Origin: a virus | Lineage: Duplodnaviria; Caudoviricetes | Virus record (IMG/VR): IMGVR_UViG_3300016744_000001 | Direction: 5' to 3' (one strand) | DNA length: 64,000 nucleotides | Shown here: positions 1-64,000 of the stretch, one piece after another | How the letters are laid out: each line of letters begins with the position of its first letter | Position numbering within the stretch: position 1 is the stretch's first letter | The notes under the pieces: model-generated | Told to the model about the DNA's origin: nothing | Seen by the model: only the letters and a program-made list of their open reading frames with translations | Database searches by the model: none | Position numbers and translations under genes: made by a program

Positions 1-1
1 A

Positions 2-1156
2 ATGACCAGTGAAAAACGCTGGTACTACAGTGTCACCAACATGGCGCACAGCATGGCTTTTGCTCAGGTGATCCGTAGCATGCTGGAAACAGCAGTTGCG
101 GTGCACAATGGTACGTTCGAACTCAAAGATCCGTACTACATTCATGCGCTGCAGAACATCGTCGGTGCTGTGGATAGCAAGACTGAAAAGGAACTTGCTA
201 TCCTTAACAAGAAGATGCGCAATTACGATGAAGTCTTGGATGAACAGATCCTCGAAGAGTTCAATCTTATCACCAAGGTGAACATCTTTGACTTCGTCAC
301 CATTGCGTACAACAAGAAGTCCAGAACCGCTTCTCTGGTCACCTGCTTCCAGGACGAAGAAGAAACCTTCAAGAAGCAGTTCGGAACAAGGATCAGGAAA
401 AAGACTTGGCAGATGCTGGAAGATCTCTTCCGTGAGATCTACGCTGTCGAAGACCTGACCAAGGCACCGATCGAGGTCCAGATCAACGATCTCAAGTGTC
501 CGCAGTTCAGAGCTCACCTTGAACTGCTGACCAAGGCATGGTCACATCTGCTCCCGTTCTTGCGGTGTGCGTTTGACGAGACCAGTGCTGAAAAGACAGC
601 AGAATCGGTTGTCTTCCTGGAATCTTGTCTGCCGCTTCTGCCCAAGCTCATTGACAAAGGCCGTTGGATTGGCGGTGGCACAATGAAACCCATCGAGCTG
701 TCAAATGGTGATGTGGTCGATAAGAATACCGAAGTTCTTGTTGATCCCACCGCCAAGAACAAATCTCAGCCGGTATCCAGACAGGTACTTGATCAGCCGG
801 TTGGCCTCAAGACTGAAGTCCATGAACGCCCCCTCTCCACCATGGAGATGCTCACGGGAAAACGCAAAGATGACAATGGCTGGCGCCAGAGTGATCCGAG
901 GACCCGCTTCACTGATCGACAGCAAGAAGATGAACGACCTGACTTCTTCTCCAGGGAACAGGGTCGTTTTCAGAGCCGTTTGAACTTCAGTGGTCGTGGT
1001 AACCGTTTCTTGGATGAACCTGATGATGGCCCGTACAACGATGCACCCAGGTCAGCCTTGGAGAATGCTGCGTTGACGGAAAACTATCGTTCCAGAACCA
1101 GGAACCAGTACCGTGCTCCTCGCAACCAGCAGGACTACTTTGACCGCATTGTCTAA
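2..1156 (+). CDS. conserved jumbo-phage hypothetical protein (possibly 5'-truncated; recalls phiKZ gp77-like core proteins)
   Basis: 384-aa ORF at window edge with a disordered R/D-rich C-terminus; followed by a hairpin at 1164-1192. Confidence 0.45.
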   Translation: MTSEKRWYYSVTNMAHSMAFAQVIRSMLETAVAVHNGTFELKDPYYIHALQNIVGAVDSKTEKELAILNKKMRNYDEVLDEQILEEFNLITKVNIFDFVTIAYNKKSRTASLVTCFQDEEETFKKQFGTRIRKKTWQMLEDLFREIYAVEDLTKAPIEVQINDLKCPQFRAHLELLTKAWSHLLPFLRCAFDETSAEKTAESVVFLESCLPLLPKLIDKGRWIGGGTMKPIELSNGDVVDKNTEVLVDPTAKNKSQPVSRQVLDQPVGLKTEVHERPLSTMEMLTGKRKDDNGWRQSDPRTRFTDRQQEDERPDFFSREQGRFQSRLNFSGRGNRFLDEPDDGPYNDAPRSALENAALTENYRSRTRNQYRAPRNQQDYFDRIV

Positions 1157-1264
1157 CTGATTAGTGAGCCCGGGAGAACATCCCGGGCTCACGTATTTGA
1201 ACTTAGTAATTCTTTTTTGTTATAGATGTGATGATTTCCCAATCTTGTTTTAAGGGGTTTCAGC

Positions 1265-2449
1265 ATGCCAGTTACAGTTGGGTCTAACCGTACTGCGGAT
1301 CAAAGTCAAGAACAAGCCAGTCAATATGGCTCAAATAAAATCTGTGAATTCATTGGTATTGTTGCCAAAGACAAAGAAATAAACAGCAAAGTCATCGACG
1401 TCTTCATCAAAGATCTGACTCCGTTCTATGAAGGTAAGCTTGAACCAAAAAAGCAAGAGTATGATGTCACTGCAAAGAACTACAGTGAGAAACTTACTCT
1501 CTCGAACACAATCAAAGCTACTTGGTACGGTGGGAACACCAACAAACGTTACCCACCGGATGTCAAGAAAGGTGAACAGGTCACGGTCTTCCTCTATAGC
1601 GACCAAGATATCTACTATTGGGATAGTCTTGGTCGTGATGACGACAAGCGTCGTACTGAGCGCACTGAGATCAGTGCAGCCAACACACCGGAAGGTCCAA
1701 CCCCACTCCATCAGGAGAACACATATGGCCTCCACATTGACACCCAGGAAGGCAAGACACTAGACTTGCACACCAGTACCTCAGCTGGTGAACAATTCAA
1801 GTACCAGTTGTTCTTTGATGGTAAAGGTCAGCTTGGTCGTATCTGCGACGATCAGAACAATGAGATCGCAATTGAGTCTTCCATCCCTCGTATCTATGCC
1901 AGAAACAATGAAGGCACCATGATCGAGTTGGCTAAGAAGAATCTGACCCTCATTGCTCCTGAAGACTTGTTGATCAAAGCTGGTCGACAAGCTTGCATTG
2001 ATGTTCCAGCACTTACCTTTAAGAACACCGAGAAAGGTGGTGCCACAGTCATCAATGCTAAAGACTTGGTGATGGAGTGTGAACAGTCCTTTGTTGTAGA
2101 TGCACCTAAGACAGGCTTCAAATCAGCTGTAGAAGCAAACAGTATAGTTTCTGGTCATCACTATGCCACTGGCTACTCGACTATTGAAGGTGGCTATGAC
2201 ACGTATGACAAGGCAGAGATCAACATCGCTGATGGCTCAGTGACCAACTCCTCAGCAGCTGCTAACAATGGAGATGGAAGTGATGCAAGCAACCGGCATT
2301 GCACTGCATTCGAAGACTTCAAAGCAACAATTGATCTCATCTGTGCTGACCTAGAACGGATCGATTCCAAGATCGGTTATGGAAACAACACAGCTGGTAT
2401 CAGAGCAGCAGCTGAAAAAGCAATCATGAATCTCAATAAAGGTAAGTAG
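1265..2449 (+). CDS. putative baseplate central spike / puncturing protein (phiKZ gp164-like)
   Basis: NKRYPPDVKKGEQV..YSDQDIYYW motif typical of jumbo-phage spike OB-folds, followed by beta-rich repeats. Confidence 0.6.
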   Translation: MPVTVGSNRTADQSQEQASQYGSNKICEFIGIVAKDKEINSKVIDVFIKDLTPFYEGKLEPKKQEYDVTAKNYSEKLTLSNTIKATWYGGNTNKRYPPDVKKGEQVTVFLYSDQDIYYWDSLGRDDDKRRTERTEISAANTPEGPTPLHQENTYGLHIDTQEGKTLDLHTSTSAGEQFKYQLFFDGKGQLGRICDDQNNEIAIESSIPRIYARNNEGTMIELAKKNLTLIAPEDLLIKAGRQACIDVPALTFKNTEKGGATVINAKDLVMECEQSFVVDAPKTGFKSAVEANSIVSGHHYATGYSTIEGGYDTYDKAEINIADGSVTNSSAAANNGDGSDASNRHCTAFEDFKATIDLICADLERIDSKIGYGNNTAGIRAAAEKAIMNLNKGK

Positions 2450-2450
2450 C

Positions 2451-3221
2451 ATGCCAGAATTCAACAATCCATTTGAGCAAACTGATTCCATACAGGATAG
2501 CATTGCTCAGCAGTACAAGGACATTGACATTGGGTCTACTCTTCAGAATGATCTTCAACTGAAGAAGTCCATGATCAATCTGACCAACAACACCAAGATC
2601 AAACTGCAGTCGTATCCGATCAAAGGATCTACTCGCAAAAAGATCGTGATCACCAGAGGAAGATTCTTCAAACGTCAGAAAGTAGAATTCATGGTTCAGA
2701 TGGATCAAGATCAGTACATCACTGGTCTAGCTGAACTGGAGAAAGTCTTCATGGTCTTCATGAAGAACTTCGTCAACCATGAAAAGATGCTCTCTGATAT
2801 CGGATACGATATCTTCCACAAGACCTTTGATGTGACCAACTTGGATGCTCTCCCTGAGACCATGTACCACATCCAGAATGTCCTGACCAAGGACCTCCCT
2901 ATGTGGACACGATTCAAGAAGCTCTTTGCGATCATTGATCTCACGATCGAACCGATCATCGTGTCCACTGTCAAATGGAAGATGTTCAACTATCTTCTCC
3001 ATCAGAGGCGGGTCACGCTTGTTGACCAACATGACTTTGATGGTAAGATCACCATGGTAACACCTCCGGCAGAAGTACATAAGGTCCTTGACCTGTTTGT
3101 CTTCATGCCTTACTGCTATCTCTTCTTCCTGTACAAACATCTGAACATGGATAGGTCCTTGGACCAAGTGATCCTCAGTAAGATTGAACCAATCAATCTG
3201 GCTGGTGATAGCAGTCAGTAG
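2451..3221 (+). CDS. hypothetical protein
   Basis: 256-aa ORF starting 2 nt after the spike gene stop. Confidence 0.7.
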   Translation: MPEFNNPFEQTDSIQDSIAQQYKDIDIGSTLQNDLQLKKSMINLTNNTKIKLQSYPIKGSTRKKIVITRGRFFKRQKVEFMVQMDQDQYITGLAELEKVFMVFMKNFVNHEKMLSDIGYDIFHKTFDVTNLDALPETMYHIQNVLTKDLPMWTRFKKLFAIIDLTIEPIIVSTVKWKMFNYLLHQRRVTLVDQHDFDGKITMVTPPAEVHKVLDLFVFMPYCYLFFLYKHLNMDRSLDQVILSKIEPINLAGDSSQ

Positions 3222-3703
3222 TCACGAGGTCCACAGGCCATCGTGTGACTACTGACTGCGATGATAATAAACCTGTCTTTGTTCTTATATTAGACTACTA
3301 CTCCCTTTGTAGGGGAGTAGTAGTCTTTGTGTATATTTCAATTTCAATTTGTTTGTATCTTATGTTTAAAGTTTCAAGTGACTGGTTGCTGGTTGGCTTC
3401 ATCCTTGGAAGGAATGAAGACACGATGTGAAACGAGTGTCTGAGTGACTGACCCCTGTCTTTCCCTCTTATCTCTCTTCACCCATGCGACGAGACCTTCA
3501 GGCGAGTGCATGGTCCGACAAGACTCTTTCCACACTCCGTATATATACTCTCTAGGGCCGGAGGCCCTATTAGTGTGTGTGTACGCATCACATAATAAAG
3601 ATGGTAAAGAATTAAAAAGATACTTTATATAAAGCAAAGCTACTATCTCCTACAAGGGAGATAGTAGTGAGTGTGAGAATGTGAATCAAAGAAATAAAAG
3701 TTA

Positions 3704-3719
3704 TATATCACCAAGGTGA
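3704..3719 (+). promoter_or_regulatory. phage early promoter motif TATATCAC-N6-GA
   Basis: Matches a motif repeated 10 times in intergenic DNA; resembles the phiKZ early promoter TATATTAC. Confidence 0.7.
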
Positions 3720-3776
3720 TGCGATTGTACGCACAAAACATTTCTCTATCTTAGCAACGAGAAAAAAGGAATAGAC

Positions 3777-4178
3777 ATGAACAACATCCTGCTTGGTAAA
3801 CTGATCATCAGAACCAGTATAGGATTCTTTATCTTGATGATCATCCTCAACATCATGGTGCTGCAGATGAAGGTGTTCCCTTATTTCAACAGTCTACCTG
3901 ACGGTTACCCAGTTGACCAGCAAGATTACTGGATGAGAGTCTTGCTCAAATATCTGAGATTTCATGTACTTAATAGTCTTCTCAGTCTTCTGATCATTCA
4001 TGTAGCTAAGTTGCTTGATGTTTATCAAAGTCGGGACAATGCAAAAATTGCAACAATGTATCATCTACCAGTACGAGAAACATCACTCGAGGTCTTTACT
4101 GCGATAACCATCGTGCTAGTGAATGGCACCATGAATATCTGGATGTTGGCAGATACCAGAACATTAAACTTATTTTAG
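3777..4178 (+). CDS. small multi-pass membrane protein
   Basis: About 3 hydrophobic segments; AAGGA RBS. Confidence 0.75.
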   Translation: MNNILLGKLIIRTSIGFFILMIILNIMVLQMKVFPYFNSLPDGYPVDQQDYWMRVLLKYLRFHVLNSLLSLLIIHVAKLLDVYQSRDNAKIATMYHLPVRETSLEVFTAITIVLVNGTMNIWMLADTRTLNLF

Positions 4179-4188
4179 GAGATCAGTG

Positions 4189-4305
4189 ATGCTCGATCGA
4201 CAGGATGTCTACATGCTGATCTTTGCAGCGGTGATTGTTGTTGGGATGCTCACTCTTGGGGTGGTGGGTCTGATCTATAAATTTTACGGGTGGGTCACTA
4301 CCTGA
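4189..4305 (+). CDS. 38-aa single-TM peptide (not in ORF track)
   Basis: AGGAG RBS; translates to MLDRQDVYMLIFAAVIVVGMLTLGVVGLIYKFYGWVTT. Confidence 0.6.
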   Translation: MLDRQDVYMLIFAAVIVVGMLTLGVVGLIYKFYGWVTT

Positions 4306-4324
4306 TTGATGTAGGAGTCTGAAA

Positions 4325-4714
4325 ATGAACATAATCACAAAGAGCTTTTCTGTATGTATCTTGGCTATGTTTAGTCAGATTGTTTACATGCTGGATCAGG
4401 TGAAGGAGATGGTCAAGGTAGGACTTGATGTCATCGAACTGGGAATCATCTACTTTTTACGGATGTCACTGGTGATCATCATGTTGGTCGCTATACTTCT
4501 GGCTCCTGGTTCGGAAGAGATCTATCACAACAACATCTTCGCCACCTGGTGGACAATACTCCACTATGGGATATTTACCGTGGTGACGGACCTTTTTTAT
4601 CATTGCGATGAAGGTAGTCTTGCTCGGTCGGTGTTCTTTGTGTTATTTGGCGCACCACTCATGTTGATCGTCAAGTATGATGCATCAATGGTCATTCCAC
4701 TCTTACTCTGCTGA
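4325..4714 (+). CDS. small multi-pass membrane protein
   Basis: About 4 hydrophobic segments; AGGAG RBS. Confidence 0.75.
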   Translation: MNIITKSFSVCILAMFSQIVYMLDQVKEMVKVGLDVIELGIIYFLRMSLVIIMLVAILLAPGSEEIYHNNIFATWWTILHYGIFTVVTDLFYHCDEGSLARSVFFVLFGAPLMLIVKYDASMVIPLLLC

Positions 4715-4722
4715 GGTGAGTA

Positions 4723-5079
4723 ATGTCTATCTGGGAAAAGTTCACTTGGTTTTTCAAGGCAATCCTCGGGGCACTGCTTGGCCTCTCGATCTGGTCATGG
4801 TTGTATCTGATCCCACAGCTCCCGAAACACCTCAATGATGACCGGTTGTACAATCTGCGTGTGGAAACCTTGGGAAGTATCTACGTTTGTGTGGTCGCCA
4901 TCTGTGGCATCTACGCCACAGAGTGGGTCATGCAGTGTCTGATGAAACGGACGGAAGATGATGCCAAGTTTATCTTCAAGACTGGCGCTCCTGTCATGGG
5001 TGCGATCCTCTGTGGGGTCTATGGTGCCTACACAGGGAATGTCTTGTTTCAGGTGATCCTGATCACAAAACCATTTTGA
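4723..5079 (+). CDS. small multi-pass membrane protein
   Basis: 3 hydrophobic segments; GAGGT RBS. Confidence 0.75.
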   Translation: MSIWEKFTWFFKAILGALLGLSIWSWLYLIPQLPKHLNDDRLYNLRVETLGSIYVCVVAICGIYATEWVMQCLMKRTEDDAKFIFKTGAPVMGAILCGVYGAYTGNVLFQVILITKPF

Positions 5080-5087
5080 GGTATGCC

Positions 5088-5396
5088 ATGACTGAACACA
5101 ATCCCGTGCTGGACCGTGCTGTCTTGTGGGCGATGGTCCTCGGCTTTGGGTCTTTTACTCTGGCGATCTGGCTGAGCTTGAAATGTTATCGGCTCAACGA
5201 GATCACTGAGATGTTGGCAGTGGCCTCTACGATCTTCATCAGTGGGATCATCTATGTCGCTTCTGGTGTCTCATCGATCAAGTTTGTGAAAGGGGCACAT
5301 GGCCCTCTGTGTCTGATGGTCCTGATCCTCAGCACTGCCAGGATGCTGATCATCTCAGCAGTAGCGGTCCTCTGGTATATCCAACAAAGTTACTAG
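5088..5396 (+). CDS. small multi-pass membrane protein
   Basis: 3 hydrophobic segments; ATG at 5088 follows GAGGT. Confidence 0.7.
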   Translation: MTEHNPVLDRAVLWAMVLGFGSFTLAIWLSLKCYRLNEITEMLAVASTIFISGIIYVASGVSSIKFVKGAHGPLCLMVLILSTARMLIISAVAVLWYIQQSY

Positions 5397-5404
5397 GAGT
5401 GAAC

Positions 5405-5731
5405 ATGAACATGTATCACTTACGTCTGGTTCATGGATTCTTTTTCATGCTGTGGACCGCTGAGTTGTTCTTACCACAGACAGTGACGTCTAATTTCAAT
5501 TTGATCTTTGTGTTTAAATTGACCCCAGTGATGATGATTGCATCTGTCGCAATCATCATCGATGTCATCCTGAAAGGTTATAAGAATCCAGAGGGAACAT
5601 TCTTTTTCTGGATAACTTTCTGGTTGACAATTGGTGTCCAAGTGATCTGTCTCTATCACATTGGGAAGGCAATCTTTGAATGGTTTGATTGCCTTCTGTG
5701 GTCTGCCCGATATCACCCACTGCTTTTCTAA
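5405..5731 (+). CDS. small multi-pass membrane protein
   Basis: Start moved to the ATG after AGGAG; 3 hydrophobic segments. Confidence 0.7.
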   Translation: MNMYHLRLVHGFFFMLWTAELFLPQTVTSNFNLIFVFKLTPVMMIASVAIIIDVILKGYKNPEGTFFFWITFWLTIGVQVICLYHIGKAIFEWFDCLLWSARYHPLLF

Positions 5732-5785
5732 GTGGCATTCTCCTAGCTATCGATAATCTGAAGGAATAACATTTAGGAGAATATC

Positions 5786-6178
5786 ATGGACCGCAAATAC
5801 GCCAAAATCATCGAGCAACTCTGCACCCGGATGATCAGGTACGGCCTCTTGTTGACATTTTTAATCGGGCTTGCTTACAGTTACCTCGAAATCTATTGTT
5901 TGACGGATGTCAATATCCACCAGGCGTACTGTGGTTTTGCCGGGCTACTGTTTGTTGGTAGTTATGCCATGTTCGTATTGGATCGTCGGATACGTCGGTA
6001 CCTCCGGCAACTCATCCGGCACACAACAACCACATGGTTGTTCAGGAAAGCAATCGCTTTGGCGTTTCTTCAGATCGCTGAGAACTTCTTAGTGGTCCTC
6101 TCCCCATTGACGATGACAGCAGCTTGGGGTATCCTTTTTAAAGAGGGGTTCAGTCTACTCTTTATCACTTGTTGTTAA
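5786..6178 (+). CDS. small multi-pass membrane protein
   Basis: AGGAG RBS; 3-4 hydrophobic segments. Confidence 0.75.
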   Translation: MDRKYAKIIEQLCTRMIRYGLLLTFLIGLAYSYLEIYCLTDVNIHQAYCGFAGLLFVGSYAMFVLDRRIRRYLRQLIRHTTTTWLFRKAIALAFLQIAENFLVVLSPLTMTAAWGILFKEGFSLLFITCC

Positions 6179-6194
6179 CCACAGAGGTGAAGAT

Positions 6195-6572
6195 ATGAGA
6201 ATCTTTTTCTGGCCATTGAAGCTGATGCGTTTTAGCTGGGTATACGAAAAGCTTTCTCTCATCGGTATCGGCAGCATGCTATTAAACTTAGTTGCCAACT
6301 GGTTTCTTATCAAGAACCCTGACATCATGGCAGTGAACATGTTCAGCTTCATGATCCTTGTCGGATTCTTGCTGGTTGGTAACATCAGTCGAGTCCTCAA
6401 GCATGAACATGTTGAACTGAATATCAGGTATCCTTATCTTGGATTTGACAAGGACACTCGTTATCGGTTTATCAGTCGTATCTGGTATACATTTGTCACG
6501 GTGTTCACGACAATCATTTTCGTGATTGCTTGGACTACATTAGCATCGATCATCATCCTCCAGTCTGGTTAG
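6195..6572 (+). CDS. small multi-pass membrane protein
   Basis: GAGGT RBS; 3 hydrophobic segments; hairpin 6577-6603 follows. Confidence 0.75.
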   Translation: MRIFFWPLKLMRFSWVYEKLSLIGIGSMLLNLVANWFLIKNPDIMAVNMFSFMILVGFLLVGNISRVLKHEHVELNIRYPYLGFDKDTRYRFISRIWYTFVTVFTTIIFVIAWTTLASIIILQSG

Positions 6573-6647
6573 ATGAGTATCCCAGGGCATTGCCCTGGGA
6601 TACCTTTGATAGAAATATTTAGTTTTTGATCAATGAGTATTTATCGA

Positions 6648-6663
6648 TATATCACCATTGTGA
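6648..6663 (+). promoter_or_regulatory. phage early promoter motif
   Basis: TATATCAC-cattgt-GA. Confidence 0.65.
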
Positions 6664-6794
6664 TGTGTTTTATACACATGAACAAATTTCATTTCTCTGC
6701 AAAAATAAGTCAAAGCTAGACAAGTATTCATCTTTCTTAAAAAGGTTGCTTAGAATCAATCCTGAACGCATTTTGAGCTACTTGTGGAGGGGTC

Positions 6795-7250
6795 ATGGGG
6801 TTAGGAGTAAGCAGACGATTTCGTAATGATCGTAAATGGAAATCAGCCATGCGTGTCTACCGTGACACTGGCTATAAGAACTATTGGTACCATGCTTTCC
6901 GTCGGAGGATACGTCGGTACCGAAAAAAGAACATGGAGGAAAATATGGTCAATCCACAAAACAAGTTGCATTTGCTGATGATTGCTTGTTCGGCATTTGC
7001 CCTCTTGGTCACAATCGCTTTGGTTTTGGTGAACTACTTTGAGTGGTTCACGTTTATTCGTGAAACCTGGTGGTTGCTGATCAACGTGAATCTCGCCCCA
7101 GCGATCTTTGTGTATCTGTTGATCTGGCGGGCACCAGAACAGATCATGAAATTGTGGCGACCAGCTGTCCTTTATGGCTTTCTCATCCCCATGATTGGCG
7201 GACCACTTGGGGTTTTGATGTCAACACTGGTCTTGATCAAAACGGCATAA
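6795..7250 (+). CDS. membrane protein with basic N-terminus (alternative start at 6945)
   Basis: GGAGG precedes both 6795 and 6945; 3 TM segments in the C-terminal part. Confidence 0.65.
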   Translation: MGLGVSRRFRNDRKWKSAMRVYRDTGYKNYWYHAFRRRIRRYRKKNMEENMVNPQNKLHLLMIACSAFALLVTIALVLVNYFEWFTFIRETWWLLINVNLAPAIFVYLLIWRAPEQIMKLWRPAVLYGFLIPMIGGPLGVLMSTLVLIKTA

Positions 7251-7295
7251 CCCAGATCTAGGAGCATCACTGCTCCTAGATCTTCAGGAGAGACA

Positions 7296-7931
7296 ATGAA
7301 AATCTTTTCATGGGTAAATCAGAAGTTGGGAAAGTTCAGCCGGTGGCTTGATCTGAAGATATTTCAGATGTACGTCAGACAAATCACGACACTTGTGAAT
7401 GATCGACACATCACAAATGCTTCTACCGATCGCTTTGGGATGAGTATCATTGGTGCGTCATTTGTACAGACTAAAACCAATGACATCATTAAAGTGTACT
7501 ATGTCTTAGCCAACCGCTTCTTGACGTACATGTTTCGAAAGGAACATCAACAGGCGCTTGGGTTAACAATGATGTCCACACAGTACGCAATTGTGTTGGT
7601 TAACGATCCAACAATGCAGTTGAATAAAACCTTAAGCAATGCCGTGGTTTTTCATGAACTTGGTCACATTGTGAAAGGTCATTTCGATACCGACATGCTT
7701 GGGAAAGCTACGTATTTTGTTGGAGATATTTCCAAAGAACTGGAAGCAGATGAGTTTGCCGTACAAGCTGGATATAGCCAACAACTGCAGGATGTGTTGT
7801 CTAACGCGTTTGCTAGTCTACCTTTTAGTTCGAAAGATATTCCAGCATTGAGAGAACGATTGATCAAGGTGATCGAATTTGAAATTGATCACCCGAATAT
7901 TCAGCAGCAACGCCTTCATTTGCTCCAGTAG
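7296..7931 (+). CDS. putative zinc metallopeptidase (HExxH)
   Basis: VFHELGHIVKGH plus downstream ELEADEFA motif. Confidence 0.7.
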   Translation: MKIFSWVNQKLGKFSRWLDLKIFQMYVRQITTLVNDRHITNASTDRFGMSIIGASFVQTKTNDIIKVYYVLANRFLTYMFRKEHQQALGLTMMSTQYAIVLVNDPTMQLNKTLSNAVVFHELGHIVKGHFDTDMLGKATYFVGDISKELEADEFAVQAGYSQQLQDVLSNAFASLPFSSKDIPALRERLIKVIEFEIDHPNIQQQRLHLLQ

Positions 7932-8079
7932 GGGTAGGGGAAACCCTACCCCTACGGAGGTGTGACCTAGCTGAGCGCAATCACTGCTGATCCGGCTATC
8001 CGCAGTGATGTCAACCAAGTCCTTGGTAAGCGCATGCATACAGTGTTCGCCGGAATGTGAATGAAAGGATTTATTGCGC

Positions 8080-8095
8080 TATATTACCGACATGA
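8080..8095 (+). promoter_or_regulatory. phage early promoter motif
   Basis: TATATTAC-cgacat-GA. Confidence 0.7.
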
Positions 8096-8139
8096 TCAAT
8101 CTCTGATCAATCAACACAACAACTCCTAAGGAGTACATC

Positions 8140-8976
8140 ATGGCTAACGAATTTTTCAGGGAACTGCTTGAACACATTGCCAAACAGTCTTCTACCACTC
8201 GCTCCAGCAACTCGGTTGTCTACATGCAGGAAATGGGCATTGCTGATCCCGAGATCGACGCGCTCAGCGGCCGTGAACAGTCCGATCTGGACGACAAGAA
8301 AACCAACGAACTGCTCAATGTGTTTCTGGCCATGCAGCAAAGCCCTGTCCCTGATCCGGATGTCACAGTCATTCATTTTGACAAGGACGCCATGCGTGGT
8401 GATCCTGAAGACACTTTCTTCTTCAATGCTGAAACCATGCGCAACATCGCCGGCAAGCTGACCGCTCGTGAAATGTCCGAGCTGTTCGTGTTCATCAACT
8501 CTACGTATTCCGCCATTCGCAAGAATAATGCGCTTGTGTCACTCGTGCATGTACCGACGTTGCGGGCTTACTTGGAAGAATGGCTGCAGCCATTCCTGCG
8601 GGAAGCCAAGTATGATGGGTTGATGCTCCTTGGTCTGTACAACGTGTATGACGTTGACGGCACCGCCATCACCAACTATATGGAAGAACTCGCTGCCAAA
8701 GAGCAGACTGCTGTTGCGATACCGGAAGATATTCTTGCGCAGCTCAAGACGCCGGCCTGCACCGTCCTGCTCCCCACCCTGGCCGATGACTTTCTTCCTG
8801 ATCCTCGTGGTTTGGAACTTCGCCCACTGGCTAATGGACTGATTCGGCTGGACTCGTTTGTGCTTTTGCACAAGCGGTTTATTGTCAGCTTCAGCCACAT
8901 CAACAAGGTAATTGCATTTGCTGACCCTGCCGCGATCTATGCAAAGATGGGTTTCAGTGGTGGTGGTGAAGCGTAA
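8140..8976 (+). CDS. hypothetical early protein
   Basis: AAGGAG RBS directly after the promoter; GC-rich third codon positions. Confidence 0.8.
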   Translation: MANEFFRELLEHIAKQSSTTRSSNSVVYMQEMGIADPEIDALSGREQSDLDDKKTNELLNVFLAMQQSPVPDPDVTVIHFDKDAMRGDPEDTFFFNAETMRNIAGKLTAREMSELFVFINSTYSAIRKNNALVSLVHVPTLRAYLEEWLQPFLREAKYDGLMLLGLYNVYDVDGTAITNYMEELAAKEQTAVAIPEDILAQLKTPACTVLLPTLADDFLPDPRGLELRPLANGLIRLDSFVLLHKRFIVSFSHINKVIAFADPAAIYAKMGFSGGGEA

Positions 8977-9030
8977 CCAGCTAATACCAGATGAACCACT
9001 GTTTACCAATCTCAACATAAGGAGCGCAGA

Positions 9031-9246
9031 ATGCGTTGCACACATTGCCAGGGCATCAATCTTGAAGCTGGATATACCAACAGTAAAGGCAAAACCGATA
9101 CGGTCATCCAGCAAGTAATGGATCGCAGTACTCATGGAAACGTGTATCAGTTCTTGGACTCGGATGATGGTAAACGGATTCCGAATTCCAAATTGGTACA
9201 TTGCGTGGATTGTGGAAAAGATTTCCAAAATCCTTTTGTTTCTTGA
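9031..9246 (+). CDS. zinc-ribbon protein
   Basis: CTHC...CVDC; AAGGAG RBS. Confidence 0.7.
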   Translation: MRCTHCQGINLEAGYTNSKGKTDTVIQQVMDRSTHGNVYQFLDSDDGKRIPNSKLVHCVDCGKDFQNPFVS

Positions 9247-9261
9247 GTACGGAGATGCCTT

Positions 9262-9573
9262 ATGGAAATCTCCGCAATCCAAGACTGGTGCCGTAACAAT
9301 GGGATCACCTCCAGAGAACTGGCTCGTAAATGTGGATTGAGATATGACGAACTACGACTGTTAGCAGTTGGTCACAAGTCGCCAGTTATTACCAAGAACA
9401 CCTCGCAAGGGTTGTATGCTCAGTTGCGAAAGGACACAAAAAACATCCTTCGCTTTACTGGTTGCAGTCTGTACGAGTTGTTCCCAGCATTGGCTGATCT
9501 TGGGCTCAAGTTTGATGACCGCGTCGAATTCGACGGGATTGAAGAAGTTGCCAACCTTGAGCACTTCATGTAG
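9262..9573 (+). CDS. HTH-like DNA-binding protein
   Basis: NGITSRELARKCGL resembles an XRE-type helix-turn-helix. Confidence 0.55.
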   Translation: MEISAIQDWCRNNGITSRELARKCGLRYDELRLLAVGHKSPVITKNTSQGLYAQLRKDTKNILRFTGCSLYELFPALADLGLKFDDRVEFDGIEEVANLEHFM

Positions 9574-9619
9574 CGACTAAATGGGACCGGAGGCAAATGC
9601 CTCCGGTCCCATGGATTTG

Positions 9620-9985
9620 TTACACCGCAATTTGTTTTTTCACTTCGCCTTGCTTACTGCGAAGAGTACGGTACGTATCGTACAGTGTTTCAATGGTACT
9701 CATGCTGGGGATGATGATTTCTTTCAAGTTCTTGAAGTGTTCCCGATCTTGGATACGGTTGATCCAGAGTACCAGCCAATCTGCCGCTACTGGCAATCCT
9801 TTGGACCTCAGGTATTCTTTAGGCCGGTACTCGTACATCGCCATGGCATTCGCAGGAATGGTTACCGTTTGTGAGTTTTCAAGAATAGTCGCTCGGTGAT
9901 CCTGCAAGTACAAGCGATATTCAAAATCATCTTGATTGAACATTGGGTCGTAATGCTTTTTCATCATCGTTGCGAGCATTTCCAT
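9620..9985 (-). CDS. conserved small jumbo-phage protein, possibly baseplate wedge (T4 gp53-like)
   Basis: WLVLWINRIQD...IIIP pattern; divergent from the nvRNAP beta gene. Confidence 0.45.
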   Translation of the reverse strand: MEMLATMMKKHYDPMFNQDDFEYRLYLQDHRATILENSQTVTIPANAMAMYEYRPKEYLRSKGLPVAADWLVLWINRIQDREHFKNLKEIIIPSMSTIETLYDTYRTLRSKQGEVKKQIAV

Positions 9986-10014
9986 TGTTGATTCTCCCGT
10001 AAAGCGGTGAGCTA

Positions 10015-10030
10015 TATATTACTACATTGA
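10015..10030 (+). promoter_or_regulatory. phage early promoter for nvRNAP genes
   Basis: TATATTAC-tacatt-GA upstream of the RNAP gene. Confidence 0.7.
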
Positions 10031-10078
10031 TCGATAAAGGTATATCGACACGTTCTTAATCCACAGTGGAGGGCATGC

Positions 10079-12232
10079 ATGGGTATAGTCGAGGAGCGAA
10101 TTTTTGATGACGGCAGACCCTACTACATCATGACAGAGAATCTTCGAGTTCCACCACAGTTGTGGGGACTGGAAATGCCATTGATGTCGTTAGGGGATCA
10201 CGTCTCATCTCAGCGAATCAATATGTTCACCACTAACATTGCGCAAGCCCTGATCATTAACGGTGCGGAGATGCCCCAGGTAGCATCTGGGTGTGAACGT
10301 GAGTACATGAAGTACACGTTCAATCCGACTCGTTTTGAACAGGATGGTCTTGTGCTCATGACCATACCGAAATTCCGAGTGAACGTTGGTATGGATCAGA
10401 TCGGGTACTGCCCACAGTATCTGGTAGTGTATCTCGGTGACACTGACAAACAGGTGCATTGCATGTGGGTGTCAGCCTATTCTCAGGGAACAAATGGGTT
10501 TGGTTGGGAGAACACCATCAACACATCGATGATGACTCCCAATACCCCAGTACGCAAAGACACCTGCATTGCGCATTCCAGAGCAGTGCAAGGGTCGAAG
10601 TATTGCCCTGGGTTGAACCTCAACGTCTGTTATGGTACCTTTTCGGAAACCGTTGAAGATGCAATTGGGATTTCAGAATCAGCGGCGAAACGAATTGTCG
10701 CCAAAGGTTACCGGACATTAACGGTGGATGTCCGAAAAGACATGGTCCCATTGAACCGCTACGGAAATGATCTCCACTACAAGTTCATGCCAGACATTGG
10801 TGAACGAGTGGCTGAAGATGGGATCGTCTGCGGTTTTCGTAGAGTGGATGATCTGACGTATTTTGCAGACATGACCCCTGATGCATTATGCAAGTCACAA
10901 CCGATTCATGATGAACTGTTCTTTCAGGTTGATCCTGGTGCTCAGGTTATTGACATTGAAGTTGTGATGAACCCAACCAAGAAAGTCACCACTCCACCTT
11001 TTGTGTTCAGCCAGGTGGAGAAGTATCGTGGTGAAACGTATGCATTTTACGAACACATCCTGCAGGTGTACAAGCAGGAATGTGTCGACAAAGGTCGTGA
11101 ACCTGGACCTGAGTTCTCCACATTGGTCACGTATGCCGCACGATATCTCAGAACGATCAAACGCAAGGTGCTTGGCCAGACCGCAAAGAGCCAAGCCAAG
11201 TTCAAAAAGAGGGACGCACAGATCGCATTCATGCAGATCAAGATTGTGTTGAAGTACAACATCGCACCGTCTCTTGGCTCCAAGTTGACTTGTCGGTCAG
11301 CGAATAAAGGCGTTGCTTCAGTGATCATCCCTGATGAACACATGCCAGTCAACGATTACGGTGTTCGAGCAGACATGCTTATATCACCGATGGCGATCCC
11401 GAATCGAATGAATCCATCACAGCTGTATGAAGTATTCATCTCCTGTGTGTGTGACGTTGTTCTGAAAAGAATGCGAGCACAGCAAAGTTTGGATGCAGCC
11501 TACGACATGATGCTGGAATTGTTCGAGGATATCAATCCGGCGTATGCCAAGCTGATTGACACCAAGATCTTTCCGACGAAAAAAGAAAAGCTGATGTTCG
11601 CTGACACAGCAATTAAGTCGGATTATCTGATTGTCGTAGTGCCACCATTTTTGGACAATATCTCTCCTGAATGGGTATTGGCCATGCGGGATAAATACCG
11701 CATCCGGGTCACCCCAGTCACGTACAACAAACTAGACCGTAAAGGTAAGGTCATCCGAAAGATCAGAACCAAACGAAGCTTGTTCATCGGTAAGAAGTAC
11801 GTGTACTTGCTTTGTAAGGTTCCGTTCTGCAAGAGCAGCGGCTTGGGTTTTGTGAACCAATGGGGTGTACCAATCACAGTAAAAGACACTGTGACAAAAT
11901 CAATGACCCCAATCTCGCAGACGTCCATCCGTCTGGGTGAAGATGAAACCAGAAACACAATGGTCAATCTTGGCCCGGCAATGGCATCCAGACTTTTGGG
12001 GATTTATGCAAACTCCCCAGAAGCAACTGGGATCTTGGCAGATATGCTTTTGGAAGAACAGCATCCGACAAGGATTCAGTTTATTCCAAAGACCAATGAA
12101 TTCATTCAGGACCACAGTCGAACAATCGCAGCGATGCACGCAATCATGAATGTTTGCGGGATTGACTTGCGAGAATCTGTGGCCACTGAGGAAGACATGG
12201 AAACGCTGTTCCTGGGAGAAGATAATGCTTAG
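10079..12232 (+). CDS. non-virion RNA polymerase beta subunit, C-terminal part (phiKZ gp71-73-like)
   Basis: SSQRINM, GLNLNVCY..EDAIGISES, GSKLTCRSANKGV, P.NDYGVRAD, NRMN and RLGEDE motifs. Confidence 0.9.
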   Translation: MGIVEERIFDDGRPYYIMTENLRVPPQLWGLEMPLMSLGDHVSSQRINMFTTNIAQALIINGAEMPQVASGCEREYMKYTFNPTRFEQDGLVLMTIPKFRVNVGMDQIGYCPQYLVVYLGDTDKQVHCMWVSAYSQGTNGFGWENTINTSMMTPNTPVRKDTCIAHSRAVQGSKYCPGLNLNVCYGTFSETVEDAIGISESAAKRIVAKGYRTLTVDVRKDMVPLNRYGNDLHYKFMPDIGERVAEDGIVCGFRRVDDLTYFADMTPDALCKSQPIHDELFFQVDPGAQVIDIEVVMNPTKKVTTPPFVFSQVEKYRGETYAFYEHILQVYKQECVDKGREPGPEFSTLVTYAARYLRTIKRKVLGQTAKSQAKFKKRDAQIAFMQIKIVLKYNIAPSLGSKLTCRSANKGVASVIIPDEHMPVNDYGVRADMLISPMAIPNRMNPSQLYEVFISCVCDVVLKRMRAQQSLDAAYDMMLELFEDINPAYAKLIDTKIFPTKKEKLMFADTAIKSDYLIVVVPPFLDNISPEWVLAMRDKYRIRVTPVTYNKLDRKGKVIRKIRTKRSLFIGKKYVYLLCKVPFCKSSGLGFVNQWGVPITVKDTVTKSMTPISQTSIRLGEDETRNTMVNLGPAMASRLLGIYANSPEATGILADMLLEEQHPTRIQFIPKTNEFIQDHSRTIAAMHAIMNVCGIDLRESVATEEDMETLFLGEDNA

Positions 12233-14165
12233 GATCTGCCAAGACGACATGTCTTATAAGACGGCGCTGACGCTGATTGAAATGGACAGGGATATCTCCG
12301 GGATGTGCGAAGTCGTATTTGACGATGAGACAGTAGTCGCACCAGTTAGACCAGTGATCTTACAGTTGCCGTTTTGGGAAATCTATCGGCGATTGGGAAA
12401 ATCAGTAACAACAAAACAGTTGTTCTTTACTCAGCCGCCGTTCAATGAAAAGATCTATTCTCGCATCATGCAACAGATCTACACAGAAGTGTTTGATGCT
12501 GAACGAGGCGAGGATTATTTTGATGAACTCAAAGAAAGTCTTTGGGTGGCGATCAACAATCTGGATGACTTTGGTAACCATGAACTTGGTGAATATGTCT
12601 GTGGTCTGAGTATCATTGACCTTGCCGAGATCAGGACAGAACCAAAGATCAAACAGGTCTGTGATGTTGATATTCGTGAAGAACTTGGTGTCACCCACAT
12701 CAAGTCTGCATTGGTCAAGGGTGAAAAAGACCTTGCCAGAATACTGTCGGTGGAAGGTGCAGTCAAGAACGATGCACTGTATCCTTTCATGTCAGTGAAC
12801 TGTATTAAGACTTCACAGCTGTTCCAAGTCATGGGTTCGTATGGCTTGAGAACAGAAATCAACGACCGTGTAATCAAACGTCCGGTGTATGGCTCTGCCT
12901 TGTATGGTTTACAGGATTTCCACGACTATGGTTTTGAAAACCTGTCGGCCAGAAAGAACGTGTACTACGCTCATGATGCCATCCGGATGACTCAGTATTT
13001 GAACCGTGAGATCTCGATTATTTGTTCGAGTCTCACTCACAAGTATCCTGGGTATTGCCGGAACGATACCCTCTTGCCGTTCAACTTCTCTGCGTCTTTG
13101 GTGGAACGGTGCTTTGGCAAGAACTTTATCTTGCCTGGGGATACTGAAAGAAAAATCCGAGTATTGTTGGAGAACAATGCTGATCAGTACGTAGGCAAAG
13201 ATGTACTGATGTTCTCACCGATCACCTGCGGGCACACCAATGGTATCTGTGAGCGTTGTATTGGTCTCCTTGCTCGAAACCACACCAATGGTATCAACAT
13301 TGGTGTAACCTCATCTTGTAACCTGATCTCTGAAGCTGCGCAGTTGGTGTTGTCGACCAAGCACGTTGACTCTGCAGTCCCGATTGTGTATCAGGTACCT
13401 GAGCCAGCCAATGACTGGTTCCAAGTTGGTAAGAATGGTATCCGGTTTACTGCACTGGGATTGAAGATGCTGGATCGAATGGAAATTGGTATCAGTATCA
13501 GAGATCTCAACTGCACAATTGGTGATCTTGAGCATGTTCAGGAAAAGATGGACACACCAGAAGCCAAGTATTCTGAGATCTATTCCTTGCAACTGAAGGA
13601 TACACGGACATCCACGACGATTGAACTGCCGCTGATGGTTGGTGATCGCATGGTGCCCTATCTGACAACAGAGTTTCTGATGTACATCCGGGATCACATG
13701 CGGTCAGGGGTGTCCTTTGACAAAGACATGATTTGGGTTGATATGGCACCGATGGCGCAGAATCCTCTCCCGATATTGCGTACTACCGTGTATAACAACT
13801 CCATGATGGTGTTCGTCAACCATGTTGCGGATATGTTCAAGAAAGAGCATCTCTCGAAGTACAAGCATGCTGGTAAGGCTTTGCAGGCATTTGCTGAGCA
13901 GATCTTTGAGAAGGTCGGCAATGCAAATATCTTCCAGCTTGAGGTCTTACTGCGTGCACACATGGTGACCTCTGAGACAAACATGAGTATACCAGTGATC
14001 ACTGATCCGACGGATGTCATGTTTAAGAAAACCAAAGAAATAATTGCTAACCGTACCATTGGTGGGCAATTGGCACATGAGGGGCACAACAATCACTTTG
14101 CTGATCCTTTGACGTATGTCACGCTGAAGGAACAGTCACCGTTTGATGAGTGCTTCAAGATCTAA
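12225..14165 (+). CDS. non-virion RNA polymerase beta' subunit, C-terminal part (phiKZ gp74-like)
   Basis: Zn site SPITC..GICERCIG and LVLSTKH; ATG overlaps the preceding stop. Confidence 0.85.
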   Translation: MLRICQDDMSYKTALTLIEMDRDISGMCEVVFDDETVVAPVRPVILQLPFWEIYRRLGKSVTTKQLFFTQPPFNEKIYSRIMQQIYTEVFDAERGEDYFDELKESLWVAINNLDDFGNHELGEYVCGLSIIDLAEIRTEPKIKQVCDVDIREELGVTHIKSALVKGEKDLARILSVEGAVKNDALYPFMSVNCIKTSQLFQVMGSYGLRTEINDRVIKRPVYGSALYGLQDFHDYGFENLSARKNVYYAHDAIRMTQYLNREISIICSSLTHKYPGYCRNDTLLPFNFSASLVERCFGKNFILPGDTERKIRVLLENNADQYVGKDVLMFSPITCGHTNGICERCIGLLARNHTNGINIGVTSSCNLISEAAQLVLSTKHVDSAVPIVYQVPEPANDWFQVGKNGIRFTALGLKMLDRMEIGISIRDLNCTIGDLEHVQEKMDTPEAKYSEIYSLQLKDTRTSTTIELPLMVGDRMVPYLTTEFLMYIRDHMRSGVSFDKDMIWVDMAPMAQNPLPILRTTVYNNSMMVFVNHVADMFKKEHLSKYKHAGKALQAFAEQIFEKVGNANIFQLEVLLRAHMVTSETNMSIPVITDPTDVMFKKTKEIIANRTIGGQLAHEGHNNHFADPLTYVTLKEQSPFDECFKI

Positions 14166-14215
14166 AGTAATCACTGAGAGGGGAGTCACTCCCCTCTCAG
14201 TATAAGGAGGCAACA

Positions 14216-14554
14216 ATGATCTGGTTGTTTTTGTGTTTGATATTCTCAAGTATTGCTGCTGGTTGGCTGGCACGGTACTATTCTCATTGTGTTTTGGTCT
14301 TTGGTAAGTGGCAATATTTTAGGAAATTACCAAAGATGGATCGAGAAACTATGGAGTCTGATGATCCATTCGTTCATGTATGTTTGACTCTCCATCTGGT
14401 GGCAGATAAAACATGGAACATGATGGCTACTGGAGAAATTCCAAAATACTGGAATGGTTGTATCAGTGTTGGAGAGATGTTGCATAAGCAAGCACTGGAA
14501 GGTAGTTGGAAACAGGATCTTTCTGGAGTCAAATTACGGAGGGCAAACCAATGA
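14216..14554 (+). CDS. N-terminally membrane-anchored protein (paralog 1)
   Basis: MIWLFLCLIFSSIAAGWLARYY. Confidence 0.7.
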   Translation: MIWLFLCLIFSSIAAGWLARYYSHCVLVFGKWQYFRKLPKMDRETMESDDPFVHVCLTLHLVADKTWNMMATGEIPKYWNGCISVGEMLHKQALEGSWKQDLSGVKLRRANQ

Positions 14555-14784
14555 TCTGGATCGTTCTGTGCATTTTACTGTCGGTGGTTGCTTCAGAGCT
14601 GCTTGTCCGTAACCTGTTTAGCCCTTGGACTGGACTGGAAGTCATAATTCTCACGCAGCAAATCCCACCGGACATTCCAATTGAGCTTCGTAACAAGCTC
14701 ATTGCGATGATTGAGAAGACTGAAGATGTTGAACCATTGGATCTATCTTATCGGTTGAACTCTGAAAAAAGCGGACAACGATAA
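14551..14784 (+). CDS. N-terminally membrane-anchored protein (paralog 2)
   Basis: MIWIVLCILLSVVAS; ATGA coupling and GGAGG RBS. Confidence 0.65.
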   Translation: MIWIVLCILLSVVASELLVRNLFSPWTGLEVIILTQQIPPDIPIELRNKLIAMIEKTEDVEPLDLSYRLNSEKSGQR

Positions 14785-14794
14785 CGGAGGGAGT

Positions 14795-15307
14795 ATGACC
14801 TGGTTACTTATTGGTTTATTGATTTCAGTGCTGGTTGCTGGACCGTTGGCTTGGTATTACAACCAGTTGGAGTATTACTGGGGGCGATGGCATCGTCGGT
14901 CGAAACGAATGTTTAAGAACACCACCAATTTCCCAATACCAACTGAATATCATCCGGTTCTTCGCATCGATCCAGCGAAATTTGCAGAGATCTGCGGTGA
15001 TGTTGAATCAATTAAGTCCAAGTTTGGAGAAATGTCACACCCAGCAAGCCAATTTGGCAATCCAGATCGTGTGGTGCTACGCGATTCGTTGATGCATGTT
15101 CAATGCCAGCCAGTTGATCTTCAGCTCACTGAAGAACAAGTGAACCGGATATCTGCGTCTCTGCGTGATGGAAATGACAAGATCCGCAGCTTACTGGAAC
15201 AAGCAACCAAGATTGGTGGCTCTAGTGATTTTGCCATGCGTGCTTTGTCTGATCCCAAGACAGGTAAGATGGAAATGGTTTCATTTGATGTCATTTCTCA
15301 TCACTGA
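14795..15307 (+). CDS. N-terminally membrane-anchored protein (paralog 3)
   Basis: MTWLLIGLLISVLVAGPLAWYY. Confidence 0.7.
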   Translation: MTWLLIGLLISVLVAGPLAWYYNQLEYYWGRWHRRSKRMFKNTTNFPIPTEYHPVLRIDPAKFAEICGDVESIKSKFGEMSHPASQFGNPDRVVLRDSLMHVQCQPVDLQLTEEQVNRISASLRDGNDKIRSLLEQATKIGGSSDFAMRALSDPKTGKMEMVSFDVISHH

Positions 15308-15434
15308 GTATCATCATGTACTACTAGGAGCTGGAACAATTTGTTTATTGGCAGCATTGGTTGCTAACATTCCTGGTAGTTGTTCAACACACAGCTAGGG
15401 CGAGAGATCGCCCTAGTAGATAAAGGAGTATGCG

Positions 15435-16967
15435 GTGTACCCATCATTTTCCTTGACTAAGCCTGAGAAGCTCTTGATTGATGTGTACTCCACGTACTAC
15501 ACGGTTGAGGCAGACCCAAAAGGGTATTTGTTTAAAGGCCTGTATGACATTCGCTCAGTACTGAACAAGCTTAGAGTACCAGTGTTTAATGGACATGGAG
15601 TCTACATCGACTCAATCCGTTACTATCGGTACGTCAATGGTAAGTTCCATTTTCCGAAGAATACGTTGGACATCATGGAAGATGTCCTGAAGGGCATCAC
15701 TGAGCTTGATCCGCTCTTTTCTTATGAAGTGATGTTCCACGATCCGAATCCATGGCGGCAAGTGCCGACTATGTTGATGAAGCCGAACTGGAAGGATCGT
15801 CCAGAGCACGAAGCCGCTCTTGCTCACCTTACTGATGCTAGTCGACCAATCCGTGGGAACAACCTGCAGACTGGTAAAGGTAAGACCTACGTTGGGATCA
15901 AGACCTCAACGGTCTTTAGTTGTCCGACCTTGGTGGTCTGTGAAAGTTTGACTGATCAGTGGATTGAAAACTATCTTGAGAAAACCAAAGTACCACCTGA
16001 TAGAATCTTCACCTTACAGGGTGCTGAATCAATCATAATGCTCTGGCAGTTGCTGAACTCACGCAACGATCAAGATCCTTATGTCCTCATCGGGTCATTG
16101 AAAACCCTTGTCAATTACACTGACTATGTTGAGTCTCCGTACACCAGTGTTCCCACTCTGAATGACTTGTGCGTTCGTTTAGGGATCGGGATGGTGATCC
16201 ATGATGAAATCCATCTGGCCACCAATGCGCATGTACGGATTGACTTAGTTTTGAACGTGGCAAACACGATTGTACTGTCAGCCACACCAAAGCGCACAGA
16301 TAAGCAAGAGCAAGCTATCTTTAATCGGATCTATCCAAAGGGAACGATTGATGGTGCGAACGTCTACGACAAATACGTCAACACGAGGATTGTTCCGTAC
16401 GATCTCGATACTCGTCGGAGTGAGAAGAAGTTTATTAACTTTGGCTATGGCTACAGCCATATCAAGTACGAATCAGTCCTTGTTCAATCGCCTGAACTCA
16501 GAGAGGAGTTCTTTAAGTTTATCGATCGGGCTGTTTGCGCAGACTACATCAATCGGGCTATTCCGAAGGAAGATAAGTGTCTCGTTTTTGTCTCCACGGT
16601 CCGTATGGCTGAATGGCTTCAGCAACGAATTGAGAGACAACACGGAGCCTCTGGGTTTGTAGTCAACACGTACCTGCATCATGACCCCAATGACAACTTG
16701 AAGAATTCTGACATCATTGTGTCAACACCAAAGTCCTGTGGTGTTGGTAAAGATATACCTGGACTCATCACAGTAGTCAATACTGTGTCACTGGCATCTG
16801 AACCTGGGTTGGAACAGATGTTTGGTCGACTCAGAAAATTGCAAGGGAAAGAGTGTCGGTTCATTGACCTGGTCAACAAACGTGTTGATAGTCAAATGCG
16901 GCACTTGAAGACAAAGAAGGCGGTGTATCAAACACGCAGCGTCAACTTTGTCATCGGGGATCTGTAA
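15435..16967 (+). CDS. superfamily 2 DNA helicase (phiKZ gp75-like)
   Basis: LQTGKGKT, HDEIH, LSATP, G.DIPGL and QMFGRLR motifs; syntenic with nvRNAP genes. Confidence 0.9.
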   Translation: MYPSFSLTKPEKLLIDVYSTYYTVEADPKGYLFKGLYDIRSVLNKLRVPVFNGHGVYIDSIRYYRYVNGKFHFPKNTLDIMEDVLKGITELDPLFSYEVMFHDPNPWRQVPTMLMKPNWKDRPEHEAALAHLTDASRPIRGNNLQTGKGKTYVGIKTSTVFSCPTLVVCESLTDQWIENYLEKTKVPPDRIFTLQGAESIIMLWQLLNSRNDQDPYVLIGSLKTLVNYTDYVESPYTSVPTLNDLCVRLGIGMVIHDEIHLATNAHVRIDLVLNVANTIVLSATPKRTDKQEQAIFNRIYPKGTIDGANVYDKYVNTRIVPYDLDTRRSEKKFINFGYGYSHIKYESVLVQSPELREEFFKFIDRAVCADYINRAIPKEDKCLVFVSTVRMAEWLQQRIERQHGASGFVVNTYLHHDPNDNLKNSDIIVSTPKSCGVGKDIPGLITVVNTVSLASEPGLEQMFGRLRKLQGKECRFIDLVNKRVDSQMRHLKTKKAVYQTRSVNFVIGDL

Positions 16968-16989
16968 CCAGTAACAAGAGGTGGAGGGC

Positions 16990-17403
16990 ATGACAGTCAT
17001 TGCTGTGGTAGGCAGCAGGGACTTTGATGATGCAATCTTGCTTCATCAGGTTCTGGATAACGTGATCAGCTATCGGTTTCAGAATGTTCAACTGATCAGT
17101 GGCGGAGCAGTGGGTGCGGATGCATTAGTTGAGGAATATGCTGAGTTCAACGGGATTCCGTTTCAAGAGTATTCTGAAAACATAGTGCACCGACCGCTTT
17201 CTGAGATTGACAAGATCTTGGCCATCACCGATGATTGTGATGAATGCATCGCATTCTGGAATGGTAGTAGTGCTGGAACGGCCAAGCTGATCGAAGTGTG
17301 TCGTGCGCGGCACATTCCTATTCGAGTGATTCCAGTCGAACCAAAAACTCGAAGGTATAACCCGATCACAGGAAGAGACAGAGCGAGTGTCTGTTCACTT
17401 TGA
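16990..17403 (+). CDS. SLOG-fold protein (DUF2493/YspA-like)
   Basis: VIAVVGSRDF, ISGGAVGAD and AFWNGSSAGT motifs. Confidence 0.8.
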   Translation: MTVIAVVGSRDFDDAILLHQVLDNVISYRFQNVQLISGGAVGADALVEEYAEFNGIPFQEYSENIVHRPLSEIDKILAITDDCDECIAFWNGSSAGTAKLIEVCRARHIPIRVIPVEPKTRRYNPITGRDRASVCSL

Positions 17404-17465
17404 TTACTAGACGGAGCGGGTCAACCCGCTCCGTCTATCCTTGGTGCTCATGATTTTTTTAGCAA

Positions 17466-17473
17466 CATATTAC
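17466..17473 (+). promoter_or_regulatory. phage early promoter motif (variant)
   Basis: CATATTAC after a hairpin. Confidence 0.5.
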
Positions 17474-17559
17474 ACTGAATGGAGGCTATCATGAAAAACA
17501 AATACTGATTGGGAACTACTTACTGATTCACCTTTGTTGAAGACGAATACGAGGTCGTC

Positions 17560-18384
17560 ATGGCATTCTTAAAGAATTGGGTTAAACTTTCTGGGGAACC
17601 GACCCCAAAGTACATCTTGCAGCTGGGGTTTAATCCGAATACTTTGGAATTGACACCAGTTGCACATCGAGTCATTTCGTCATCTGACATTGCCACCACT
17701 GGAACAGTACAAGTCATTCGTCAGCATGACTTAGTACTGCAACGAGATTCTGAGAATTCGTCAGTTCGTCTGATGATGCAGGATCATCCGAAGATCCCAG
17801 TGATGATGGTCTTGACTGACTTGTACACCCAAAAGGTGTTTAAAGTCAGTGTTGACGAACTGCTTGGTAAGTTATACGCAAAGCACACATGGATACTTTC
17901 TTGGATAAACGATTTGGAGAATTCCAGATTTATTCCAGAGGAAGCTTCTCCCAGACGAGCAGACATCGCTGTGGCGAAGCTCCATCGAGAAGTATCCGCA
18001 GCAATTACGCAGTATGGCTTGCCAATATCAGCAGAGGACTTCATCTTTGCTGATTCAAGGTACATGTTTTTCAATCCCATCACAGGAACTGCGGTCCTGA
18101 AGACAAAGCTTCTGGAAAAGGTGATTACTGAAGATGGGATGATCAAACATAAGCGAGAGTGGAGTGAAGCTTACCTCAGTAATGGGGATGGCAAACCAGC
18201 AAGAAGAGCTGTTGGTAAACCCACAATCGTTGATGTCTTCACACATGAACAACTTCAAGCGGGCGAGTTTCTCGAAGAAGCAGTCAGACCTGGTTACAAG
18301 TATCTGATTGTCATAGAGTTCAAAAGGGATTTCCATGTCGCTAACAAGATACATGGAAAAAGTATTCTCATCATCAGGCTCTAA
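17560..18384 (+). CDS. hypothetical protein (paralog of next gene)
   Basis: TLELTPVAHR...DLVLQ...W I LSW shared with 18396-19268. Confidence 0.75.
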   Translation: MAFLKNWVKLSGEPTPKYILQLGFNPNTLELTPVAHRVISSSDIATTGTVQVIRQHDLVLQRDSENSSVRLMMQDHPKIPVMMVLTDLYTQKVFKVSVDELLGKLYAKHTWILSWINDLENSRFIPEEASPRRADIAVAKLHREVSAAITQYGLPISAEDFIFADSRYMFFNPITGTAVLKTKLLEKVITEDGMIKHKREWSEAYLSNGDGKPARRAVGKPTIVDVFTHEQLQAGEFLEEAVRPGYKYLIVIEFKRDFHVANKIHGKSILIIRL

Positions 18385-18395
18385 GGAGTTGACAC

Positions 18396-19268
18396 ATGGG
18401 TTTCATCCGTTCTTATCGTGGTCCTGAACGTTCGTATTACGTGGTCTTTGATCGGGCAACTCTTGCTCTCGGTCCGGTTGCACATCGAAAAACAGAACCA
18501 ACCACACCAATCTACGAACGTGGTACGTATCAGACCACTCGTGAAACTGATCTGGTGTTACAGATTTCTTACATGCGGGGTGTGAAAACCCCTGAGTATT
18601 ACCTTCGCACCATCAATTCAGATGGCACCATGTCGAAGGTACACGACAATTGTCCGGCGGATATGCTTGAGATTTTACTCTCGATGCATCCGTGGATATC
18701 TTCTTGGGCTACGTTGCCCAAACGCAACATCAACAATTCTCTTCCGATTGAGATTGCTCCGGAAGAAAACGATCTTGCGTTCATCAATCGGACAAGACGT
18801 CTCAGAGCACTGATGCTCGAATTTGGGTTGTCGTTCCCTGCTGAACGGTTTGCTTATCAGGGAGCAAAGGTTGACCTCATCCCGGGTAACTGGGAAGAAC
18901 ACTTTGGGTTGCCCCCGGACAGATATCGGGAATTCATCAACACATCAGCCAAGACCAAACGGCTGGTGACGTGGTACGGATCGGTTGGCCGTGCACCAGT
19001 GGTCAAGCTGAAGTTCGCACCGACGTACATGTTTGAAGATCGAGGGGAACGAGTCGCTGGTACGGTTGGTCTCGGTGACCACGCCAACTACAAGTACCTT
19101 ATCAGGTCACAGACGATTTCCAAGAATGGAAAGACCATGGGTGAAACCTTGCAGGTGGTCAAATCTCCGTTGTGGAAAGAGCAACTTAATCCTGACTACC
19201 CGGTTGACATGATCGACACAGTAGAAGGTTACAACCAGATGGTAAATTATGCAGGGAAAGGTGAGTGA
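18396..19268 (+). CDS. hypothetical protein (paralog of previous gene)
   Basis: TLALGPVAHR...DLVLQ...WISSW. Confidence 0.75.
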   Translation: MGFIRSYRGPERSYYVVFDRATLALGPVAHRKTEPTTPIYERGTYQTTRETDLVLQISYMRGVKTPEYYLRTINSDGTMSKVHDNCPADMLEILLSMHPWISSWATLPKRNINNSLPIEIAPEENDLAFINRTRRLRALMLEFGLSFPAERFAYQGAKVDLIPGNWEEHFGLPPDRYREFINTSAKTKRLVTWYGSVGRAPVVKLKFAPTYMFEDRGERVAGTVGLGDHANYKYLIRSQTISKNGKTMGETLQVVKSPLWKEQLNPDYPVDMIDTVEGYNQMVNYAGKGE

Positions 19269-19472
19269 AAGTTCGGTGAGGAGATTGTGAAAACAGTTTC
19301 CTATGGTACTCAATAAGTGAAGTTGCCCCAAGTACTCCAGCAGGAATAGGCTTCTTGGAGATTACTGAACATACTTCTACCACACCCTGTTGAACGCCTG
19401 TTTGTTACCAAGGAAAGGGAGTGGCACATTGGGTGCCACTCCCGATTATTAATAAATTACCCGGAGTTTAAC

Positions 19473-19826
19473 GTGAAGCCTCTTTTCAGCAAAAACGGTA
19501 TCAACATTTTCTACAGTGATGAAACCACGGCCGGAAGTATGCCGGTTGAATACGTGGCTGGCAAGGCTGAACACAATTTTGATGACAACTCATTGGCAAT
19601 GATCAAATTCCAGACGACCGGCTTGTCTGCCGGTCGTGACGGCTTGACCAATGAAGATGTCGTCGAGATCCTGATTCACCGTCTCAGCTGCCTCCAGCAG
19701 GGCACGGCGAAGCATCTGGAAAACGATCTCGCTTTGAACCACCTGCGTCTGGCTCTTACCCACATGCAGATGCGTGAGCAGAAGTTGGCTGAGCGTCATG
19801 TCTGCAAATGCGCTGGCAAGAAATAA
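19473..19826 (+). CDS. Tad1-like anti-defence nucleotide sponge
   Basis: IKFQ...G...D++EI...RL..+Q.G....EN..AL.H+..AL..M..R.....ER.V pattern of Thoeris anti-defence 1. Confidence 0.7.
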   Translation: MKPLFSKNGINIFYSDETTAGSMPVEYVAGKAEHNFDDNSLAMIKFQTTGLSAGRDGLTNEDVVEILIHRLSCLQQGTAKHLENDLALNHLRLALTHMQMREQKLAERHVCKCAGKK

Positions 19827-19875
19827 TCATTGAGTCAGGGCTGGGATATCCCAGCCCTGACTGAGGAGAAAAGTT

Positions 19876-20508
19876 ATGGTGATTGAGAGAAGCGCTTATA
19901 TCTCAGTGGCTTCTACTTTGGATCTCACCTTAAATGCAAAGTACGAGTTACATCAGCGCGAGGTTATCCCAAAGGATAACCATCCCGTGTTGTATTTTGG
20001 CATCGGAATTGGTGGGCTGAACAATGTGTTTCATCCTTTCCAGCCAACTGGGCATGAATACGATCTGTACCACCCAATGCCAATTCGGTGCGTCCCGATT
20101 GATAATGACCTCCTACCGAACGAGATGTTGAAGTATCGAATTCGTGTAAAGCGAGAATTTGATGGGAAGGCATATTTGTGTTATTACCTGAAAGTTCTCG
20201 AGCGTTATCATGGGGGCAGTCGTGCGGTAATCACCTATGCTGAGCTCACAGAAGCAAAACAGCACAATGAGTTCATCTGCACGAATGTCAATGAGATTGG
20301 TTTGTACTCAGGAGAAGACAAACTCATTCTTGATGTAAGAAGTCATAAACGAAATGGGGCATTTCAACGGATGGAATCCTTTGGAACCCAGTTACGGTAT
20401 AAGTTTTGTAACACTGGGCTTGATATTACCGAGAATTACCCAACATACACGAGGGTATTCTTTACAGAAGACGTCAGTGAGCTGGATGACCAGCCCACTG
20501 GTTGCTAA
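19876..20508 (+). CDS. phiKZ-like virion structural protein homolog (short)
   Basis: YFGIGIGG, PIRCVPIDNDL..YRIR and DGKAY..YYLK motifs. Confidence 0.55.
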   Translation: MVIERSAYISVASTLDLTLNAKYELHQREVIPKDNHPVLYFGIGIGGLNNVFHPFQPTGHEYDLYHPMPIRCVPIDNDLLPNEMLKYRIRVKREFDGKAYLCYYLKVLERYHGGSRAVITYAELTEAKQHNEFICTNVNEIGLYSGEDKLILDVRSHKRNGAFQRMESFGTQLRYKFCNTGLDITENYPTYTRVFFTEDVSELDDQPTGC

Positions 20509-20744
20509 GCAAAGCGTCTGGATAGAGGATCACTGTTCGGATAGCTGGCAATGAGCTGCCCACTATCAAAGTAGTGGATGTACGGATCTTTGTAGAAGCT
20601 GTTCGGAACCTTTGCTTCATCGACATAGATTCGTTCACCTGGGATCTCAGGGTTTTGAATCGTGTAGTTCTTACCAACAAACTGGTACCCACTGACGAAT
20701 TGTTTCCCTGAGATCGGGTCCTTGCGGAGTGTGACTGCAATCAT
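20505..20744 (-). CDS. small hypothetical protein
   Basis: GAGGT RBS on the minus strand. Confidence 0.55.
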   Translation of the reverse strand: MIAVTLRKDPISGKQFVSGYQFVGKNYTIQNPEIPGERIYVDEAKVPNSFYKDPYIHYFDSGQLIASYPNSDPLSRRFA

Positions 20745-20804
20745 GTTGCACCTCAGAAGTTAAATGACACCATCACAAGATTAATAGTCTTGGAGGAGTT
20801 TGAT

Positions 20805-21086
20805 ATGCTCGCAGCGTTTATTGTATCATCATTGATTACTCCAATCCTGATTGCCAATATGGGTGGGGCAACAGATGAACAGCGTCAGCTGATGTTCAAC
20901 ATGTCGGTGTGGTGTGATATCATTGTTGTTCCGTTGTTCTTGTTGCTGAGTTGGGTTGTTACGGGACATGATGAATTGATGTTCCTGATTACCATGGCAG
21001 TAGCTGTTCCTCTTTGTGTTATCTACTTCAGGAAGTCATCCCCGGTCAACTGGTATGGCTACGTGATCAAACTGTTGCGCAAATAA
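20805..21086 (+). CDS. small membrane protein
   Basis: GGAGGAG RBS; 3 TM segments. Confidence 0.65.
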   Translation: MLAAFIVSSLITPILIANMGGATDEQRQLMFNMSVWCDIIVVPLFLLLSWVVTGHDELMFLITMAVAVPLCVIYFRKSSPVNWYGYVIKLLRK

Positions 21087-21088
21087 GC

Positions 21089-21131
21089 AGAGCCAGTGCA
21101 CACGAAGTGCACTGGCTCTTTATTTTTTTTG
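21089..21131. terminator. intrinsic terminator between convergent genes
   Basis: 13-bp stem AGAGCCAGTGCAC followed by a T-tract. Confidence 0.8.
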
Positions 21132-21132
21132 T

Positions 21133-23076
21133 TTAGGTGTTCACGACGACATACTTGAGGTTCAGTTCATTCGACGTGATGCCGGCGACGACTTCAGCAC
21201 TCAGTGAGAGTGTGAGTTCCTTCGTTACCGGATTGCGAATGAACTTGACAACAAGAGAAGCCGCTTTGCTGGCGTAGGTGAACGTAGAAACCGCAGTGAT
21301 CTCTTTGTCCGTGCCACAAGGCTCCAAGTTGATGATGAACCGGTTAGAGTTCGATTCCTCAAGATAGAGCTTGATGTTCTTCAGCCGGCTGATGTCGATT
21401 TCCTTTTCAAGGAAGTGCAACAGGGTGAAGTCCTGCCAGCCGCTGTTTGGACGGTTGAGCGGTTGTGAACCAGCCCAGCAGACATGACCATCAGACAGCG
21501 GGATCAAACAAGACTCGGTGTAAGAATCTGGGTTGACCGTATCCCAGTAGTGGGTGGGATTGGGCAGCAGGATGTGATCATCCTCAGGGCTGACAGCTTC
21601 CGTCGGAGAATCAATCAACCGCCAGCAGGATTCAGGACCAGACAGGTCAGCGATGGCGAGGGTTTCTTCTGCACGTTTCAGCTTGAGGCCAATCTGCAGA
21701 TAGACACCACTGCCTTCAACCGTGTTGCGATTGTAGATGATTCGCAGTTGAGGGCGAATCACCTGTTCCAGTTGGCTGTTGTCTTGGTACGGGATGTAAC
21801 CCTGAGGAATCAGCGAGGCGATCGTCTGGACGTTCATTTCGTGGGGAAGCAGCAGTGTTGGGTCATCCTTGTTGATGTTGACCGCAACAGTAAAGTCGAT
21901 CAACATCTTGCTGTACAAGGTCTGCAACTGGAAGTGAGCAATGTCAGCTGTGTACACATCACCAGCAGTACCATTGTTATTGGCAACCTGGTAAAGCTTG
22001 GCGATTGTCCACCAGTGCAGGTCACTGTCTACCGCAGTGATTTTCTTGAGCAGACAACCACCGGTGTCGGCGTATGATGGTTGACCTTTCTGGGAAAGCT
22101 TTCTCACTTCATCCTCCAGTGCTTTTATTTTGGCAGCAACCTGCATCATCAACGGCGTAGCACCAAGGGTGTTGGCAGTGAGAATTTGAGCTGCTGTGAC
22201 GTAGTTGTACATGTTGGTCAACGATTCCGACAGCTGACGAATGTCATACTGCGTGACAGAACCACCATAGGCATGGTACTTGATAGTCACCGGACCAACG
22301 AAGGCAGTCAAGAAGACTACCAGTTGGTAGACACCAGATGCATTGCTGGTGTTGTACATCCCGTAAGGATCGGGAGCCGTGATGATGTAATCAGTACCTT
22401 CTTTGAGGTATTCATCAGCAGGATGTCCATCAGTCGTGGTGTACTCTCCACGAACAATGATCATACTGTCGCGGAAGAATGCACCAGCTACTGGGAAGAG
22501 AACCTTCTTGTTAGCGGTGGTATCAATCGTCCAGACCTCACCATCAACCAAGTTGGTGCTGGCATATTCCTTGTTGGGGTCAGGCGGCAGCAGCATTGGC
22601 TTCTTTTCAGTGGAAGCATGAACATCCTTGACTGGTGCTGTTGCCAATTTGAGATTGTCAACATCCTGCAGCAACGCCCAGATAACTTCAGGTGTGATTA
22701 CTGTGTTGTTATTGGGGTTCTGTAGAATGAAACTGATTTCATTCGGATAAAGCTGGTTGTAGGCACAGTTAAGGGCGTACGGGGCAACGTAGGGTTTCAA
22801 GATGGTGAATGATTTGATCAGCTTCTTGTCAAAAGAAGGATCAAGTAGAGTCATTCGACCCATGGCATCCCAATCGTAGTCATCCTTCGTGATTGTCCAG
22901 TCGAAGTCCCGAACGAAAGGTGATGTCACGGTACCTTCAAGTGTAACCTGAAGAGTCTCCAGAAAAACAGGATTGAAGAGTTCAATCCGTTGGGAGTCAG
23001 TGATGACACATTTCTTTTGGTTCGGAACGTAGTAAGCAGGATTTGTTCCGGTTTTATCTGGAATAAAGTACGCCAT
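21133..23076 (-). CDS. virion structural (baseplate/tail) protein
   Basis: Two D.TG.NP/DPN...NLV.GE modules and P..GAFF, typical of phiKZ-like baseplate proteins. Confidence 0.6.
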   Translation of the reverse strand: MAYFIPDKTGTNPAYYVPNQKKCVITDSQRIELFNPVFLETLQVTLEGTVTSPFVRDFDWTITKDDYDWDAMGRMTLLDPSFDKKLIKSFTILKPYVAPYALNCAYNQLYPNEISFILQNPNNNTVITPEVIWALLQDVDNLKLATAPVKDVHASTEKKPMLLPPDPNKEYASTNLVDGEVWTIDTTANKKVLFPVAGAFFRDSMIIVRGEYTTTDGHPADEYLKEGTDYIITAPDPYGMYNTSNASGVYQLVVFLTAFVGPVTIKYHAYGGSVTQYDIRQLSESLTNMYNYVTAAQILTANTLGATPLMMQVAAKIKALEDEVRKLSQKGQPSYADTGGCLLKKITAVDSDLHWWTIAKLYQVANNNGTAGDVYTADIAHFQLQTLYSKMLIDFTVAVNINKDDPTLLLPHEMNVQTIASLIPQGYIPYQDNSQLEQVIRPQLRIIYNRNTVEGSGVYLQIGLKLKRAEETLAIADLSGPESCWRLIDSPTEAVSPEDDHILLPNPTHYWDTVNPDSYTESCLIPLSDGHVCWAGSQPLNRPNSGWQDFTLLHFLEKEIDISRLKNIKLYLEESNSNRFIINLEPCGTDKEITAVSTFTYASKAASLVVKFIRNPVTKELTLSLSAEVVAGITSNELNLKYVVVNT

Positions 23077-23080
23077 GACC

Positions 23081-23686
23081 TCACGCTCCCAGCTTCTTTA
23101 CCAATTCAGTAAGTTTTTGATTCGCCGTTTTCAGTTGACTGATTTCGTTTGCTTGCCGAACTGTTTCAGTAAAGAAGTTCAATGTTTTTGTCGCAGTCTT
23201 GTTTCTTTCGGCACTGATCTGTTTGTACTCATCTTCCGTAAGATACTGATATTGTACCGCAGTCAGTTTTGGTTCTGCCGTAATTCCCAAGGCTCCCTTG
23301 ACTTGATCTGACACCTGAGTCATCAAGTAATCAAGCCCAGCGTCATCTTGGTAGATACCAAGAGGAATGAAAAGAACCAGTTTCCCATACTTTTGTACGG
23401 GATAGAGTGGCTGAGAGCTGCACAATCCCTCAGGGATGAAGCGCTCCGTCAGGCCGTCTGGGGTAACAAGTTTATAGATTGTTTGAGTACGGAAAGCGAC
23501 GACATCTTTGTCATACGTTTCTTTCGATACTTTCAACGGTGAATACGTTTGATCGTAAAGTGAAATGTTGTCTTTGAACAATTCATCGTACGAGTATGTG
23601 CGAACAAGAGTGTACACACCGTCATAATCAGCAAAAGCTGGTAAAAAGCTGAATTTATATGTCCAGCCTGTCTGGATTACTGCCAT
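23081..23686 (-). CDS. putative virion structural protein
   Basis: Adjacent to 21133-23076 on the same strand; C-terminal coiled coil; likely start MAVIQ after GGAGG. Confidence 0.55.
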   Translation of the reverse strand: MAVIQTGWTYKFSFLPAFADYDGVYTLVRTYSYDELFKDNISLYDQTYSPLKVSKETYDKDVVAFRTQTIYKLVTPDGLTERFIPEGLCSSQPLYPVQKYGKLVLFIPLGIYQDDAGLDYLMTQVSDQVKGALGITAEPKLTAVQYQYLTEDEYKQISAERNKTATKTLNFFTETVRQANEISQLKTANQKLTELVKKLGA

Positions 23687-23773
23687 GGTAATGATCCTCC
23701 CAAGGATAGAGGCAATATGTTTACGCATACCTTGAAAGCGTTATATTAAACTTGTAGCAAAGAAGGGGGTATT

Positions 23774-24196
23774 ATGCGGAAGGAATCTGAGTCTTTTCTT
23801 CATGAAACAAATACTTGGATTGTGAAGAAAAGGAACGGTCAGTCTGAAAAGTTTAATGGCTACAAGCTTAAAAAAGCAATCTTGAAGTCAATGAAGTCAG
23901 TGGAGTGTAAACTCGCTGGTGGAATTGGCGACTTTAAAGAAGAAGTGAAGATGGCGACAATTGTCACCATTCAGGTTTGTGCTGAATTGGAGCGAGCAAT
24001 CAGGATCGGTAAAGTTCAGGAAACTGAAATCTACACTGACCTGATTCGGTACTTCTGCGAACGTGAGCTTGCTCATCAGTACTTTGAAGCAGCGAAGAAG
24101 TTCATCATTGTTGGTGAACAGTTGAACACCAGTGAACGACAATGTCTTGACTTGGTGTGTGATTTTAGCCGGGAACATGTTGGACTGTGTAGGTAA
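23774..24196 (+). CDS. stand-alone ATP-cone domain protein
   Basis: WIVKKRNGQSEKFNGYKLKKAI...E..L...YFEAAKKFI. Confidence 0.75.
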   Translation: MRKESESFLHETNTWIVKKRNGQSEKFNGYKLKKAILKSMKSVECKLAGGIGDFKEEVKMATIVTIQVCAELERAIRIGKVQETEIYTDLIRYFCERELAHQYFEAAKKFIIVGEQLNTSERQCLDLVCDFSREHVGLCR

Positions 24197-24215
24197 ATGA
24201 TGATTCTTTAAAGAA

Positions 24216-24231
24216 TATATTACTAGAAGGA
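24216..24231 (+). promoter_or_regulatory. phage early promoter motif
   Basis: TATATTAC-tagaag-GA. Confidence 0.7.
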
Positions 24232-24268
24232 TGACACTTCTTCAGTAACTTTCTTTAAGGAGACTACC

Positions 24269-25324
24269 ATGCCCTCAGTTATCGGTATTGGAAAGAAACC
24301 AGCGGTGATTGACTTGCAAGCTGCAATGGATCGGTTGGGTCAGGGGTTTGAACCTGGGCAACCGTTAACAGTGGAAAGTTTGCAGATGCCGCAGGTGCCC
24401 ACCTTTGATTTGGAGCGGCTGACGCAATACCAGAAAATGGAACAGGACGTATCTAATTTTGCGCAGTTCCCGCTCAGGTACGCAACCAGAAATGAGATGA
24501 TCAACAACATGATGTTCCTGGCTGGACAGTTCTCCAGCTATCTGGAACAAATGACTGCAGCCGGACAGGTGTCTTGTCTGGATGACATTCCGGTACCACT
24601 GGAAATCACACCGCACTATGTGTGCTTGTTGGTACATTACACCCGCAATTCTGACATTAAGAGTCAGATCAGCATGCATGGCTCTTTGCGCGGTCTGGCT
24701 GCCAACCAGAACTTCATGGACGACATGTCCTATCATATCCGGAACTACTTCAATGATCGTTCTGGATTGGTCAATCAGGACACTGAAGGCCTGCCGATGT
24801 TCCTTTATGAATGGCGGTTGTGTAATCGGTTCATGGAACCAATCCCAATGGGCAACCTTGGAGCAATGTCGTTGATCGAGGTCGTCCGTGCTACCCCAAA
24901 ACGGGTCAAAGAGTTCTTGCGGTGGTACAAGAATATGGATGACAGAACAGCTTCCTATCCCCTGACTGCTACCGACGGTGAAAAAGTAGTTCAGGGTATT
25001 AAAGTAAAACCAACCAAGGTCAGAACGGGTCCGCTGTCCGACAAGATGTTCAAGGTGATCGGCGCTGCCAATGTGTACACCGCTGATCAGCTGTTTGATG
25101 AACATGCTGAACTGGCAGACATGCTCTGGGCTGGCTATAGCAAATACTTGTTCAACACTTTAACTTGTGGCCTCAACCGGATCTTATCACGCAAGATGAA
25201 ATTGGATCGGGTGATGGGGATCACAACAGCATTCGAACGTCTGGTTGGAGACTTCCCTTATTTTGAATTGCTTGATGGTTGTGAGGAAACAACCGTCCGC
25301 AATCTGCAGGCAATGTCCGAGTAG
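24269..25324 (+). CDS. hypothetical early protein
   Basis: 351 aa; AAGGAG RBS. Confidence 0.8.
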   Translation: MPSVIGIGKKPAVIDLQAAMDRLGQGFEPGQPLTVESLQMPQVPTFDLERLTQYQKMEQDVSNFAQFPLRYATRNEMINNMMFLAGQFSSYLEQMTAAGQVSCLDDIPVPLEITPHYVCLLVHYTRNSDIKSQISMHGSLRGLAANQNFMDDMSYHIRNYFNDRSGLVNQDTEGLPMFLYEWRLCNRFMEPIPMGNLGAMSLIEVVRATPKRVKEFLRWYKNMDDRTASYPLTATDGEKVVQGIKVKPTKVRTGPLSDKMFKVIGAANVYTADQLFDEHAELADMLWAGYSKYLFNTLTCGLNRILSRKMKLDRVMGITTAFERLVGDFPYFELLDGCEETTVRNLQAMSE

Positions 25325-25461
25325 TCTAGTTAATTCATATCGGACAGACTAGCAGCCAGCCCAACTGGCTGCTAGTCTGCATGTAACAGTTTTACCCTCA
25401 TAGTGAGGAGTACTATCGAGTACGCTTTGTACTAATCTTTGGTGTTCATCGGAGTTTAATC

Positions 25462-26295
25462 ATGAACAAATATCTTACCCTTCGAGTGGTTTTGTGCATC
25501 ATGTTTCTGGTGGTTATTGGTTTCTCGTGTTCCTCGGCGAAAGCTTCTGAGTATGAATACGGAACCAGCTTCATTCAACATGATGCCTACGCCGCATCAA
25601 TGCCTGTTACTTTCAACAAGAAGACTGACCAACTTGACCGGACAGTCGAACTGCTGAGAGCGCTTTCGGATAAGTGCTATCCTTTTGTGCTTCTTCCGAA
25701 TGACGACAAGTTGCTCACCCTGAAGGCAGCGGATCTGACAGATTGGTGCTACAAAAATGCTCTCAACGACATGGACAACCAAGACAAACAATTGGTTCGT
25801 ACCTGGTTTGGTGGGGCATACTTGGACATTAAGAAGTTGTCGAACACGGTGTACTCAGTGCTTGACACGCTTGGTTACACCAAGAATCGCAAGAAGACGC
25901 ACGATTTACTGATGGAAACTGCAGCAATCGAATCTGATATGGGTTTGGTTGTCCAACAGAAGGGTGGTCCAGCGCAAGGTATTTTTCAGCTTGTTCCAGC
26001 AACTGATCGCTGCACCATGAAAGAAATCAAAAAGCTCAACCCTGAAGCGTATGAAAAGATCATGCGGTACTACGACCACTCAAAGTCGGCGAGTTGGAAC
26101 CGTAAGTACAATGTTCAGTATGGAGCTGCAGTGAGCCTAACGTATTATTGTCTTGTCACCAAATTCCAGTTGGATGACAAGATTGGAACGAGGTCAGCAC
26201 GAGCCTCGCTCTATAAAAAGAAATACAACACAAACACCTACAGCTACCTGATTCCCAGGTACCTTTCTCGTGCAGAGAAACATCACCTTGGCTAG
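25462..26295 (+). CDS. secreted lysozyme-like / transglycosylase protein
   Basis: Signal peptide (AKA|SE); ETAAIES...GGPAQGIFQ..PAT lysozyme-fold motif. Confidence 0.6.
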   Translation: MNKYLTLRVVLCIMFLVVIGFSCSSAKASEYEYGTSFIQHDAYAASMPVTFNKKTDQLDRTVELLRALSDKCYPFVLLPNDDKLLTLKAADLTDWCYKNALNDMDNQDKQLVRTWFGGAYLDIKKLSNTVYSVLDTLGYTKNRKKTHDLLMETAAIESDMGLVVQQKGGPAQGIFQLVPATDRCTMKEIKKLNPEAYEKIMRYYDHSKSASWNRKYNVQYGAAVSLTYYCLVTKFQLDDKIGTRSARASLYKKKYNTNTYSYLIPRYLSRAEKHHLG

Positions 26296-26354
26296 TTGAC
26301 TTTTACGGATACCTGTGGGCATATGCCCACAGGTATCCATCCACTGGAGAAAAC

Positions 26355-26801
26355 ATGAATCGTCCGTATCCCTTGAAGATTGGTTTGGTCGTCACACCTG
26401 AAGTGGAGAACACAATTCTCACAGATCTTCAGGACGAGCATCCTGCAATCGCATTATTTTTTAGCATGCCCAGGTTGGGCATGAATGACAGTGACTACTT
26501 GCCAGTCATCGGGCTTACAGGACAATCTCCTGACTTTGAGCATCCACTACCGACTGGCAGATTCTGGAAAACATTCAACATGGATCAGATTGATTTCTAT
26601 AAAGAGAAGGTGGTTCCGATTTTGTATCCATTCTTAGCAAGCATGGACAATGAGGAATCATTTTACCGGAAACATCGTTATCTGTTTGTGGAAATTGGTT
26701 TGACTAGAAATAGTCTCCTTATGAAAGGTGACTTTTATGACAACAATGTGCTGTTTGCCTTGAAGACAGCAATTTGGCCATTCGAAAACACTGCGAACTA
26801 A
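26355..26801 (+). CDS. hypothetical protein
   Basis: GGAG RBS; 148 aa. Confidence 0.7.
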   Translation: MNRPYPLKIGLVVTPEVENTILTDLQDEHPAIALFFSMPRLGMNDSDYLPVIGLTGQSPDFEHPLPTGRFWKTFNMDQIDFYKEKVVPILYPFLASMDNEESFYRKHRYLFVEIGLTRNSLLMKGDFYDNNVLFALKTAIWPFENTAN

Positions 26802-26811
26802 CGAGGGATCT

Positions 26812-27468
26812 ATGTTAGCTGAAATGGAAATTCTTGGTCAACGATTGTTGTTCAGTGAGTGGAAAAATTTTGGTCGACAGATGTCAGAAGAAACCAAAGA
26901 ACTGTGCACTGAGTTCTCAGCGTTACTTTTGAAAAATTTGACAACCGTAAGCTTCAAAGAAGTTTTTAAATATCTCACACAACAGGCACAAACTGATGAT
27001 AACCTGAAAAAGTTCGAATCTGGCTACCTAATGGAATATAAAAATTGGTGTCGTCATCTGGATCGATTCCGATCAGGACCATCACGATCAGCGGCATTTA
27101 GCTTTGAAGCACATTTGAGTTGGCTTGAAGAGTTTGCTGACTGTGAGGATACCTTGCTGCAGCACGCTCGAATCGTGCCAATTCCAAGAAAACAAAAGTA
27201 CATGCCAATGCTTTTTGACCAATTGACTTATGAGATTGGTCGGAATGTCTTAGTGTGTTTTGACTCATGGAACGGTGACACTGAATATGCTCAGGTTGGA
27301 TCTGAATGTCAGGCCTATCTGGTGATCAGAGCAATCAACCTTGCGTTTATCATCTTTCGGATGACTCTCGAACTGAAAAAGAAACAACCGGCGGTGTCAA
27401 AACGATTCAGAAAGAGGATCTTTCGTCGCACCAGAATTTTTGGAGGCCAGCATGGACAAAACAAATAG
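26812..27468 (+). CDS. hypothetical protein (paralog of next gene)
   Basis: MPMLFDQLTYE...IRAINLAF. Confidence 0.75.
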   Translation: MLAEMEILGQRLLFSEWKNFGRQMSEETKELCTEFSALLLKNLTTVSFKEVFKYLTQQAQTDDNLKKFESGYLMEYKNWCRHLDRFRSGPSRSAAFSFEAHLSWLEEFADCEDTLLQHARIVPIPRKQKYMPMLFDQLTYEIGRNVLVCFDSWNGDTEYAQVGSECQAYLVIRAINLAFIIFRMTLELKKKQPAVSKRFRKRIFRRTRIFGGQHGQNK

Positions 27469-28168
27469 TGAGCTTCTTGAAGAACTTTTTTGGGAAGAAG
27501 TGAAGCAGTTGGATGCACCGTCAACTGCCCGGGCAGCTGAACTACAAGAGTATTTTGCGGAGCGGTGTATTGACCTTGATGGTTTCCTACGAGTGGAACA
27601 CATCTTTGATTTTCTGGTCAATCATGCAAAGTGCGAATGGGTGCTGGCGAAGTTTATGTTGTTCAAAGGTGCCGAGTACAAGGTGTGGCGCAACAAGGGG
27701 AAGAACTGGTTGCAACGGTTATTCCGAGTTACCCAGACACCAGGGTTTGACATGGATGACCAGCTCCGGTACCTGCGAAGGTTTATCAATAGTTGTCGGT
27801 TGATCAAAGCTGATGATGATTCTTGGATACAAGCGTATCCAAAAACAATTGACAAGACAATGCCCATGTTTGACCAGCTAAACTATGAAGTATCCAGAGA
27901 CTGTTTGCGGTGTTTGGACTTCATTGATCCTGATTACATTTTCATTACCAGCCAGAAATCTGGTGAAGCCTTACTCATGATTCGTGCGGTCAATCTGGCA
28001 TTTGAGATTGGCCGGCGGGTTTATGAGAAACAAAAGGCTCAGCTTAAGGTTGAAGCAGAAGCACAAATGAAATTGGGAAAACCACCCAGAAAATCGAGGA
28101 AAGTGCATGGCATTCGACTTAACTACCCTCAAAGTCGTAAAGGTAAAAGACCTTCCGTCGGTAAATGA
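27452..28168 (+). CDS. hypothetical protein (paralog of previous gene)
   Basis: MPMFDQLNYE...IRAVNLAF; GGAGG RBS. Confidence 0.75.
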   Translation: MDKTNSELLEELFWEEVKQLDAPSTARAAELQEYFAERCIDLDGFLRVEHIFDFLVNHAKCEWVLAKFMLFKGAEYKVWRNKGKNWLQRLFRVTQTPGFDMDDQLRYLRRFINSCRLIKADDDSWIQAYPKTIDKTMPMFDQLNYEVSRDCLRCLDFIDPDYIFITSQKSGEALLMIRAVNLAFEIGRRVYEKQKAQLKVEAEAQMKLGKPPRKSRKVHGIRLNYPQSRKGKRPSVGK

Positions 28169-30014
28169 CTTTGAAGGGATACAGCAGGTATACAAAAAGT
28201 TGGTGACGTTTCTACAGCAGTGTGCTGACACGTACTACAATGATTCACGAACGATCATCACTGATGGTGAGTATGATGCCTTGATGGATCGACTTGCCCT
28301 GTATGAACAATACTACCCAATTCTTGTCGACCCAAAGTCACCCACCAGAACAGTGGGTGCTTCAGTGACAATTCGGGAAAATGAATCGATCGTGGAACAC
28401 AAACCAGCCCTGCAGTCTTTGGCAAAAACCAACACAGTGGAAGAGCTGCAGCACTGGTTGAAAAAATCCTTAGCTGAGTTGGCTAAGTCGGGGATCATGA
28501 CAAAACACATCACAATGTCATTGGAGCACAAGCTCGATGGCTTGATGTGCCGAGCGATTTATCGCAAAGGGGACCTGACCAGTTTGTCTTTACGTGGGGA
28601 TGGACACGAAGGAGCTGAAATGATCAACACGATCAAGCTCCTTCGCAAACGTCCTGACTTTAGGTTGAAAGGACTTCCTTTACGGGTTGTACCAATGCCG
28701 CCAGATCCACAGTGGGATGGTGATTATGTCACCAACTTCTTGACCCCACCGGAGTACCTGGATATCTGTGGAGAGTTGGTGATCTCAAGAGATGACTTCA
28801 AAGCAGTTAACAAACTGCTGATGAACAATGGTCAACCACCATACCCCACACCACGGCATGCTGCCGGGGCATTGGTGAGTTTGAGATCATTCAACTATTT
28901 GACCTTCGTATTGCATTCTGTCAACAGTTTGCAAATCAAAGATGGTCGCAAGCAGATTGAGGTGTTTGAGAACTATCTGGATGCCGTGGCTTGGTTGACA
29001 ACGACCAGCCATTTCAGAACAGTTCCATTCATGCCAATCCGGCTGAAGGATCATGACTACTGGGACCAGATCATACAGAATCTGAGTATCCTTGCTGAGC
29101 GCCGGAAGAACGATCCAGAGTTCACCACTGATGGTGCCGTACTCAAGTTTACAGAGACTGCGCACAGAGAACTTCTTGGTAAGACTCGGAAAGCACCACG
29201 CTGGGCAATTGCGTTCAAGTTCCCGAATGAAGCTGCAACCACCAAGTTGTTAGATGTTGCATGGGGGATTGGACGCACTGGTGTGCTCACTCCGGTTGCT
29301 CAGCTTGAACCAGTTGAGATTGGTAATGTCTGTATTACCAAAGCCACGATCAGCAATCCCTTTATCCTTAAGAAACTTGACTTGCACATCAACGACCATG
29401 TCTTGGTGCATCGAGCGAATGATGTCATTCCAAAGATTCTTGGTGCGATTCCAGAATTGAGGGATGAAACCGTGAAAAAGATTGAAGTTCCTGAGCACTG
29501 TTTTATTTGTGGTGAGGAACTGAAGATCATTGGGTCGGAACTGTATTGCCCCAATCGGCAGTGTAATGGTCAGTTGTTGGCACAATTGGCATACGCAGCA
29601 TCTCGGGCAGTATTCGATCTCAAGTTCATGAGTCAAAAATTGATCTCAGGATTGTTTGAGAGCGGCGTTGTGTCCAGACCCGAACACTTCTTCATGATTA
29701 CGAAAAAAGACGTTCCTGAGTCAATCTCATGCTCTCCTGCGGTACTCAAGACTGTCTTCAAATACATCACTCGTTCCAGAGAGAAGAAGCTCACCCCAGT
29801 GACTGCGTTGATGTCACTGTCAATTCCGTTGCTGAGTAAGGCTTCATGTGAAGAGGTGATTCACCATGTTGGATCACTTCGTAGGTTACTTTCAACACGA
29901 GTGGATAAAGAGTTGTTAAGGAAAAGCAAGATGTGGAGAACGCTGTACGACTACATGAGTGATGAGCAAATTAAAACTTCACTCAAGGTATTCAGTGATA
30001 TGCTTGAAAAATAG
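28107..30014 (+). CDS. ligA: NAD-dependent DNA ligase (no obvious BRCT domain)
   Basis: YY..ITDGEYD, EHKLDG, DGAVLK, PRWAIAFKF, GRTGVLTP, RANDVIP motifs and C4 Zn finger. Confidence 0.95.
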   Translation: MAFDLTTLKVVKVKDLPSVNDFEGIQQVYKKLVTFLQQCADTYYNDSRTIITDGEYDALMDRLALYEQYYPILVDPKSPTRTVGASVTIRENESIVEHKPALQSLAKTNTVEELQHWLKKSLAELAKSGIMTKHITMSLEHKLDGLMCRAIYRKGDLTSLSLRGDGHEGAEMINTIKLLRKRPDFRLKGLPLRVVPMPPDPQWDGDYVTNFLTPPEYLDICGELVISRDDFKAVNKLLMNNGQPPYPTPRHAAGALVSLRSFNYLTFVLHSVNSLQIKDGRKQIEVFENYLDAVAWLTTTSHFRTVPFMPIRLKDHDYWDQIIQNLSILAERRKNDPEFTTDGAVLKFTETAHRELLGKTRKAPRWAIAFKFPNEAATTKLLDVAWGIGRTGVLTPVAQLEPVEIGNVCITKATISNPFILKKLDLHINDHVLVHRANDVIPKILGAIPELRDETVKKIEVPEHCFICGEELKIIGSELYCPNRQCNGQLLAQLAYAASRAVFDLKFMSQKLISGLFESGVVSRPEHFFMITKKDVPESISCSPAVLKTVFKYITRSREKKLTPVTALMSLSIPLLSKASCEEVIHHVGSLRRLLSTRVDKELLRKSKMWRTLYDYMSDEQIKTSLKVFSDMLEK

Positions 30015-30038
30015 CGTGATCCATTCTTAAGTTGCAAA

Positions 30039-30054
30039 CATATTACTTAGGTGA
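30039..30054 (+). promoter_or_regulatory. phage early promoter driving the structured non-coding region
   Basis: CATATTAC-ttaggt-GA; no RBS/ORF follows. Confidence 0.65.
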
Positions 30055-30735
30055 GAGTCATGACCAAGAGTTAAATCTCACCTATCTTTGTGCGATACGA
30101 CAGTGTTGCACTTCAATGCTACCGAGACACTGTCTTGGTGGTCAGGAGAATGTGGTACAGAGTTGCGCGAGACTTCTGGATGTCCAATATCGCAGATGGG
30201 AAGTCGCAGTCCATCGGGTAAAAAGATCCACGTTCTGGCGAGTAGTTATCATGCGCATGATAGCCTCTTGCTTACCTGTCACGGCGTTTGGTCACCAGAT
30301 GCCGTTTGCGCGGACCAAGTCTGCGCCGTATGCTGGCCGGAAGCTTCCGGCACCCGATGATGTATCGGGTTCAAACGCGGCACGCCCTATGCGGCCCGCC
30401 GCAACACACAGCGGGCGGGGAATTGGAAATGCTTCCTACCCCGCCCGGTTATAAGAACACAGGGCTTTGGCAAACCCTGGCCATCGGGTAGTAACTCGTT
30501 GGTAAGCCACTATGAATGAGGATCGACGTGTCCTCAAGCCGTGCGCCTGGGCTCATTTGAGTGGGCGCTTGCGGTACTCCAACGTCATGCAAAACCAAGC
30601 GATTGGTTTACCTCCCCATCCCGAAAGGTGTTGCGAGCGACCACTTGTTGCCGCGCTCTGTGATACAATCTCCATGCGTGGAGACGTGCTGCTACTTCAA
30701 CTCGTAGTTGCATGAGAGGGGTGGGGAGGGTTTTA
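30053..30735 (+). ncRNA. candidate large structured ncRNA (~680 nt), family unassigned
   Basis: More than 12 consecutive stems with G-U pairs; promoter upstream; closing stem 30611-30622/30718-30729 followed by a T-tract. Confidence 0.65.
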
Positions 30736-30781
30736 ATTTGTTGTTTTCTGACTGGTCTATAAACCAGTAGAGGAGACGCGT

Positions 30782-30982
30782 ATGCTTGAGCTGTATTGCC
30801 GAATCGCTCAATACTGCGCTGACCTGGTGAGTTCAATTGGTTTCCCCCATAGGCCAAGTTATTCGGTGATGGTCACTGAATTCCGAACTGCTAGGGTAAA
30901 TTGTAATCTCGTTCTCTTTTGCTGCGCGCAGGACAAAAGCGTCCTGGTCTTTGATGCACAGACAGAGGGTGTCTGCAGCTAA
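30782..30982 (+). CDS. possible small Cys-rich ORF
   Basis: GAGGAG RBS, but it overlaps a strong hairpin. Confidence 0.3.
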   Translation: MLELYCRIAQYCADLVSSIGFPHRPSYSVMVTEFRTARVNCNLVLFCCAQDKSVLVFDAQTEGVCS

Positions 30983-31121
30983 AGACCAGTCCTACACTCG
31001 GCATGTGAACTGGAATACGGTTTACGGGGGACTAGAGGAATTTAGGAATTTTCGTCCTCTGGTCCCCCTCAGTCAAAAAACAACAAGTTTCTTTCGTTAA
31101 CAATCTAAAAGGAACAATGTC

Positions 31122-31388
31122 ATGGTCCGTAAAAGTTTCTTTGAAAAGCTGTTGAAGTTTCGCTGTCCCTCTTGTGGCGCGGTTGACAACAACAAGTTGG
31201 CTTTCCGAATGGAATGCAGTCGTCCCAGCAAAGATGAAAAAGATAACGGCCGCCGAGATTTCTCTGTGGTCGTCAGGTGCAAATGTGGTAAGGTTTGTAA
31301 GGCATTTAGCATGCCTTTTGACGGACTCACCGCTGCACAGCAGGATGCTGCCGAAGACACCTTCATGTCGCTCTTGTTTAAAGGCTAA
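31122..31388 (+). CDS. zinc-finger protein
   Basis: CPSC...CKC..C; AAGGA upstream. Confidence 0.6.
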   Translation: MVRKSFFEKLLKFRCPSCGAVDNNKLAFRMECSRPSKDEKDNGRRDFSVVVRCKCGKVCKAFSMPFDGLTAAQQDAAEDTFMSLLFKG

Positions 31389-31396
31389 AAATTTAT

Positions 31397-31473
31397 CGGA
31401 ATGTGGCGCAGTCTGGTAGCGCACTTGCTTTGGGAGCAAGACGTCGAAGGTTCAAATCCTTTCATTCCGACCA
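31397..31473 (+). tRNA. tRNA-Pro(TGG)
   Basis: Cloverleaf with anticodon arm CTTGC-TT-TGG-GA-GCAAG, TTCAAAT T-loop and encoded CCA. Confidence 0.95.
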
Positions 31474-31492
31474 AAATTATCAAGGAACGATC

Positions 31493-31675
31493 ATGTCGTA
31501 TTTGCATGAGTGTACCCTTTGTGAAGTCACCGAGGAAACTGCTGAAAAAGCGATTCTCCCCGCTGGCTGGGTAGCGTTTAAAACCGCCGAGACAGAAGAA
31601 ACTTGTCCCTGGCCGGTGGAGCTTTGCAAGAGTTGCACCGATCTGGCTGTCGCCTACCGTAAGGCGCATCCTTAG
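31493..31675 (+). CDS. small zinc-binding protein
   Basis: CTLC...CKSC; AAGGA RBS. Confidence 0.65.
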   Translation: MSYLHECTLCEVTEETAEKAILPAGWVAFKTAETEETCPWPVELCKSCTDLAVAYRKAHP

Positions 31676-31686
31676 TTGATTCATTT

Positions 31687-31771
31687 GCCCTAGTGGCCAA
31701 ATTGGTAAAGGCAGCGGTCTCAAAAGCCGTGAGCGAAAGCAGTGTAGGTTCGAGTCCTACCTGGGGCACCA
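31687..31771 (+). tRNA. tRNA-Leu(CAA)
   Basis: Anticodon CT-CAA-AA, long variable arm, GGTTCGAGTCC and CCA. Confidence 0.95.
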
Positions 31772-31799
31772 TTCATTCAACATGATTCTGGAGAGTATC

Positions 31800-31976
31800 A
31801 TGCCTGAAGGCAAAGAAACTGTTGTTCGTGGTCTACCGAATCCCATTGATTGGTTTGGCAGTTACCAAAAAGTGTTTGACGCTCTGGAGAGCATCTACCT
31901 GGATTCTTTGACCAAACCCGGCGAGCAGTCTGAAGAAATTCAGAAGAAATTCAAGGAACTGTTCCCCGAGTACTAG
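31800..31976 (+). CDS. small hypothetical protein
   Basis: GGAG before ATG at 31800 (alternative start 31782). Confidence 0.55.
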   Translation: MPEGKETVVRGLPNPIDWFGSYQKVFDALESIYLDSLTKPGEQSEEIQKKFKELFPEY

Positions 31977-32129
31977 CCCAATTGGTTAGCTGGGTTGCGG
32001 AGTTTTATAGATCTGATCAATCGCAAAATCTCGGCCATGGTGCAGTATGATTTTGTACTCAGCAGATAACCAAGTAAGAACCTGATCATTCTTCGCCCAG
32101 CTGCATTTAACATCAAGATAGGGAAATTC

Positions 32130-32354
32130 ATGAATACGAAACCTACTAAGGCTGCAAAAGCGTTTGTCGATACCAAAGCTCACTTGTTTGAAGAAGAGAT
32201 CTTCATGTTTGTCGCAGCTTCCAGAAAGGCTGCTGAAAAGGAACTGCGTGAGCGTTTCCCCAAACTGTGGATCGAAAAGACCGACGGGACGTATCGCTCG
32301 GAGAAAGACGGAGAATGGCTCCTCTTCATCCGTGAAGAACCTGTGATCGGTTAA
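32130..32354 (+). CDS. small hypothetical protein
   Basis: 74 aa with coding-like composition. Confidence 0.6.
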   Translation: MNTKPTKAAKAFVDTKAHLFEEEIFMFVAASRKAAEKELRERFPKLWIEKTDGTYRSEKDGEWLLFIREEPVIG

Positions 32355-32360
32355 AGATTT

Positions 32361-32730
32361 CCGGCAGGGGTACTTAAAGCCGTGTGAAATGTCATACCGC
32401 TTAAATTGGGTATTTGTAGGTTTGATGGACCTCTCCTACTTAACCCTGCCGGTCCAAATTGAGAGTCATGGACCCCTTCCAATATCGACCTCCTTGCTGT
32501 GCTGCGTCGCATTGGCTCCTATCCCCATCATGACTCTCATTCATTTCTCTTCCTGCTCGGTAGCCGAAGTTGCTCCCCCTACCAGCTGACTGAGGTCTTG
32601 CAGGAAGAGAATAAACCTCAATGTTCACCGTCAACAACAGCGTGGTGTCTGATCAATCAACACTCATGTCGAGCACTGAGGTTTTCTTGTTTTATTCTAG
32701 TGGCACCAACCGTCGGGGTTGGTGCCACTA
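32361..32730 (+). ncRNA. tandem array of four stem-closed small RNAs plus a terminal hairpin
   Basis: Units 32361-32452, 32460-32539, 32545-32611 and 32613-32684, each with 9-14 bp pairing between its own ends; hairpin at 32698-32730. Confidence 0.6.
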
Positions 32731-32771
32731 TGACGACAATTTTGAGCATGCATTTTTCTTTTGGAGGAACA

Positions 32772-33317
32772 ATGTTAATCTATACTGGAATTGGCAGTCA
32801 AAAGACTCCACCAGACATGTGCATGCTAATGACTGACATCGCTAAGCAATTAGCAAAACGTTGGTTCTTACGCAGCGGCTATGCTGATGGTGCAGACAAG
32901 GCATTTGGAAAAGGAGCTTATCAAGTTAATGCTCCCCAAGTACATTACCTTCCTTGGGCTGGGTTCAACCATGCACCAAAGGACAATCACATCTTTAAGC
33001 CTTTGGATAAATTGCCTAGCCACTTGGTGCTACAAGCAACTGAGATGGCGGCACAGCTGCACCCCAATTGGGCAGCCTGTGGACAAGGGGCAAGAAAGAT
33101 GCACACCAGAAATATGTTTCAGGTATTGGGAGATGATCTAAATACTCCCACCGACATGGTGGTGTGTTGGACTCCAAAAGGATCTGGTTCTGGTGGTACA
33201 GGGCAAGCAATGCGTTTAGCCAAAAAGTTAGATATTCCAGTCTTCGATTTGGCAATTGCTGGGACTCTGGAGGCAATGTTAATTTTCGTATCTGAAAAAG
33301 AAAACACAGAGGTGTAG
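32772..33317 (+). CDS. DprA-like SLOG-family protein
   Basis: YTGIGSQKTP, LRSGYADGAD, RN..QVLG and GGTGQAMR motifs; GGAGG RBS. Confidence 0.8.
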   Translation: MLIYTGIGSQKTPPDMCMLMTDIAKQLAKRWFLRSGYADGADKAFGKGAYQVNAPQVHYLPWAGFNHAPKDNHIFKPLDKLPSHLVLQATEMAAQLHPNWAACGQGARKMHTRNMFQVLGDDLNTPTDMVVCWTPKGSGSGGTGQAMRLAKKLDIPVFDLAIAGTLEAMLIFVSEKENTEV

Positions 33318-33321
33318 AATT

Positions 33322-33651
33322 ATGAATCTACCCGGGATATTCGAACCACGAAAACGGCTTTTCGCCGCTCATTTTTGGTCACAACGATCACTTGGGCGTA
33401 ATATTCGGTCATGCTGGGTTGAGTCTGAAGTTAACAGAATACTGAATGAACAGTATTCTGGCCAGTTGTTTGACTTCCTATTTGATCCCAACAAGTACAC
33501 CAGTCGGATGATTATCAGCCACACTGAAATTAAGAAACAGAGAGTCTATTCATGGGGATACACCTGTGATGCGCTTTCACCAAAAAATGGCTATTTTAGT
33601 GAATGCGTGATGCTGGTGGTTGACCGACTAATGGAGAAGGTGTATGGATAA
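33322..33651 (+). CDS. hypothetical protein
   Basis: GAGGT RBS; operon spacing. Confidence 0.6.
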   Translation: MNLPGIFEPRKRLFAAHFWSQRSLGRNIRSCWVESEVNRILNEQYSGQLFDFLFDPNKYTSRMIISHTEIKKQRVYSWGYTCDALSPKNGYFSECVMLVVDRLMEKVYG

Positions 33652-33913
33652 GTGGACCAAACTGGATGTCATTGGTATGATCAACTGGGTGTTGCTGATT
33701 GTAGCGATATTGCTGCCGATTAAGTTGCCCCATCCGTATTGGGGGATGTTTGAAATGGTCGCATGGGCAATGCCGCTGTTGGTTAGTGGTACACCAGATT
33801 GGGTTTTCCCAGAATGGATAACCAAGTGCCTAGAAATATTGGCATGGATCGCTTATGGAATACTCATTGGTGGAAACCTTTATCTGATTAGTCTTTGCTG
33901 GAGGGTGATATGA
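33644..33913 (+). CDS. small membrane protein
   Basis: 3 TM segments. Confidence 0.65.
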   Translation: MDKWTKLDVIGMINWVLLIVAILLPIKLPHPYWGMFEMVAWAMPLLVSGTPDWVFPEWITKCLEILAWIAYGILIGGNLYLISLCWRVI

Positions 33914-34146
33914 AACTAGCAATTCTTAAAGGACTCCATCGAGGACTTCACACCAGAAGAGCCGAGACTCACAAAAATTGTGGTATTTTCCAGCAAAACA
34001 TACCGGGTTATCAAAAGCAAACAAAGCTGATGATACTACGTGCGTTTGCCAGGTCAAATCGAACTCAATCGGCGTTTGTCATCGCGCACAACAAAGAACT
34101 AAATTACTCAATGAAGGTGATGCATGGAGATACCAGAAATCAGTAA
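33910..34146 (+). CDS. small basic hypothetical protein
   Basis: ATGA coupling; GGAGG RBS. Confidence 0.5.
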   Translation: MKLAILKGLHRGLHTRRAETHKNCGIFQQNIPGYQKQTKLMILRAFARSNRTQSAFVIAHNKELNYSMKVMHGDTRNQ

Positions 34147-34504
34147 GATTGAGGATCTGGATATACAGATCAAGGCAATTATCACCAAGGCAATCCAAGA
34201 TCCAACCGTGATCCCCGCATACCTGCAGCTGCAGTTGGGAAAGCTGGCTAAGGCACAAGAAGGGTTGTCAGCGATGCTGCTGACTGTGGAAGATGGTTGT
34301 GAAGCGAATACCCGTAAACAGCTGGTGAACACCATGCGATCGGTGGTCCATCAAAACCGGATCATCCAGCATGTGATCAACGTGATCTTGGTCTATATTG
34401 CTAGCGGTGATTATGACAACGCCGCTCACGGTGCAGCACTGCGTGCTGGGGCTGATGCCAGAACAGTCCTGAAGGATGTTTGGAACAAGAAGTTCAAAGA
34501 GTAA
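34124..34504 (+). CDS. hypothetical helical protein
   Basis: 126 aa; AAGGTG RBS. Confidence 0.65.
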   Translation: MEIPEISKIEDLDIQIKAIITKAIQDPTVIPAYLQLQLGKLAKAQEGLSAMLLTVEDGCEANTRKQLVNTMRSVVHQNRIIQHVINVILVYIASGDYDNAAHGAALRAGADARTVLKDVWNKKFKE

Positions 34505-34535
34505 GTTCTGACACCGTGGAGTATTTTGTGTATAA

Positions 34536-34612
34536 GCTAGCGTAGCTCAATTGGCAGAGCAGCTGATTTGTAATCAGCAGGTTTGTGGGTTCAAGTCCCA
34601 TCGTTAGCTCCA
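34536..34612 (+). tRNA. tRNA-Thr(TGT)
   Basis: GCTGA-TT-TGT-AA-TCAGC anticodon arm; CCA end. Confidence 0.95.
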
Positions 34613-34622
34613 GTGTAAATAA

Positions 34623-34697
34623 TGGGGCTTCGTCAAGCGGTAAGACAACAGACTTTGACTCTGTCATTCACTGGTTCAAATCCAGTAGTCCCAGCCA
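34623..34697 (+). tRNA. tRNA-Gln(TTG)
   Basis: ACAGA-CT-TTG-AC-TCTGT anticodon arm; CCA end. Confidence 0.95.
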
Positions 34698-34714
34698 AAT
34701 ATTCGAGAGGTAAC

Positions 34715-34966
34715 ATGAACCGCAGCGAGATCTTTGAACGTGTGAAGTTGTGTGTGTCGAAGCACACTGAGGTCGAAGCTGACCTGATCACTGAGCAGTC
34801 AATGTTGGCCGAGGAGTTGAACTTTGATTCGATTGCCTTGATTGAACTGGGCATGGAAATCGAAGAACAGTTTCAGGACATTAAAAAGCTGGATATTCCT
34901 GAAGGGGATATCATCGGCTGGTTTGATGTTGAAGAAATCGTGACTTATCTCGAGCAAGTCCTGTAA
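34715..34966 (+). CDS. acpP: acyl carrier protein
   Basis: 83-aa acidic protein with LAEELNFDSIALIELGMEIEEQF (phosphopantetheine Ser motif). Confidence 0.85.
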   Translation: MNRSEIFERVKLCVSKHTEVEADLITEQSMLAEELNFDSIALIELGMEIEEQFQDIKKLDIPEGDIIGWFDVEEIVTYLEQVL

Positions 34967-35055
34967 GCTACTCATCCCACACCAACTGGTGTGGGATGAG
35001 TATATTTTGTACAAAGTTTTTTCTTTGTATCTAATCAAGAATTTACGAGGTCATT

Positions 35056-36816
35056 ATGAAGTTATCTGTCAAGTTGACAGGCTTGTCAACAACACTGACT
35101 CTGTTTACAATTATCGTTGGGGTACTAGCGATACTTGGAATGTCAAACATTAACCGTGAAACACAAGACTTGGCGAAGAACTGGTTACCATCAGTCAAGT
35201 CAGTCAGTGAGCTGTCAGATGCGGTTAACGAGTTCAGACGAGATCAGTTGGCTAAGATCATTGTCAACATCAACAACAACAATGAGTTAGTTGTTGAGTA
35301 CAACCAGAAGACTGACAATGACTCAGCTCGTGTACAACGGCGAATGGATCGTTATGCGAAGTTGATCAGTGAACCTGAAGAACGAGTGGCGTTTGAGGAT
35401 TTCAAGATCGCTTGGCAAAAGTACATGGTTATCAATCAACGAATTGAAGTCCTGCTGTTACAAAACAAACCACAGGAAGCTGGCACACTGTTGTTTGGGG
35501 ATGCTCGGGTGATCTACAATACGGCACTATCAAATCTGCTTAAAGCGATCTCAATCAATGACCAAGGGTCAAGTCAATCAGCTGCTAAGGCGAGTGACGA
35601 GTACTCTCGTAGCCGATTGATCACATTGATCTTGACAGTAGTGTCCACGCTGATCGCGATCATGTTTTCAGTATTGTTGATCAGAGTAGTTCTCAAACAG
35701 TTGGGGGAAGACCCGGGGTATCTGTACGAAGTCTCCATGGAGATTGCGAATGGAAACCTTGATGTCAAGTTGAAGTCATTTGTGGGTGAGGGTGGTGTAT
35801 ACGGTGCACTCACGAAGATGGTCGCAACTTTGAAAGCTAAGATCAAAGAAGCTGAAGAGAAGTCAGCTCAGGCTGCACAAGAAGCGCAGTTTGCGAAAGA
35901 AGCCACTGCGGTTGCTGAAGAAGCAACTCAGAAAGCTCAACGTGCCAGAGCTGAAGGCATGATGCAAGCGGCAAAACAGCTGGAAGAAGTTGTGACTATT
36001 TTGACAACAGCGTCTGAAGAACTGTCAGCGCAAGTGGAACAATCTCGTCGAGGAGCAGATGATCAGTCTGGTCGGGTACGAGAAACAGCAACTGCAATGG
36101 AAGAGATGAACGCAACTATCTTGGAAGTAGCAGGGAATGCTCAACATGCAGCTGAAGCGTCCACACAGACCAGACAGCAGGCAATTGAGGGTACCACCAT
36201 TGTTGCTGATGTTGTCAAGAGCATTGAGTCCGTCAGAGTCCAGTCAGCTGGGATCAAGTCAGATATGGACATGCTTGGTAAACAAGCACTGGCAATTGGT
36301 CAGATTCTTAATGTGATTGCCGACATTGCCGACCAGACGAACCTGCTTGCTTTGAATGCCGCCATTGAAGCTGCCCGTGCAGGTGATGCTGGTAGAGGGT
36401 TTGCAGTGGTCGCTGATGAGGTTCGTAAACTTGCTGAAAAATCAATGACTGCTACTCAAGAAGTTGGGAAAGCAATCAATGACATTCAGGAAGGAACTAA
36501 AAAGAATATTGCTGGGGTTGAGAGCAACACTGTTGCAATTGAACAGGTAGCTTTGTTGTCAACTCAGTCTGGTGAAGCATTGACCAAAATCCTTGAGTTT
36601 GTTAACCATGTGAACGATCAAGTGCAATCAATTGCCACTGCTTCAGAAGAACAGTCAGCGGCAAGCGAAGAGATCAATCGTTCTGTGGAAGAAGTGGCAA
36701 CAATTTCCAACGAGACATCAGTTGCTATGGAACATGCCTCAGGTTCAGTTGCTAAACTGTTGCAACAAGTTCAAGTACTTCAGAAGCTCATCACTGAATT
36801 GAAATCAGCTAAATAA
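35056..36816 (+). CDS. methyl-accepting chemotaxis protein (four-helix-bundle sensor, Desulfovibrio-like)
   Basis: TM1, NWLPS-type 4HB sensor, TM2, HAMP-like segment, and [38 protein letters not shown]. Confidence 0.95.
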
Positions 36817-36875
36817 TTCATCAGTACTACACCCTGAAGAGGGTGTAGTACTGAGAATCGTAAAGATTTAAGGAA

Positions 36876-36891
36876 TATATTACTTAACAGA
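36876..36891 (+). promoter_or_regulatory. phage early promoter motif
   Basis: TATATTAC-ttaaca-GA. Confidence 0.7.
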
Positions 36892-36943
36892 TCGTGACAA
36901 CTTTTATGTTAACAATCAAACCAAAACTAAACGAGGGAATCAC

Positions 36944-38974
36944 ATGGATTTCAAATTGATCAAGGATGCTGTTGCAGCGCAGTTTGCCAAGATGGTCAAG
37001 GAAGATGGCAACCTGTTTGTGGTCGACGTCGAACGTGACACCATCTGGGAAAGCTATCTTGGCAGTTTTCCTGAAGGGACCAACCCGATCTACCGCGTCC
37101 GCCGGGAGTACGATTGCTCCATCTGCCGTCAGTTCGTGCGCGTGCTCGGCGGGGTGGTTTCGATCAATCCCCAAACTTTGAAGGTTTCTTCCATTTGGGA
37201 CATCACCGTATCCGAACCGGCATTCCAGGCGGTGGCGGATGCCATGTCCAACCTGATCCACTCCAAGCCGATCGTTAATGCGTTCCGTCATTCGGAACAT
37301 CGCATTGGTGCCGACTTCACCATGGCCTTGTTTGAAGACAAAACCACCCCGGTCAAATTTGACCACTTCTTTGCAAACCTGCCAGGGTTTGCGTTTGTCC
37401 ATGACAAAGACTACGGAACGGTTCTGTCGCAGTACCGCTCCGGCTACGACGTGTTCAAACGCGGTTGTGTCGAACTGACGTCGGAAGCGTTCGACACGGT
37501 TCTTGAGCTGATCGCTCAGAACTCGCTCTATCGCGGTGAAGAATTCACCGGCGTAATCAACGCCTTCTACAACCTGAAGAAAAAACATGACGCGCTTCCG
37601 GAAGACCAGCGGGAAGCTTTCCTGTGGCTTTCAGCCGTCACCCAGCCGGCCAGTGTGCTGCGTTTCCGCAGCATGGCAATTGGCCAGCTCATCATCGACC
37701 TGTCGGACGATGTTGAACTCGAAGCTGCTGTCAGCTCTTACGAGCGCATCACCGCTCCCACCAACTATCGCCGCCCGACTTCTCTGGTCAGCAAAGCAAT
37801 GGTTGAACGGGCCAAACAGACCATTACTGAACTCGGTCTGGAATCTGCTCTTGCCCGCCGCTGTGCGACCATCGATGACATCCCTGTCGTCGATGCAATC
37901 TTTGTGGACCGTAACCAGGTCACCAAACTGGAAGACGATCCCTTTGACGTTCCAACCACGGGCAATAAGAAGCAGGACTTCAAACAGGTGCAGGAAATCA
38001 CCATCGACAAGTTCATTACCGAAGTGGTGCCCACCGCCACCAAGCTTGAAGTGCTTCTGGAAAACAAACTGACCAAGAATTTGGTCACGATGACCACTGC
38101 GGTTGACCCGACCGCACCCGGCATGTTCAAGTGGAACAATCCCCTTGCTTGGGCCTACGTTGGTGACGTCACCGACTCGATCAAAGAACGCGTGAAAAAC
38201 GCTGGTGGCAACATCACGGCGGATCTCTGCTGCCGCCTGTCCTGGGACAACACGGATGACCTTGATCTGCACATGATCGAACCTTCCGGGTTCGAAGTGT
38301 ATTTCCGTGAGAAGATGTCCCCCAGTGGCATGCAACTTGACGTTGACATGAACGCCGGCCACCAGCCGTTGAGCACTGAACCGGTGGAAAACATCTTCAT
38401 GCATTCTGAGCACGGTCTCAGCCAGAACGGTGTTTACCGCCTGTTTGTGCACAACTTCAACCGCCGTAACGGTGACTCCCGTGGTTTCACTGTGGAAATT
38501 GATTTCAAGGGCAGCGTCAAGACTTTCTGCTGCGACAAGGTGATTCCCACACATCACGCCGTCGAAGTGGCCAAGTTCAAGTACGTTCCCGGCGAAGGGA
38601 TCGTGATCATCGAATCTCTGCCTGAAAGCAATGCCAGCAAAGAAGTGTGGGGGCTGACCACGAACAACTTTGTTCCGGTGAAAGCCCTGGTCAAGTCTCC
38701 CAACCATTGGGGTGACAACAACATCGGCAACCAGCATTACTTCTTCATGCTGGATGATTGCATCAATCCCAACAGTGTTCGTGGTTTCTACAACGAATTC
38801 CTGCGGGAAGATCTCACTCAGCACCGCAAGGTGTTTGAACTGGTTGGCACCAAAGCTAAGGCCGAATCCACGCCCAACCAGCTGTCCGGTGTCGGTTTCT
38901 CGACCACACAGCCGGCACAGCTTCTTGTTCGGGTCACGGGTACCTTCACCCGTGTGCTTCGTGTAACCTTCTAA
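36944..38974 (+). CDS. large conserved phage protein with YfaP-like domain
   Basis: LSWDNTDDLDLH...LDVDMNAG...PVENI motif; N-terminal DCSICRQF. Confidence 0.75.
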   Translation: MDFKLIKDAVAAQFAKMVKEDGNLFVVDVERDTIWESYLGSFPEGTNPIYRVRREYDCSICRQFVRVLGGVVSINPQTLKVSSIWDITVSEPAFQAVADAMSNLIHSKPIVNAFRHSEHRIGADFTMALFEDKTTPVKFDHFFANLPGFAFVHDKDYGTVLSQYRSGYDVFKRGCVELTSEAFDTVLELIAQNSLYRGEEFTGVINAFYNLKKKHDALPEDQREAFLWLSAVTQPASVLRFRSMAIGQLIIDLSDDVELEAAVSSYERITAPTNYRRPTSLVSKAMVERAKQTITELGLESALARRCATIDDIPVVDAIFVDRNQVTKLEDDPFDVPTTGNKKQDFKQVQEITIDKFITEVVPTATKLEVLLENKLTKNLVTMTTAVDPTAPGMFKWNNPLAWAYVGDVTDSIKERVKNAGGNITADLCCRLSWDNTDDLDLHMIEPSGFEVYFREKMSPSGMQLDVDMNAGHQPLSTEPVENIFMHSEHGLSQNGVYRLFVHNFNRRNGDSRGFTVEIDFKGSVKTFCCDKVIPTHHAVEVAKFKYVPGEGIVIIESLPESNASKEVWGLTTNNFVPVKALVKSPNHWGDNNIGNQHYFFMLDDCINPNSVRGFYNEFLREDLTQHRKVFELVGTKAKAESTPNQLSGVGFSTTQPAQLLVRVTGTFTRVLRVTF

Positions 38975-38991
38975 TCAAAAGGACCATCACC

Positions 38992-39411
38992 ATGTCTGAC
39001 ATCTTTGAACGCGCTTCCCGTGAACGTCTCCGCATCGACACCCCTGCTGGTGCTCTTACCGTTGAAGACCTGTGGACTGTTCCCCTGCGCTCGCGCACTC
39101 CCAACAGCCTCAGCCTTGATCTCATTGCCAAGGACGTCTACACCGAGCTGAAGAAGCAGGAAGAGATCACCTCTTTTGTGGATGACGATGCGGCGCCGTC
39201 GAAGCAGAAGGCCACCCTTGAACTCGCCATGGACATCCTCAAGCACATCATCGCCTATCGCAAGGCTGAAAGTGCTCGCCAGGAAGACCTCCAGAAGAAG
39301 AAGGCTCTCCAGCAGAACCTCCTCCGCATCAAGGCCGACCGCCAGGCCGCGAACATGGAAAACCTCACCGACGAGGAACTGGACAAGATGATCGCCGACT
39401 GCAGCAACTAG
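38992..39411 (+). CDS. conserved phage coiled-coil protein, partner of the YfaP-like gene
   Basis: IFERASRERLR...GALTVEDLW..PL motif. Confidence 0.7.
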   Translation: MSDIFERASRERLRIDTPAGALTVEDLWTVPLRSRTPNSLSLDLIAKDVYTELKKQEEITSFVDDDAAPSKQKATLELAMDILKHIIAYRKAESARQEDLQKKKALQQNLLRIKADRQAANMENLTDEELDKMIADCSN

Positions 39412-39478
39412 CTGCATGGTTAACCGGGGCAGCAGCCATGCGGGTTGTTGCCCCTTTACAGTGAATGAGGAATAATCC

Positions 39479-39730
39479 ATGGTCATTGACGTTGTTTTGA
39501 CAGCGCTCATTTTCACTGTGATCATCATCATCTTGGCGAACACCATCATCCCTTGGATGTTTCCATCACTTTCGTATTGGTGGTTGTTCAAGAAAAGTAA
39601 GGTTGATGAAGCACATCGGAATAAATCCACAGTGGTTGAAGAAGTTGTTGCTAACGAAATTAACAAAGAAACCGGACGACTTGAAAAAGTACTTGTCAGG
39701 TCAACCGGAACCAATAAAGAAGGTCAGTAA
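39479..39730 (+). CDS. small single-TM protein
   Basis: Hydrophobic N-terminus; TAATG coupling to the SPFH gene. Confidence 0.7.
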   Translation: MVIDVVLTALIFTVIIIILANTIIPWMFPSLSYWWLFKKSKVDEAHRNKSTVVEEVVANEINKETGRLEKVLVRSTGTNKEGQ

Positions 39731-41073
39731 TGCAGCTCCCTGAAAATCTGATTACCAAGTATGGCCGGAAGGTCATCGGCAGTGTTGTTATTGTCGTGTC
39801 GTTGGTCCTTGGTTGGATAATGGCATCCAATTTGTGGGAAAACATTCCCGCTGGCTACATTGCTGTTATCCAGTCGCCGGTTACTGGTGAACTCACCGTG
39901 CATACTGAACCGGGCATGAAGTGGCAGGGTTTCGGCAGTGTTACCTTGTACCCTCGCACTGGTCTGTTTGAATTTACCCAGCCGGTCAATCCTTACTCGG
40001 AAAACAAAGCTGAAGCTGCCAGGTACGACAAGGCCAACGACAACTCGCACAAGATCACCTTCAATGACGGCGGCGAAGCCTACATCTCTGGCTCCATCAG
40101 GTACGATTACCCCATGGACAAAGAGAAGATCGAGCTGCTGCACCGCATGTTCTACGGGCACGATGCGGTTATCAAAGGCTTGGTTGCGAAGACTATGGAA
40201 CGTGCGGTGTACATGAGCGGCCCGCTTATGACATCGATCGATTCTTTCATGTCACGTCGTTCCGACCTGCCCATTCTTATTGAAGACCAAGCCCGAAACG
40301 GTCTGTACCGCGTGATCACCAAGGATGTCATCTTGGTGGATGAATTCACCAAAGAACGCAAGCAGATCAAACAGGCTGAGCCGGTAAAAGATGCTGATTC
40401 CCCGAACGGGTTCCTCCGCCAGGATGAATCGATTATGACCAAGTATGGTCTTTCGCTGGCCAACCTCAGCATCACCGTTAACTATGACCCCAAAGTACAG
40501 GGTCGTGTGAACGCTCTGTTTGCTGCTGCCTCGGACATTCAGATCGCAACAATGAACGCCAAGAAAGCAGAACAGGATCGTAAGACGGCGGCCGAACAAG
40601 GCCAAGCCACTGCCACCACTGCTGAATGGCGCGCCAAAGCGATTGCTGCTGAAGAAATCGCTCGTGCTGAAAAAGAGAAGAGTGTGAAGATCCTTGAAGC
40701 CGAAAAGGATCGTGCCTCTGCCGTTATTGCTGCTGAGAAAGAACTGCAGGTTGCTGATCTTGATCGCAAAACGGCCATCGCTTATAAGGACTCACAGCTG
40801 CAGCGCGCTGAAGGTGACGCCACATATAAGCGCAAGGTCATGGAAGCTGACGGTGCACTCACTCCCAAGTTGGATGCGTACATTGAAGTGAACAAGATCT
40901 GGGCTGAGGCCTTTGCGGCTTACAAAGGTAACTTTGTTCCGCAGTTCGTGATGGGCAGCGGCGGCCAAAATGGGCAGTCGAATACCGCCCAGGACTTCAT
41001 GAACATGATGATGATGAAAACCAGCAAGGACCTTTTGGGTGATGCTGGTGGCATGGCCGTTCGCCAGAAGTAA
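39730..41073 (+). CDS. SPFH/Band-7 (flotillin-like) membrane protein
   Basis: N-terminal TM, IPAGYIAVIQ, and AEA-rich coiled coil. Confidence 0.75.
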   Translation: MQLPENLITKYGRKVIGSVVIVVSLVLGWIMASNLWENIPAGYIAVIQSPVTGELTVHTEPGMKWQGFGSVTLYPRTGLFEFTQPVNPYSENKAEAARYDKANDNSHKITFNDGGEAYISGSIRYDYPMDKEKIELLHRMFYGHDAVIKGLVAKTMERAVYMSGPLMTSIDSFMSRRSDLPILIEDQARNGLYRVITKDVILVDEFTKERKQIKQAEPVKDADSPNGFLRQDESIMTKYGLSLANLSITVNYDPKVQGRVNALFAAASDIQIATMNAKKAEQDRKTAAEQGQATATTAEWRAKAIAAEEIARAEKEKSVKILEAEKDRASAVIAAEKELQVADLDRKTAIAYKDSQLQRAEGDATYKRKVMEADGALTPKLDAYIEVNKIWAEAFAAYKGNFVPQFVMGSGGQNGQSNTAQDFMNMMMMKTSKDLLGDAGGMAVRQK

Positions 41074-41127
41074 ACAATAACTCCACTGACCGGCAGGATT
41101 CCTGCCGGTCAGTGATAAGGAAGTGTC

Positions 41128-41665
41128 ATGCTTAAAATCTTTATGTTGTTGATGTGTTTTTTGTTTGAACCCATGATCAGTTATGCCGCTCCCACTGTGT
41201 TTCTCAACATCCTGAAGGAAGCTGCAGCTGACCAGATGGTTGCCGAAGGACTCTACCTTTGACCTTGATCGCTATCCGCCAGAGCAATACATTGAAGGAC
41301 CAGCAAATGCCTGGCGAGTATCCATTGATGCTCGAGAAGGTGAAACCCAACCGTCGTTGTCCTTCGAAGAAGCAGATAACTATCGTTGGATTGATTGGTG
41401 CGCTGGGGATTCCTGGTTAAGTGGGCACAGTGGCATTGCTCCATTCGACTTTGCTCCGCCAGACGAGTCGATCATCGCCATCCCCATGAAGCACAACAAA
41501 GATCGGGCACCGCGTGAATGGACTGATGAGTACCGCATGATGGTGCAGATCAAGCACAAAAACAAAATCCCACCATCTCCTCCAACGGCTCTCAGCCGAA
41601 GAGTGGAGATGTATGAAAACGCTGCAAAGATCATCAGAGCCAGACAGATAGCGAAATCTGAATAG
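41128..41665 (+). CDS. signal-peptide protein split by a CTT-TGA-C site (possible +1 frameshift or pseudogene)
   Basis: 41128-41262 (AAGGA RBS, 44 aa) stops at CTT TGA C; the +1 frame is open from 41216 to 41665. Confidence 0.5.
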
Positions 41666-41703
41666 TTGGTTTTGATTTTCTGAATTGTAGTATGTAGAAA
41701 TAC

Positions 41704-41793
41704 GGAGCGATGGCAGAGTGGTTTATCGCGGCGGTCTTGAAAACCGTTGATGGCTAATCCCATCCGGGGGTTCAAATCCCTCTCGCTCCGCCA
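41704..41793 (+). tRNA. tRNA-Ser(TGA)
   Basis: GCGGT-CT-TGA-AA-ACCGT anticodon arm, long variable arm, CCA. Confidence 0.95.
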
Positions 41794-41870
41794 GAAAAAA
41801 CTAATGGGGTTGTGAGTGTTGAAAAGAGTCTCAGCAATTTGCTAAGGGGCTCGCTAACACTGGAGGACGT

Positions 41871-42131
41871 ATGTCCAAAAACACAACTCCTACTTGGAAG
41901 GTGTCACGAATCCATGGAACTGACGATGAGTACGTCATCCATTGGATTCAAGATGGGAAAGCGGTGCGAACCTCAGCGATTGTAGCTGTGAAGATTCTCG
42001 ATGACAACATCGAAGTCTTGACATACTCCACACGTCGCAGAGTGTACGAGAAGCACAATTTCTCCATCAGTGATGCTGCTACTCCGATGAGTGTACTGTT
42101 CTTACAGTTGCATTTCACCGGTAAGAAGTAA
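41871..42131 (+). CDS. hypothetical protein
   Basis: GGAGG RBS. Confidence 0.7.
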   Translation: MSKNTTPTWKVSRIHGTDDEYVIHWIQDGKAVRTSAIVAVKILDDNIEVLTYSTRRRVYEKHNFSISDAATPMSVLFLQLHFTGKK

Positions 42132-42172
42132 ATAAAAGACCAGCGGGTATCTCGCTGGTCTTTTATTTTTTA
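42131..42172 (+). terminator. intrinsic terminator
   Basis: AAAAGACCAGCG/CGCTGGTCTTTT stem with a T-tract. Confidence 0.8.
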
Positions 42173-42184
42173 TTGGAGGAGTTT

Positions 42185-42586
42185 ATGTCAACAGTTAGAG
42201 ATTACATTGATCGGTTGAACTGTGATGTGAATGGGAATGATCATTACCCACTGTACACGTTACAGAGTTTCTTCAAGATTGCTACTGGGTATAACCGAGT
42301 GGTGATTGGTGATCGGGGACCGTATGTTGAGATCCTGACACACCAGTTGATTGATGACTGCTTTGAAATGCCAATGGGAGAGACTTGGCGGTTAGGATCA
42401 AGGAATGCGTTCTATCTTGAATATCGCACCGTCAGGGATTATGTTAAGATTTACCACCAGCTCAAACCAGTTGACTATGCTGATTATATTCCTTACCGGT
42501 ACTACGTCTCACCATTTGAACTGTGTGATATGTTTGGTACGGCATTGATTACGAAGCTTCCCCGAAGAAGAAAAAATAATTCTTAA
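42185..42586 (+). CDS. conserved phage hypothetical protein
   Basis: GYNRVVIGDRGPYVE...YHQLKPVDYADY; GGAGGAG RBS. Confidence 0.75.
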   Translation: MSTVRDYIDRLNCDVNGNDHYPLYTLQSFFKIATGYNRVVIGDRGPYVEILTHQLIDDCFEMPMGETWRLGSRNAFYLEYRTVRDYVKIYHQLKPVDYADYIPYRYYVSPFELCDMFGTALITKLPRRRKNNS

Positions 42587-42603
42587 TCGATGTGATCAAT
42601 AGA

Positions 42604-42896
42604 TGTGAGAGGATACTCTCCAGCTCTCACACCTTCAGTGATCAGACCAAGCAGGGTATGTCTGGAATCGTGCTCTAGCTCTGGAAGATCATCTGACCCG
42701 GATTGGAAAAGATTGCCAGTTACTAAGGTTATTGCTGCTCCAAATTGCGCCGACAACAATTTGTTGAGCACACCTGGTTCGGTGATTGATTTCAGTCCAC
42801 TCTAGGAACAGACAACCTGCCCGTTTGTTCCTTTGGTTCCTGCCTTCTACCTGCCCTCCCCCGTGGTACCCCACTCCCTTGTTAGGGAGTGGGGTA
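42604..42896 (+). ncRNA. candidate structured ncRNA / hairpin array
   Basis: Back-to-back stems at 42604-42631, 42635-42696, 42700-42798, 42804-42832 and 42867-42896; no credible ORF. Confidence 0.5.
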
Positions 42897-42930
42897 TTGT
42901 CCATGGTGTATTTGTTTTTTATTTTAAGGA

Positions 42931-42938
42931 TATATCAT
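42931..42938 (+). promoter_or_regulatory. phage early promoter motif (variant)
   Basis: TATATCAT after an AT-rich tract. Confidence 0.45.
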
Positions 42939-42991
42939 TAGTATAGTCAGTGGCAGTTATAACAACAACCTTCATGATATCTGGAGTATTC

Positions 42992-44662
42992 ATGGATCGT
43001 CAACAATTGTTGGCTCAGCTTAATGAACTGAAGTCAACCGAGCGCAAGAGCAAAGTTGAACGGTATGATCCTGATGGCAACTTTATCGGTGAACAGGATA
43101 TCACCGCACAACAGTACGAGGAAACTCGTTATGTTCCACCGGACCCGTACGACTTTGAGTTCGACACGTCGGAAGTCGATGCCCAAAAGCAGAAGTACGA
43201 AGAAGCAAAGGCAAAGAAAGCCGCTACAAAACCTGACTCTCAGCCAGACGACACCGAGACTACCGGTGATGGTAATGGCGCTGAATCACAACCGCAAGAA
43301 AGCCAGAGTGGTCAGGGTGGTCAATCTGGACAGTCCCAGAATGGTAATGGTGAAGAGCAGTCACCAATGACCAAGCAGACTTTGGAAGAACTCCAGAAGC
43401 AGCTGGATGAAGCCAAAGTTGAATGTGAAGAAGGTCTTGCCGAAGATCCGGATAGTAAAGAACTGCAGGAATCCAAACAACAGCTGGACAAACTGCAGGA
43501 AAAGCTGGACGCACACAAGCAGGCTTTGGCCGAGCAGCAAGGACAGAATGGTGATCCCAATCAGGAACAGCAGTCGGGGCAGCAGCCTAACGAATCTGGT
43601 TCTGAACAATCGGATCAGCAGAATGGTCAGTCTGAAGAAAAGAACGACCAGTCTGGGGATGCTGAATCCGAAGACAAACAGGACAAGCCTGATCAGCAAG
43701 ACGGTCAGCAGGATGACAAGTCTGAGGAAGCGTCTGACAAAGAAGACGAATCCAAGAAAGAAGCTGAAGAGCAAAAAGAAGATCAGCAGCAGACTCCTCA
43801 ACCTGAACCTGAAAAGCCGGAACCTGAACAAAAGAAAGAGGAACAGAAAGAAGAAGAACTTGTTCCTCCAGATCAGGCTTACTACAAACCGTCTTGGTAC
43901 CAGGACATGAAGAACCTGGTGATGATGGGATTTGATGTTCTCGTGTGTGGCCCGGCCGGTTGCGGTAAGTCTCGTGCTGGTCGTGAGATTGGTCGGGAAT
44001 TGAAGAAGCCTGGCAACACTCACGCGTTTCGTGCGGGGATGCGCAAGTCTGAACTGCTGTACTCCAAGGAACTCCGTGGTGGCGACAGCGTGATCGAACT
44101 GTCCCCTCTGCTGCGTGAAGTTCAGAAACCTCTCATCACAGTGATCGACGAAGCCTTGTCAGTTGACCCGGAAGTGTTGATCTGCTTCAACGGCCTGCTG
44201 GAATCTTCTCAGCGCAGTGTTGACACTCCGATTGGTGAAGTGGTGCGGGATAAAGAACATCGGTTCATCCTGACCAGCAACACTGACGGCCGTAGTGAAT
44301 CACGCATCTATCGTGCTCCTCAGATGCAGGATGCTTCCATCCTGTCTCGTGTCATGGTCATGAATGTTGACTATGATGAAAAGGTGGAATGCAACATCGC
44401 TTGTTCTTCCGGCGCCCCCGCTTGGAAGTACATTGTTCACAACACGCATGCTCTGCGAAAGGCAGTGCGCAAAGCTGACATGGTGATGGACATCTCCACT
44501 CGTTGGATTGTTCAGGCATGCAAGCTTAACAAAGCTGGGGTCGCTCGTGAAAAGGCGTTTGCTATGGCGATGCTTGACCGCTTCAACGAGAACGAGCTGA
44601 AGAAGCTGCAGGGCATGGGGACAACCATTGACTTCAGTGGTGCATCGAAGCTGCAAAAGTAG
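42992..44662 (+). CDS. MoxR/CobS-like AAA+ ATPase with long Q/E/D-rich N-terminus
   Basis: GPAGCGKS Walker A, VIDE Walker B, TSNT sensor. Confidence 0.85.
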   Translation: MDRQQLLAQLNELKSTERKSKVERYDPDGNFIGEQDITAQQYEETRYVPPDPYDFEFDTSEVDAQKQKYEEAKAKKAATKPDSQPDDTETTGDGNGAESQPQESQSGQGGQSGQSQNGNGEEQSPMTKQTLEELQKQLDEAKVECEEGLAEDPDSKELQESKQQLDKLQEKLDAHKQALAEQQGQNGDPNQEQQSGQQPNESGSEQSDQQNGQSEEKNDQSGDAESEDKQDKPDQQDGQQDDKSEEASDKEDESKKEAEEQKEDQQQTPQPEPEKPEPEQKKEEQKEEELVPPDQAYYKPSWYQDMKNLVMMGFDVLVCGPAGCGKSRAGREIGRELKKPGNTHAFRAGMRKSELLYSKELRGGDSVIELSPLLREVQKPLITVIDEALSVDPEVLICFNGLLESSQRSVDTPIGEVVRDKEHRFILTSNTDGRSESRIYRAPQMQDASILSRVMVMNVDYDEKVECNIACSSGAPAWKYIVHNTHALRKAVRKADMVMDISTRWIVQACKLNKAGVAREKAFAMAMLDRFNENELKKLQGMGTTIDFSGASKLQK

Positions 44663-44673
44663 TGAGGTGATGC

Positions 44674-45456
44674 ATGGAAACCGTACAGGAGTGGATTGAC
44701 AACCCACATGGTGGAGTTGTCTGGTTTCACGGGATGGACTTCTTGCAATACGTCATGAAGAATGAACCGAGGCAATCAGCCTTCCAGAATTCTTCATTGG
44801 GGCATTACAGGACCAATTACGACAATTTTGTCAGTAAGGTTAAAGAATACCGATTTGATCGGGAACGACTGAGCATCACCATGGAACAGGTGTTGTCTCG
44901 TCCACGAAAGCGGAACAAGTACCGGACATCTGTGGATGGTGATGACTTGGATGTTGATTCGTACATTGAAACGTTTGGTGAAACCAGTCCAAAGATCTGG
45001 GATGAACCTTACAAGATCGTGTGCGAACGCCGCCAGGCCGTCAATGTCTATTTTGAATGTTCAGTTCCGTGGGTATCCCGTAAACAAACATACATCGCTA
45101 ACCGGCAACATCTTGCTTACAATATCGCATTGAACTGTGAGCAGGATGGTGTACCTTGTCGAATCGTGACGTGTTACGGTGTGCGAGTCAGCGAGGTCAA
45201 GCAAGCAATCGTGTTCCACATTGTCATAAAAGACTTTGACGAACCGATCTACCCACCACTGTGGGGGGTGTTTCTGAACAATGAAACAACGAACACAGCG
45301 GTCAACTTGTTGTCTGAAATGGTCATTGGGACTGGACAGGATGGAAACGGCTTAGTTGTACCATTCGTCATCCAGCCCACTGAGAATGAAGAGTTCCAAG
45401 TGCTTGACCTTAAAAGCTGTGAATACATGCAGATCAAAAAGAAAGGCAGGGATTAA
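44674..45456 (+). CDS. putative vWA-like partner of the AAA+ ATPase
   Basis: Position after the ATPase; G.DLDVD.Y and a degenerate MIDAS-like strand. Confidence 0.5.
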   Translation: METVQEWIDNPHGGVVWFHGMDFLQYVMKNEPRQSAFQNSSLGHYRTNYDNFVSKVKEYRFDRERLSITMEQVLSRPRKRNKYRTSVDGDDLDVDSYIETFGETSPKIWDEPYKIVCERRQAVNVYFECSVPWVSRKQTYIANRQHLAYNIALNCEQDGVPCRIVTCYGVRVSEVKQAIVFHIVIKDFDEPIYPPLWGVFLNNETTNTAVNLLSEMVIGTGQDGNGLVVPFVIQPTENEEFQVLDLKSCEYMQIKKKGRD

Positions 45457-45514
45457 TGGCTAGAGGGAGTGTTTTCCCACTCCCTCTAGCCTATAGTAAA
45501 ATAATGGAGGACTA

Positions 45515-46582
45515 ATGATTTTTCCTAAAAAGATGGATCATGTGGTCATCGTCTATCATCGGATCGATATGGACGGTGTTTGCTCGGGTACGATTGCTTC
45601 CATGGCGGCACATGTTCACAATAATAAGGCAATCGTGTCTACAGTTGGGTATGATCATGTTGACCCGCTTGAAAAGCTGGAGTCGAAGATCAATGCCTGT
45701 GGCGAGTTTGATCTGATGATTGTTGTCGACTGCACTCTGCCGGATGTTTTGCTCGATCGGTATGCAGAGAAGATGATCATTATTGATCATCATGACTCAG
45801 GTATCGAACGAGCCGCTCTCTATGCAGATCGCTTCTATGGCCACTGTTTGCGTCTGAACGACGCCAGTGTTCTGGATTGGGCTGGCAACATGGCGAAGAA
45901 AGCCGCTGCCTGCGAACTCGCATGGAACTACTTCTTCCGCAATGAACGGATGCCGTACATTGTGCGTTTGTGCGGTCGGTACGATGTGTACAATCACAAC
46001 GACGACACGCTGGCGTTCAATGAGCGTTGTCGAGACATCAACATCCAGCACCAGAACTTCACTTACATGGGCGGCGATCTGCTCCATCGTGAAGATGCCC
46101 CGGATATTTGGTTTCCGAAGTTGTTCTTGGATGAACTCACATTCCAGTCAGGACGACTCACTCAAGAACTCTGCGATGGTCAGTTGACTTTGCACTATGC
46201 CAAAAAGTTCAATGCTCGTGATTGTCAGGATGGTGCAAAGGAATTCACGATTCGTGGAACTGATTTGGTCGCCTTGGTGGCAAATCAGGCTGGCCGCAAT
46301 TCCAAGTTCTTTCAGTCCAAATGGGACCCCACCAAACATGACCTGATGATCTTCTTTTCCTACAACCTGAGTAATCAGGTGTGGAAGGTTGGGTTGTTCA
46401 CAGACGATAAGGAAGTGGACATGTCCAAGGTCTTTGCGATTGTTCTCAACAATCCGAAGAATAAAGTCAATGGTCGGTACGGTGGTCACATGCGAACTGC
46501 CTGTGGATATGTCACTGATGACATACAGGAAGATCTCCTGCAGTATCTCATCAAAAACACGCCTGAGTACGTGAAGGATTAG
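45515..46582 (+). CDS. DHH-family phosphoesterase
   Basis: YHRIDMDG, VVD, IIDHH and GGH motifs. Confidence 0.85.
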   Translation: MIFPKKMDHVVIVYHRIDMDGVCSGTIASMAAHVHNNKAIVSTVGYDHVDPLEKLESKINACGEFDLMIVVDCTLPDVLLDRYAEKMIIIDHHDSGIERAALYADRFYGHCLRLNDASVLDWAGNMAKKAAACELAWNYFFRNERMPYIVRLCGRYDVYNHNDDTLAFNERCRDINIQHQNFTYMGGDLLHREDAPDIWFPKLFLDELTFQSGRLTQELCDGQLTLHYAKKFNARDCQDGAKEFTIRGTDLVALVANQAGRNSKFFQSKWDPTKHDLMIFFSYNLSNQVWKVGLFTDDKEVDMSKVFAIVLNNPKNKVNGRYGGHMRTACGYVTDDIQEDLLQYLIKNTPEYVKD

Positions 46583-46584
46583 TC

Positions 46585-47052
46585 ATGGAACGGTCAAGTT
46601 GGGATTCCTACTTCATGCGGATTGTGCAGCAGGTTGCCACACGGTCGACTTGCTCTCGTCGACAGGTTGGTGCCGTTGCGGTGCGCAACCATCGCATCCT
46701 TGCCACGGGTTACAATGGTGCTCCTGGTGGACTGAAGCATTGTGCTGAAACTGGTTGTCTGCGCCAGAAGATGAACATTCCTTCTGGTGAACGGCATGAG
46801 ATCTGTCGAGCTTTGCATTCTGAGCAGAACCTGATTTTGCAGGCAGCTACCGGTGGTTTGGACATCACTGGTGCTGACATCTATTGTACCACGCATCCGT
46901 GTGTGATCTGTGCAAAGCTTTTGATCGGGTGCAAAGTCAACAAGATCTACTATCTTGACGAATACTGCGACCCGTTGGCAAAGGAAATGTTGCAGGAAGC
47001 TGGAATCGAAACCCAGCGCTTGCAGGAAGTTCATCCCGGAGAATTTTGGTAA
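46585..47052 (+). CDS. dCMP deaminase
   Basis: RSTC.RRQVGA, TGYNG, HSEQN and PCVIC motifs. Confidence 0.95.
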   Translation: MERSSWDSYFMRIVQQVATRSTCSRRQVGAVAVRNHRILATGYNGAPGGLKHCAETGCLRQKMNIPSGERHEICRALHSEQNLILQAATGGLDITGADIYCTTHPCVICAKLLIGCKVNKIYYLDEYCDPLAKEMLQEAGIETQRLQEVHPGEFW

Positions 47053-47098
47053 CCGCAGAAGGGGCAAGATTGCCCCTTCTGCATTTATCGAGGGCAAT

Positions 47099-47689
47099 AT
47101 GGAAAATTCAACATCAAAATCATCGAACTGGTATTATCCCTTGACCGCACAGCTCTTAGAGCTGATTGTAAGTGTGCTACTTTATCCGAATGATTACGCT
47201 AAATTGAAGTACGAGATTGAAACTTTTGCACTGGGTTGTGAGCAGGTTAACCACAATAAAAATGATGCCTTACAGTACTTTACCATGATTGCTGACCAGT
47301 TTGACCGAGTTGTGACCGATTTCATGGTTAACTCAGAAATGCAAAAGCTGAACAAGTTTGGAACAGCAGATTACGATCGTGGTCTTGTGCAGAAGGTATT
47401 CAATTTGTTGGTACGACTTTCACAATACCCGGTTGAAATAGCCTTTATTGAGGAACGGCCGCAAAGTGATCAGATTGATGTTGTCTTTAAACTTAGTCAG
47501 CTTGAGTTTATCACGATTGTTGCATCAAGATCCAGAACTGGTGATGTGACGATGCATCATCTCACTGAAAGTCTGTCAAGTGAAGCTAAGCTGAAACGTG
47601 GTTCAACACTAGGTATGGAAATTTGTGCAGCGATGTTTCAGGTCTTAGCTGAACTCGCAATACATTGGAGGGGATATGAACGTCGTTGA
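47099..47689 (+). CDS. hypothetical protein (tandem paralog 1)
   Basis: PL..QLL..I...EIETFALGCEQ. Confidence 0.75.
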   Translation: MENSTSKSSNWYYPLTAQLLELIVSVLLYPNDYAKLKYEIETFALGCEQVNHNKNDALQYFTMIADQFDRVVTDFMVNSEMQKLNKFGTADYDRGLVQKVFNLLVRLSQYPVEIAFIEERPQSDQIDVVFKLSQLEFITIVASRSRTGDVTMHHLTESLSSEAKLKRGSTLGMEICAAMFQVLAELAIHWRGYERR

Positions 47690-48275
47690 GCTGGGGTTGG
47701 GAACGAATGAACGGTTGTACCTACCGTTGGTCCAACATTTGTTTGACTTGATTATTCTGATTCTGACGAGTCCGCATGATAAGAGATCGATTGAAACCGA
47801 TCTTGAGACGTTCATGTTGGGATGCAATCAGGTTGGACACAGCAGAAATGAAGTGATCCAATATTTTTCAAATATCACTGGTAACTCTGATCGGGTGGTG
47901 AAATCTCTGATGGAAATCCAATCAGATATTTTTGAGGAACCAGGAAGGTGGAGTCCAGTGGACTCCACCCGACATCAATTTTTACATCATCAGCTTGGAC
48001 GGCTTCAGCATTTTCCAGTGAGTGTTCCGATGTTTAAAAGATCAAACCGCGGCCAGAAAGTAATTTTCGAGCCTGAAGGTTTCAGGAATTTGGTAATTCG
48101 AACCCAGAACAATTGGACATCGTACATTGTTGTTACGGACATTCATGAGGCCACAGTCAAAGGAGAAGTGACAATCATGCGAGACGAGACCGTCTTACAG
48201 AGTCTTTTGGCGGCAGTAATCCAGCTCTTGCTAAGGATAAGTGAGAACTGGGCAGAAGAGAAAATCAAGGGATAA
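47676..48275 (+). CDS. hypothetical protein (tandem paralog 2)
   Basis: PLVQHLF...DLETFMLGCNQ. Confidence 0.75.
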   Translation: MNVVELGLGTNERLYLPLVQHLFDLIILILTSPHDKRSIETDLETFMLGCNQVGHSRNEVIQYFSNITGNSDRVVKSLMEIQSDIFEEPGRWSPVDSTRHQFLHHQLGRLQHFPVSVPMFKRSNRGQKVIFEPEGFRNLVIRTQNNWTSYIVVTDIHEATVKGEVTIMRDETVLQSLLAAVIQLLLRISENWAEEKIKG

Positions 48276-48287
48276 CGGGAAAAGAAC

Positions 48288-48869
48288 ATGCTTGTACACA
48301 ACTTCCCACCCCATCCAAACTTGCACGAACCTTTGGTGCGGCAACTGTTGGATACTATTGTGGCTGGTATGACGGGCAAAAATGTTCGTCACGAGATTGT
48401 GACCTTTGCTCTGGGCTGTGCTCAAATTAATTTGAGCACAGCCCAGATCATTCCGTATTTCCTGTATTTTCTGTTCTATCAGGATCAGATCATGGGTCAG
48501 TGGAACAACACTCAGGCAGATTTTTTAACTGCACCACAAAAACATCATGAGTCGGATGATGTGGTTAGAAGTCAGTTGATTCGGCAGTTTACAAGGTTGC
48601 CGTATCAGCCACTCAATTATCAGTATCCCGATAATCAGCGGCATTCATTTTGGATTATTGTCACAGGTTTCACTGGTATTCAGGTACACATCACGGCGGC
48701 TAGAAACGTCGAAGATTTTGTTATTGTGGAGGATTATCAGAATGACAAGATCGTCTACAAAAACTTGATTTGTAAAATTCGGTCACTGAAACAATTGTTT
48801 CTTGGGACACTGGTGGAGGTCTTTGCCTATGTCCTAAAACTGATGGATCGCCCAGAAGAGGAGGAGTAG
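48288..48869 (+). CDS. hypothetical protein (tandem paralog 3)
   Basis: PLVRQLL...EIVTFALGCAQ. Confidence 0.75.
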   Translation: MLVHNFPPHPNLHEPLVRQLLDTIVAGMTGKNVRHEIVTFALGCAQINLSTAQIIPYFLYFLFYQDQIMGQWNNTQADFLTAPQKHHESDDVVRSQLIRQFTRLPYQPLNYQYPDNQRHSFWIIVTGFTGIQVHITAARNVEDFVIVEDYQNDKIVYKNLICKIRSLKQLFLGTLVEVFAYVLKLMDRPEEEE

Positions 48870-48873
48870 TAGA

Positions 48874-49473
48874 ATGCCACATTCTGGAGATAGTGGAGCA
48901 AGCACAAAAACTCTTTGTTTGTCGGTCTTGCAGTTCACAAATGAACTTTGGACGATGTCAGCTGACTGGTTGTGGATGCATCTTGATCAGTTGGTTGATG
49001 CTGAAATCAAGAAAGTTTTTGGTGTGCAATCAACCAATGCGATCAATACCACCGCGGAACAAGCATTGCTATTCGCTTGGAACAAACAGGTGGAAATGGT
49101 TGCTGCTGGGTATGACATAACTGGATCAATTTTGAATCAGTTAGATGAGTTCATTGGACCTGATGTGCTGGCAACCACGGTATCAGAAAGTTATTTAAAC
49201 CAAGAAAGTCAAATTCCAGTGGTCTTGGTTTATCGTGATGCGATCCTTCGTTGGTGGATAACTATATTTGAAGAAAAGGTGGTTACCCACACTCAAACCT
49301 GCAACATACTCGCGAAATTGATCACCCGAATATCAGTTCTTCATGAGTACCGACATTGCTGTCAGGCTAAACGGCTGTTCAAATTTTCAAAATCGAATTT
49401 GGCAGAGAGTGATGCTGATGAGTATGCTCGGCAAGTAATTCTCTCTCAGCTCTTTTTGGAGAAGGACTGGTGA
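48874..49473 (+). CDS. putative HExxH metallopeptidase
   Basis: VLHEYRHCCQ...ESDADEYA. Confidence 0.6.
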   Translation: MPHSGDSGASTKTLCLSVLQFTNELWTMSADWLWMHLDQLVDAEIKKVFGVQSTNAINTTAEQALLFAWNKQVEMVAAGYDITGSILNQLDEFIGPDVLATTVSESYLNQESQIPVVLVYRDAILRWWITIFEEKVVTHTQTCNILAKLITRISVLHEYRHCCQAKRLFKFSKSNLAESDADEYARQVILSQLFLEKDW

Positions 49474-49474
49474 C

Positions 49475-50086
49475 ATGGATGATCTAACCAAAATTGACCG
49501 GCTTACCATGGTTGTTTATCCTCAGTTGTCGTCAAGGTTATCCGAAGTGTGGAATCATTCCAATACCACGCTGGTGAAAAGAGAAGTATCTCGGGTATTT
49601 GGTGATAACGACAAAATAAAAGTCATGAGTGATCGCAAGTTTATCAAGTTCGCTGAGAACTACTTGGACGACTTGGGTGATCGGAATGATCAGTCAGAGA
49701 TCACTTCTGTTGTTTTGTCAATCTTACTTGAGGTTAAAGAAGACAACGGTTACTTTGCTCAAACGTTCATTGATGACATCGACGAGACGATGTACTCTGA
49801 GCGCTGGGTGGTCTTCTTTACGAATACGTTCTCACGGTGGTTTCATCGTAATAACTGTGCTGGATTATTCGGAATCCATACGGACCGAGAACATTTCCAA
49901 CAGTGGCTTGTTACACGATTTGTGGTGTACCACGAGTACTTTCATTATTGTGAATCAAACCGAATGTTAGCCACCCAAAGTGACACAGTTATCCAGTATT
50001 CTGAAAACAGTGCAAACAGCTATGCCTGGAACCGATTGATTGAAGACGTTCTGGGCATGGCAAACCAAGGAGAGACCAATGGTTGA
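49475..50086 (+). CDS. putative HExxH metallopeptidase
   Basis: VYHEYFHY...ENSANSYA. Confidence 0.55.
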   Translation: MDDLTKIDRLTMVVYPQLSSRLSEVWNHSNTTLVKREVSRVFGDNDKIKVMSDRKFIKFAENYLDDLGDRNDQSEITSVVLSILLEVKEDNGYFAQTFIDDIDETMYSERWVVFFTNTFSRWFHRNNCAGLFGIHTDREHFQQWLVTRFVVYHEYFHYCESNRMLATQSDTVIQYSENSANSYAWNRLIEDVLGMANQGETNG

Positions 50087-50477
50087 TATCGTGTTTTACC
50101 AGCTGATTTACCGGTGTGCACTTTGCGGTGAACGTATTGTGTTGCCTGACCTTATTGCGGTTACCAGTATTTCAGTTGACAGCTTGATTGCTGCCATTAC
50201 CAGAGGCGGGGTCATCCGCATCCCCGAGTTTGTTGGTGAAGTTGTGCATCTTGACCGCACGCCAGTCTGCTTGTTGAACGCGTATCTGAATGCGCATAAT
50301 GAGCGACTGGAATTCTGGAAGGAGATGCCCCACTTGCATGCTGAAGGGACACCACACGAAATGAACACACACATGACCTTCTTGGGTTTCCGTGAAATCC
50401 CCAGCCATAATCCACCAGAAGAGCTTAAGTCGCAAATTGATGCCGTTCTTCTGGTTCACAAGAACAACCAAAGGTAA
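50079..50477 (+). CDS. hypothetical metal-binding protein
   Basis: YRCALCGE plus His-rich C-terminus; AAGGAG RBS. Confidence 0.6.
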   Translation: MVDIVFYQLIYRCALCGERIVLPDLIAVTSISVDSLIAAITRGGVIRIPEFVGEVVHLDRTPVCLLNAYLNAHNERLEFWKEMPHLHAEGTPHEMNTHMTFLGFREIPSHNPPEELKSQIDAVLLVHKNNQR

Positions 50478-50482
50478 CAACT

Positions 50483-50695
50483 ATGTGGTCACTCATCGTC
50501 TGTGTCATGGTTGGTGCAAACTGCATCATTGAGCCTGGTTTGTCACACCAGTGGCTTGGCAGCACGTTGTACAAAACTGAAAAGGAGTGCACCGAAGCCA
50601 GGAGCAATCCTGTGATTCTGGCAGAGCTTCAGCATCTTACCCGGAATGCTTCTGGGGAGTTTGCACTGATGTGCACAAAGCCTACAGCGAAGTAG
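50483..50695 (+). CDS. small Cys-containing, possibly secreted protein
   Basis: Hydrophobic N-terminus; 4 Cys. Confidence 0.6.
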   Translation: MWSLIVCVMVGANCIIEPGLSHQWLGSTLYKTEKECTEARSNPVILAELQHLTRNASGEFALMCTKPTAK

Positions 50696-50746
50696 ACTCA
50701 CTAGTGGGGCAGCATGTGCTGCCCCACTAGGATTTAAGCCAAGGTA

Positions 50747-52099
50747 TTACTTTTTGATCTGACCAGGCTGGTTCAAACCGGTGGTGTTGATGACCTGTTC
50801 GACAAAGTCATCCCACAGCTTGTTGCTGTTGTAGGTGACTGACTTTGCGATGGCCGACATGGCACCAGGCTTCGACGGAGCGAAGTTGATTTCCTTCAGA
50901 CGGTACGCATTCGTTTGGTCCAGACACTTCAACTGGAACAAGAACTGCTGCAAGCCGATGGCGTTGATCTGGTTGGGCACAGAACCAGCGTAGTCAGTCC
51001 CAAGATCAAAACCAACCTGCAAGGTGATATCGGTAATCTCAGCCTGACCAATGCTGTTGGAGAAGTTGAGAATAACCTTGGTATTGTCCGTGATGAATGA
51101 CGCACCCATCAAGTGTTTGTAGACACGCGCAAGACCGGTGAGGTCTGTGATACCACCAGTGGAGAAATCCATGGTGTACACGTCAGTCGCCGGATCGTAC
51201 CAAGTGATCAGTTTTTCTGCGACCACTTCAAGGATGTCGGGTGACAACTTGGTCAGAGGGACTGGAGTGTCAGGAGCGACAATGTCACCACCATTGAAGG
51301 TCACGATGCGCAGATCAGCAAAGCTGGTATCCGCAGACGCGAATTTCTGGAAGGTGAACACCAGTTTGATAGCTGATACTAGTACGTCAATCTTGTACAC
51401 CCCAGTCTTTACCTGATTTTCAGTCACGGTGGATACACGAGTGACGACATCAGCACCATCAACAGCGTCAACGGTCCAAGCGACCGGGGCATTGTAAACA
51501 TTACTGTTCATGCCAATCGAGTAAGCTGTTGCTTTGGCCGCAGCAGCGTAGTTGACTGTGACCTGAGCACCGATCATCGAAGAACCAACCGCGTTCTGGT
51601 CGGCAGCTGAGGCGATCACTGCACCATTTTCAATGCGAGCCGAGAACAAAGCGTTTGTAGCAACTGAAGAGACTGCCAGCGTTTCGTATGGCGACAGTGA
51701 TGGCACCATGTTGTTGGTGTACAGTTCTGGGAAGTTGTGGTTCACGAACTTCAGGAAGAAGCTTTTCACAGTTTCTTCATTCAAGGGGTTGAAGATGTAA
51801 TCGACTTCCCCGTTGTAGTAGCGTTCGATGAACGTAGCATTGTCCACGATCTCGTAACGACCAGTCGGCTGTTGAACCAGCCAATCGGTGTTCTTGAGCG
51901 TGACTGTAGCTGAGGTGTCACGATACCGGAATGAATACTCCATGCAGTTGGTTTCCGCAGAACGAGTGGCGGTCAACGAAGCCAGACCACCCATGGTTGA
52001 TGCCATTGACAGAGCATCAGCGATGTCTTGTTCTGTGTCAACTGTCAGTTGGCAAGCTTTGACTTTACCGTCAGTGCGAAGGTATTGAGAAAATGGCAT
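50747..52099 (-). CDS. putative virion protein
   Basis: Minus-strand late-type operon; AAGGAG RBS before MPFSQ. Confidence 0.55.
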   Translation of the reverse strand: MPFSQYLRTDGKVKACQLTVDTEQDIADALSMASTMGGLASLTATRSAETNCMEYSFRYRDTSATVTLKNTDWLVQQPTGRYEIVDNATFIERYYNGEVDYIFNPLNEETVKSFFLKFVNHNFPELYTNNMVPSLSPYETLAVSSVATNALFSARIENGAVIASAADQNAVGSSMIGAQVTVNYAAAAKATAYSIGMNSNVYNAPVAWTVDAVDGADVVTRVSTVTENQVKTGVYKIDVLVSAIKLVFTFQKFASADTSFADLRIVTFNGGDIVAPDTPVPLTKLSPDILEVVAEKLITWYDPATDVYTMDFSTGGITDLTGLARVYKHLMGASFITDNTKVILNFSNSIGQAEITDITLQVGFDLGTDYAGSVPNQINAIGLQQFLFQLKCLDQTNAYRLKEINFAPSKPGAMSAIAKSVTYNSNKLWDDFVEQVINTTGLNQPGQIKK

Positions 52100-52128
52100 T
52101 GGGGAATGCTCCTTGTCCAAAGTTAAGG

Positions 52129-53502
52129 TTATTCTGAAAGACCAAGCGCTTTGTAGTAGCTTGCCCGTGACAGGATATTGTACTCCACCTTGTTAGTGGT
52201 GAATGTGTGCCAAGTCAAGGTGTCAATGACGTTGTCAGTGACATCTGGAAGAGAAGTGGATTCCCCGCAAGCAATTGCCATTGCCCGGTTCAACCGCTTG
52301 TTGAAGTCCTGGGTGATTGGGTCCATGTTGGTGAACACTGACCCATCTTGGGACATGTGGTATTGATAAGAAGGATGTTCCTTGAGCAAAGAAAACTTGT
52401 CTTTGTTCAATGGATCAGGAATGGTCGTCAGGAACAGTTCACTCTGTCCACAGACCATCATTTCCTGATTGGTGTCGATGTAGTCATCGTCCATGTTCGG
52501 GAAGATCTTCTTCAAGACAGTCTTGTACTTGTACGCATTGATGATTGACGGATGGATCACGCCAAACGAACGCACTGTCACATTGTCCCATACCGGAATG
52601 ATGTAGAACTGTGCCGTGACAAAAAGGTCCGGGAGGATGGATTCCCAAACAGAGGCATCAGCAATGCCACCTTTAAGAAGGTCATTGCGGATAGCTTCAC
52701 GGATTTCAAGACTGCTTGGTTTTGCACCCTGATACAGGACACCAAACGGCAGCATCTGTGTGGCTGAAGGTGACTTTGTGAGGTACTTGGTGAAGTACGT
52801 CATAAAACCACTGTGATCTTCAGTCTCGATACTTTGATCAAGATCAGCAAACGAAGAAGTGTTTGCTTTGATCATCATCTCGATCGCACCAGAAACTTTG
52901 GTAGGATCAAGGATGTAGATCTTGTCACAAGGCAACACAACATTGTTGATTGTCGCCAAGGGATAGTCAGCAAGGAAACTTGCACGATCAAGCCACACAC
53001 GGAAGATCTCTTCATCCTGATCAGCAAGTTTGATGTGGAAATCAAAGTAAGTGACCAGAGAAATGGTCATGGTCGGAGTGACATCATCAACGTTGTAGAT
53101 GGTGCCCGTCACACTTGTCCTGGAGAGAGCAAGGGTATCCGCAACATAAACATCTTTAGTCAGTGCCCCACTGGCCAGAGAGTAGTTGATCGTGTCACGA
53201 CTGTCACCATTGGCAGTGTAGATCATCTCAAGCACATTGAAGAACTTGATCAGATCATCATTCGACAGCTGGTCAAACAAGTCTGTGGGGTGTTTGGATT
53301 TGTCATAGTGGAAGCTGATCTTTCCATTCGCAGCTTTCCCGCCAAGATTCAACCGAGTACTACGTGGATCACCAACTCGGATATTCTTGTTGAAGTAATT
53401 CCCGATTTGCCGGTCCATCACACATGCTGGATACACTTCGTCAGCATTGGTGATTGTAGTTTTTTTCTGAAAAAGTGTATCATCGATGTAGCCGTAGTAC
53501 AT
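52129..53502 (-). CDS. putative virion structural protein (phiKZ-like)
   Basis: W..ILPDLF..QFYIIPVWD motif seen in jumbo-phage structural proteins. Confidence 0.55.
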   Translation of the reverse strand: MYYGYIDDTLFQKKTTITNADEVYPACVMDRQIGNYFNKNIRVGDPRSTRLNLGGKAANGKISFHYDKSKHPTDLFDQLSNDDLIKFFNVLEMIYTANGDSRDTINYSLASGALTKDVYVADTLALSRTSVTGTIYNVDDVTPTMTISLVTYFDFHIKLADQDEEIFRVWLDRASFLADYPLATINNVVLPCDKIYILDPTKVSGAIEMMIKANTSSFADLDQSIETEDHSGFMTYFTKYLTKSPSATQMLPFGVLYQGAKPSSLEIREAIRNDLLKGGIADASVWESILPDLFVTAQFYIIPVWDNVTVRSFGVIHPSIINAYKYKTVLKKIFPNMDDDYIDTNQEMMVCGQSELFLTTIPDPLNKDKFSLLKEHPSYQYHMSQDGSVFTNMDPITQDFNKRLNRAMAIACGESTSLPDVTDNVIDTLTWHTFTTNKVEYNILSRASYYKALGLSE

Positions 53503-53577
53503 GCGAACCTCGCTGCTTGTAATTATGATGTAGCTAAAAGCTCATAGGATCTCGGAGTTTCATTCAAATTATCTCGA

Positions 53578-53593
53578 TATATCACTATAGTGA
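53578..53593 (+). promoter_or_regulatory. phage early promoter motif
   Basis: TATATCAC-tatagt-GA. Confidence 0.65.
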
Positions 53594-53657
53594 AAGTAAT
53601 CCTTGGAACTTTAGCTGTCATTTGATGGTCATACCCGTTTAACTTTTGGAGAAAATC

Positions 53658-54059
53658 ATGCGACAGCTATCTGGAAAAGCCACACAAGAAGTGCTGATGC
53701 CCTTGGTCAATTTTGCACAATGCTGGACTTTTGGGTTTTTATTTTTGGTACTGATTGCGTTTTGTGGTGTGGTATTTCAGGAGTTCACATCAGAAAATGT
53801 ACTCATTACCGTGAAAGCTTGGTGGCTAGATCCGAACTTGGACAGCCATCAGGTTTGGATGTGTGTGTATCTGGCATTTTCACAGATTGCTGTGTTCAAG
53901 GTTGCTGACTTTGTTTGCAACCTTGTTGAGTTCAATACTCAAACGAATGTTACAATCCGGGTTGTGATGTCGTACACTGCAACGATGGTAACCGTATCAT
54001 CAGTGAATGCCGTACTGTTGTTACATTTTCTGTGGCATTTTGTATATTACGTTCGTTAA
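53658..54059 (+). CDS. small membrane protein
   Basis: 3 TM segments; GGAG RBS. Confidence 0.7.
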   Translation: MRQLSGKATQEVLMPLVNFAQCWTFGFLFLVLIAFCGVVFQEFTSENVLITVKAWWLDPNLDSHQVWMCVYLAFSQIAVFKVADFVCNLVEFNTQTNVTIRVVMSYTATMVTVSSVNAVLLLHFLWHFVYYVR

Positions 54060-54069
54060 GGAGATAACA

Positions 54070-54267
54070 ATGGCTGAGCTCAATGGTGGTCAGGGGATTT
54101 GTCCCAATTGTCACAAGTATGGAAAAATGGTGTATACCCCTGGTGGAATACAGTATTGCCCCTTTTGCAATTACTCACCGGTACTTGATCGAGTGATGCA
54201 TGGGACAAAAGCTGTGGACCAACCCAGCATTGACCCAACAGCTGTTCCTCATCCACCGAGAACGTAA
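54070..54267 (+). CDS. zinc-ribbon protein
   Basis: CPNC...CPFC; AAGGAG RBS. Confidence 0.7.
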   Translation: MAELNGGQGICPNCHKYGKMVYTPGGIQYCPFCNYSPVLDRVMHGTKAVDQPSIDPTAVPHPPRT

Positions 54268-54306
54268 ATCATCATCAGGGTGCAGTCTTGCACCCTGATG
54301 GTTCAA

Positions 54307-54404
54307 AATCAACTCAGAATGCTTCCTAATGAGTCAATTTAGCTTAGACAACTATTCGTCTAGGTTTAAAAATTGATTCGTTAGGATTACATTCTGGAGC
54401 GATT
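54307..54404 (+). other. long imperfect RNA hairpin upstream of thyX
   Basis: More than 30 bp inverted repeat; the mismatches in its two long helices are G-U compatible on the + strand. Confidence 0.6.
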
Positions 54405-54429
54405 CTATTATTTTTTTATTGGAGGGATC

Positions 54430-55242
54430 ATGGAAGACAAGTCTCAGGAACTCAATGTCCAGCTGATGGAGCACACGCACAATGCGGCGACACTGATCTA
54501 CTCGATCTGCAAGCAGTGCAACTCACCTGACGGCGCGGCTGATATTTTTTTCAATGAGCTTCGTAAAGATGCTTGCCACGAGATCTTTATGAAGAACGAG
54601 ATTGGTCTTGCACCCAATCAAAAGTCCCCGGCTGAGACCCGCAATGACCTGATCCGAAAGGTCATTGCTTCTGGTCATTCCAGTGTGGTGGAGCATGTTT
54701 CTTTTACCTTTGGGATCACTGGCTTCAGCCGCATTTCTTCTCAACAGGTGACCAGACACCGGATTGGGATGGCCGTCACACAGCAGTCTCAGCGGGAAAC
54801 CAACGCTGAGAACTTCACGTATGTCGTACCACCACACATCCTTGAACATGAAGACACCAGAACGATGTTCTTCGAAGAGATGCGACACGACCAGGAACGG
54901 TATTCCAAAATGCTGCATCTTCTTGAAGGACATGGTTACAAAAAGCAATCGTGTCAGGAAGATGCTCGCTTCTTGCTCAGCAATGCTTGTGAAACCAAGT
55001 TTGTTCTGACGTTCAATGCCAGGGCACTTCTTCACTTCATTGAACTCAGGAACTGCCGCAAAGCTCAGTGGGAAGTACGTGCACTGAGCAACAAGTTGCT
55101 TTCCTTGGTCAACCCTATTTTGCCGGCAGTGTTCGATACTGCTGGTGCCCCTTGTGAACGTTTTGGTTTCTGCACGGAGGATCGTTCTTGCGGTCGGTAT
55201 CCGTCCCTGAAAGACCTCACGTTCAGTCTTAAAGAAGGTTAA
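54430..55242 (+). CDS. thyX: flavin-dependent thymidylate synthase
   Basis: GHSSVVEH, RHR...QQSQR, EDARFLL, NARALLHFIELR and AQWEVR motifs. Confidence 0.95.
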   Translation: MEDKSQELNVQLMEHTHNAATLIYSICKQCNSPDGAADIFFNELRKDACHEIFMKNEIGLAPNQKSPAETRNDLIRKVIASGHSSVVEHVSFTFGITGFSRISSQQVTRHRIGMAVTQQSQRETNAENFTYVVPPHILEHEDTRTMFFEEMRHDQERYSKMLHLLEGHGYKKQSCQEDARFLLSNACETKFVLTFNARALLHFIELRNCRKAQWEVRALSNKLLSLVNPILPAVFDTAGAPCERFGFCTEDRSCGRYPSLKDLTFSLKEG

Positions 55243-55285
55243 TCTATCTACTGGAGCAGGCATGCCTGCTCCAGTAGGGTTAATA

Positions 55286-57499
55286 TTATTCGGCTTCTGG
55301 TAAAACCAAACCATCTGGAAGCATGGTCAAAGCGTGGAGAGCATACCGAACACTGTTGGTGTTAGCAGTGTTGTAGAACTTACCAGCAGGGGAAATCATA
55401 CTTGCTGGTGATTCAAGATGTTTACGAGCTTCGGCCAATGCTTCTGATGACATAATCCCATTGACGCTAACCTTGTCACCATCAAAGTCGGCATTGAGAC
55501 CAGGTGTCTTTGATGGATGAACGATGGTGCTGTCAATGTATTGTCTGATGTTAATTCTTGGGTAATGTGGAAGGACCATATCCCCAAGTTCACTGTACTG
55601 AGATTTGAAGTTGACCACCCGGTCAGGTGATGTGGTGAGAACCGACACCTTACTAGGGTAGATGCTACCGACTTCGACTGCAGGGAAACGAGTGATCGTG
55701 CAGAACTTGTCATGGGTAGCCGCATACGTAGCAAGGTAGAGCATTTCGATTTTGGTCAATGCTCTGATTTTCTGTCGGTCAACGGTGACGTTACTTTCAA
55801 TCTGTGGAATGACTGATTCAGCCAACCATTCACAGTACAGTTCTTTTTTGTACTTTTCCTGATTGGTTTTGTCAATTGTCCGCAGATAGTCAGTTGTGAA
55901 GTCGCTCTTGATTGCCGCATCTTGAAGAGCTTTGATTTCACTTTCTGTTGCGATGTTTTCGTGCACTTCATGGGCAAGCTCATGTGCAATGAGATGCTCA
56001 AGATAGTAGTTGAAAGTCTCAAGTCCAGAAATCGTGGTCGCTCCAGTGTAGTAAGCAATGACGTCTTTGAGGTTTGGGTTCAGATAGACAATTTTGTTTT
56101 TTGTCCAACATCCACCAAATTTGATTGGATCAAAGTTCTCAGCAACATCACCGTTGTTGTCACGGGGCACCGACGACAACTCAAACTTGATGTCGGACAA
56201 GTCAATCCCAAGCTTTTTGTAGCTTTTGATGACTGTGTCCCAATGTGGTTGAATGTACGGTAATGTCAAGGTTGGACACTCAGCTAGCGGTATCTTTTTG
56301 GATGATCCACCAGCAGAGAGAAGCTTCTCAAAGTCATCAATGTTGCGAAGCAAGTAGATGTCTTTGCCAGTGTCATACACCGCCCACAGCCAGTACTTCT
56401 TTCCGTCGACCCCCATGATGTAAACTTCGTCATGACGGCCGTCAGTGTCCTTGAAGCTGTTGATCAGATCGTGTTTACTTTGGGTATCCAATGCATACGT
56501 CACTTGAGCTGGAACGATCTCAACGTACTTTGTTTTCAAAGTAGCCGGATCAATTGCTGGCACTTGAATACTCCCCAAGGTGTACACCTGTGAAGTGAAC
56601 AAGACATTGAGCGCATGGATGACGATTGGCTCAAAGGCTTTGGCTGCGTGGAACACTGAGAGCTGAGTCTCATTGTGCTTGATGTAGCTAGGTGATTCTG
56701 GAGAATCAGCCATCAGTGTTGGTGCGGTGATAACCCCACGAGTACCAAGGGCAAGGTTACGTTTGGCGTAATGCGCCTGACCGAAACCAGTCTTGCCTTC
56801 GTAGAAGTTCTTCCAGTGGTTAAAGATCTCAACCACTTTCAGTTGTACGTGGTACTTGACGTTGTTGAAGAATGTTCTCAAGATCGGGTTGTTCGCTCCA
56901 TTCTTGATCTCCAACGACATCATTAAGAGTGAGTTGTAAAGCTTGTTGACTTCATCAACTTCCACTCGACCTGAGACATCAGTCTTGACATCTCGCCAGC
57001 CAGCAGGACAAACTAACCAGTGTCGGATGACATGACAGTTCATCTGAATGGTTTGCTCGATGACTGAAATCTTGTTGTTTCTTGAAACTGAGTTGTTTCG
57101 TTGAAACTTGAGACTGGAAACATGCTCCATGAAGAAAGCATAACCAGTGCTCGCACTGGGGTTCTCTTTCTCAGCTGGAACAAAGCACCCGTTGGTTTGA
57201 TCCCAGGTAGCATGGACTTTGCTTTCCATGATGTCCTGATACCAACCACAGACGTTTATGATGTTGAGAAAAATCAATGGCGACAGAATGTCACTATGAA
57301 GTGAGATATACCCAAGACGGGATATCCGATCTGGTGTACCAATCTGACCAAAGATTGACTCACTGTACAATCCGAAGGGATGAAATGAACTGGTTGATGG
57401 CTCGTACATCAATGGTGAAGTGACTTCCCCAAGAAAATCTCTCTTGATGATTGAACCGACATCCATCGGCCAAACATTCCAAGGACGGTTTGGTTGCAT
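55286..57499 (-). CDS. virion RNA polymerase beta' catalytic subunit (phiKZ gp180-like) with an inserted HExxH domain
   Basis: FHPFGLYSE.IFG, PAGWRD, GTRGVITA, ITRFP and LNADFDGD motifs; next to the gp181-like gene. Confidence 0.9.
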   Translation of the reverse strand: MQPNRPWNVWPMDVGSIIKRDFLGEVTSPLMYEPSTSSFHPFGLYSESIFGQIGTPDRISRLGYISLHSDILSPLIFLNIINVCGWYQDIMESKVHATWDQTNGCFVPAEKENPSASTGYAFFMEHVSSLKFQRNNSVSRNNKISVIEQTIQMNCHVIRHWLVCPAGWRDVKTDVSGRVEVDEVNKLYNSLLMMSLEIKNGANNPILRTFFNNVKYHVQLKVVEIFNHWKNFYEGKTGFGQAHYAKRNLALGTRGVITAPTLMADSPESPSYIKHNETQLSVFHAAKAFEPIVIHALNVLFTSQVYTLGSIQVPAIDPATLKTKYVEIVPAQVTYALDTQSKHDLINSFKDTDGRHDEVYIMGVDGKKYWLWAVYDTGKDIYLLRNIDDFEKLLSAGGSSKKIPLAECPTLTLPYIQPHWDTVIKSYKKLGIDLSDIKFELSSVPRDNNGDVAENFDPIKFGGCWTKNKIVYLNPNLKDVIAYYTGATTISGLETFNYYLEHLIAHELAHEVHENIATESEIKALQDAAIKSDFTTDYLRTIDKTNQEKYKKELYCEWLAESVIPQIESNVTVDRQKIRALTKIEMLYLATYAATHDKFCTITRFPAVEVGSIYPSKVSVLTTSPDRVVNFKSQYSELGDMVLPHYPRINIRQYIDSTIVHPSKTPGLNADFDGDKVSVNGIMSSEALAEARKHLESPASMISPAGKFYNTANTNSVRYALHALTMLPDGLVLPEAE

Positions 57500-57529
57500 T
57501 TTAAACTCCATGTGCCTTTTGGAGGATAT

Positions 57530-58399
57530 ATGTCTCAAATACCTGCTTCATCTCCATTACGAAAACAAATTCTCACGGAAATTACGAACAAGTATTCAGC
57601 TGACGAAAGAGATGACTTCATCAAAGCATATCGGAGTGAGGCCACTCGTCAAATATCTTCGATATACATTGAATTGCCATACCTTTTGGATGTTTATCTT
57701 GGTGGTCTGCTTTGGATGACCAAGGATGATCCGAAGGCTTACCAGTACATCATCAGCAAACTGCCTAATTACAACAACCGGATTCAGGTAGAACATGCTC
57801 CGTATTTTAGTGAGCTGGGGATAACTGAAGAGCAACTGCTTGAACTGTTGAAAGATCCAAAACAAGCAGAGTTCCGAATGATGACTGCTCCACCAACAAC
57901 AATGTGGAAAGACTTGAAAGATATCCATCAGGGGATCGTCGCTGAAAACAAGATGCGAGAATCGCTGAACGTTTCTCCAGTGACAACACTCACGTATGTG
58001 ATCAACACTTATCCGTTGGTGTTGAGCGTTTCAGCTGCAAAGAAGTTGAAATCCAGACTGATTCTTGGTCTGAAAGAAACATCAATCAACTTCGGTGTGA
58101 TCAGTGTCCCTGGGCATGAGCTGGAGGAAAAACATTACAAAGAGTTTGACCACTGGTTCATCTACCATTTTTACAATTGGTCAGAGCACCCAGAATCTAA
58201 CGGGGCAAAGGCTTTGATGGACTTAAGGATGGCAAGAGCAGAATTGTTTGCACCACCAAGAGTCTCTGATCCAGAAGTGGTGAAGTTGTTACCAACATAC
58301 ACGTTGGATGACTACACCACATTAGAGAAAAATTCATTGGCGGCCCTGAATGCATTTACCTCTTTCCAGTATTATCGGTCAACGATTATCTTGTCGTGA
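57530..58399 (+). CDS. hypothetical protein
   Basis: GGAGG RBS; 289 aa. Confidence 0.75.
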   Translation: MSQIPASSPLRKQILTEITNKYSADERDDFIKAYRSEATRQISSIYIELPYLLDVYLGGLLWMTKDDPKAYQYIISKLPNYNNRIQVEHAPYFSELGITEEQLLELLKDPKQAEFRMMTAPPTTMWKDLKDIHQGIVAENKMRESLNVSPVTTLTYVINTYPLVLSVSAAKKLKSRLILGLKETSINFGVISVPGHELEEKHYKEFDHWFIYHFYNWSEHPESNGAKALMDLRMARAELFAPPRVSDPEVVKLLPTYTLDDYTTLEKNSLAALNAFTSFQYYRSTIILS

Positions 58400-58504
58400 T
58401 CAGTGAGTAGTGCCAAAAGGCACTACTCACTATAAATATAGATTGTATTTATAGTGGTTAATCAGATGGACGGTTTTACCCACTAAGTTGGTTTGGAGTT
58501 CACA

Positions 58505-61500
58505 ATGGCAAAGAAAAACCTTGGGTCATTTAAAGGCCAAGATCGTACCACCAGTAACATGAATTTCGATTTTGATGATGCCGCCTCGGCATTTGATCGT
58601 TTTGATTTCAGCGATGGCGCGAACACCAATACGAAAAATAATCGCAACCCGATTAATGAAGTCCGTCAGGGTATTTCTTCTGCACTTGGATCAGCTCATG
58701 CCACATTTTTTCCAAGTCTGGGGAAACGCATTTCTCAAAGCGTTCCTGACGCAGCAAGATTCGTTGGAGAAGTTGGTGACTTTACCTCAGATCTGTCGTA
58801 TCTCAGCAATCAGTTGCAGCAAGATGTTGCTCCGATGGTGCAACAGCTTAAGCGAGCTGGCCGTACGCTTGGCCCAAGGGTTAAGCAGTTTCTACCAAAG
58901 TCGCTGCAAAACAGATACGACAAGTTGGTTTCAAGCAGTGATGAACAATCCCGCTCGAATGCCAAGCTCACAAAAGAAGACGCTGAAAAGCAAGCGATTG
59001 CAGCTTCTCTTGACGAAGTATTTAAGAAACAATTGCAGGCACAAGCCGATGCAGTTGTAGAACAGAAGACGGATAGTCTTGTTGATCGCGCTCTTTCTGC
59101 TAAGCAACATGGTGAATCATACAGCCAATTGCAAGCTATTCGTGCAGGGGCTGCTTTCCAACAAACATTTCTGCAAGCAATCCAGATCCCGTACATGAAA
59201 AAGGATCTGGAGATCAAGTACAAACATTACTTCGTTGCTAAGGATACCTTAGCAGTGGTGCAAGGTCTGTCAAAGATCGTTGAAAAGAAACTGGATGAAA
59301 TCAGACACAACACTGGTTTGCCGGATGTCCAGAAGCTCACTCGTTGGGAAGGTGTGAAAGAAGCCGGGCTGCAACGCTTTGGCAATGTAATCACCAACTG
59401 GCAAGTGAACATGCTGCGTAAGTTGCAGTCTCGTGTCCTCGATCCCTTTAAAGAAGGGTTGTCGATGGCCGGTGATGCTGCTGAGACCATGGGTGACACA
59501 CTGAGTACGATGGACGAAATGTCTGGTCGTACTCGAGGTGTTGGTGGTCAAAGTGGTAGCATACTTGGCATGATGATCGGCAACAAGCTGGCTAAGGGTG
59601 CTGGCAAGATGTTGTTCGGTGAGCAGTACGGCGCAAAAGGATTGTTGTCTAACAAGATGCTGTCCTTGAATAATCTGTTCAAAAATGCGAAGACAAGATT
59701 GGCACTCAAAGCCCAGCAGATGGCAGAAGACCGTGAAGGTAGTTTGCTGGGTGAAATGCTGTCAATCCTTGCTCCGGATATTCAACGTGGTGGTGGTCGT
59801 ACAACGAACACGATGTTGAAAGATCCGAATGCGCCAGGTACAATCACAAATGCATTTACTCTCTCAGTAACAACGATCATGCCTGGTTATCTGGCAAAGA
59901 TGGTTAAGCTGCTGGAAGAGATCAAAACGGGTAAGCCAGCTGAAGAATTGGTCTTTGACCATGATAGCAATGACTTTATCCGAGTATCAACACTGCAGAA
60001 GAAGTTTGCGTCAGAAGCTTTTGGTAGTACTTCAGATCGTCGTCGAAACATGGCAAAGGCGATTGGTACAATTCGTGGAACATACAAAGCTACGAGTGGT
60101 TCTGACCTGACGGATTTTGACAATGTTCAGGATGACCTGGCTCAATTCATTTCGAACTGTGCAATGTACAAGAAGCAGATTGAGCCATCAGTAATCAAGG
60201 AATTCGCTGGCATTTTCAAGCAGATCAAAACTGATCGTGCTGCAAGTGATGAAGATGTCAGTGATGACTACAGTAACTTTGAAGATGAACTTGCTTCAAT
60301 TGAAGCAGAAGAACGTGTTCTTCGGTACATGCGTGAGACGTTTAAGGGTGTTCAACATCCAGAAGCGTTGCTTGCATTGCTGGCGTCATTGCTGTTTGAT
60401 TCAAATGGCAATCTTGATCGCCAGGCATATTCTTCGATGGATGACGTCCTTGTTGAACAAATGAACAAGGATGAATATCTTGCCGTATTTGACAAGTATG
60501 TCTCAAAATACGGAAATGCTAGACATCTGAAACCATTCATTTCCTCGTCTGGCCGTCAGTTCACCTACAATGAAGCGGAGATTAAACGTCAGCTCTCGTC
60601 AGGTGTGTCGTTGGACGATAAGGACTTTGTGTCCGAACGTGACATGCACACTGATCGAGAAGCTGAGTTGCAGGCGGCACTTCGTCAGCAAATCAGTTTG
60701 AGTGACTTGCTGAAGGACCCGAATTTTGAAGGCGGCGCGGTTGGCAAGACAATGGCGTTTGCTCGTAAACATCTCGGGGAATATGGTCCGCAACTTAAAG
60801 ACATCTCTGCTCAGTGGAAAGCCGGTGTGAATGATGTTTGGCAGAATGACATTAAAGCCAATTTGCCAGATAACGTGAAACAGTGGTTTGTTGATCGAGC
60901 TGATCAATCACGTCAGACCATGCGTGGGATGCAGGATTCCTTCAGCAACGCTGGTGATGCTGCAGCACTGCAGCTTAAACTCAGACGGTTGAAAGAAACC
61001 AATCCCTATCTCGGTTCAGCAGAATCACGTCAGTTTGATCCATTCTGGAGTGAGCACGAACAAGATCAACCCTTTGCTGAAAATGGTGCGTTCTATCGTG
61101 GAGTACCACCTTACGTGATGGCAGCATTCATGAATGGACAAGGTGCCGCTACCCGGTTTAACTTGTCCGCTCCTTCTGATCAGCAAAAGGTTATTCCGGT
61201 TACACTGGAGAATGCAAAAGTTGTTGCTGAGCTGTTGTCTGATGCAATCGCCAAGTCGCACACAGTAGCACCTCAGCAATTTACAACACAAGTCCAAGGT
61301 GACGTCGTTGGTGCAGTCAATCAGTTTGAAGGAACATTTAAGGAATACGCTGAAAAACAATCAGCCATTCCAGAATTGCTCAATCGGCTGATCGATCTGA
61401 CTGGGGCGCTGTCAGGACAAATGGATTCAATTATCGGTAACACCACTAGCACTGTGCGAAAGGTGTTTCGTTGGACGAAAGATCATGCTAACTTCAAGTC

Positions 61501-64000
61501 GCTAGCTTCACTGGCTAAAAAGTCAGTAGCCGTACCTTGGGGTGCAACTAAACTTGCTGGCAGAATGGCTGGGGCAGCGATCCCTGGGGCATGGAATTGG
61601 ACTACTGGTACGGCTCTTCCGTACGCGCAACATCGACTTAAGCAAGGGATTGGGTTGCTTGGAACTGGCGCAAGAATCGCTGGTGGTTTGTCACTAGATG
61701 CTCTTGGTGCTGGTCTCACTGGATTGGGTTTGTCATCTGACGTCCTTGCAGGTAAATTAGCGACTGGGATGCAGTGGGCGAGAGATAAGAAAGATGGAAT
61801 CAAAACACTCTTTACGGGTGGTCTTTCTGATTTCAAAGCTGGCATGAAACGAAAGTGGCAAGATAAGGTTTACGTTGACGTTTACGTTAAAGATAAGGTT
61901 GATCCCGGAAATCCAATCCTGTCAAAACGACAGCAGGAAGATGGGGTTGTCTTTGTCAAGACGGGTAAACGTTTGCTGACTTCATATGCCTTGAATGCTC
62001 CAGTGATGGACCCAAATACTGAAGACATCTTGGTGACCGAACAGAACATCAAAGATGGTCTGGTCGACGTTCACAATCGTGATATCCTTGGGGCACGATC
62101 TGCATTTGGCAAAGCTCTTCAAGGGACAATGGGTCTTGCTGGAACACTCCTTAGAAAAGGAAAGAGCTTGGGCAAGACCATGCTCGGACTGTTGACTGGG
62201 AATATTCCATTTGCAGAACTGCTTGGGAAATCTGCGATGTTGGGTTTGGATGGTGTTCGAGCACTTGGCCGAGGGACTGGAAAGCTCTTTGGTAAAATGT
62301 TTGGATTGTCAGAAGGACTCAATAAGGAAGACCTCAAGAGCATTGTTGGTGATCGTCTTGACATCATCATCGAAATCTTGAGGAAACGTCAACCTGCTGG
62401 ACCTGAACCAAAACCCATTTCGTCCGGACCAAAGCCTGGTGACCGCGATGGTGATGGTAAATCTGATACGATCTTCCAATCAAGAAAACAGAAAGAAGAA
62501 GAAAAAGAAAAGAAGAATGAAGATACGGAGCGTCGTGGCTTCTATGACACAATGCGATCAATCAAAGATGGCATCGTGGGTAAGAAGGGCGAAAAGAAGG
62601 GGCTCATTGATACTCTCATGGGTGCCTTTGGTGCTGGTGGCATCTTCTCTTCCTTGGTTGGTGTAGCGAAAGGTATTTGGAGTGGTGTGTCCTTCATGGG
62701 CTCAGGTATCTTCAAGTTGCTTTCGTTCGTCGGTACGATTGGTCGTCTTCTCGGTCGGGGTATTCCTGGCATTGCAAAAGGTGCATTCTCACTTGGTGGG
62801 GGGCTCTTCCGTCAGTTCATGAAGATGGGCAAAGTTGGGAAACTGCTGACAGCTGGAGCTGGCTTGCTTGGTTTGTCACACCTTTTTGGTGGCAATGAAG
62901 CAGTTGCTGGTGAAACTGACTTGCCTGAAGATCATGACATTGATCAAGGTGGCAGCGGCGGATCAATGCTCGGTGGGATGGCTGGAGACCTTGCACAATA
63001 CGGAATGATGGCTGGTGGGCTTGGACTTGCTAAACGGTTTGGTGGCAAAGCCTTAGCTAAAATTGGTATTCGTGCCGGTGGTAAAATGGCCGCCCGTGGA
63101 GCGATCGCAGCAGCTGGTGCAGGTTCCGGTCCAGTTGGTTGGATTGTTGGCGGTGGATTGTTGGCTATTGATGCCATTGATACATTCGCTTTCGGTGGAA
63201 AATACAGTCAGAACCTCTACAATTGGATCGGCATTGGAACTGATGACTTTGCTGAATCTCGGTGTAAGCTTTACGGCGTCAACACTGATTTTAAAGTAAA
63301 GAACCTGATTGGTGATGGTGGTTTGCGACAAACGATCAAACTCGAAGATCGTATCTACGACATGCTCACCAAGAATGCCCCACCCTTGAATGACCGTGAT
63401 TATGAAGCATGGACTGATAAGTTCGGTCTTGACTCTTCTGATCCGGCTCAGGTAAAGTATTGGGTGACATGGTTCCGTCGTCGTTTCCTGCCAATCTGTA
63501 AGTGCTATCTTAAAGCACTGCAAGATGAGAAAGTTGGGTATAACGAAGTTGGTCAAGCCAGTGATGGCACGAAGAACAAAATCTTGCAGATCATGCAAGG
63601 TGAGTGCAGCGTTGTAATCCAGAATACCCAAGGCCTTGAACCGACACCTGAAGCATTTAAGAAGTTCAAGGAAAGTGAAGAGAAATGGAAATCTGACAAG
63701 TCCAATGAAGGGAGCAAAGCAAAAGCTGATGCTGCTCGTCAGGACAGAGATTCCAAGATCAAAACCGAGAAAGAATCCGGTGGTAGTGGCAAGTACGATC
63801 TGAGTGCTAGTGAAGCTGCTGCAGTTGGATCAACTAGCGGAGCAGGAGCTCTTGGTGAAGCACAAGCAGCAAAGAACAAAACTGAATATGCTTCTGTCCT
63901 TGCGGCGGCTGGTGGCAATGCTGGTGTTGCCAGAATGCTCGGTGGTGATGCTTTTAATGCTGGCAAGGGTAACGCCTTTACTGGTGGGATTATCCCCGGT
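58505..64000 (+). CDS. tape-measure / lytic tail protein (phiKZ gp181-like), 3'-truncated by the window end
   Basis: ATG 58505 (MAKKNLG..FDFDD); frame open wherever checked (about 1832 codons); KDLEIKYKHYF, IMPGYLAK and DVYVKD motifs; Gly/Ala-rich helices. Confidence 0.8.
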   Translation, partial: MAKKNLGSFKGQDRTTSNMNFDFDDAASAFDRFDFSDGANTNTKNNRNPINEVRQGISSALGSAHATFFPSLGKRISQSVPDAARFVGEVGDFTSDLSYLSNQLQQDVAPMVQQLKRAGRTLGPRVKQFLPKSLQNRYDKLVSSSDEQSRSNAKLTKEDAEKQAIAASLDEVFKKQLQAQADAVVEQKTDSLVDRALSAKQHGESYSQLQAIRAGAAFQQTFLQAIQIPYMKKDLEIKYKHYFVAKDTLAVVQGLSKIVEKKLDEIRHNTGLPDVQKLTRWEGVKEAGLQRFGNVITNWQVNMLRKLQSRVLDPFKEGLSMAGDAAETMGDTLSTMDEMSGRTRGVGGQSGSILGMMIGNKLAKGAGKMLFGEQYGAKGLLSNKMLSLNNLFKNAKTRLALKAQQMAEDREGSLLGEMLSILAPDIQRGGGRTTNTMLKDPNAPGTITNAFTLSVTTIMPGYLAKMVKLLEEIKTGKPAEELVFDHDSNDFIRVSTLQKKFASEAFGSTSDRRRNMAKAIGTIRGTYKATSGSDLTDFDNVQDDLAQFISNCAMYKKQIEPSVIKEFAGIFKQIKTDRAASDEDVSDDYSNFEDELASIEAEERVLRYMRETFKGVQHPEALLALLASLLFDSNGNLDRQAYSSMDDVLVEQMNKDEYLAVFDKYVSKYGNARHLKPFISSSGRQFTYNEAEIKRQLSSGVSLDDKDFVSERDMHTDREAELQAALRQQISLSDLLKDPNFEGGAVGKTMAFARKHLGEYGPQLKDISAQWKAGVNDVWQNDIKANLPDNVKQWFVDRADQSRQTMRGMQDSFSNAGDAAALQLKLRRLKETNPYLGSAESRQFDPFWSEHEQDQPFAENGAFYRGVPPYVMAAFMNGQGAATRFNLSAPSDQQKVIPVTLENAKVVAELLSDAIAKSHTVAPQQFTTQVQGDVVGAVNQFEGTFKEYAEKQSAIPELLNRLIDLTGALSGQMDSIIGNTTSTVRKVFRWTKDHANFKSLASLAKKSVAVPWGATKLAGRMAGAAIPGAWNWTTGTALPYAQHRLKQGIGLLGTGARIAGGLSLDALGAGLTGLGLSSDVLAGKLATGMQWARDKKDGIKTLFTGGLSDFKAGMKRKWQDKVYVDVYVKDKVDPGNPILSKRQQEDGVVFVKTGKRLLTSYALNAPVMDPNTEDILVTEQNIKDGLVDVHNRDILGARSAFGKALQGTMGLAGTLLRKGKSLGKTMLGLLTGNIPFAELLGKSAMLGLDGVRALGRGTGKLFGKMFGLSEGLNKEDLKSIVGDRLDIIIEILRKRQPAGPEPKPISSGPKPGDRDGDGKSDTIFQSRKQKEEEKEKKNEDTERRGFYDTMRSIKDGIVGKKGEKKGLIDTLMGAFGAGGIFSSLVGVAKGIWSGVSFMGSGIFKLLSFVGTIGRLLGRGIPGIAKGAFSLGGGLFRQFMKMGKVGKLLTAGAGLLGLSHLFGGNEAVAGETDLPEDHDIDQGGSGGSMLGGMAGDLAQYGMMAGGLGLAKRFGGKALAKIGIRAGGKMAARGAIAAAGAGSGPVGWIVGGGLLAIDAIDTFAFGGKYSQNLYNWIGIGTDDFAESRCKLYGVNTDFKVKNLIGDGGLRQTIKLEDRIYDMLTKNAPPLNDRDYEAWTDKFGLDSSDPAQVKYWVTWFRRRFLPICKCYLKALQDEKVGYNEVGQASDGTKNKILQIMQGECSVVIQNTQGLEPTPEAFKKFKESEEKWKSDKSNEGSKAKADAARQDRDSKIKTEKESGGSGKYDLSASEAAAVGSTSGAGALGEAQAAKNKTEYASVLAAAGGNAGVARMLGGDAFNAGKGNAFTGGIIPG

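Follow-up and report, generated by a model that had tools for sequence, protein, structure and literature searches.

Very large, elaborately folded noncoding RNAs are rare outside the ribosome. Stable non-tRNA RNAs of smaller size are made from the tRNA operon of phage T4, where the species 1 and species 2 RNAs (~120-140 nt) are co-transcribed with the phage tRNAs and freed by the tRNA-processing machinery. Of the larger phage RNAs, GOLLD was reportedly described by Weinberg et al. in 2009. Both GOLLD and ROOL are encoded by phages near tRNA islands, measure 580-800+ nt and have no known function; both also assemble into homo-oligomeric cages whose kissing loops are symmetric and palindromic (PMC12286853). 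The noncoding RNAs published for chimalliviruses are sRNAs of <250 nt (PMC11512511; PMC8244752), and 5'UTR-derived RNAs adjoining tRNAs are known in phage 201phi2-1 (PMC11512511). Here we describe a locus that shares the general characters of GOLLD and ROOL, being phage-encoded, with tRNA genes downstream, 339 conserved pairs and no conserved ORF. It encodes a real, conserved, plus-strand structured noncoding RNA outside the described families.

The whole stretch of DNA that we analysed, 64 kb long and referred to below as the window, is jumbo phage DNA from a distant phiKZ relative. Besides an RNA polymerase subunit and a DNA ligase (see the list below), it encodes a chemoreceptor, a giant tail-fibre-like protein and a DprA-like protein. 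The window sequence recurs at 99.97% identity on a 273-kb ENA contig and on one JGI contig, and the samples in which the phage is present are ENA ERZ27250306, SRR10842850, ERR7015370 and JGI 2100351000. We found no close relatives of the phage among GenBank phages: blastn of the RNA against them returned no match, and megablast of 10 kb returned tRNA matches only. The nearest relatives of the chemoreceptor, a methyl-accepting chemotaxis protein (window 35056-36816), are Desulfovibrionaceae and related MAG proteins at about 43-54% identity, which hints at a Desulfovibrionaceae lineage as the host. A full-length chemoreceptor match (50% identity) in an 'Acidobacteriota' MAG raised the idea of a mis-binned relative, which was unsupported, the MAG ligase being a normal bacterial LigA on another contig. 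Long perfect hairpins stand 3' of genes at 34969-35002 and 36821-36854, one with a T-tract and one without; these are probably the usual terminators of the phage, and their form is unlike the end of the RNA described here. The DprA-like ORF (32499-33317) matches its PHROG from residue 92 only and its called homologue in one relative (L011, introduced below) has only 181 aa, so translation may in fact start further downstream. Upstream of this ORF, the conserved stretch 31985-32770 may hold more noncoding RNA.

The features of the locus and its surroundings are the following:

10079-12232: split multisubunit RNA polymerase beta subunit (phrog_3295, E 1e-133; 28% identity to phiKZ-group nvRNAP subunits)
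28107-30014: NAD-dependent DNA ligase, ending at its own stop at 30014, 5' of the RNA
30039-30053, plus strand: promoter-like motif CATATTAC-TTAG-GTG (CATATTAC at 30039-46, then TTAG, then GTG at 30051-53)
30049-30732, plus strand: module 1 of the RNA, ~684 nt, about 27-28 helices (z -9.74; 216 consensus pairs on 3 sequences), comprising hairpins at the 5' end, the long arm 30147-30236, a conserved core, expansion segments that vary, and a multibranch domain at the 3' end
30237-30376, plus strand: conserved core of five hairpins, with the 34-nt invariant block 30281-30314 (alignments including the partial homologue L043)
30377-30459, plus strand: variable region with lineage-specific insertions in hairpins, ~30 nt longer in L012
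30611-30729, plus strand: 3' multibranch domain, a 12-bp stem (30611-30622/30718-30729) around three hairpins
30734-31090, plus strand: module 2, ~357 nt, a closed multibranch domain with a 14-bp hairpin (31026-31068), drawn from covariation and fold
30737-30754, plus strand: U-rich tract UUUGUUGUUUUCUGACUG, 5' strand of the helix closing module 2 and candidate co-transcriptional terminator tail
30782-30982, plus strand: 66-codon ORF with SD-like GAGGAG, inside module 2, its start and SD within conserved helices
31070-31087, plus strand: A-rich tract CAGUCAAAAAACAACAAG, which forms the 3' side of the closing helix and with which the RNA probably ends
31397-31473, plus strand: tRNA-Pro (UGG; ARAGORN, Rfam), which adjoins the RNA in L011 and L012
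31687-31771, plus strand: tRNA-Leu (CAA; ARAGORN, Rfam), which directly follows tRNA-Pro in L011 and L012

A protein search with the adjacent ligase yielded four relatives (99, 90, 84 and 48% identical), whose contigs were retrieved, and in all four the ligase is followed 3' by a gap of 700-1,400 nt that is gene-free as called. L014 has the same sequence as the window. Clear homologues of the RNA are present in L011 (89.6% identity; ligase DNA, 82.5%) and L012 (about 65% identity; ligase DNA, 77.7%). Scanning JGI metagenomes with an RNA 21-mer pattern added L043, a partial fourth homologue that is L012-like and covers the 5' 305 nt only; a second match of the 21-mer, L044, was due to chance and lies inside a bacterial GST-like gene. 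The distinct sequences therefore comprise three of full length (window, L011 and L012) and the partial L043, all from one narrow clade. Because the sequences are few and the clade is narrow, the covariation reported below rests mostly on the diverged L012, and R-scape-type tests have no power on this set.

The original prediction had placed a highly structured plus-strand RNA with no credible ORF at this position, and folding and alignment bear it out. GC content is 0.57-0.58 in the RNA region against about 0.45 in the flanks, and the minimum free energy of 30053-30745 is -300.3 kcal/mol, compared with -241.3 +/- 6.1 for dinucleotide shuffles (z -9.74 on the plus strand; z -4.24 on the reverse strand). 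An RNAalifold consensus of module 1 on the window, L011 and L012 has 216 pairs in 28 helices, with 89.6% of cells paired, and 33 of the 216 pairs carry changes on both sides. Shuffles gave 13.7 +/- 2.8 such double changes, with the observed number reached in 0/500, and sliding the partners by 1-3 columns gave 4-8. The compensatory changes are spread over the helices: they occur in the arm 30147-30236, in 30237-30272, 30352-30370, 30480-30503 and 30685-30714, and in the stem 30611-30622/30718-30729, and helices 25-28, which form the 3' multibranch domain, have 2, 1, 1 and 4 compensatory pairs. In the conserved core, the invariant palindrome AUGCGCAU (30251-30258) forms a hairpin apex atop a covarying stem.

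Every stem named in the original prediction is present in the window where it had been placed, and six of seven are kept as conserved structure in the relatives. The exception is GACAGTGT/ACACTGTC (30100-30134), which is not kept in L012; in its place the consensus has two local hairpins (30090-30111 and 30118-30142). Compensatory changes are present in TATCATG/CATGATA, in ACCCGAT/ATCGGGT and in 30611-30622/30718-30729. Stem CGGGCGGGG/CCCCGCCCG has one compensatory pair, five pairs broken in L012 and 82% of cells paired, and stems GCGCGGAC/GTCTGCGC and GCCGGAA/TTCCGGC are nearly invariant.

We found no ORF in the RNA region that is conserved among the relatives. The 144-codon open frame of the window (a 140-aa ORF from a TTG start) shrinks to 48 codons in L011 and is different in L012. 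The 66-codon ORF of module 2 is annotated as a gene in near-identical contigs and, with 67 codons, in L012, but not in L011. Its substitutions by codon position are 8/13/15 in L011 and 17/16/18 in L012, whereas the ligase control gives 69/27/238 and 93/31/277; substitutions in this ORF and in the RNA are flat across codon positions, compared with a strong third-position excess in the ligase. A word-based search of 5.8 billion proteins for homologues of this ORF returned the window's own protein only, in a search that scored 1 candidate and missed the L012 counterpart. Judging from this substitution pattern, the protein search, and the invariant 34-nt block and the fold and covariation of module 2 (see below), the 66-codon ORF is probably not a protein gene and instead part of the RNA, which would correct the gene calls made in the near-identical contigs and for the 67 codons of L012. 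The frame, the SD and the ATG are nonetheless kept in all three sequences, L012 having an in-frame 3-nt indel, and a small protein or a dual-function RNA may yet be made from it.

The RNA had been expected to run for ~680 nt and to end at a T-tract preceded by a multibranch domain (30611-30622/30718-30729). Both of these elements exist, with the T-tract at 30733-30747, but the T-tract also pairs with 31070-31087, and the predicted length and 3' boundary were not upheld. The U-tract and the downstream A-tract form a helix of 17 pairs (11 + 6 bp, with a bulged C at 30748) that is kept in all three sequences, and in L012 it shows one compensatory change from U-A to C-G and two changes from U-A to U-G. 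Given this covarying partner, the T-tract is probably more than a terminator tail. The helix closes a second structured module, which belongs to the same RNA unit, and therefore the RNA probably spans about 30051-31090, or about 1,040 nt; a short form of ~690 nt may exist alongside it. Module 2 has a z of -5.70 (30756-31100, against shuffles) and 119 consensus pairs, 17 of them with compensatory changes, and its block 30801-30834 is invariant over 34 nt, third codon positions included. The consensus of the whole unit has 339 pairs, of which 46 show double changes, while 44 pairs are G.U in the window; the minimum free energy is -447.7 on the plus strand versus -380.2 on the minus strand.

An early-promoter motif had been predicted to point into this RNA, and it proved real. 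The published consensus is TATATTAC for phiKZ and TATATTACDWHDGTG, i.e. TATATTAC-DWHD-GTG, for 201phi2-1 (PMC7058600, table 2), and positions 30039-30053 fit it with one mismatch, at the first base. The motif is kept in L011 and L012, and L013 carries TATATTAC. Allowing <=1 mismatch, the window contains 29 copies of TATATTAC where 17.8 +/- 3.9 would be expected, and 0/100 shuffles reached 29. About 10 copies of the TATATTAC-like motif are intergenic, on the plus strand and 5' of genes, several of them followed by N4-GTG; intergenic plus-strand motifs of the form TATAT(T/C)AC lie at 3704, 6648, 8080, 10015, 17466, 24216, 30039, 36876, 53578 and 54043. This motif family likely represents promoters of the phage's own polymerase, and by analogy the start site of the RNA would be expected near G30051-G30053.

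The placement of the RNA beside tRNA genes is likewise conserved. In L011, tRNA-Pro begins ~10 nt past the A-tract and tRNA-Leu is directly next. In L012, a 5' tRNA-Pro fragment lies ~10 nt past the A-tract and is followed by an HNH ORF and then by complete tRNA-Pro and tRNA-Leu genes. This part of L012 (13052-13751), with its ~35-nt tRNA-Pro 5' fragment, an ORF of 188 aa that matches HNH_3 and treble-clef domains weakly, and the complete tRNA-Pro, looks like a homing-endonuclease insertion at a tRNA gene. The window has a 302-nt insert (31087-31389) between the RNA and tRNA-Pro that is missing from L011 and L012. Inside it is ORF88 (31122-31388), an 88-aa CxxC...CxC Zn-ribbon ORF that is 47% identical (E 2e-27) to an uncalled 81-aa ORF in the post-ligase gap of L013 (12157-12402). 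The stretches 31474-31685 and 31774-31984, which flank tRNA-Leu and in which short ORFs of 60-71 aa are called, are missing from L011, which has 7 nt between tRNA-Pro and tRNA-Leu. No further promoter motif was found between 30046 and the tRNAs, including between the modules, and the simplest reading of this arrangement would be that promoter, giant RNA and tRNAs form one transcription unit.

To the extent that we could search, the RNA is confined to this clade. In L013, whose ligase is 48% identical, neither blastn nor two covariance models (R1, built on the conserved core, and R2, on the 3' domain) detected an RNA homologue at the same place. A MAFFT alignment of the L013 gap as a homologue was rejected beyond the promoter and first hairpin, because blastn and both models were blank; the middle of the gap encodes the Zn-ribbon ORF. 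With no detectable homologue in L013, the RNA is therefore dispensable for the phage group as a whole. The post-ligase gap of L013 (11945-12625) is itself strongly structured (z -5.0): TATATTAC and a first hairpin like that of the window RNA stand at its 5' end, and a long perfect hairpin stands at its 3' end. With R1, full-length members reach 145-159 bits and the truncated match in L043 reaches 112 bits; over 37 loci, R1 and R2 found family members only, and R1 found none over 5 whole jumbo-phage records and 151 Desulfovibrionaceae genomes (best E 0.03, which is chance level). Scans of IMG/VR gave no close relatives with ligase peptide patterns and nothing with three RNA patterns; ligase patterns found nothing in JGI metagenomes, and an RNA pattern found nothing in GTDB genomes. 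Searching for additional contigs by way of short ligase fragments and the 66-aa ORF brought no further variants.

We also compared the locus with described RNA families. At gathering score, Rfam 15 finds five tRNAs only in the whole window. A permissive cmscan (E up to 10) of 29900-31500, of L012 11930-12750 and of L013 11900-12700 found no GOLLD, ROOL, OLE or raiA. Group I and group II introns had no Rfam match at E up to 10 either, and the RNA is intergenic, the ligase ending at its own stop. Neither OLE, raiA nor HEARO/omega RNAs had an Rfam match, and the neighbours are the ligase, the Zn-ribbon ORF, the tRNAs and the DprA-like gene, not the ole-associated proteins or IscB/TnpB that go with such RNAs. 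Rfam found no RNase P RNA, tmRNA, 6S or SRP RNA, and ARAGORN no tmRNA, in agreement with the lack of tmRNA, RNase P and intron hallmarks in the original prediction. A ZMP/ZTP riboswitch was rejected, as the score of 19.1 bits (E 2.3) falls short of the gathering cut-off of 39 and the pseudoknot element CGCCUGGGC reads UGCGCAGAG in L012. With no Rfam 15 match on three sequences, the RNA is not a member of GOLLD, ROOL, OLE, raiA, RNase P, tmRNA or the introns. The original prediction had left the choice between a known giant class and a new one; the new class holds, but membership of GOLLD or ROOL does not, the permissive search being blank on both the window and its diverged homologue.

Several other explanations deserve weight. 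The RNA might be a cis-acting structured leader of ~1 kb for the tRNAs (and, in the window, for ORF88), which would tune downstream stability, processing order and timing and have no function once cut. The promoter is common to RNA and tRNAs with no clear terminator between them, and in the absence of a typical phage terminator hairpin 3' of the RNA a purely cis role is conceivable; L013, from the same promoter position, has a ~210-nt structured leader before its Zn-ribbon ORF, and the 5'UTR-derived RNAs by tRNAs in 201phi2-1 set a precedent (PMC11512511). However, some 28 conserved hairpins plus invariant blocks of 34 nt far exceed the needs of any known leader, two closed, self-contained modules resemble independent folding units, and L011 has no protein gene between RNA and tRNAs to regulate, so that we consider a pure leader unlikely, though it deserves to be kept in mind. 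Somewhat more doubtful is a division of the locus into two genes, a ~690-nt RNA ending at the U-tract and a separate ~330-nt RNA or a 66-aa gene with a structured mRNA. A 12-bp GC-rich stem followed by GUUUUAAUUUGUUGUUUU has the geometry of an intrinsic terminator, termination could come first since the A-tract partner is made ~330 nt later, and the SD GAGGAG, the ATG and the frame persist in three sequences. Against such a division stand the 17-pair helix found in all three sequences with its compensatory change, the lack of a promoter motif between the modules, the lack of codon periodicity in the 66-codon ORF, for which the word-based search found its own protein only (missing the L012 counterpart), and the long perfect hairpins that are recognised as terminators elsewhere in the phage.

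Two remaining explanations appear far weaker. It is very improbable that a highly diverged GOLLD, ROOL, OLE, group I or group II intron or RNase P was missed by the covariance models: size and tRNA-side position are like those of GOLLD and ROOL, and Rfam models built from other lineages can miss remote members, yet cmscan at E up to 10 was blank for these families on the window, L012 and L013, and we see no flanking exons, intron-type ORF or domain V, nor any tmRNA by ARAGORN. Hardly credible at all is a DNA-level element (an origin, a packaging site or a cluster of cruciforms), or coding in an unusual frame or code. Inverted repeats are many, and the minus strand at z -4.24 also folds better than shuffles, but the plus strand is favoured, being 67 kcal/mol more stable, and its 44 G.U pairs would be A.C on the other strand. 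Furthermore, 34 pairs are kept via one-sided changes, many through G.U, the compensatory changes preserve RNA pairs, and no frame is conserved.

The reading that we favour, with a probability of roughly 60%, sees in the locus a gene, specific to this lineage, for a very large noncoding RNA of two modules (30049-30732 and 30734-31090) that would work as a stable, trans-acting RNA particle; its transcription, processing route, stability and action in trans we infer from sequence. In this scheme, the phage RNA polymerase would transcribe rightward from the phiKZ-type promoter at 30039-30053, and the giant RNA would head an RNA operon continuing into tRNA-Pro and tRNA-Leu. A fraction of the polymerases may terminate at the U-tract that follows the 12-bp stem, leaving the ~690-nt form. 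Upon read-through, RNase P would cut at the 5' end of tRNA-Pro and release the ~1,040-nt form, with its U-tract locked to the A-tract. The freed RNA could then act in trans as a stable folded particle, be it a scaffold, a decoy or a self-assembling complex, the role that GOLLD and ROOL are likewise assumed to play in phages. A bolder version, which we regard as distinctly improbable, has the RNA as founder of a new class of giant ornate phage RNAs, ~1 kb long and with two closed modules, in a phiKZ-like jumbo phage using RNA polymerases of its own; as GOLLD and ROOL do, it would form an RNA-only homo-oligomer, for example via AUGCGCAU, and it would be made with the phage tRNAs at the onset of infection. 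The invariant palindromic apex AUGCGCAU is a lead towards such self-association and nothing more.

The RNA is larger than it appeared at first reading, at about 700 to 1,040 nt between the ligase gene and two tRNA genes. The few giants known from phages, GOLLD and ROOL, are striking RNA-only cages, held by kissing loops and A-minor contacts, whose function is still unknown, and an unrelated RNA of the same kind would make big tRNA-linked RNAs a recurring phage invention and not two oddities. An RNA of this type in a phiKZ-like phage, with a recognisable promoter and directly 5' of tRNAs, would also be a new subject for cryo-EM and functional studies.

How the RNA relates to the described systems can be summarised as follows. 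Like GOLLD, which is encoded by phages or prophages and exceeds 800 nt in many members, it has many helices and no ORF, adjoins tRNA genes, and combines a conserved part with a more variable one. It differs in that it has no match, in sequence or structure, to the GOLLD covariance model (a conserved 3' half with helices and pseudoknots), in that the phage encoding it is phiKZ-like and has multisubunit RNA polymerases of its own, and in its narrow distribution, only 4 distinct sequences having been found. ROOL, a phage or prophage RNA of ~580 nt, likewise lies near tRNA islands and has a complex fold and no known protein partner (PMC5737381, PMC12286853), but its model is unmatched here, and the window RNA, with its two closed modules, reaches up to twice its length. 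The sRNAs of phiKZ and 201phi2-1 (sRNA005; PMC11512511) belong to phages of the same broad group and are made from phage promoters, and one lies directly 5' of a tRNA; however, they measure <250 nt with one to few hairpins, compared with 700-1,040 nt and about 28 hairpins, a distinction drawn by size and description. The species 1 and 2 RNAs of T4 can be likened to the window RNA by setting and description, although they are far shorter. Taken together, the window RNA resembles GOLLD and ROOL in setting only, and we take it to represent a new and rare family of large, ornate phage RNAs that are apparently made together with tRNAs.

Follow-up and report, generated by a model that had tools for sequence, protein, structure and literature searches.

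Two small stable RNAs of bacteriophage T4, species 1 and species 2, have been known since the 1970s. They are the products of rnaC and rnaD, respectively, in the tRNA region of the phage, where 1 nt separates tRNA-Arg from rnaD (119 nt) and 6 nt separate rnaD from rnaC (139 nt). Both RNAs are non-coding, lie on the same strand as the adjacent tRNAs, stand in tandem with spacers of a few nucleotides and are mutually unrelated. The functions of these RNAs (bands C and D) remain unknown, as is noted in the work on phage PAK_P3 (PMC4933390, PMC10914365). Related to this, sRNA1 and sRNA2 of phage PAK_P3 (ncRNA1/2) are abundant RNAs encoded in or near the tRNA region, which have no start of their own and are cut from an upstream 3' UTR (PMC4933390; PMC10914365).

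The array analysed here occupies positions 32361 to 32730 of the window, that is, of the whole stretch of 64,000 nt of viral DNA under study. It has been assigned to the T4-type layout of RNAs in tRNA clusters because it is non-coding, lies on the tRNA strand and close to the tRNA genes, and is arranged in tandem with short spacers; its units, as in T4, are unrelated to each other. On the other hand, it contains four modules instead of two, an open reading frame (ORF74) stands between the tRNAs and the array, and the comparison with the T4 tRNA region gave no blastn-short match at E<=1. The architecture is also different: in T4 rnaC the ends pair weakly beside a canonical tRNA T-arm (CCGGGUUCGAAUCCCGG), and the minimum free energy (MFE) fold of rnaD shows no strong closing stem, whereas the units of the array have no T-arm and are closed by long perfect stems. 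The biogenesis of the PAK_P3 RNAs is of the kind proposed below for the array; however, their expression is proven, whereas the array is known from sequence alone, and they come from an unrelated phage family with unrelated sequences. Moreover, sRNA2 contains an 11-mer similar to a tRNA T-loop, whereas no tRNA-like segment was detectable in the array.

Two other groups of RNAs have to be considered. GOLLD and ROOL are also found beside phage tRNA genes and show an elaborate conserved secondary structure, but the array is much smaller, consists of separable stem-closed modules and has no match in Rfam. The bacterial Y RNAs (YrlA), which are associated with Ro60/Rsr and are encoded by some phages, are stem-closed as well, their paired ends being the functional stem. 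The initial annotation had proposed such a likeness; nevertheless, the Y-RNA models of Rfam give no match at E<=10, a tRNA-like domain is missing, and a Pfam search of 16 neighbouring proteins revealed no TROVE/Ro60 protein (the 570-aa neighbour is an AAA+ ATPase of the MoxR/CbbQ type, not TROVE), so the proposal is not supported. The array is a separate, new sequence family, similar to the T4 and PAK_P3 RNAs in its setting and in its probable biogenesis.

Setting and architecture of the array

The window encodes split multisubunit RNA polymerase subunits of the beta type (phrog_3295, phrog_3015 and phrog_2986), and the identity between the RNA polymerase subunit and the phiKZ group is 28% only. 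Among cultured phages, a blastn search of INPHARED produced matches only to tRNAs and to a piece of the DprA-like gene. Because of the low polymerase identity, and because no GenBank phage matches beyond the tRNAs and this short piece, the phage is regarded as a deep-branching, uncultivated phiKZ-like jumbo phage. Its hosts are probably Desulfovibrio-like bacteria. A sequence identical to the window was found on a 273-kb metagenome contig in ENA. This phage or its relatives occur in ENA ERZ27250306, SRR10842850, SRR10342238, ERR7015370 and ERR13656173, and in the NCBI assembly GCA_034286575.1 with its sister assemblies.

The array lies in an ORF-poor island downstream of the gene for an NAD-dependent DNA ligase. 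After the ligase gene the order is tRNA-Pro, a small inserted ORF, tRNA-Leu, a 64-aa ORF, ORF74, the array and a DprA-like gene, and the neighbouring genes and tRNAs are all on the + strand. The features of the locus are the following:

31397..31473, + strand: tRNA-Pro (UGG), found by ARAGORN and Rfam (67 bits)
31687..31771, + strand: tRNA-Leu (CAA), found by ARAGORN and Rfam
32130..32354, + strand: ORF74 (74-aa ORF), always directly upstream of the array; homologs with 74-89% amino acid identity
32361..32452, + strand: unit 1, 9-bp closing stem (32361-32369 with 32444-32452), z -4.3
32453..32459, + strand: linker 1, UCCAAAU (AUCAAAU in the relatives L004 and L008)
32460..32539, + strand: unit 2, 11-12-bp closing stem (32460-32470 with 32529-32539), z -3.05
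32540..32544, + strand: linker 2, UUCAU, inside a near-invariant UUCAUU
32545..32611, + strand: unit 3, 10-12-bp closing stem (32545-32556 with 32600-32611), z -3.2
32613..32684, + strand: unit 4, 12-14-bp closing stem (32613-32626 with 32671-32684), z -2.8
32698..32730, + strand: terminal hairpin, perfect, 14 bp (32698-32711 with 32717-32730), z -4.7
32772..33317, + strand: DprA-like gene (phrog_768, E 5e-57), downstream context only

The array starts 6 nt past the stop codon of ORF74 and ends 41 nt before the start of the DprA-like gene. Its units are separated by 7, 5 and 1 nt, and 13 nt precede the terminal hairpin. ORF74 is a protein-coding neighbour whose differences among relatives are mostly at third codon positions and whose distant homologs form about 32 clusters; its AF2 model, which is confident (pLDDT 82), is a small beta-beta-alpha-beta-beta-beta protein. 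ORF74 was considered as a candidate RNA-binding partner; no PDB fold match was obtained for its model at E<=0.001, and the protein has no Pfam match.

The four stem-closed units and the terminal hairpin had been described from the sequence by the initial annotation, and all the end-pairings were recovered exactly where it had placed them. A 386-nt stretch has an MFE of -143.6 kcal/mol, whereas its dinucleotide shuffles lie at -104.1 +/- 4.9 and none of 100 does as well (z -8.0), and the MFE structure returns four closed domains and the hairpin; against shuffled controls, single units reach z values of -2.8 to -4.3 and the hairpin -4.7. Since the segments 31474-31686 and 31977-32129 fold no better than shuffles, the array does not reach further upstream. 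The junctions deserve a more cautious description than "mostly three-way", as they had been called: the one in unit 1 is firm, but unit 3 can be drawn as a rod as well as a three-way junction, and conservation is lacking inside units 2 and 4.

Local alignment scores between units are within those of shuffles, and the only two repeats inside the array (10-11 nt) are at chance level. Because the units are unrelated in sequence and the repeats are those expected by chance, the array is not a CRISPR, as had already been noted, nor another repeat array such as ToxI. ARAGORN detects five tRNAs in the window, none of them in 32361-32730. In Rfam 15, no family was found over the array at the gathering threshold, nor at E<=10 in 32200-32900, and the arrays of the relatives gave none at E<=1; the Infernal search thus revealed no known ribozyme, riboswitch or large RNA, in agreement with the initial view that the array fits no known family. 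A hammerhead was considered for the unit 1 loop UUUGAUGG and rejected: the C that is essential in the CUGAUGA core of hammerheads is absent in three of the four lineages.

The idea of a tRNA mimic did not fare better. Apart from the missing ARAGORN and Rfam tRNA matches, the junction of unit 1 is the reverse of an acceptor/T-arm stack: a hairpin follows directly on the 5' strand of the closing stem, whereas 4 nt separate the 3' strand from a 5-bp arm with a 14-nt loop. The TCCA that follows unit 1, which had been read as a tRNA-like end, is shared by the window, L002 and L012 (UCCA), whereas L004 and L008 have AUCA.

Conservation, covariation and module turnover

Relatives were obtained by exact-protein look-ups of homologs of both flanking genes and were located in Logan, ENA and NCBI assemblies:

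L002 (the same as L003) and L012 (partial): DprA-like protein 87% identical in amino acids
L004: DprA-like protein 80% identical in amino acids
L008-L011: four assemblies, ORF74 74% identical in amino acids
L007: ORF74 82% identical in amino acids, with 81% nucleotide identity
L014: a distant ORF74 homolog

Other searches were less productive. Two conserved patterns scanned against IMG/VR and JGI metagenomes gave 0 matches, no relative was retrieved from IMG/VR with the ligase query, and the DprA-like query in the same database led to one locus in an unrelated integrase context. ORF74 had no tblastn match among cultured phages, and the contig P0006, which has a DprA-like homolog, ends 521 nt upstream of that gene. 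The family is small, with four or five metagenomic lineages, and no mechanism emerges from it.

The order tRNA-Pro, tRNA-Leu, ORF74 and array is conserved as a module in L002, L009, L012 and L007. The DprA-like gene, on the other hand, is a decayed remnant in L008-L011 and is replaced by another gene in L007, and the structured RNA persists in both cases; therefore, the array does not need this gene.

Part-by-part identities, measured relative to the window, show that conservation is very unequal. The linkers and their flanking bases are the most conserved letters of the stretch (71-100%): linker 1 has 71-100% identity, with CAAAU and the following UGAGAGUCA invariant, and linker 2 has 86-100%. 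Unit 3 is the most conserved module, with 80-88% identity to all relatives, and its inner hairpin presents the invariant loop CUCCCCCUA(C/U)C; with a covariance model of this unit, a single copy was located per relative, except for L007, L006 and L001, which gave none, and no further copy turned up elsewhere in the window. The three-way junction of unit 1 joins the closing stem of 9 bp, the 5-bp arm and a long hairpin that is variable. The 14-nt loop of the arm is conserved as UYUGAUGG(A/G)(C/U)CUYU (arm and loop, 75-96% identity), whereas the long hairpin has 22-63% identity, is deleted in L004 and is replaced by another hairpin in L008. The interior of unit 2 is fast-evolving and pyrimidine-rich (45-58% identity, compared with 83-88% for its stem) and keeps a CCUC core. 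The interior of unit 4 is dispensable: it is absent in L008-L011, where this unit is a plain hairpin. In every lineage the predicted unpaired positions are rich in pyrimidines and poor in G (C 24-34%, U 34-40%, G 6-9%). As a whole, the array and its counterpart in L002 are 83% identical in nucleotides, as are the DprA-like genes (83%), and this identity is at least equal or similar to the third-codon identity of the DprA-like gene (68%) and of ORF74 (84%). As a separate observation, the unit 1 loop (UUUGAU) could, as judged by eye, form a pseudoknot with linker 1 (AUCAAA or CCAAA); this pairing is not consistently compensated.

The structure was tested on an alignment of the window, L002, L012, L004, L008 and L009. 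The RNAalifold consensus recovers the closing stem of every unit and, besides these, the terminal hairpin, the 5-bp arm in unit 1 and the inner hairpin in unit 3. It contains 78 pairs, 98.2% of the cells being paired, and 19 of these 78 pairs are changed on both sides, in 30 cells. None of 500 column shuffles reached the observed covariation values, and slid controls, in which the 3' partners were moved by 1-3 columns, showed 37-47% pairing and 1-4 compensated pairs. The compensatory pairs of the closing stems are three in unit 1, three in unit 2, one in unit 3 and five in unit 4 (the most of any helix); another three are located in the 5-bp arm of unit 1. In unit 3 the compensatory pairs are those of alignment columns 211/260 and 228/246, and the terminal hairpin has one covarying pair (G-C/C-G/A-U). 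The homologs L002/L003, L012, L004 and L008-L011 thus keep the architecture with compensatory changes. This covariation is strong descriptive evidence that comes from about four independent lineages only, and in the formal, phylogeny-aware sense it is weak.

Regarding the strand, the consensus pairs in the + sense include 36 G-U cells and 5 A-C cells, a relation that is reversed if the minus strand is read. As G-U cells outnumber A-C cells, the selected RNA is that of the + strand. The minus strand folds about equally well from the energetic point of view (z -7.0), and despite this it was rejected as the functional RNA on the basis of the G-U/A-C asymmetry and of gene orientation. A protein-coding reading was rejected as well: the open frames over the array shift, break or change length among relatives, with indels that are not multiples of three, and no frame is kept, which bears out the earlier description of the stretch as non-coding. 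We conclude with high confidence that the array is a real, selected, structured non-coding cassette of the + strand.

The position behind ORF74 is not always occupied by this cassette. L007 shares with the window the type of gene-end hairpin (see below) and the downstream ribosome-binding region; its intergenic RNA (533 nt) is not alignable to the array (44% identity), shows no BLAST similarity to it and folds as a chain of stem-closed domains (z -4.0). L014 carries a cassette made of a gene-end hairpin and a stem-closed domain of ~210 nt (z -7.4), and in a more distant ORF74 homolog a 178-aa gene follows after 70 nt, with no cassette. Because L007 and L014 carry other RNAs and the distant homolog none, the position downstream of ORF74 is a slot that has received different cassettes of structured RNA.

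Proposed transcription and maturation of the cassette

The terminal hairpin, which the initial annotation had taken as the end of the array itself, turned out to be a generic gene-end hairpin of this phage. The window contains a class of perfect hairpins of 13-16 bp located just past stop codons (34969-35002, 36821-36854 and 41084-41114), all of which start with YA(C/G)U and finish with A(C/G)UR, and the terminal hairpin of the array (UAGUGGCACC..., 32698-32730) is another member. It is probably the 3' boundary of a transcription unit. It was rejected as an intrinsic (rho-independent) terminator: the terminator scan does not call it, and the downstream sequence UAUGACGACAAUUUUG is not a U-tract.

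At the other end, the word TATATTAC occurs five times in the window (0.43 expected), always on the + strand and ahead of genes, and it resembles what we take to be the AT-rich early-promoter element of phiKZ. A consensus for AT-rich early promoters of phiKZ exists (PMC8244752). The nearest upstream near-match to this word is CATATTAC at 30039, right behind the ligase gene. Given that there is no match with up to one mismatch between 30039 and 32941, that the segment from tRNA-Leu to ORF74 has no significant structure, and that the first hairpin of the gene-end class comes right after unit 4, the sequence suggests one rightward transcription unit, which would run through the tRNAs and ORF74 and end at 32730.

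The best explanation of these results, with a probability of about one half, is that the cassette is matured into separate small stable RNAs, whose transcription, cleavage, stability and mode of action we infer as follows. The cassette would be the tail of a transcription unit that also contains tRNA-Pro, tRNA-Leu and ORF74. The primary transcript would be cut in the short, conserved, single-stranded A/U-rich linkers, along with the RNase P/Z cuts that free the tRNAs, to give three or four RNAs of about 66-92 nt. Their paired termini (stems of 9-14 bp) would confer resistance to exonucleases and to 5'-end-dependent RNase E, and the released RNAs would act through their invariant pyrimidine-rich loops (UYUGAUGG in unit 1 and CUCCCCCUA in unit 3), the partner of which could be a protein or a G-rich RNA.

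The loss or replacement of sub-domains (the unit 1 hairpin and the unit 4 interior) while the closing stems, the linkers and unit 3 stay (80-100% identity) is in favour of this maturation into separate RNAs. Against it, only linker 1 fits, by inspection, the published RNase E pattern 'RN|WUU', and the units have no canonical T-arm, the element that makes T4 rnaC a substrate of the RNase P type. Besides, the invariant linkers need not be cleavage sites: a role as tertiary or structural elements within a single RNA would explain them equally well.

This last consideration leads to the main alternative, in which the whole stretch is one multi-domain RNA of about 325-370 nt that works as a single folded particle, with the linkers as hinges or sites of tertiary contacts. 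Such an RNA would be a smaller counterpart of the large ornate RNAs that phages carry next to tRNAs, and it is possible, on tentative grounds. The high conservation of the linkers and of the bases around them (71-100%) and the fixed order of the modules in all alignable relatives are what would be expected from it. However, whole sub-domains (the hairpin in unit 1, the interior of unit 4 and, in L007, every module) have disappeared or been exchanged with no change in other parts, which is easier to understand for independent modules; inspection revealed no conserved complementarity between modules, in a set of four lineages that has no power to detect it; and neither GOLLD, ROOL nor any other large-RNA family is matched.

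The array could also act in cis, either as a 3' UTR that shields the tRNA/ORF74 transcript against 3' exonucleases or insulates it from the following gene, or as a 5' leader of the DprA-like gene. Its closeness to both genes (6 and 41 nt), its constant position behind ORF74 and the gene-end hairpin in which it ends are compatible with this, and processed phage RNAs derived from 3' UTRs are documented (PMC10914365). Nevertheless, a leader should not be kept where the DprA-like gene has decayed (L008-L011) or where a different gene stands (L007), and a protective function is carried out by a single hairpin at other genes of this phage. It must also be taken into account that the loops, and not the stems alone, are strongly constrained (unit 3 and the loop of unit 1) and that a distant ORF74 homolog lacks any array, so a role in cis is unlikely.

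Possible roles of the RNAs and biological meaning

Whether the products are separate small stable RNAs, the preferred reading, or one large RNA, a specific mode of action has been suggested that overlaps with both: they could resemble tRNAs or Y RNAs and act as decoys for nucleases or defence sensors of the host, or they could be anti-Shine-Dalgarno (anti-SD) sRNAs or sponges that attach to ribosome-binding sites by means of C-rich loops. The composition of the unpaired positions described above, with 24-34% C against 9% in the loops of T4 rnaC, is in line with the second possibility, as are the invariant unit 3 loop, the CCUC core found in unit 2 of every lineage and the SD sequences of this phage, which are GGAGG/GAGG. 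Three anti-SD loops had been proposed initially. The one in unit 3 is indeed invariant, but that of unit 1 is CCUUUCC in all relatives and that of unit 2 keeps only a CCUC(C/U) core, so that two of the three are not conserved as such; moreover, CCUC-type words in the loops are about as frequent as the pyrimidine-rich composition predicts (by our own estimate of the expectation), and within the 64-kb window the sequence complementary to the unit 3 loop occurs at chance level (6 matches with up to one mismatch, 5.6 expected). The anti-SD idea is thus not well supported. With no match to a tRNA or Y-RNA model at E<=10, an unconserved CCA-like tail and no Ro60 among the neighbours tested, mimicry or regulation of these kinds is very doubtful.

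The array adds to the RNAs of phage tRNA regions an example with clear limits and covariation support, which comes from a deep-branching clade of phiKZ-like jumbo phages. Such cassettes evolve by loss and replacement of modules while the clamped ends and a few invariant loops stay, and this pattern of turnover singles out the loops and the linkers as the key parts. It is conceivable, although improbable, that the cassette serves the phage as a "toolkit" of stable RNAs that can be swapped, in which pyrimidine-rich loops (CUCCCCCUA in unit 3 and CCUC in unit 2) would capture G-rich SD regions or a host RNA-binding or defence protein. If this were true, translation would be re-programmed, or RNA-sensing defence blunted, during infection by a jumbo phage of the nucleus-forming type, and the relatives would exchange modules, as in L007 and L014, as their hosts change.

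Genes and RNAs around the array in the window and its relatives

The 74-aa ORF directly 5' of the array of four stem-closed RNA units (ORF74; window 32130-32354, +) is a member of a protein family with about 32 clusters, whose proteins of 62-89 aa share the consensus MKVYV.TKA.PF..E.F..V..S.K.AEK.LR..FP.MR...Y.SDK...LLFI.EEEV. A beta-beta-alpha-beta-beta-beta fold is predicted by a confident AF2 model, for which no fold match was found in the PDB. On the other side of the array, the DprA-like gene is decayed in the relative L008 (about 4590-4660) and likewise in L009-L011: ATA stands at the start codon and a stop follows about 21 codons later, and the RNA array located 5' of the decayed gene is intact in this lineage. 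In another relative, L007, a tmRNA is found about 1.4 kb 3' of that locus's own RNA cassette. A further small ORF lies between the two tRNA genes of the window.

L007 3599-3962 (+): full-length tmRNA, scoring 146 bits in Rfam and given the tag peptide ANNSTPVYANAA by ARAGORN
Window 31493-31675 (+): 60-aa ORF between tRNA-Pro and tRNA-Leu, with ribosome-binding site AAGGAA

This 60-aa ORF carries CxxC...CxxC cysteines and is zinc-ribbon-like, and its region folds no better than shuffles (z -1.8). As judged from the sequences compared, it is an insertion peculiar to the window's lineage, since the gap between tRNA-Pro and tRNA-Leu is just 7-8 nt in the relatives L002, L009 and L012 and 51 nt in L007.

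Candidate expression signals and short repeats

The word TATATTAC occurs five times in the window versus 0.43 expected by chance, always on the + strand and just 5' of genes, and it is a candidate promoter element of the phage. In addition, perfect hairpins of 13-16 bp, forming one class, are found directly 3' of stop codons. Each of them starts with YA(C/G)U and ends with A(C/G)UR, most lack a U-tract, and they are probably the phage's own terminators or 3'-end stabilisers.

8080, 10015, 24216, 36876, 54043 (+): exact TATATTAC
30039: TATATTAC with one mismatch, at the head of the RNA island, directly after the ligase gene
32698-32730, 34969-35002, 36821-36854, 41084-41114: gene-end hairpins

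Short sequences of the array units recur elsewhere. TCTGATCAATCAACAC is an exact 16-nt same-sense repeat (32648-32663 and 8102-8117, +; E 0.005) shared by the variable interior of unit 4 and the 5' leader that precedes the gene at 8140, where it sits just 3' of a TATATTAC word; it is not conserved in relatives. The 11-mer TGAGAGTCATG, which in unit 2 makes up the 5' side of the closing stem (32460-32470, +), appears again at 30052-30062 (+), the very start of the large structured RNA upstream, and GAGAGTCA is found again in a hairpin of L014, the locus of a distant ORF74 homologue. The recurrence of TGAGAGTCATG, GAGAGTCA and TGAGAGTCA may be due to chance, because the four occurrences of TGAGAGTCA in the window (1.4 expected) were reached by 6 of 100 shuffles.

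Other proteins of the window and the probable host

Two further proteins were considered.

42950-44662 (+): 570-aa protein with a MoxR/CbbQ-type AAA+ domain (AAA_5, CbbQ_C)
35056-36816 (+): phage-encoded methyl-accepting chemotaxis protein

The former is listed in PHROGs as 'porphyrin biosynthesis', and it is no Ro60/TROVE protein. The nearest bacterial relatives of the chemotaxis protein are almost all from Desulfovibrionaceae (43-54% identity), which suggests that the host of this phage is sulfate-reducing.

Follow-up and report, generated by a model that had tools for sequence, protein, structure and literature searches.

The chemoreceptor (MCP) gene described here is an intact, resident phage gene that came, on good evidence, from the Desulfovibrio receptor family and has been kept by selection, and it appears reasonably likely that the encoded protein joins the receptor array of the host and biases how the infected cell swims. 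The gene lies in a 64-kb stretch of DNA (the window), which is the region examined of a genome of roughly 273 kb. On the gene content of the window, which includes split RNA polymerase beta subunits as well as a helicase and a ligase of the sort typical for phiKZ-like phages, the carrier of the receptor is an uncultured phiKZ-like jumbo phage that is distantly related to phiKZ. Solitary chemoreceptors borne by phages are a little-studied kind; a search of the literature turned up a passing listing in Nitrosospira phage genomes and no work on the function of a chemoreceptor carried by a phage. The receptor described here has a Desulfovibrio-type periplasmic four-helix sensor and is carried by a phiKZ-like phage.

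Architecture of the receptor

The receptor gene is whole, and the hallmarks of a working transmembrane receptor can be recognized in its sequence, the HAMP segment less clearly than the others. The first-pass annotation had described a full-length MCP with a four-helix sensor, two transmembrane segments, an intact signaling hairpin and methylation sites, and all of these elements were recovered using a combination of open reading frame analysis, Pfam, hydropathy, AlphaFold2 and consensus matching. The features of the gene are as follows.

35056..36816, + strand: MCP coding sequence, stop codon included; 586 aa, ATG start, GAGG five bases 5'
35143..35613, + strand: periplasmic four-helix-bundle sensor, residues 30-186 (Pfam, hydropathy, AlphaFold2, Foldseek)
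35689..35841, + strand: HAMP-like linker, residues 212-262, holding QLGEDPGYL, a block characteristic of receptors from Desulfovibrionaceae
36088..36117, + strand: methylation-consensus site in the first methylation helix, residues 345-354 (regular-expression match to the consensus)
36313..36441, + strand: signaling hairpin tip, residues 420-462, invariant across phage and Desulfovibrio orthologues and aligning to PDB chains
36634..36663, + strand: methylation-consensus site in the second methylation helix, residues 527-536 (strict consensus match)

The Pfam model 4HB_MCP_1 covers residues 1-183 (E 8.8e-21) and MCPsignal (PF00015) covers residues 367-550 (E 1.9e-47; 161.7 bits against a gathering cut-off of 34.6), while the protein as a whole matches the PHROG family phrog_8572 with an E-value of 1e-72. 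Two hydrophobic stretches, at approximately residues 7-29 and 187-211, flank the sensor and represent the predicted membrane segments. Residues 1-215 were modeled by AlphaFold2 as a four-helix bundle with a mean pLDDT of 91.2, and in an alignment of the same residues the phage copy keeps 22 of the 22 invariant or near-invariant positions, including W43, L44, P45, R61, R62, Y100, E109, Y123, N168 and G171. With the Pfam HAMP model, no match is obtained C-terminal to the second membrane helix at E-values up to 10. A conserved segment of about 50 residues with the length and position right for a HAMP domain is found there, and UniRef gives the orthologue P0037 the name "HAMP domain-containing". 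Within this linker, Q215-L223 is invariant in the receptor alignment, and the motif also served as a search pattern for related loci in cellular genomes.

Methylation sites were sought with the consensus [ASTG][ASTG]xx[EQ][EQ]xx[ASTG][ASTG]. It is matched strictly from residue 345 and again from residues 527-528, and looser EE sites are found near residues 318 and 535. E349 and E350 are each retained in 118 of 119 homologues.

Comparison with receptors of known structure places the phage protein among classical chemoreceptors. The signaling domain aligns with those of Tsr and Tar from E. coli, TM1143 from T. maritima and PcaY from P. putida (structures 1QU7, 3ZX6, 2CH7 and 6S18) with E-values of 1e-21 to 1e-33. 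PcaY aligns without gaps over 258 residues, and the hairpin tips of Tsr, TM1143 and PcaY, which in characterized receptors form the contact with CheA and CheW, also align. Tar, Tsr and PcaY have a sensor of the same four-helix class, with low sensor identity (7-16%). In contrast to E. coli-type receptors, the phage protein has no C-terminal pentapeptide of the NWETF type and ends in ELKSAK. The best structural match to the modeled sensor in a Foldseek search is the ligand-binding domain of VC1313 from V. cholerae (8BSA, 8BSB), with a TM-score by target of 0.90 and an rmsd of 1.5 Å over 158 columns. The VC1313 domain binds D-arginine and D-lysine; its sequence identity to the phage sensor is only 16%, and consequently the ligand of the phage sensor cannot be inferred from this match.

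Setting in the phage genome

The receptor gene sits in a compact unit with the following borders.

34969..35002, + strand: left hairpin with a perfect 15-bp stem and 4-nt loop, then TATTTTG; resembles a terminator at the end of the preceding acyl-carrier-protein gene and marks the left border of the receptor unit
35003..35055, + strand: upstream region with the ribosome-binding site GAGG at 35047-35050; 48 of 53 bases identical to contig L001, counted by eye from the alignment
36821..36854, + strand: right hairpin with a perfect 15-bp stem and 4-nt loop, five bases past the stop codon; right border of the unit

It had been noted from the window alone that the gene is bracketed by perfect hairpins of the phage's own kind, and this observation holds: counted from a stem length of 11 bp upwards, hairpins of this type occur 29 times in the window and 0 times in each of 20 shuffles. 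The conserved stretch at 35003..35055 probably serves as a promoter or regulatory region. The TATATTAC motif, which is present before several other genes in the window, is absent from it. The motifs TATATTTTGTAC and TTTGTATCTWAT were considered as promoter motifs 5' of the receptor gene and set aside, as neither is enriched in the window.

The gene order of acyl carrier protein, receptor, DUF8224 and a 139-aa gene is also found in a JGI contig with 99.96% DNA identity to the window, and again in the Logan contig L001 with 79% DNA identity. The junctions are thus common to three assemblies, in agreement with the earlier view of the gene as a resident of the phage and not a contaminant, and ruling against an assembly chimera. 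In L001, the left hairpin has a counterpart at 397-428, and the right hairpin is preserved via a compensatory change of T:A to C:G. In a more distant relative, L121 (ligase 48% identical), homologues of the gene at 34124-34504 and of DUF8224 bracket another gene, DUF1281_C, and no receptor is present in the 21-kb locus. Since L121 is without a receptor at the same slot, the receptor is best described, from these gene orders, as an accessory gene in a variable slot. The slot lies beside tRNA genes, five of which are carried in the window.

These comparisons bear on whether the receptor is a passenger, that is, a recent neutral pick-up from the host, host contamination, or a product of misassembly. 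Receptors are abundant in Desulfovibrio genomes, which makes a chance capture possible, and the variable slot would suit such an event. Against this, the junctions agree across the assemblies, and conservation extends to the upstream region and to both hairpins, in one of them by compensatory change; the 79% DNA identity furthermore excludes L001 and the window as error-bearing assemblies of a single population. Base composition also argues against a passenger, as the GC3 of the receptor gene is 0.43 and that of cellular orthologues spans 0.40-0.93, with a single value of 0.40 (on a contig of 42% G+C) and all others at 0.50-0.93. The first-pass annotation had described wobble positions as A/T-rich like those of phage genes. 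This description is accurate in that 0.43 is within the range of the 20 window genes measured (0.42-0.67) and below most cellular orthologues; however, it is the second lowest of these 20 values, making the receptor gene more AT-rich than the typical gene of this phage. Together with the sequence divergence and selection described below, these findings make a passenger origin very improbable.

Origin within Desulfovibrio receptors

The closest cellular homologues of the phage protein are chromosomal Desulfovibrio receptors with 58-61% identity over the full length. A resemblance to Desulfovibrio MCPs had been recognized from the architecture, and the homologue search bears it out. The best 80 loci among 185,579 species genomes belong nearly all to Desulfovibrionaceae or Desulfovibrionales, with a few metagenome-assembled genomes labeled otherwise. 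In a phylogeny with cellular MCPs, the phage gene is nested inside the Desulfovibrio clade with 100/100 support. The 43 residues of the tip (420-462) are identical to those of Desulfovibrio orthologues, and there are zero gaps relative to these orthologues over residues 212-586. Sequence comparison thus gives good support for a source in the Desulfovibrio receptor family, from which the gene would have reached this phage lineage directly or by way of another phage. The wide cellular distribution of the family argues for transfer from host to phage. A near-identical host gene, which would have pointed to a passenger, was not found, the best cellular identity being only 61%.

The most similar cellular proteins are 4HB receptors of 583-586 aa from D. 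desulfuricans SFAD67, Desulfovibrio sp. QI0442 and UIB00, which share the architecture, length and QLGEDPGYL linker of the phage copy. The phage copy differs from these receptors in a sensor that is only 39-41% identical, a 3-residue insertion near residue 71, a Glu in place of Gln at residue 532, a GC3 of 0.43 and its location in a jumbo phage. No known ligand was found for these Desulfovibrio orthologues.

It is conceivable that the receptor feeds an output other than swimming, either through a Che-like Desulfovibrio pathway (biofilm, pili, development) or as a membrane or periplasmic part with another phage purpose. In D. desulfuricans SFAD67, 7 CheW-domain genes are spread over separate loci and receptor paralogues number in the dozens, which is consistent with several pathways. 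However, one best-matching Desulfovibrio orthologue, the closest cellular one examined, sits among chromosomal flagellar genes, the domain layout is the classical one for a transmembrane taxis receptor, and the sequence gives no hint of a new output. A different output is consequently regarded as quite unlikely.

Selection on the receptor

The selective constraint on the receptor was probed by comparing the window with L001. The dN/dS ratio is 0.039 overall, 0.042 for residues 1-190 (the sensor) and 0.038 for the signaling domain, values that are approximate because dS is near saturation (pS 0.69). The neighboring genes have ratios of 0.116 and 0.337 in the same comparison. The two receptor proteins are 88.7% identical and only 52% of third codon positions agree, and of the four genes carried by L001 the receptor has the most conserved protein product. 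These values point to strong purifying selection along the entire length of the receptor between the diverged sister phages. Relaxed selection, which had been raised as a possibility, was not seen at a ratio of ~0.04, and this ratio and the high conservation of the protein on L001 also speak against a passenger.

Results from the selection analysis also bear on the possibility that the receptor serves to jam host chemotaxis, wherein it would lock CheA on or off in host arrays and ligand sensing would be irrelevant. Such locking could, for example, stop or fix flagellar rotation to save energy, block superinfecting phages that depend on the flagellum, or settle cells. Incorporation into arrays is plausible given a tip identical to that of the host, and adaptation enzymes are not encoded nearby. 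In addition, residue 532 is Glu in the four virus-context copies and Gln in 56 of the 56 closest cellular orthologues, and the viral Glu could shift the activity of newly made receptor. However, Glu is also the state of the outgroup orthologues and thus need not be a viral adaptation. Furthermore, the sensor is as constrained as the signaling domain (0.042 and 0.038), all family-conserved sensor residues are retained, and so are both strict methylation motifs; a pure jammer needs neither these motifs nor a conserved sensor. Jamming is accordingly judged unlikely. Similar constraint on the periplasmic and signaling domains, together with the retained methylation sites, favors a working sensor; steering would then be a more probable role than jamming.

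Proposed role in the infected cell

No genes for CheA, CheW, CheY, CheR or CheB were detected in the 64-kb window by tblastn with D. desulfuricans proteins (best E-value 1.6), in accord with the first reading of the window as having no other che genes. Because the receptor is complete and conserved and its partner proteins are not encoded in the window, it probably couples to the chemotaxis machinery of the host in the course of infection. Insertion into host arrays would be favored by the identity of the tip to that of host orthologues and by the absence of indels from the cytoplasmic domain.

The steering role is proposed to proceed as follows. First, the receptor protein would enter the inner membrane of the infected cell and join the polar receptor array of the host. 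It would then signal through host CheA and CheW, with adaptation by host CheR and CheB, and binding of a ligand at the phage four-helix sensor would bias how the infected cell swims. What the phage gains is conjectural: one navigation input may be kept or re-weighted during phage takeover of host gene expression, a logic that would be comparable to that of cyanophage psbA. The infected cell might in this way be held where conditions favor phage yield or the next host encounter.

Related receptors in other viruses

A search of IMG/VR with the single protein gave no relatives, and an alignment-based scan gave 11. Solitary receptors are found on other huge viral contigs, including IMG/VR UViG_3300016725_000002 (161.7 kb, 32% G+C; receptor P0072) and the Logan contig L112 (receptor P0080). 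Both receptors have the 4HB-plus-MCPsignal architecture of the window receptor and 51-53% identity to it. P0072 and P0080 cluster with the window gene inside the Desulfovibrio clade with 99/96 support, which is 93 without P0080. The related receptors in these unrelated huge viral contigs may form a viral clade, or the grouping may result from long-branch or compositional attraction; the G+C of the viral contigs carrying P0072 and P0080 is much lower than that of the window phage. No genes besides the receptor are shared with UViG_3300016725_000002 or L112 in the loci compared. The IMG/VR records searched contain no phiKZ-type polymerase, and no CheW was found in those that carry solitary receptors.

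This distribution raises a tentative possibility that the receptor is a dedicated viral navigation module, which would have been captured once from a Desulfovibrio-like ancestor and passed among unrelated jumbo phages (the window phage, L001, the 161.7-kb IMG/VR phage and L112), each of which would steer the infected cell via host CheA and CheW.

A tblastn search against 50,697 GenBank phage records returned Acinetobacter phage MD-2021a as the sole match; this search was insensitive, probably due to low-complexity masking, and the count is no measure of rarity. A similarly insensitive search of the GenBank phage records with only the tip as query gave no match.

Host assignment

We infer a sulfate-reducing host almost wholly from the receptor gene alone, which is so far the sole host clue for this 273-kb phage. 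No CRISPR-spacer-like match was found between 301 Desulfovibrionaceae genomes and window positions 1-20000, or between 111 Desulfovibrio genomes and positions 44001-64000 (40 kb of the window in all). The spacer-style search yielded just two weak matches of 31-38 nt, neither of which is inside a repeat array. The G+C content of the phage is 46.5%, compared with about 57% for 6 kb of DNA around the D. desulfuricans gene.

Two other genes were considered as indicators of the host. The dCMP deaminase has DNA matches of 65-70% identity in 34 of 111 Desulfovibrio genomes; it was rejected as a second host-derived gene, since protein matches of 60-65% are also found in Betaproteobacteria and Dethiobacteria and no taxon is indicated. 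The DNA ligase was likewise rejected, as its cellular matches reach only about 30% identity and come from scattered taxa.

Implications

No jumbo phage of anaerobic sulfate reducers was found in the literature, and if the host clue holds, the phage described here would be a phiKZ-like phage of such a bacterium. To our knowledge, it is largely unexplored for bacteria whether infected-cell behavior is steered by viruses. A solitary receptor that is maintained by selection and has a tip matching that of the host offers a handle on whether infected cells navigate differently, and towards what. The recurrence of such receptors in several unrelated giant phages would suggest that they represent a phage strategy rather than a curiosity.

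Receptor Architecture

The receptor gene and the features discussed with it are as follows.
34715–34966, +: acyl carrier protein (ACP) of 83 residues (Pfam PP-binding, E 1e-4)
34969–35002: upstream hairpin, perfect 15-bp stem, 4-nt loop
35056–36816, +: receptor coding sequence, an uninterrupted ORF of 586 codons
36821–36854: downstream hairpin, perfect 15-bp stem, 4-nt loop
36944–41073, +: genes for the DUF8224/phrog_1735 protein and a 447-residue phrog_11908 protein
46585–47052, +: dCMP deaminase

A ribosome-binding-like GAGG is located 5 bases ahead of the receptor ATG. The first-pass annotation described a full-length methyl-accepting chemotaxis protein, and the ORF and Pfam matches confirm this assignment: residues 1–183 match 4HB_MCP_1 (E 8.8e-21; TarH also matches, more weakly) and residues 367–550 match MCPsignal (E 1.9e-47, 161.7 bits against a cut-off of 34.6). 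The proposed pair of transmembrane segments and periplasmic four-helix sensor are also borne out, as hydropathy places two membrane segments at approximately residues 7–29 and 187–211, and AlphaFold2, supplied with 30 homologues, models residues 1–215 as a four-helix bundle (mean pLDDT 91.2). The top structural match of this model is VC1313 of V. cholerae (TM-score 0.90 by target, rmsd 1.5 Å), followed by MCP2201, Tsr, and Tar, all of which are chemoreceptor ligand-binding domains. The signalling hairpin is intact as claimed, with the cytoplasmic part aligning without gaps to PcaY over 258 residues (E 3.5e-33) and, behind PcaY, to the solved TM1143 and then Tsr, while the anticipated methylation-type sites are found as exact consensus matches at residues 345 and 527. 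Residues 212–262 are conserved and have the right length and position for a HAMP domain, with no match to Pfam HAMP even at E 10. As a member of the receptor family, the protein is unremarkable.

Genomic Setting

The window belongs to a distant phiKZ relative. Among its genes are those for several split RNA polymerase beta-type subunits (phrog_3295, 3015, 2986), a helicase, an NAD-dependent ligase, and five tRNAs; tblastn against known phiKZ-like phages gave at most 28% identity, and no nucleotide matches to GenBank phages were found besides the tRNAs. Directly upstream of the receptor are tRNA-Thr, tRNA-Gln, and the ACP gene, which starts 17 bases past tRNA-Gln, and the downstream neighbour encodes DUF8224, a conserved phage protein of 676 residues. 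The DUF8224 and phrog_11908 genes have 52–54% G+C and GC3 of 0.61–0.67, well in excess of the 46.5% G+C averaged over the window. As first proposed, no other che genes accompany the receptor: queries with CheA, CheW, CheY, CheR, and CheB of D. desulfuricans found no homologue in the window (best E 1.6), which covers 64 kb of a 273,336-bp contig.

The hairpins said to bracket the receptor are both real, but the feature is common to many genes of this phage. Perfect hairpins with a stem of 11 bp or longer number 29 in the window, compared to none in 20 shuffles, and lie mostly right behind gene ends (stems 11–17 bp, loops 3–7 nt; for example 3292–3326, 25345–25379, 41084–41114, and 48410–48447). 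Most lack a T-run and are thus not classical intrinsic terminators. Because such hairpins occur genome-wide, the bracketing means only that the receptor gene is its own unit, like many genes there. The motif TATATTAC, which we take to match the phiKZ early-promoter consensus, occurs five times on the + strand (8080, 10015, 24216, 36876, 54043; 0.43 expected, at most 2 in 100 shuffles), mostly 50–70 bases ahead of gene starts, including those of a polymerase subunit at 10079 and DUF8224 at 36944. It was not found ahead of the receptor gene, though it precedes the next gene.

Residence and Selection

An assembly chimera, a contaminant, or a passenger gene would each explain a cellular receptor in a phage contig, and all are ruled out by the junctions, the low dN/dS, and the kept hairpin and upstream region. 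A near-identical JGI contig (L002) matches the window at 99.96% over 20.5 kb spanning both receptor junctions; its shorter receptor call is merely another choice of start codon. A Logan contig from a different sample (L001), with 79% DNA identity, retains the order ACP, receptor, DUF8224, 139-residue gene. The gene is consequently resident, as the first-pass annotation had suggested. In L001, a compensatory change from T:A to C:G preserves the downstream hairpin, and the 53 bases from the upstream hairpin to the ATG are identical at 48 positions, counted by eye in the printed alignment.

The annotation had also suggested measuring dN/dS in related phages. Against L001, the receptor has 88.7% protein identity and a dN/dS of 0.039, which is read as <0.1 since dS is near saturation; third codon positions are 52% identical. 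Protein identity is 86% for ACP, 79.7% for DUF8224 (dN/dS 0.116), and 68.3% for the 139-residue gene (dN/dS 0.337).

L121, whose ligase is 48% identical, is related more distantly and has the gene order of the window. Its slot between homologues of the 34124–34504 gene and DUF8224 is filled by a DUF1281_C gene, indicating that the slot is variable and the receptor accessory; neither the receptor nor an ACP homologue was found in this 21-kb locus, and ACP and receptor occupy one such slot. The receptor was thus gained after the lineage of L121 had branched off but before the window phage and L001 parted. The L121 match to DUF8224 is limited to its first 148 residues, within a 190-residue gene.

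Cellular Origin

The nearest cellular proteins are 58–61% identical to the receptor over its full length, and all named ones are from Desulfovibrio (D. desulfuricans, Desulfovibrio sp. QI0442, and Desulfovibrio sp. UIB00). One close orthologue sits among flagellar genes on a chromosome fragment with 58% G+C. In a scan of 185,579 species, one genome each, the best 80 loci were nearly all Desulfovibrionaceae/Desulfovibrionales, with a few MAGs labelled otherwise. In the suggested phylogeny against host receptors, the phage gene falls within a Desulfovibrio clade of 22 rows (100/100), which it joins at a basal trichotomy, in agreement with the Desulfovibrio-type architecture recognized at first reading. 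At residues 532 and 224, the phage receptor agrees with outgroup orthologues in having E and Y, whereas 56/56 and 53/56 close cellular orthologues have Q and H, respectively; this is consistent with a branching point close to the base of the Desulfovibrio group as sampled. Identity to Desulfovibrio orthologues is 39–41% in the sensor and 84–88% in the tip, with residues 420–462 identical; this divergence by domain is as seen between genera of the family.

Receptor GC3 is 0.43 in the window and 0.34 in L001, compared to 0.40–0.93 in cellular orthologues (at least 0.50 in all except one, which is on a contig with 42% G+C). The receptor was said to have A/T-rich wobble positions like phage genes; its GC3 falls within the range of other window genes (0.42–0.67), but the gene is, if anything, richer in A+T than the phage as a whole. 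It has resided there for a long time. Among the closest cellular-looking receptors is P0007 (61% identical), which adjoins an ABC ATPase on a 6.2-kb contig (ENA ERZ25038502) whose 42% G+C resembles that of the phage and is much lower than usual for Desulfovibrio.

Receptors on Other Viral Contigs

An alignment-based scan found 11 IMG/VR viral loci with receptors. IMGVR_UViG_3300016725_000002 (L101; 161.7 kb, 32% G+C, estimated 59% complete) encodes at 10001–11746 a 581-residue receptor that has the architecture of the window's and 53% identity to it; a tail sheath gene lies nearby. A 7.5-kb Logan contig (L112; 29% G+C, phage-like small ORFs) carries the related P0080 at 2226–3974. The complete T4-like jumbo viral genome IMGVR_UViG_3300039008_000120 (232,818 bp, terminal repeats, Gp23 capsid, 27% G+C) has a solitary dCache_1-HAMP-MCPsignal receptor at 8858–10816. 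In the loci compared, these three contigs share no gene besides the receptor with the window or each other, and neither CheW nor a phiKZ-type polymerase was found in the IMG/VR records searched. The low G+C of L101 and L112, with their Desulfovibrio-type 4HB receptors, fits known Desulfovibrionaceae poorly.

The four 4HB receptors in virus context form a clade at 99/96 support (93 with P0080 excluded). Because of long branches and one row of aberrant composition, the odds of a true viral clade are roughly even.

Host

A Desulfovibrio-type host is plausible from this single receptor gene, because the receptor must fit the host CheA and CheW, and the host probably belongs to Desulfovibrionaceae. 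No spacer-like matches were found between 301 Desulfovibrionaceae genomes and window 1–20000, or between 111 Desulfovibrio genomes and window 44001–64000. Other host clues were rejected. The dCMP deaminase gene matches DNA of 34 of the 111 Desulfovibrio genomes (65–70% identity), but its protein matches at 60–65% spread across several phyla. The ligase points to no taxon, and tRNA similarities are not specific.

Proposed Mode of Action

Phage-borne receptors pre-exist as annotations (phrog_8572; a "tap" gene in an Acinetobacter phage record), including in Nitrosospira phages (bioRxiv 10.64898/2026.05.02.722434), and no functional study of one was found in the literature. To this little-studied kind, the present analysis adds evidence of selection, bounds on the time of acquisition, an origin from Desulfovibrio, and what may be a clade common to several phages.

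The phage receptor is intact, conserved, and solitary in the window, with a tip identical to that of the Desulfovibrio family and a cytoplasmic domain of equal length. Receptors of one length class co-assemble via their tips with CheA and CheW, so the phage protein would join the host array in this manner, and host CheR and CheB would methylate and demethylate it. Such a protein might simply jam the array. However, the sensor (residues 1–190) and the signalling domain are equally constrained (dN/dS 0.042 versus 0.038 against L001), and the conserved sensor residues of the family are retained, which favours ligand-dependent signalling over jamming. With ligand-dependent signalling, the likely benefit, though conjectural, is that one navigation input would be kept or re-weighted during takeover of the host.
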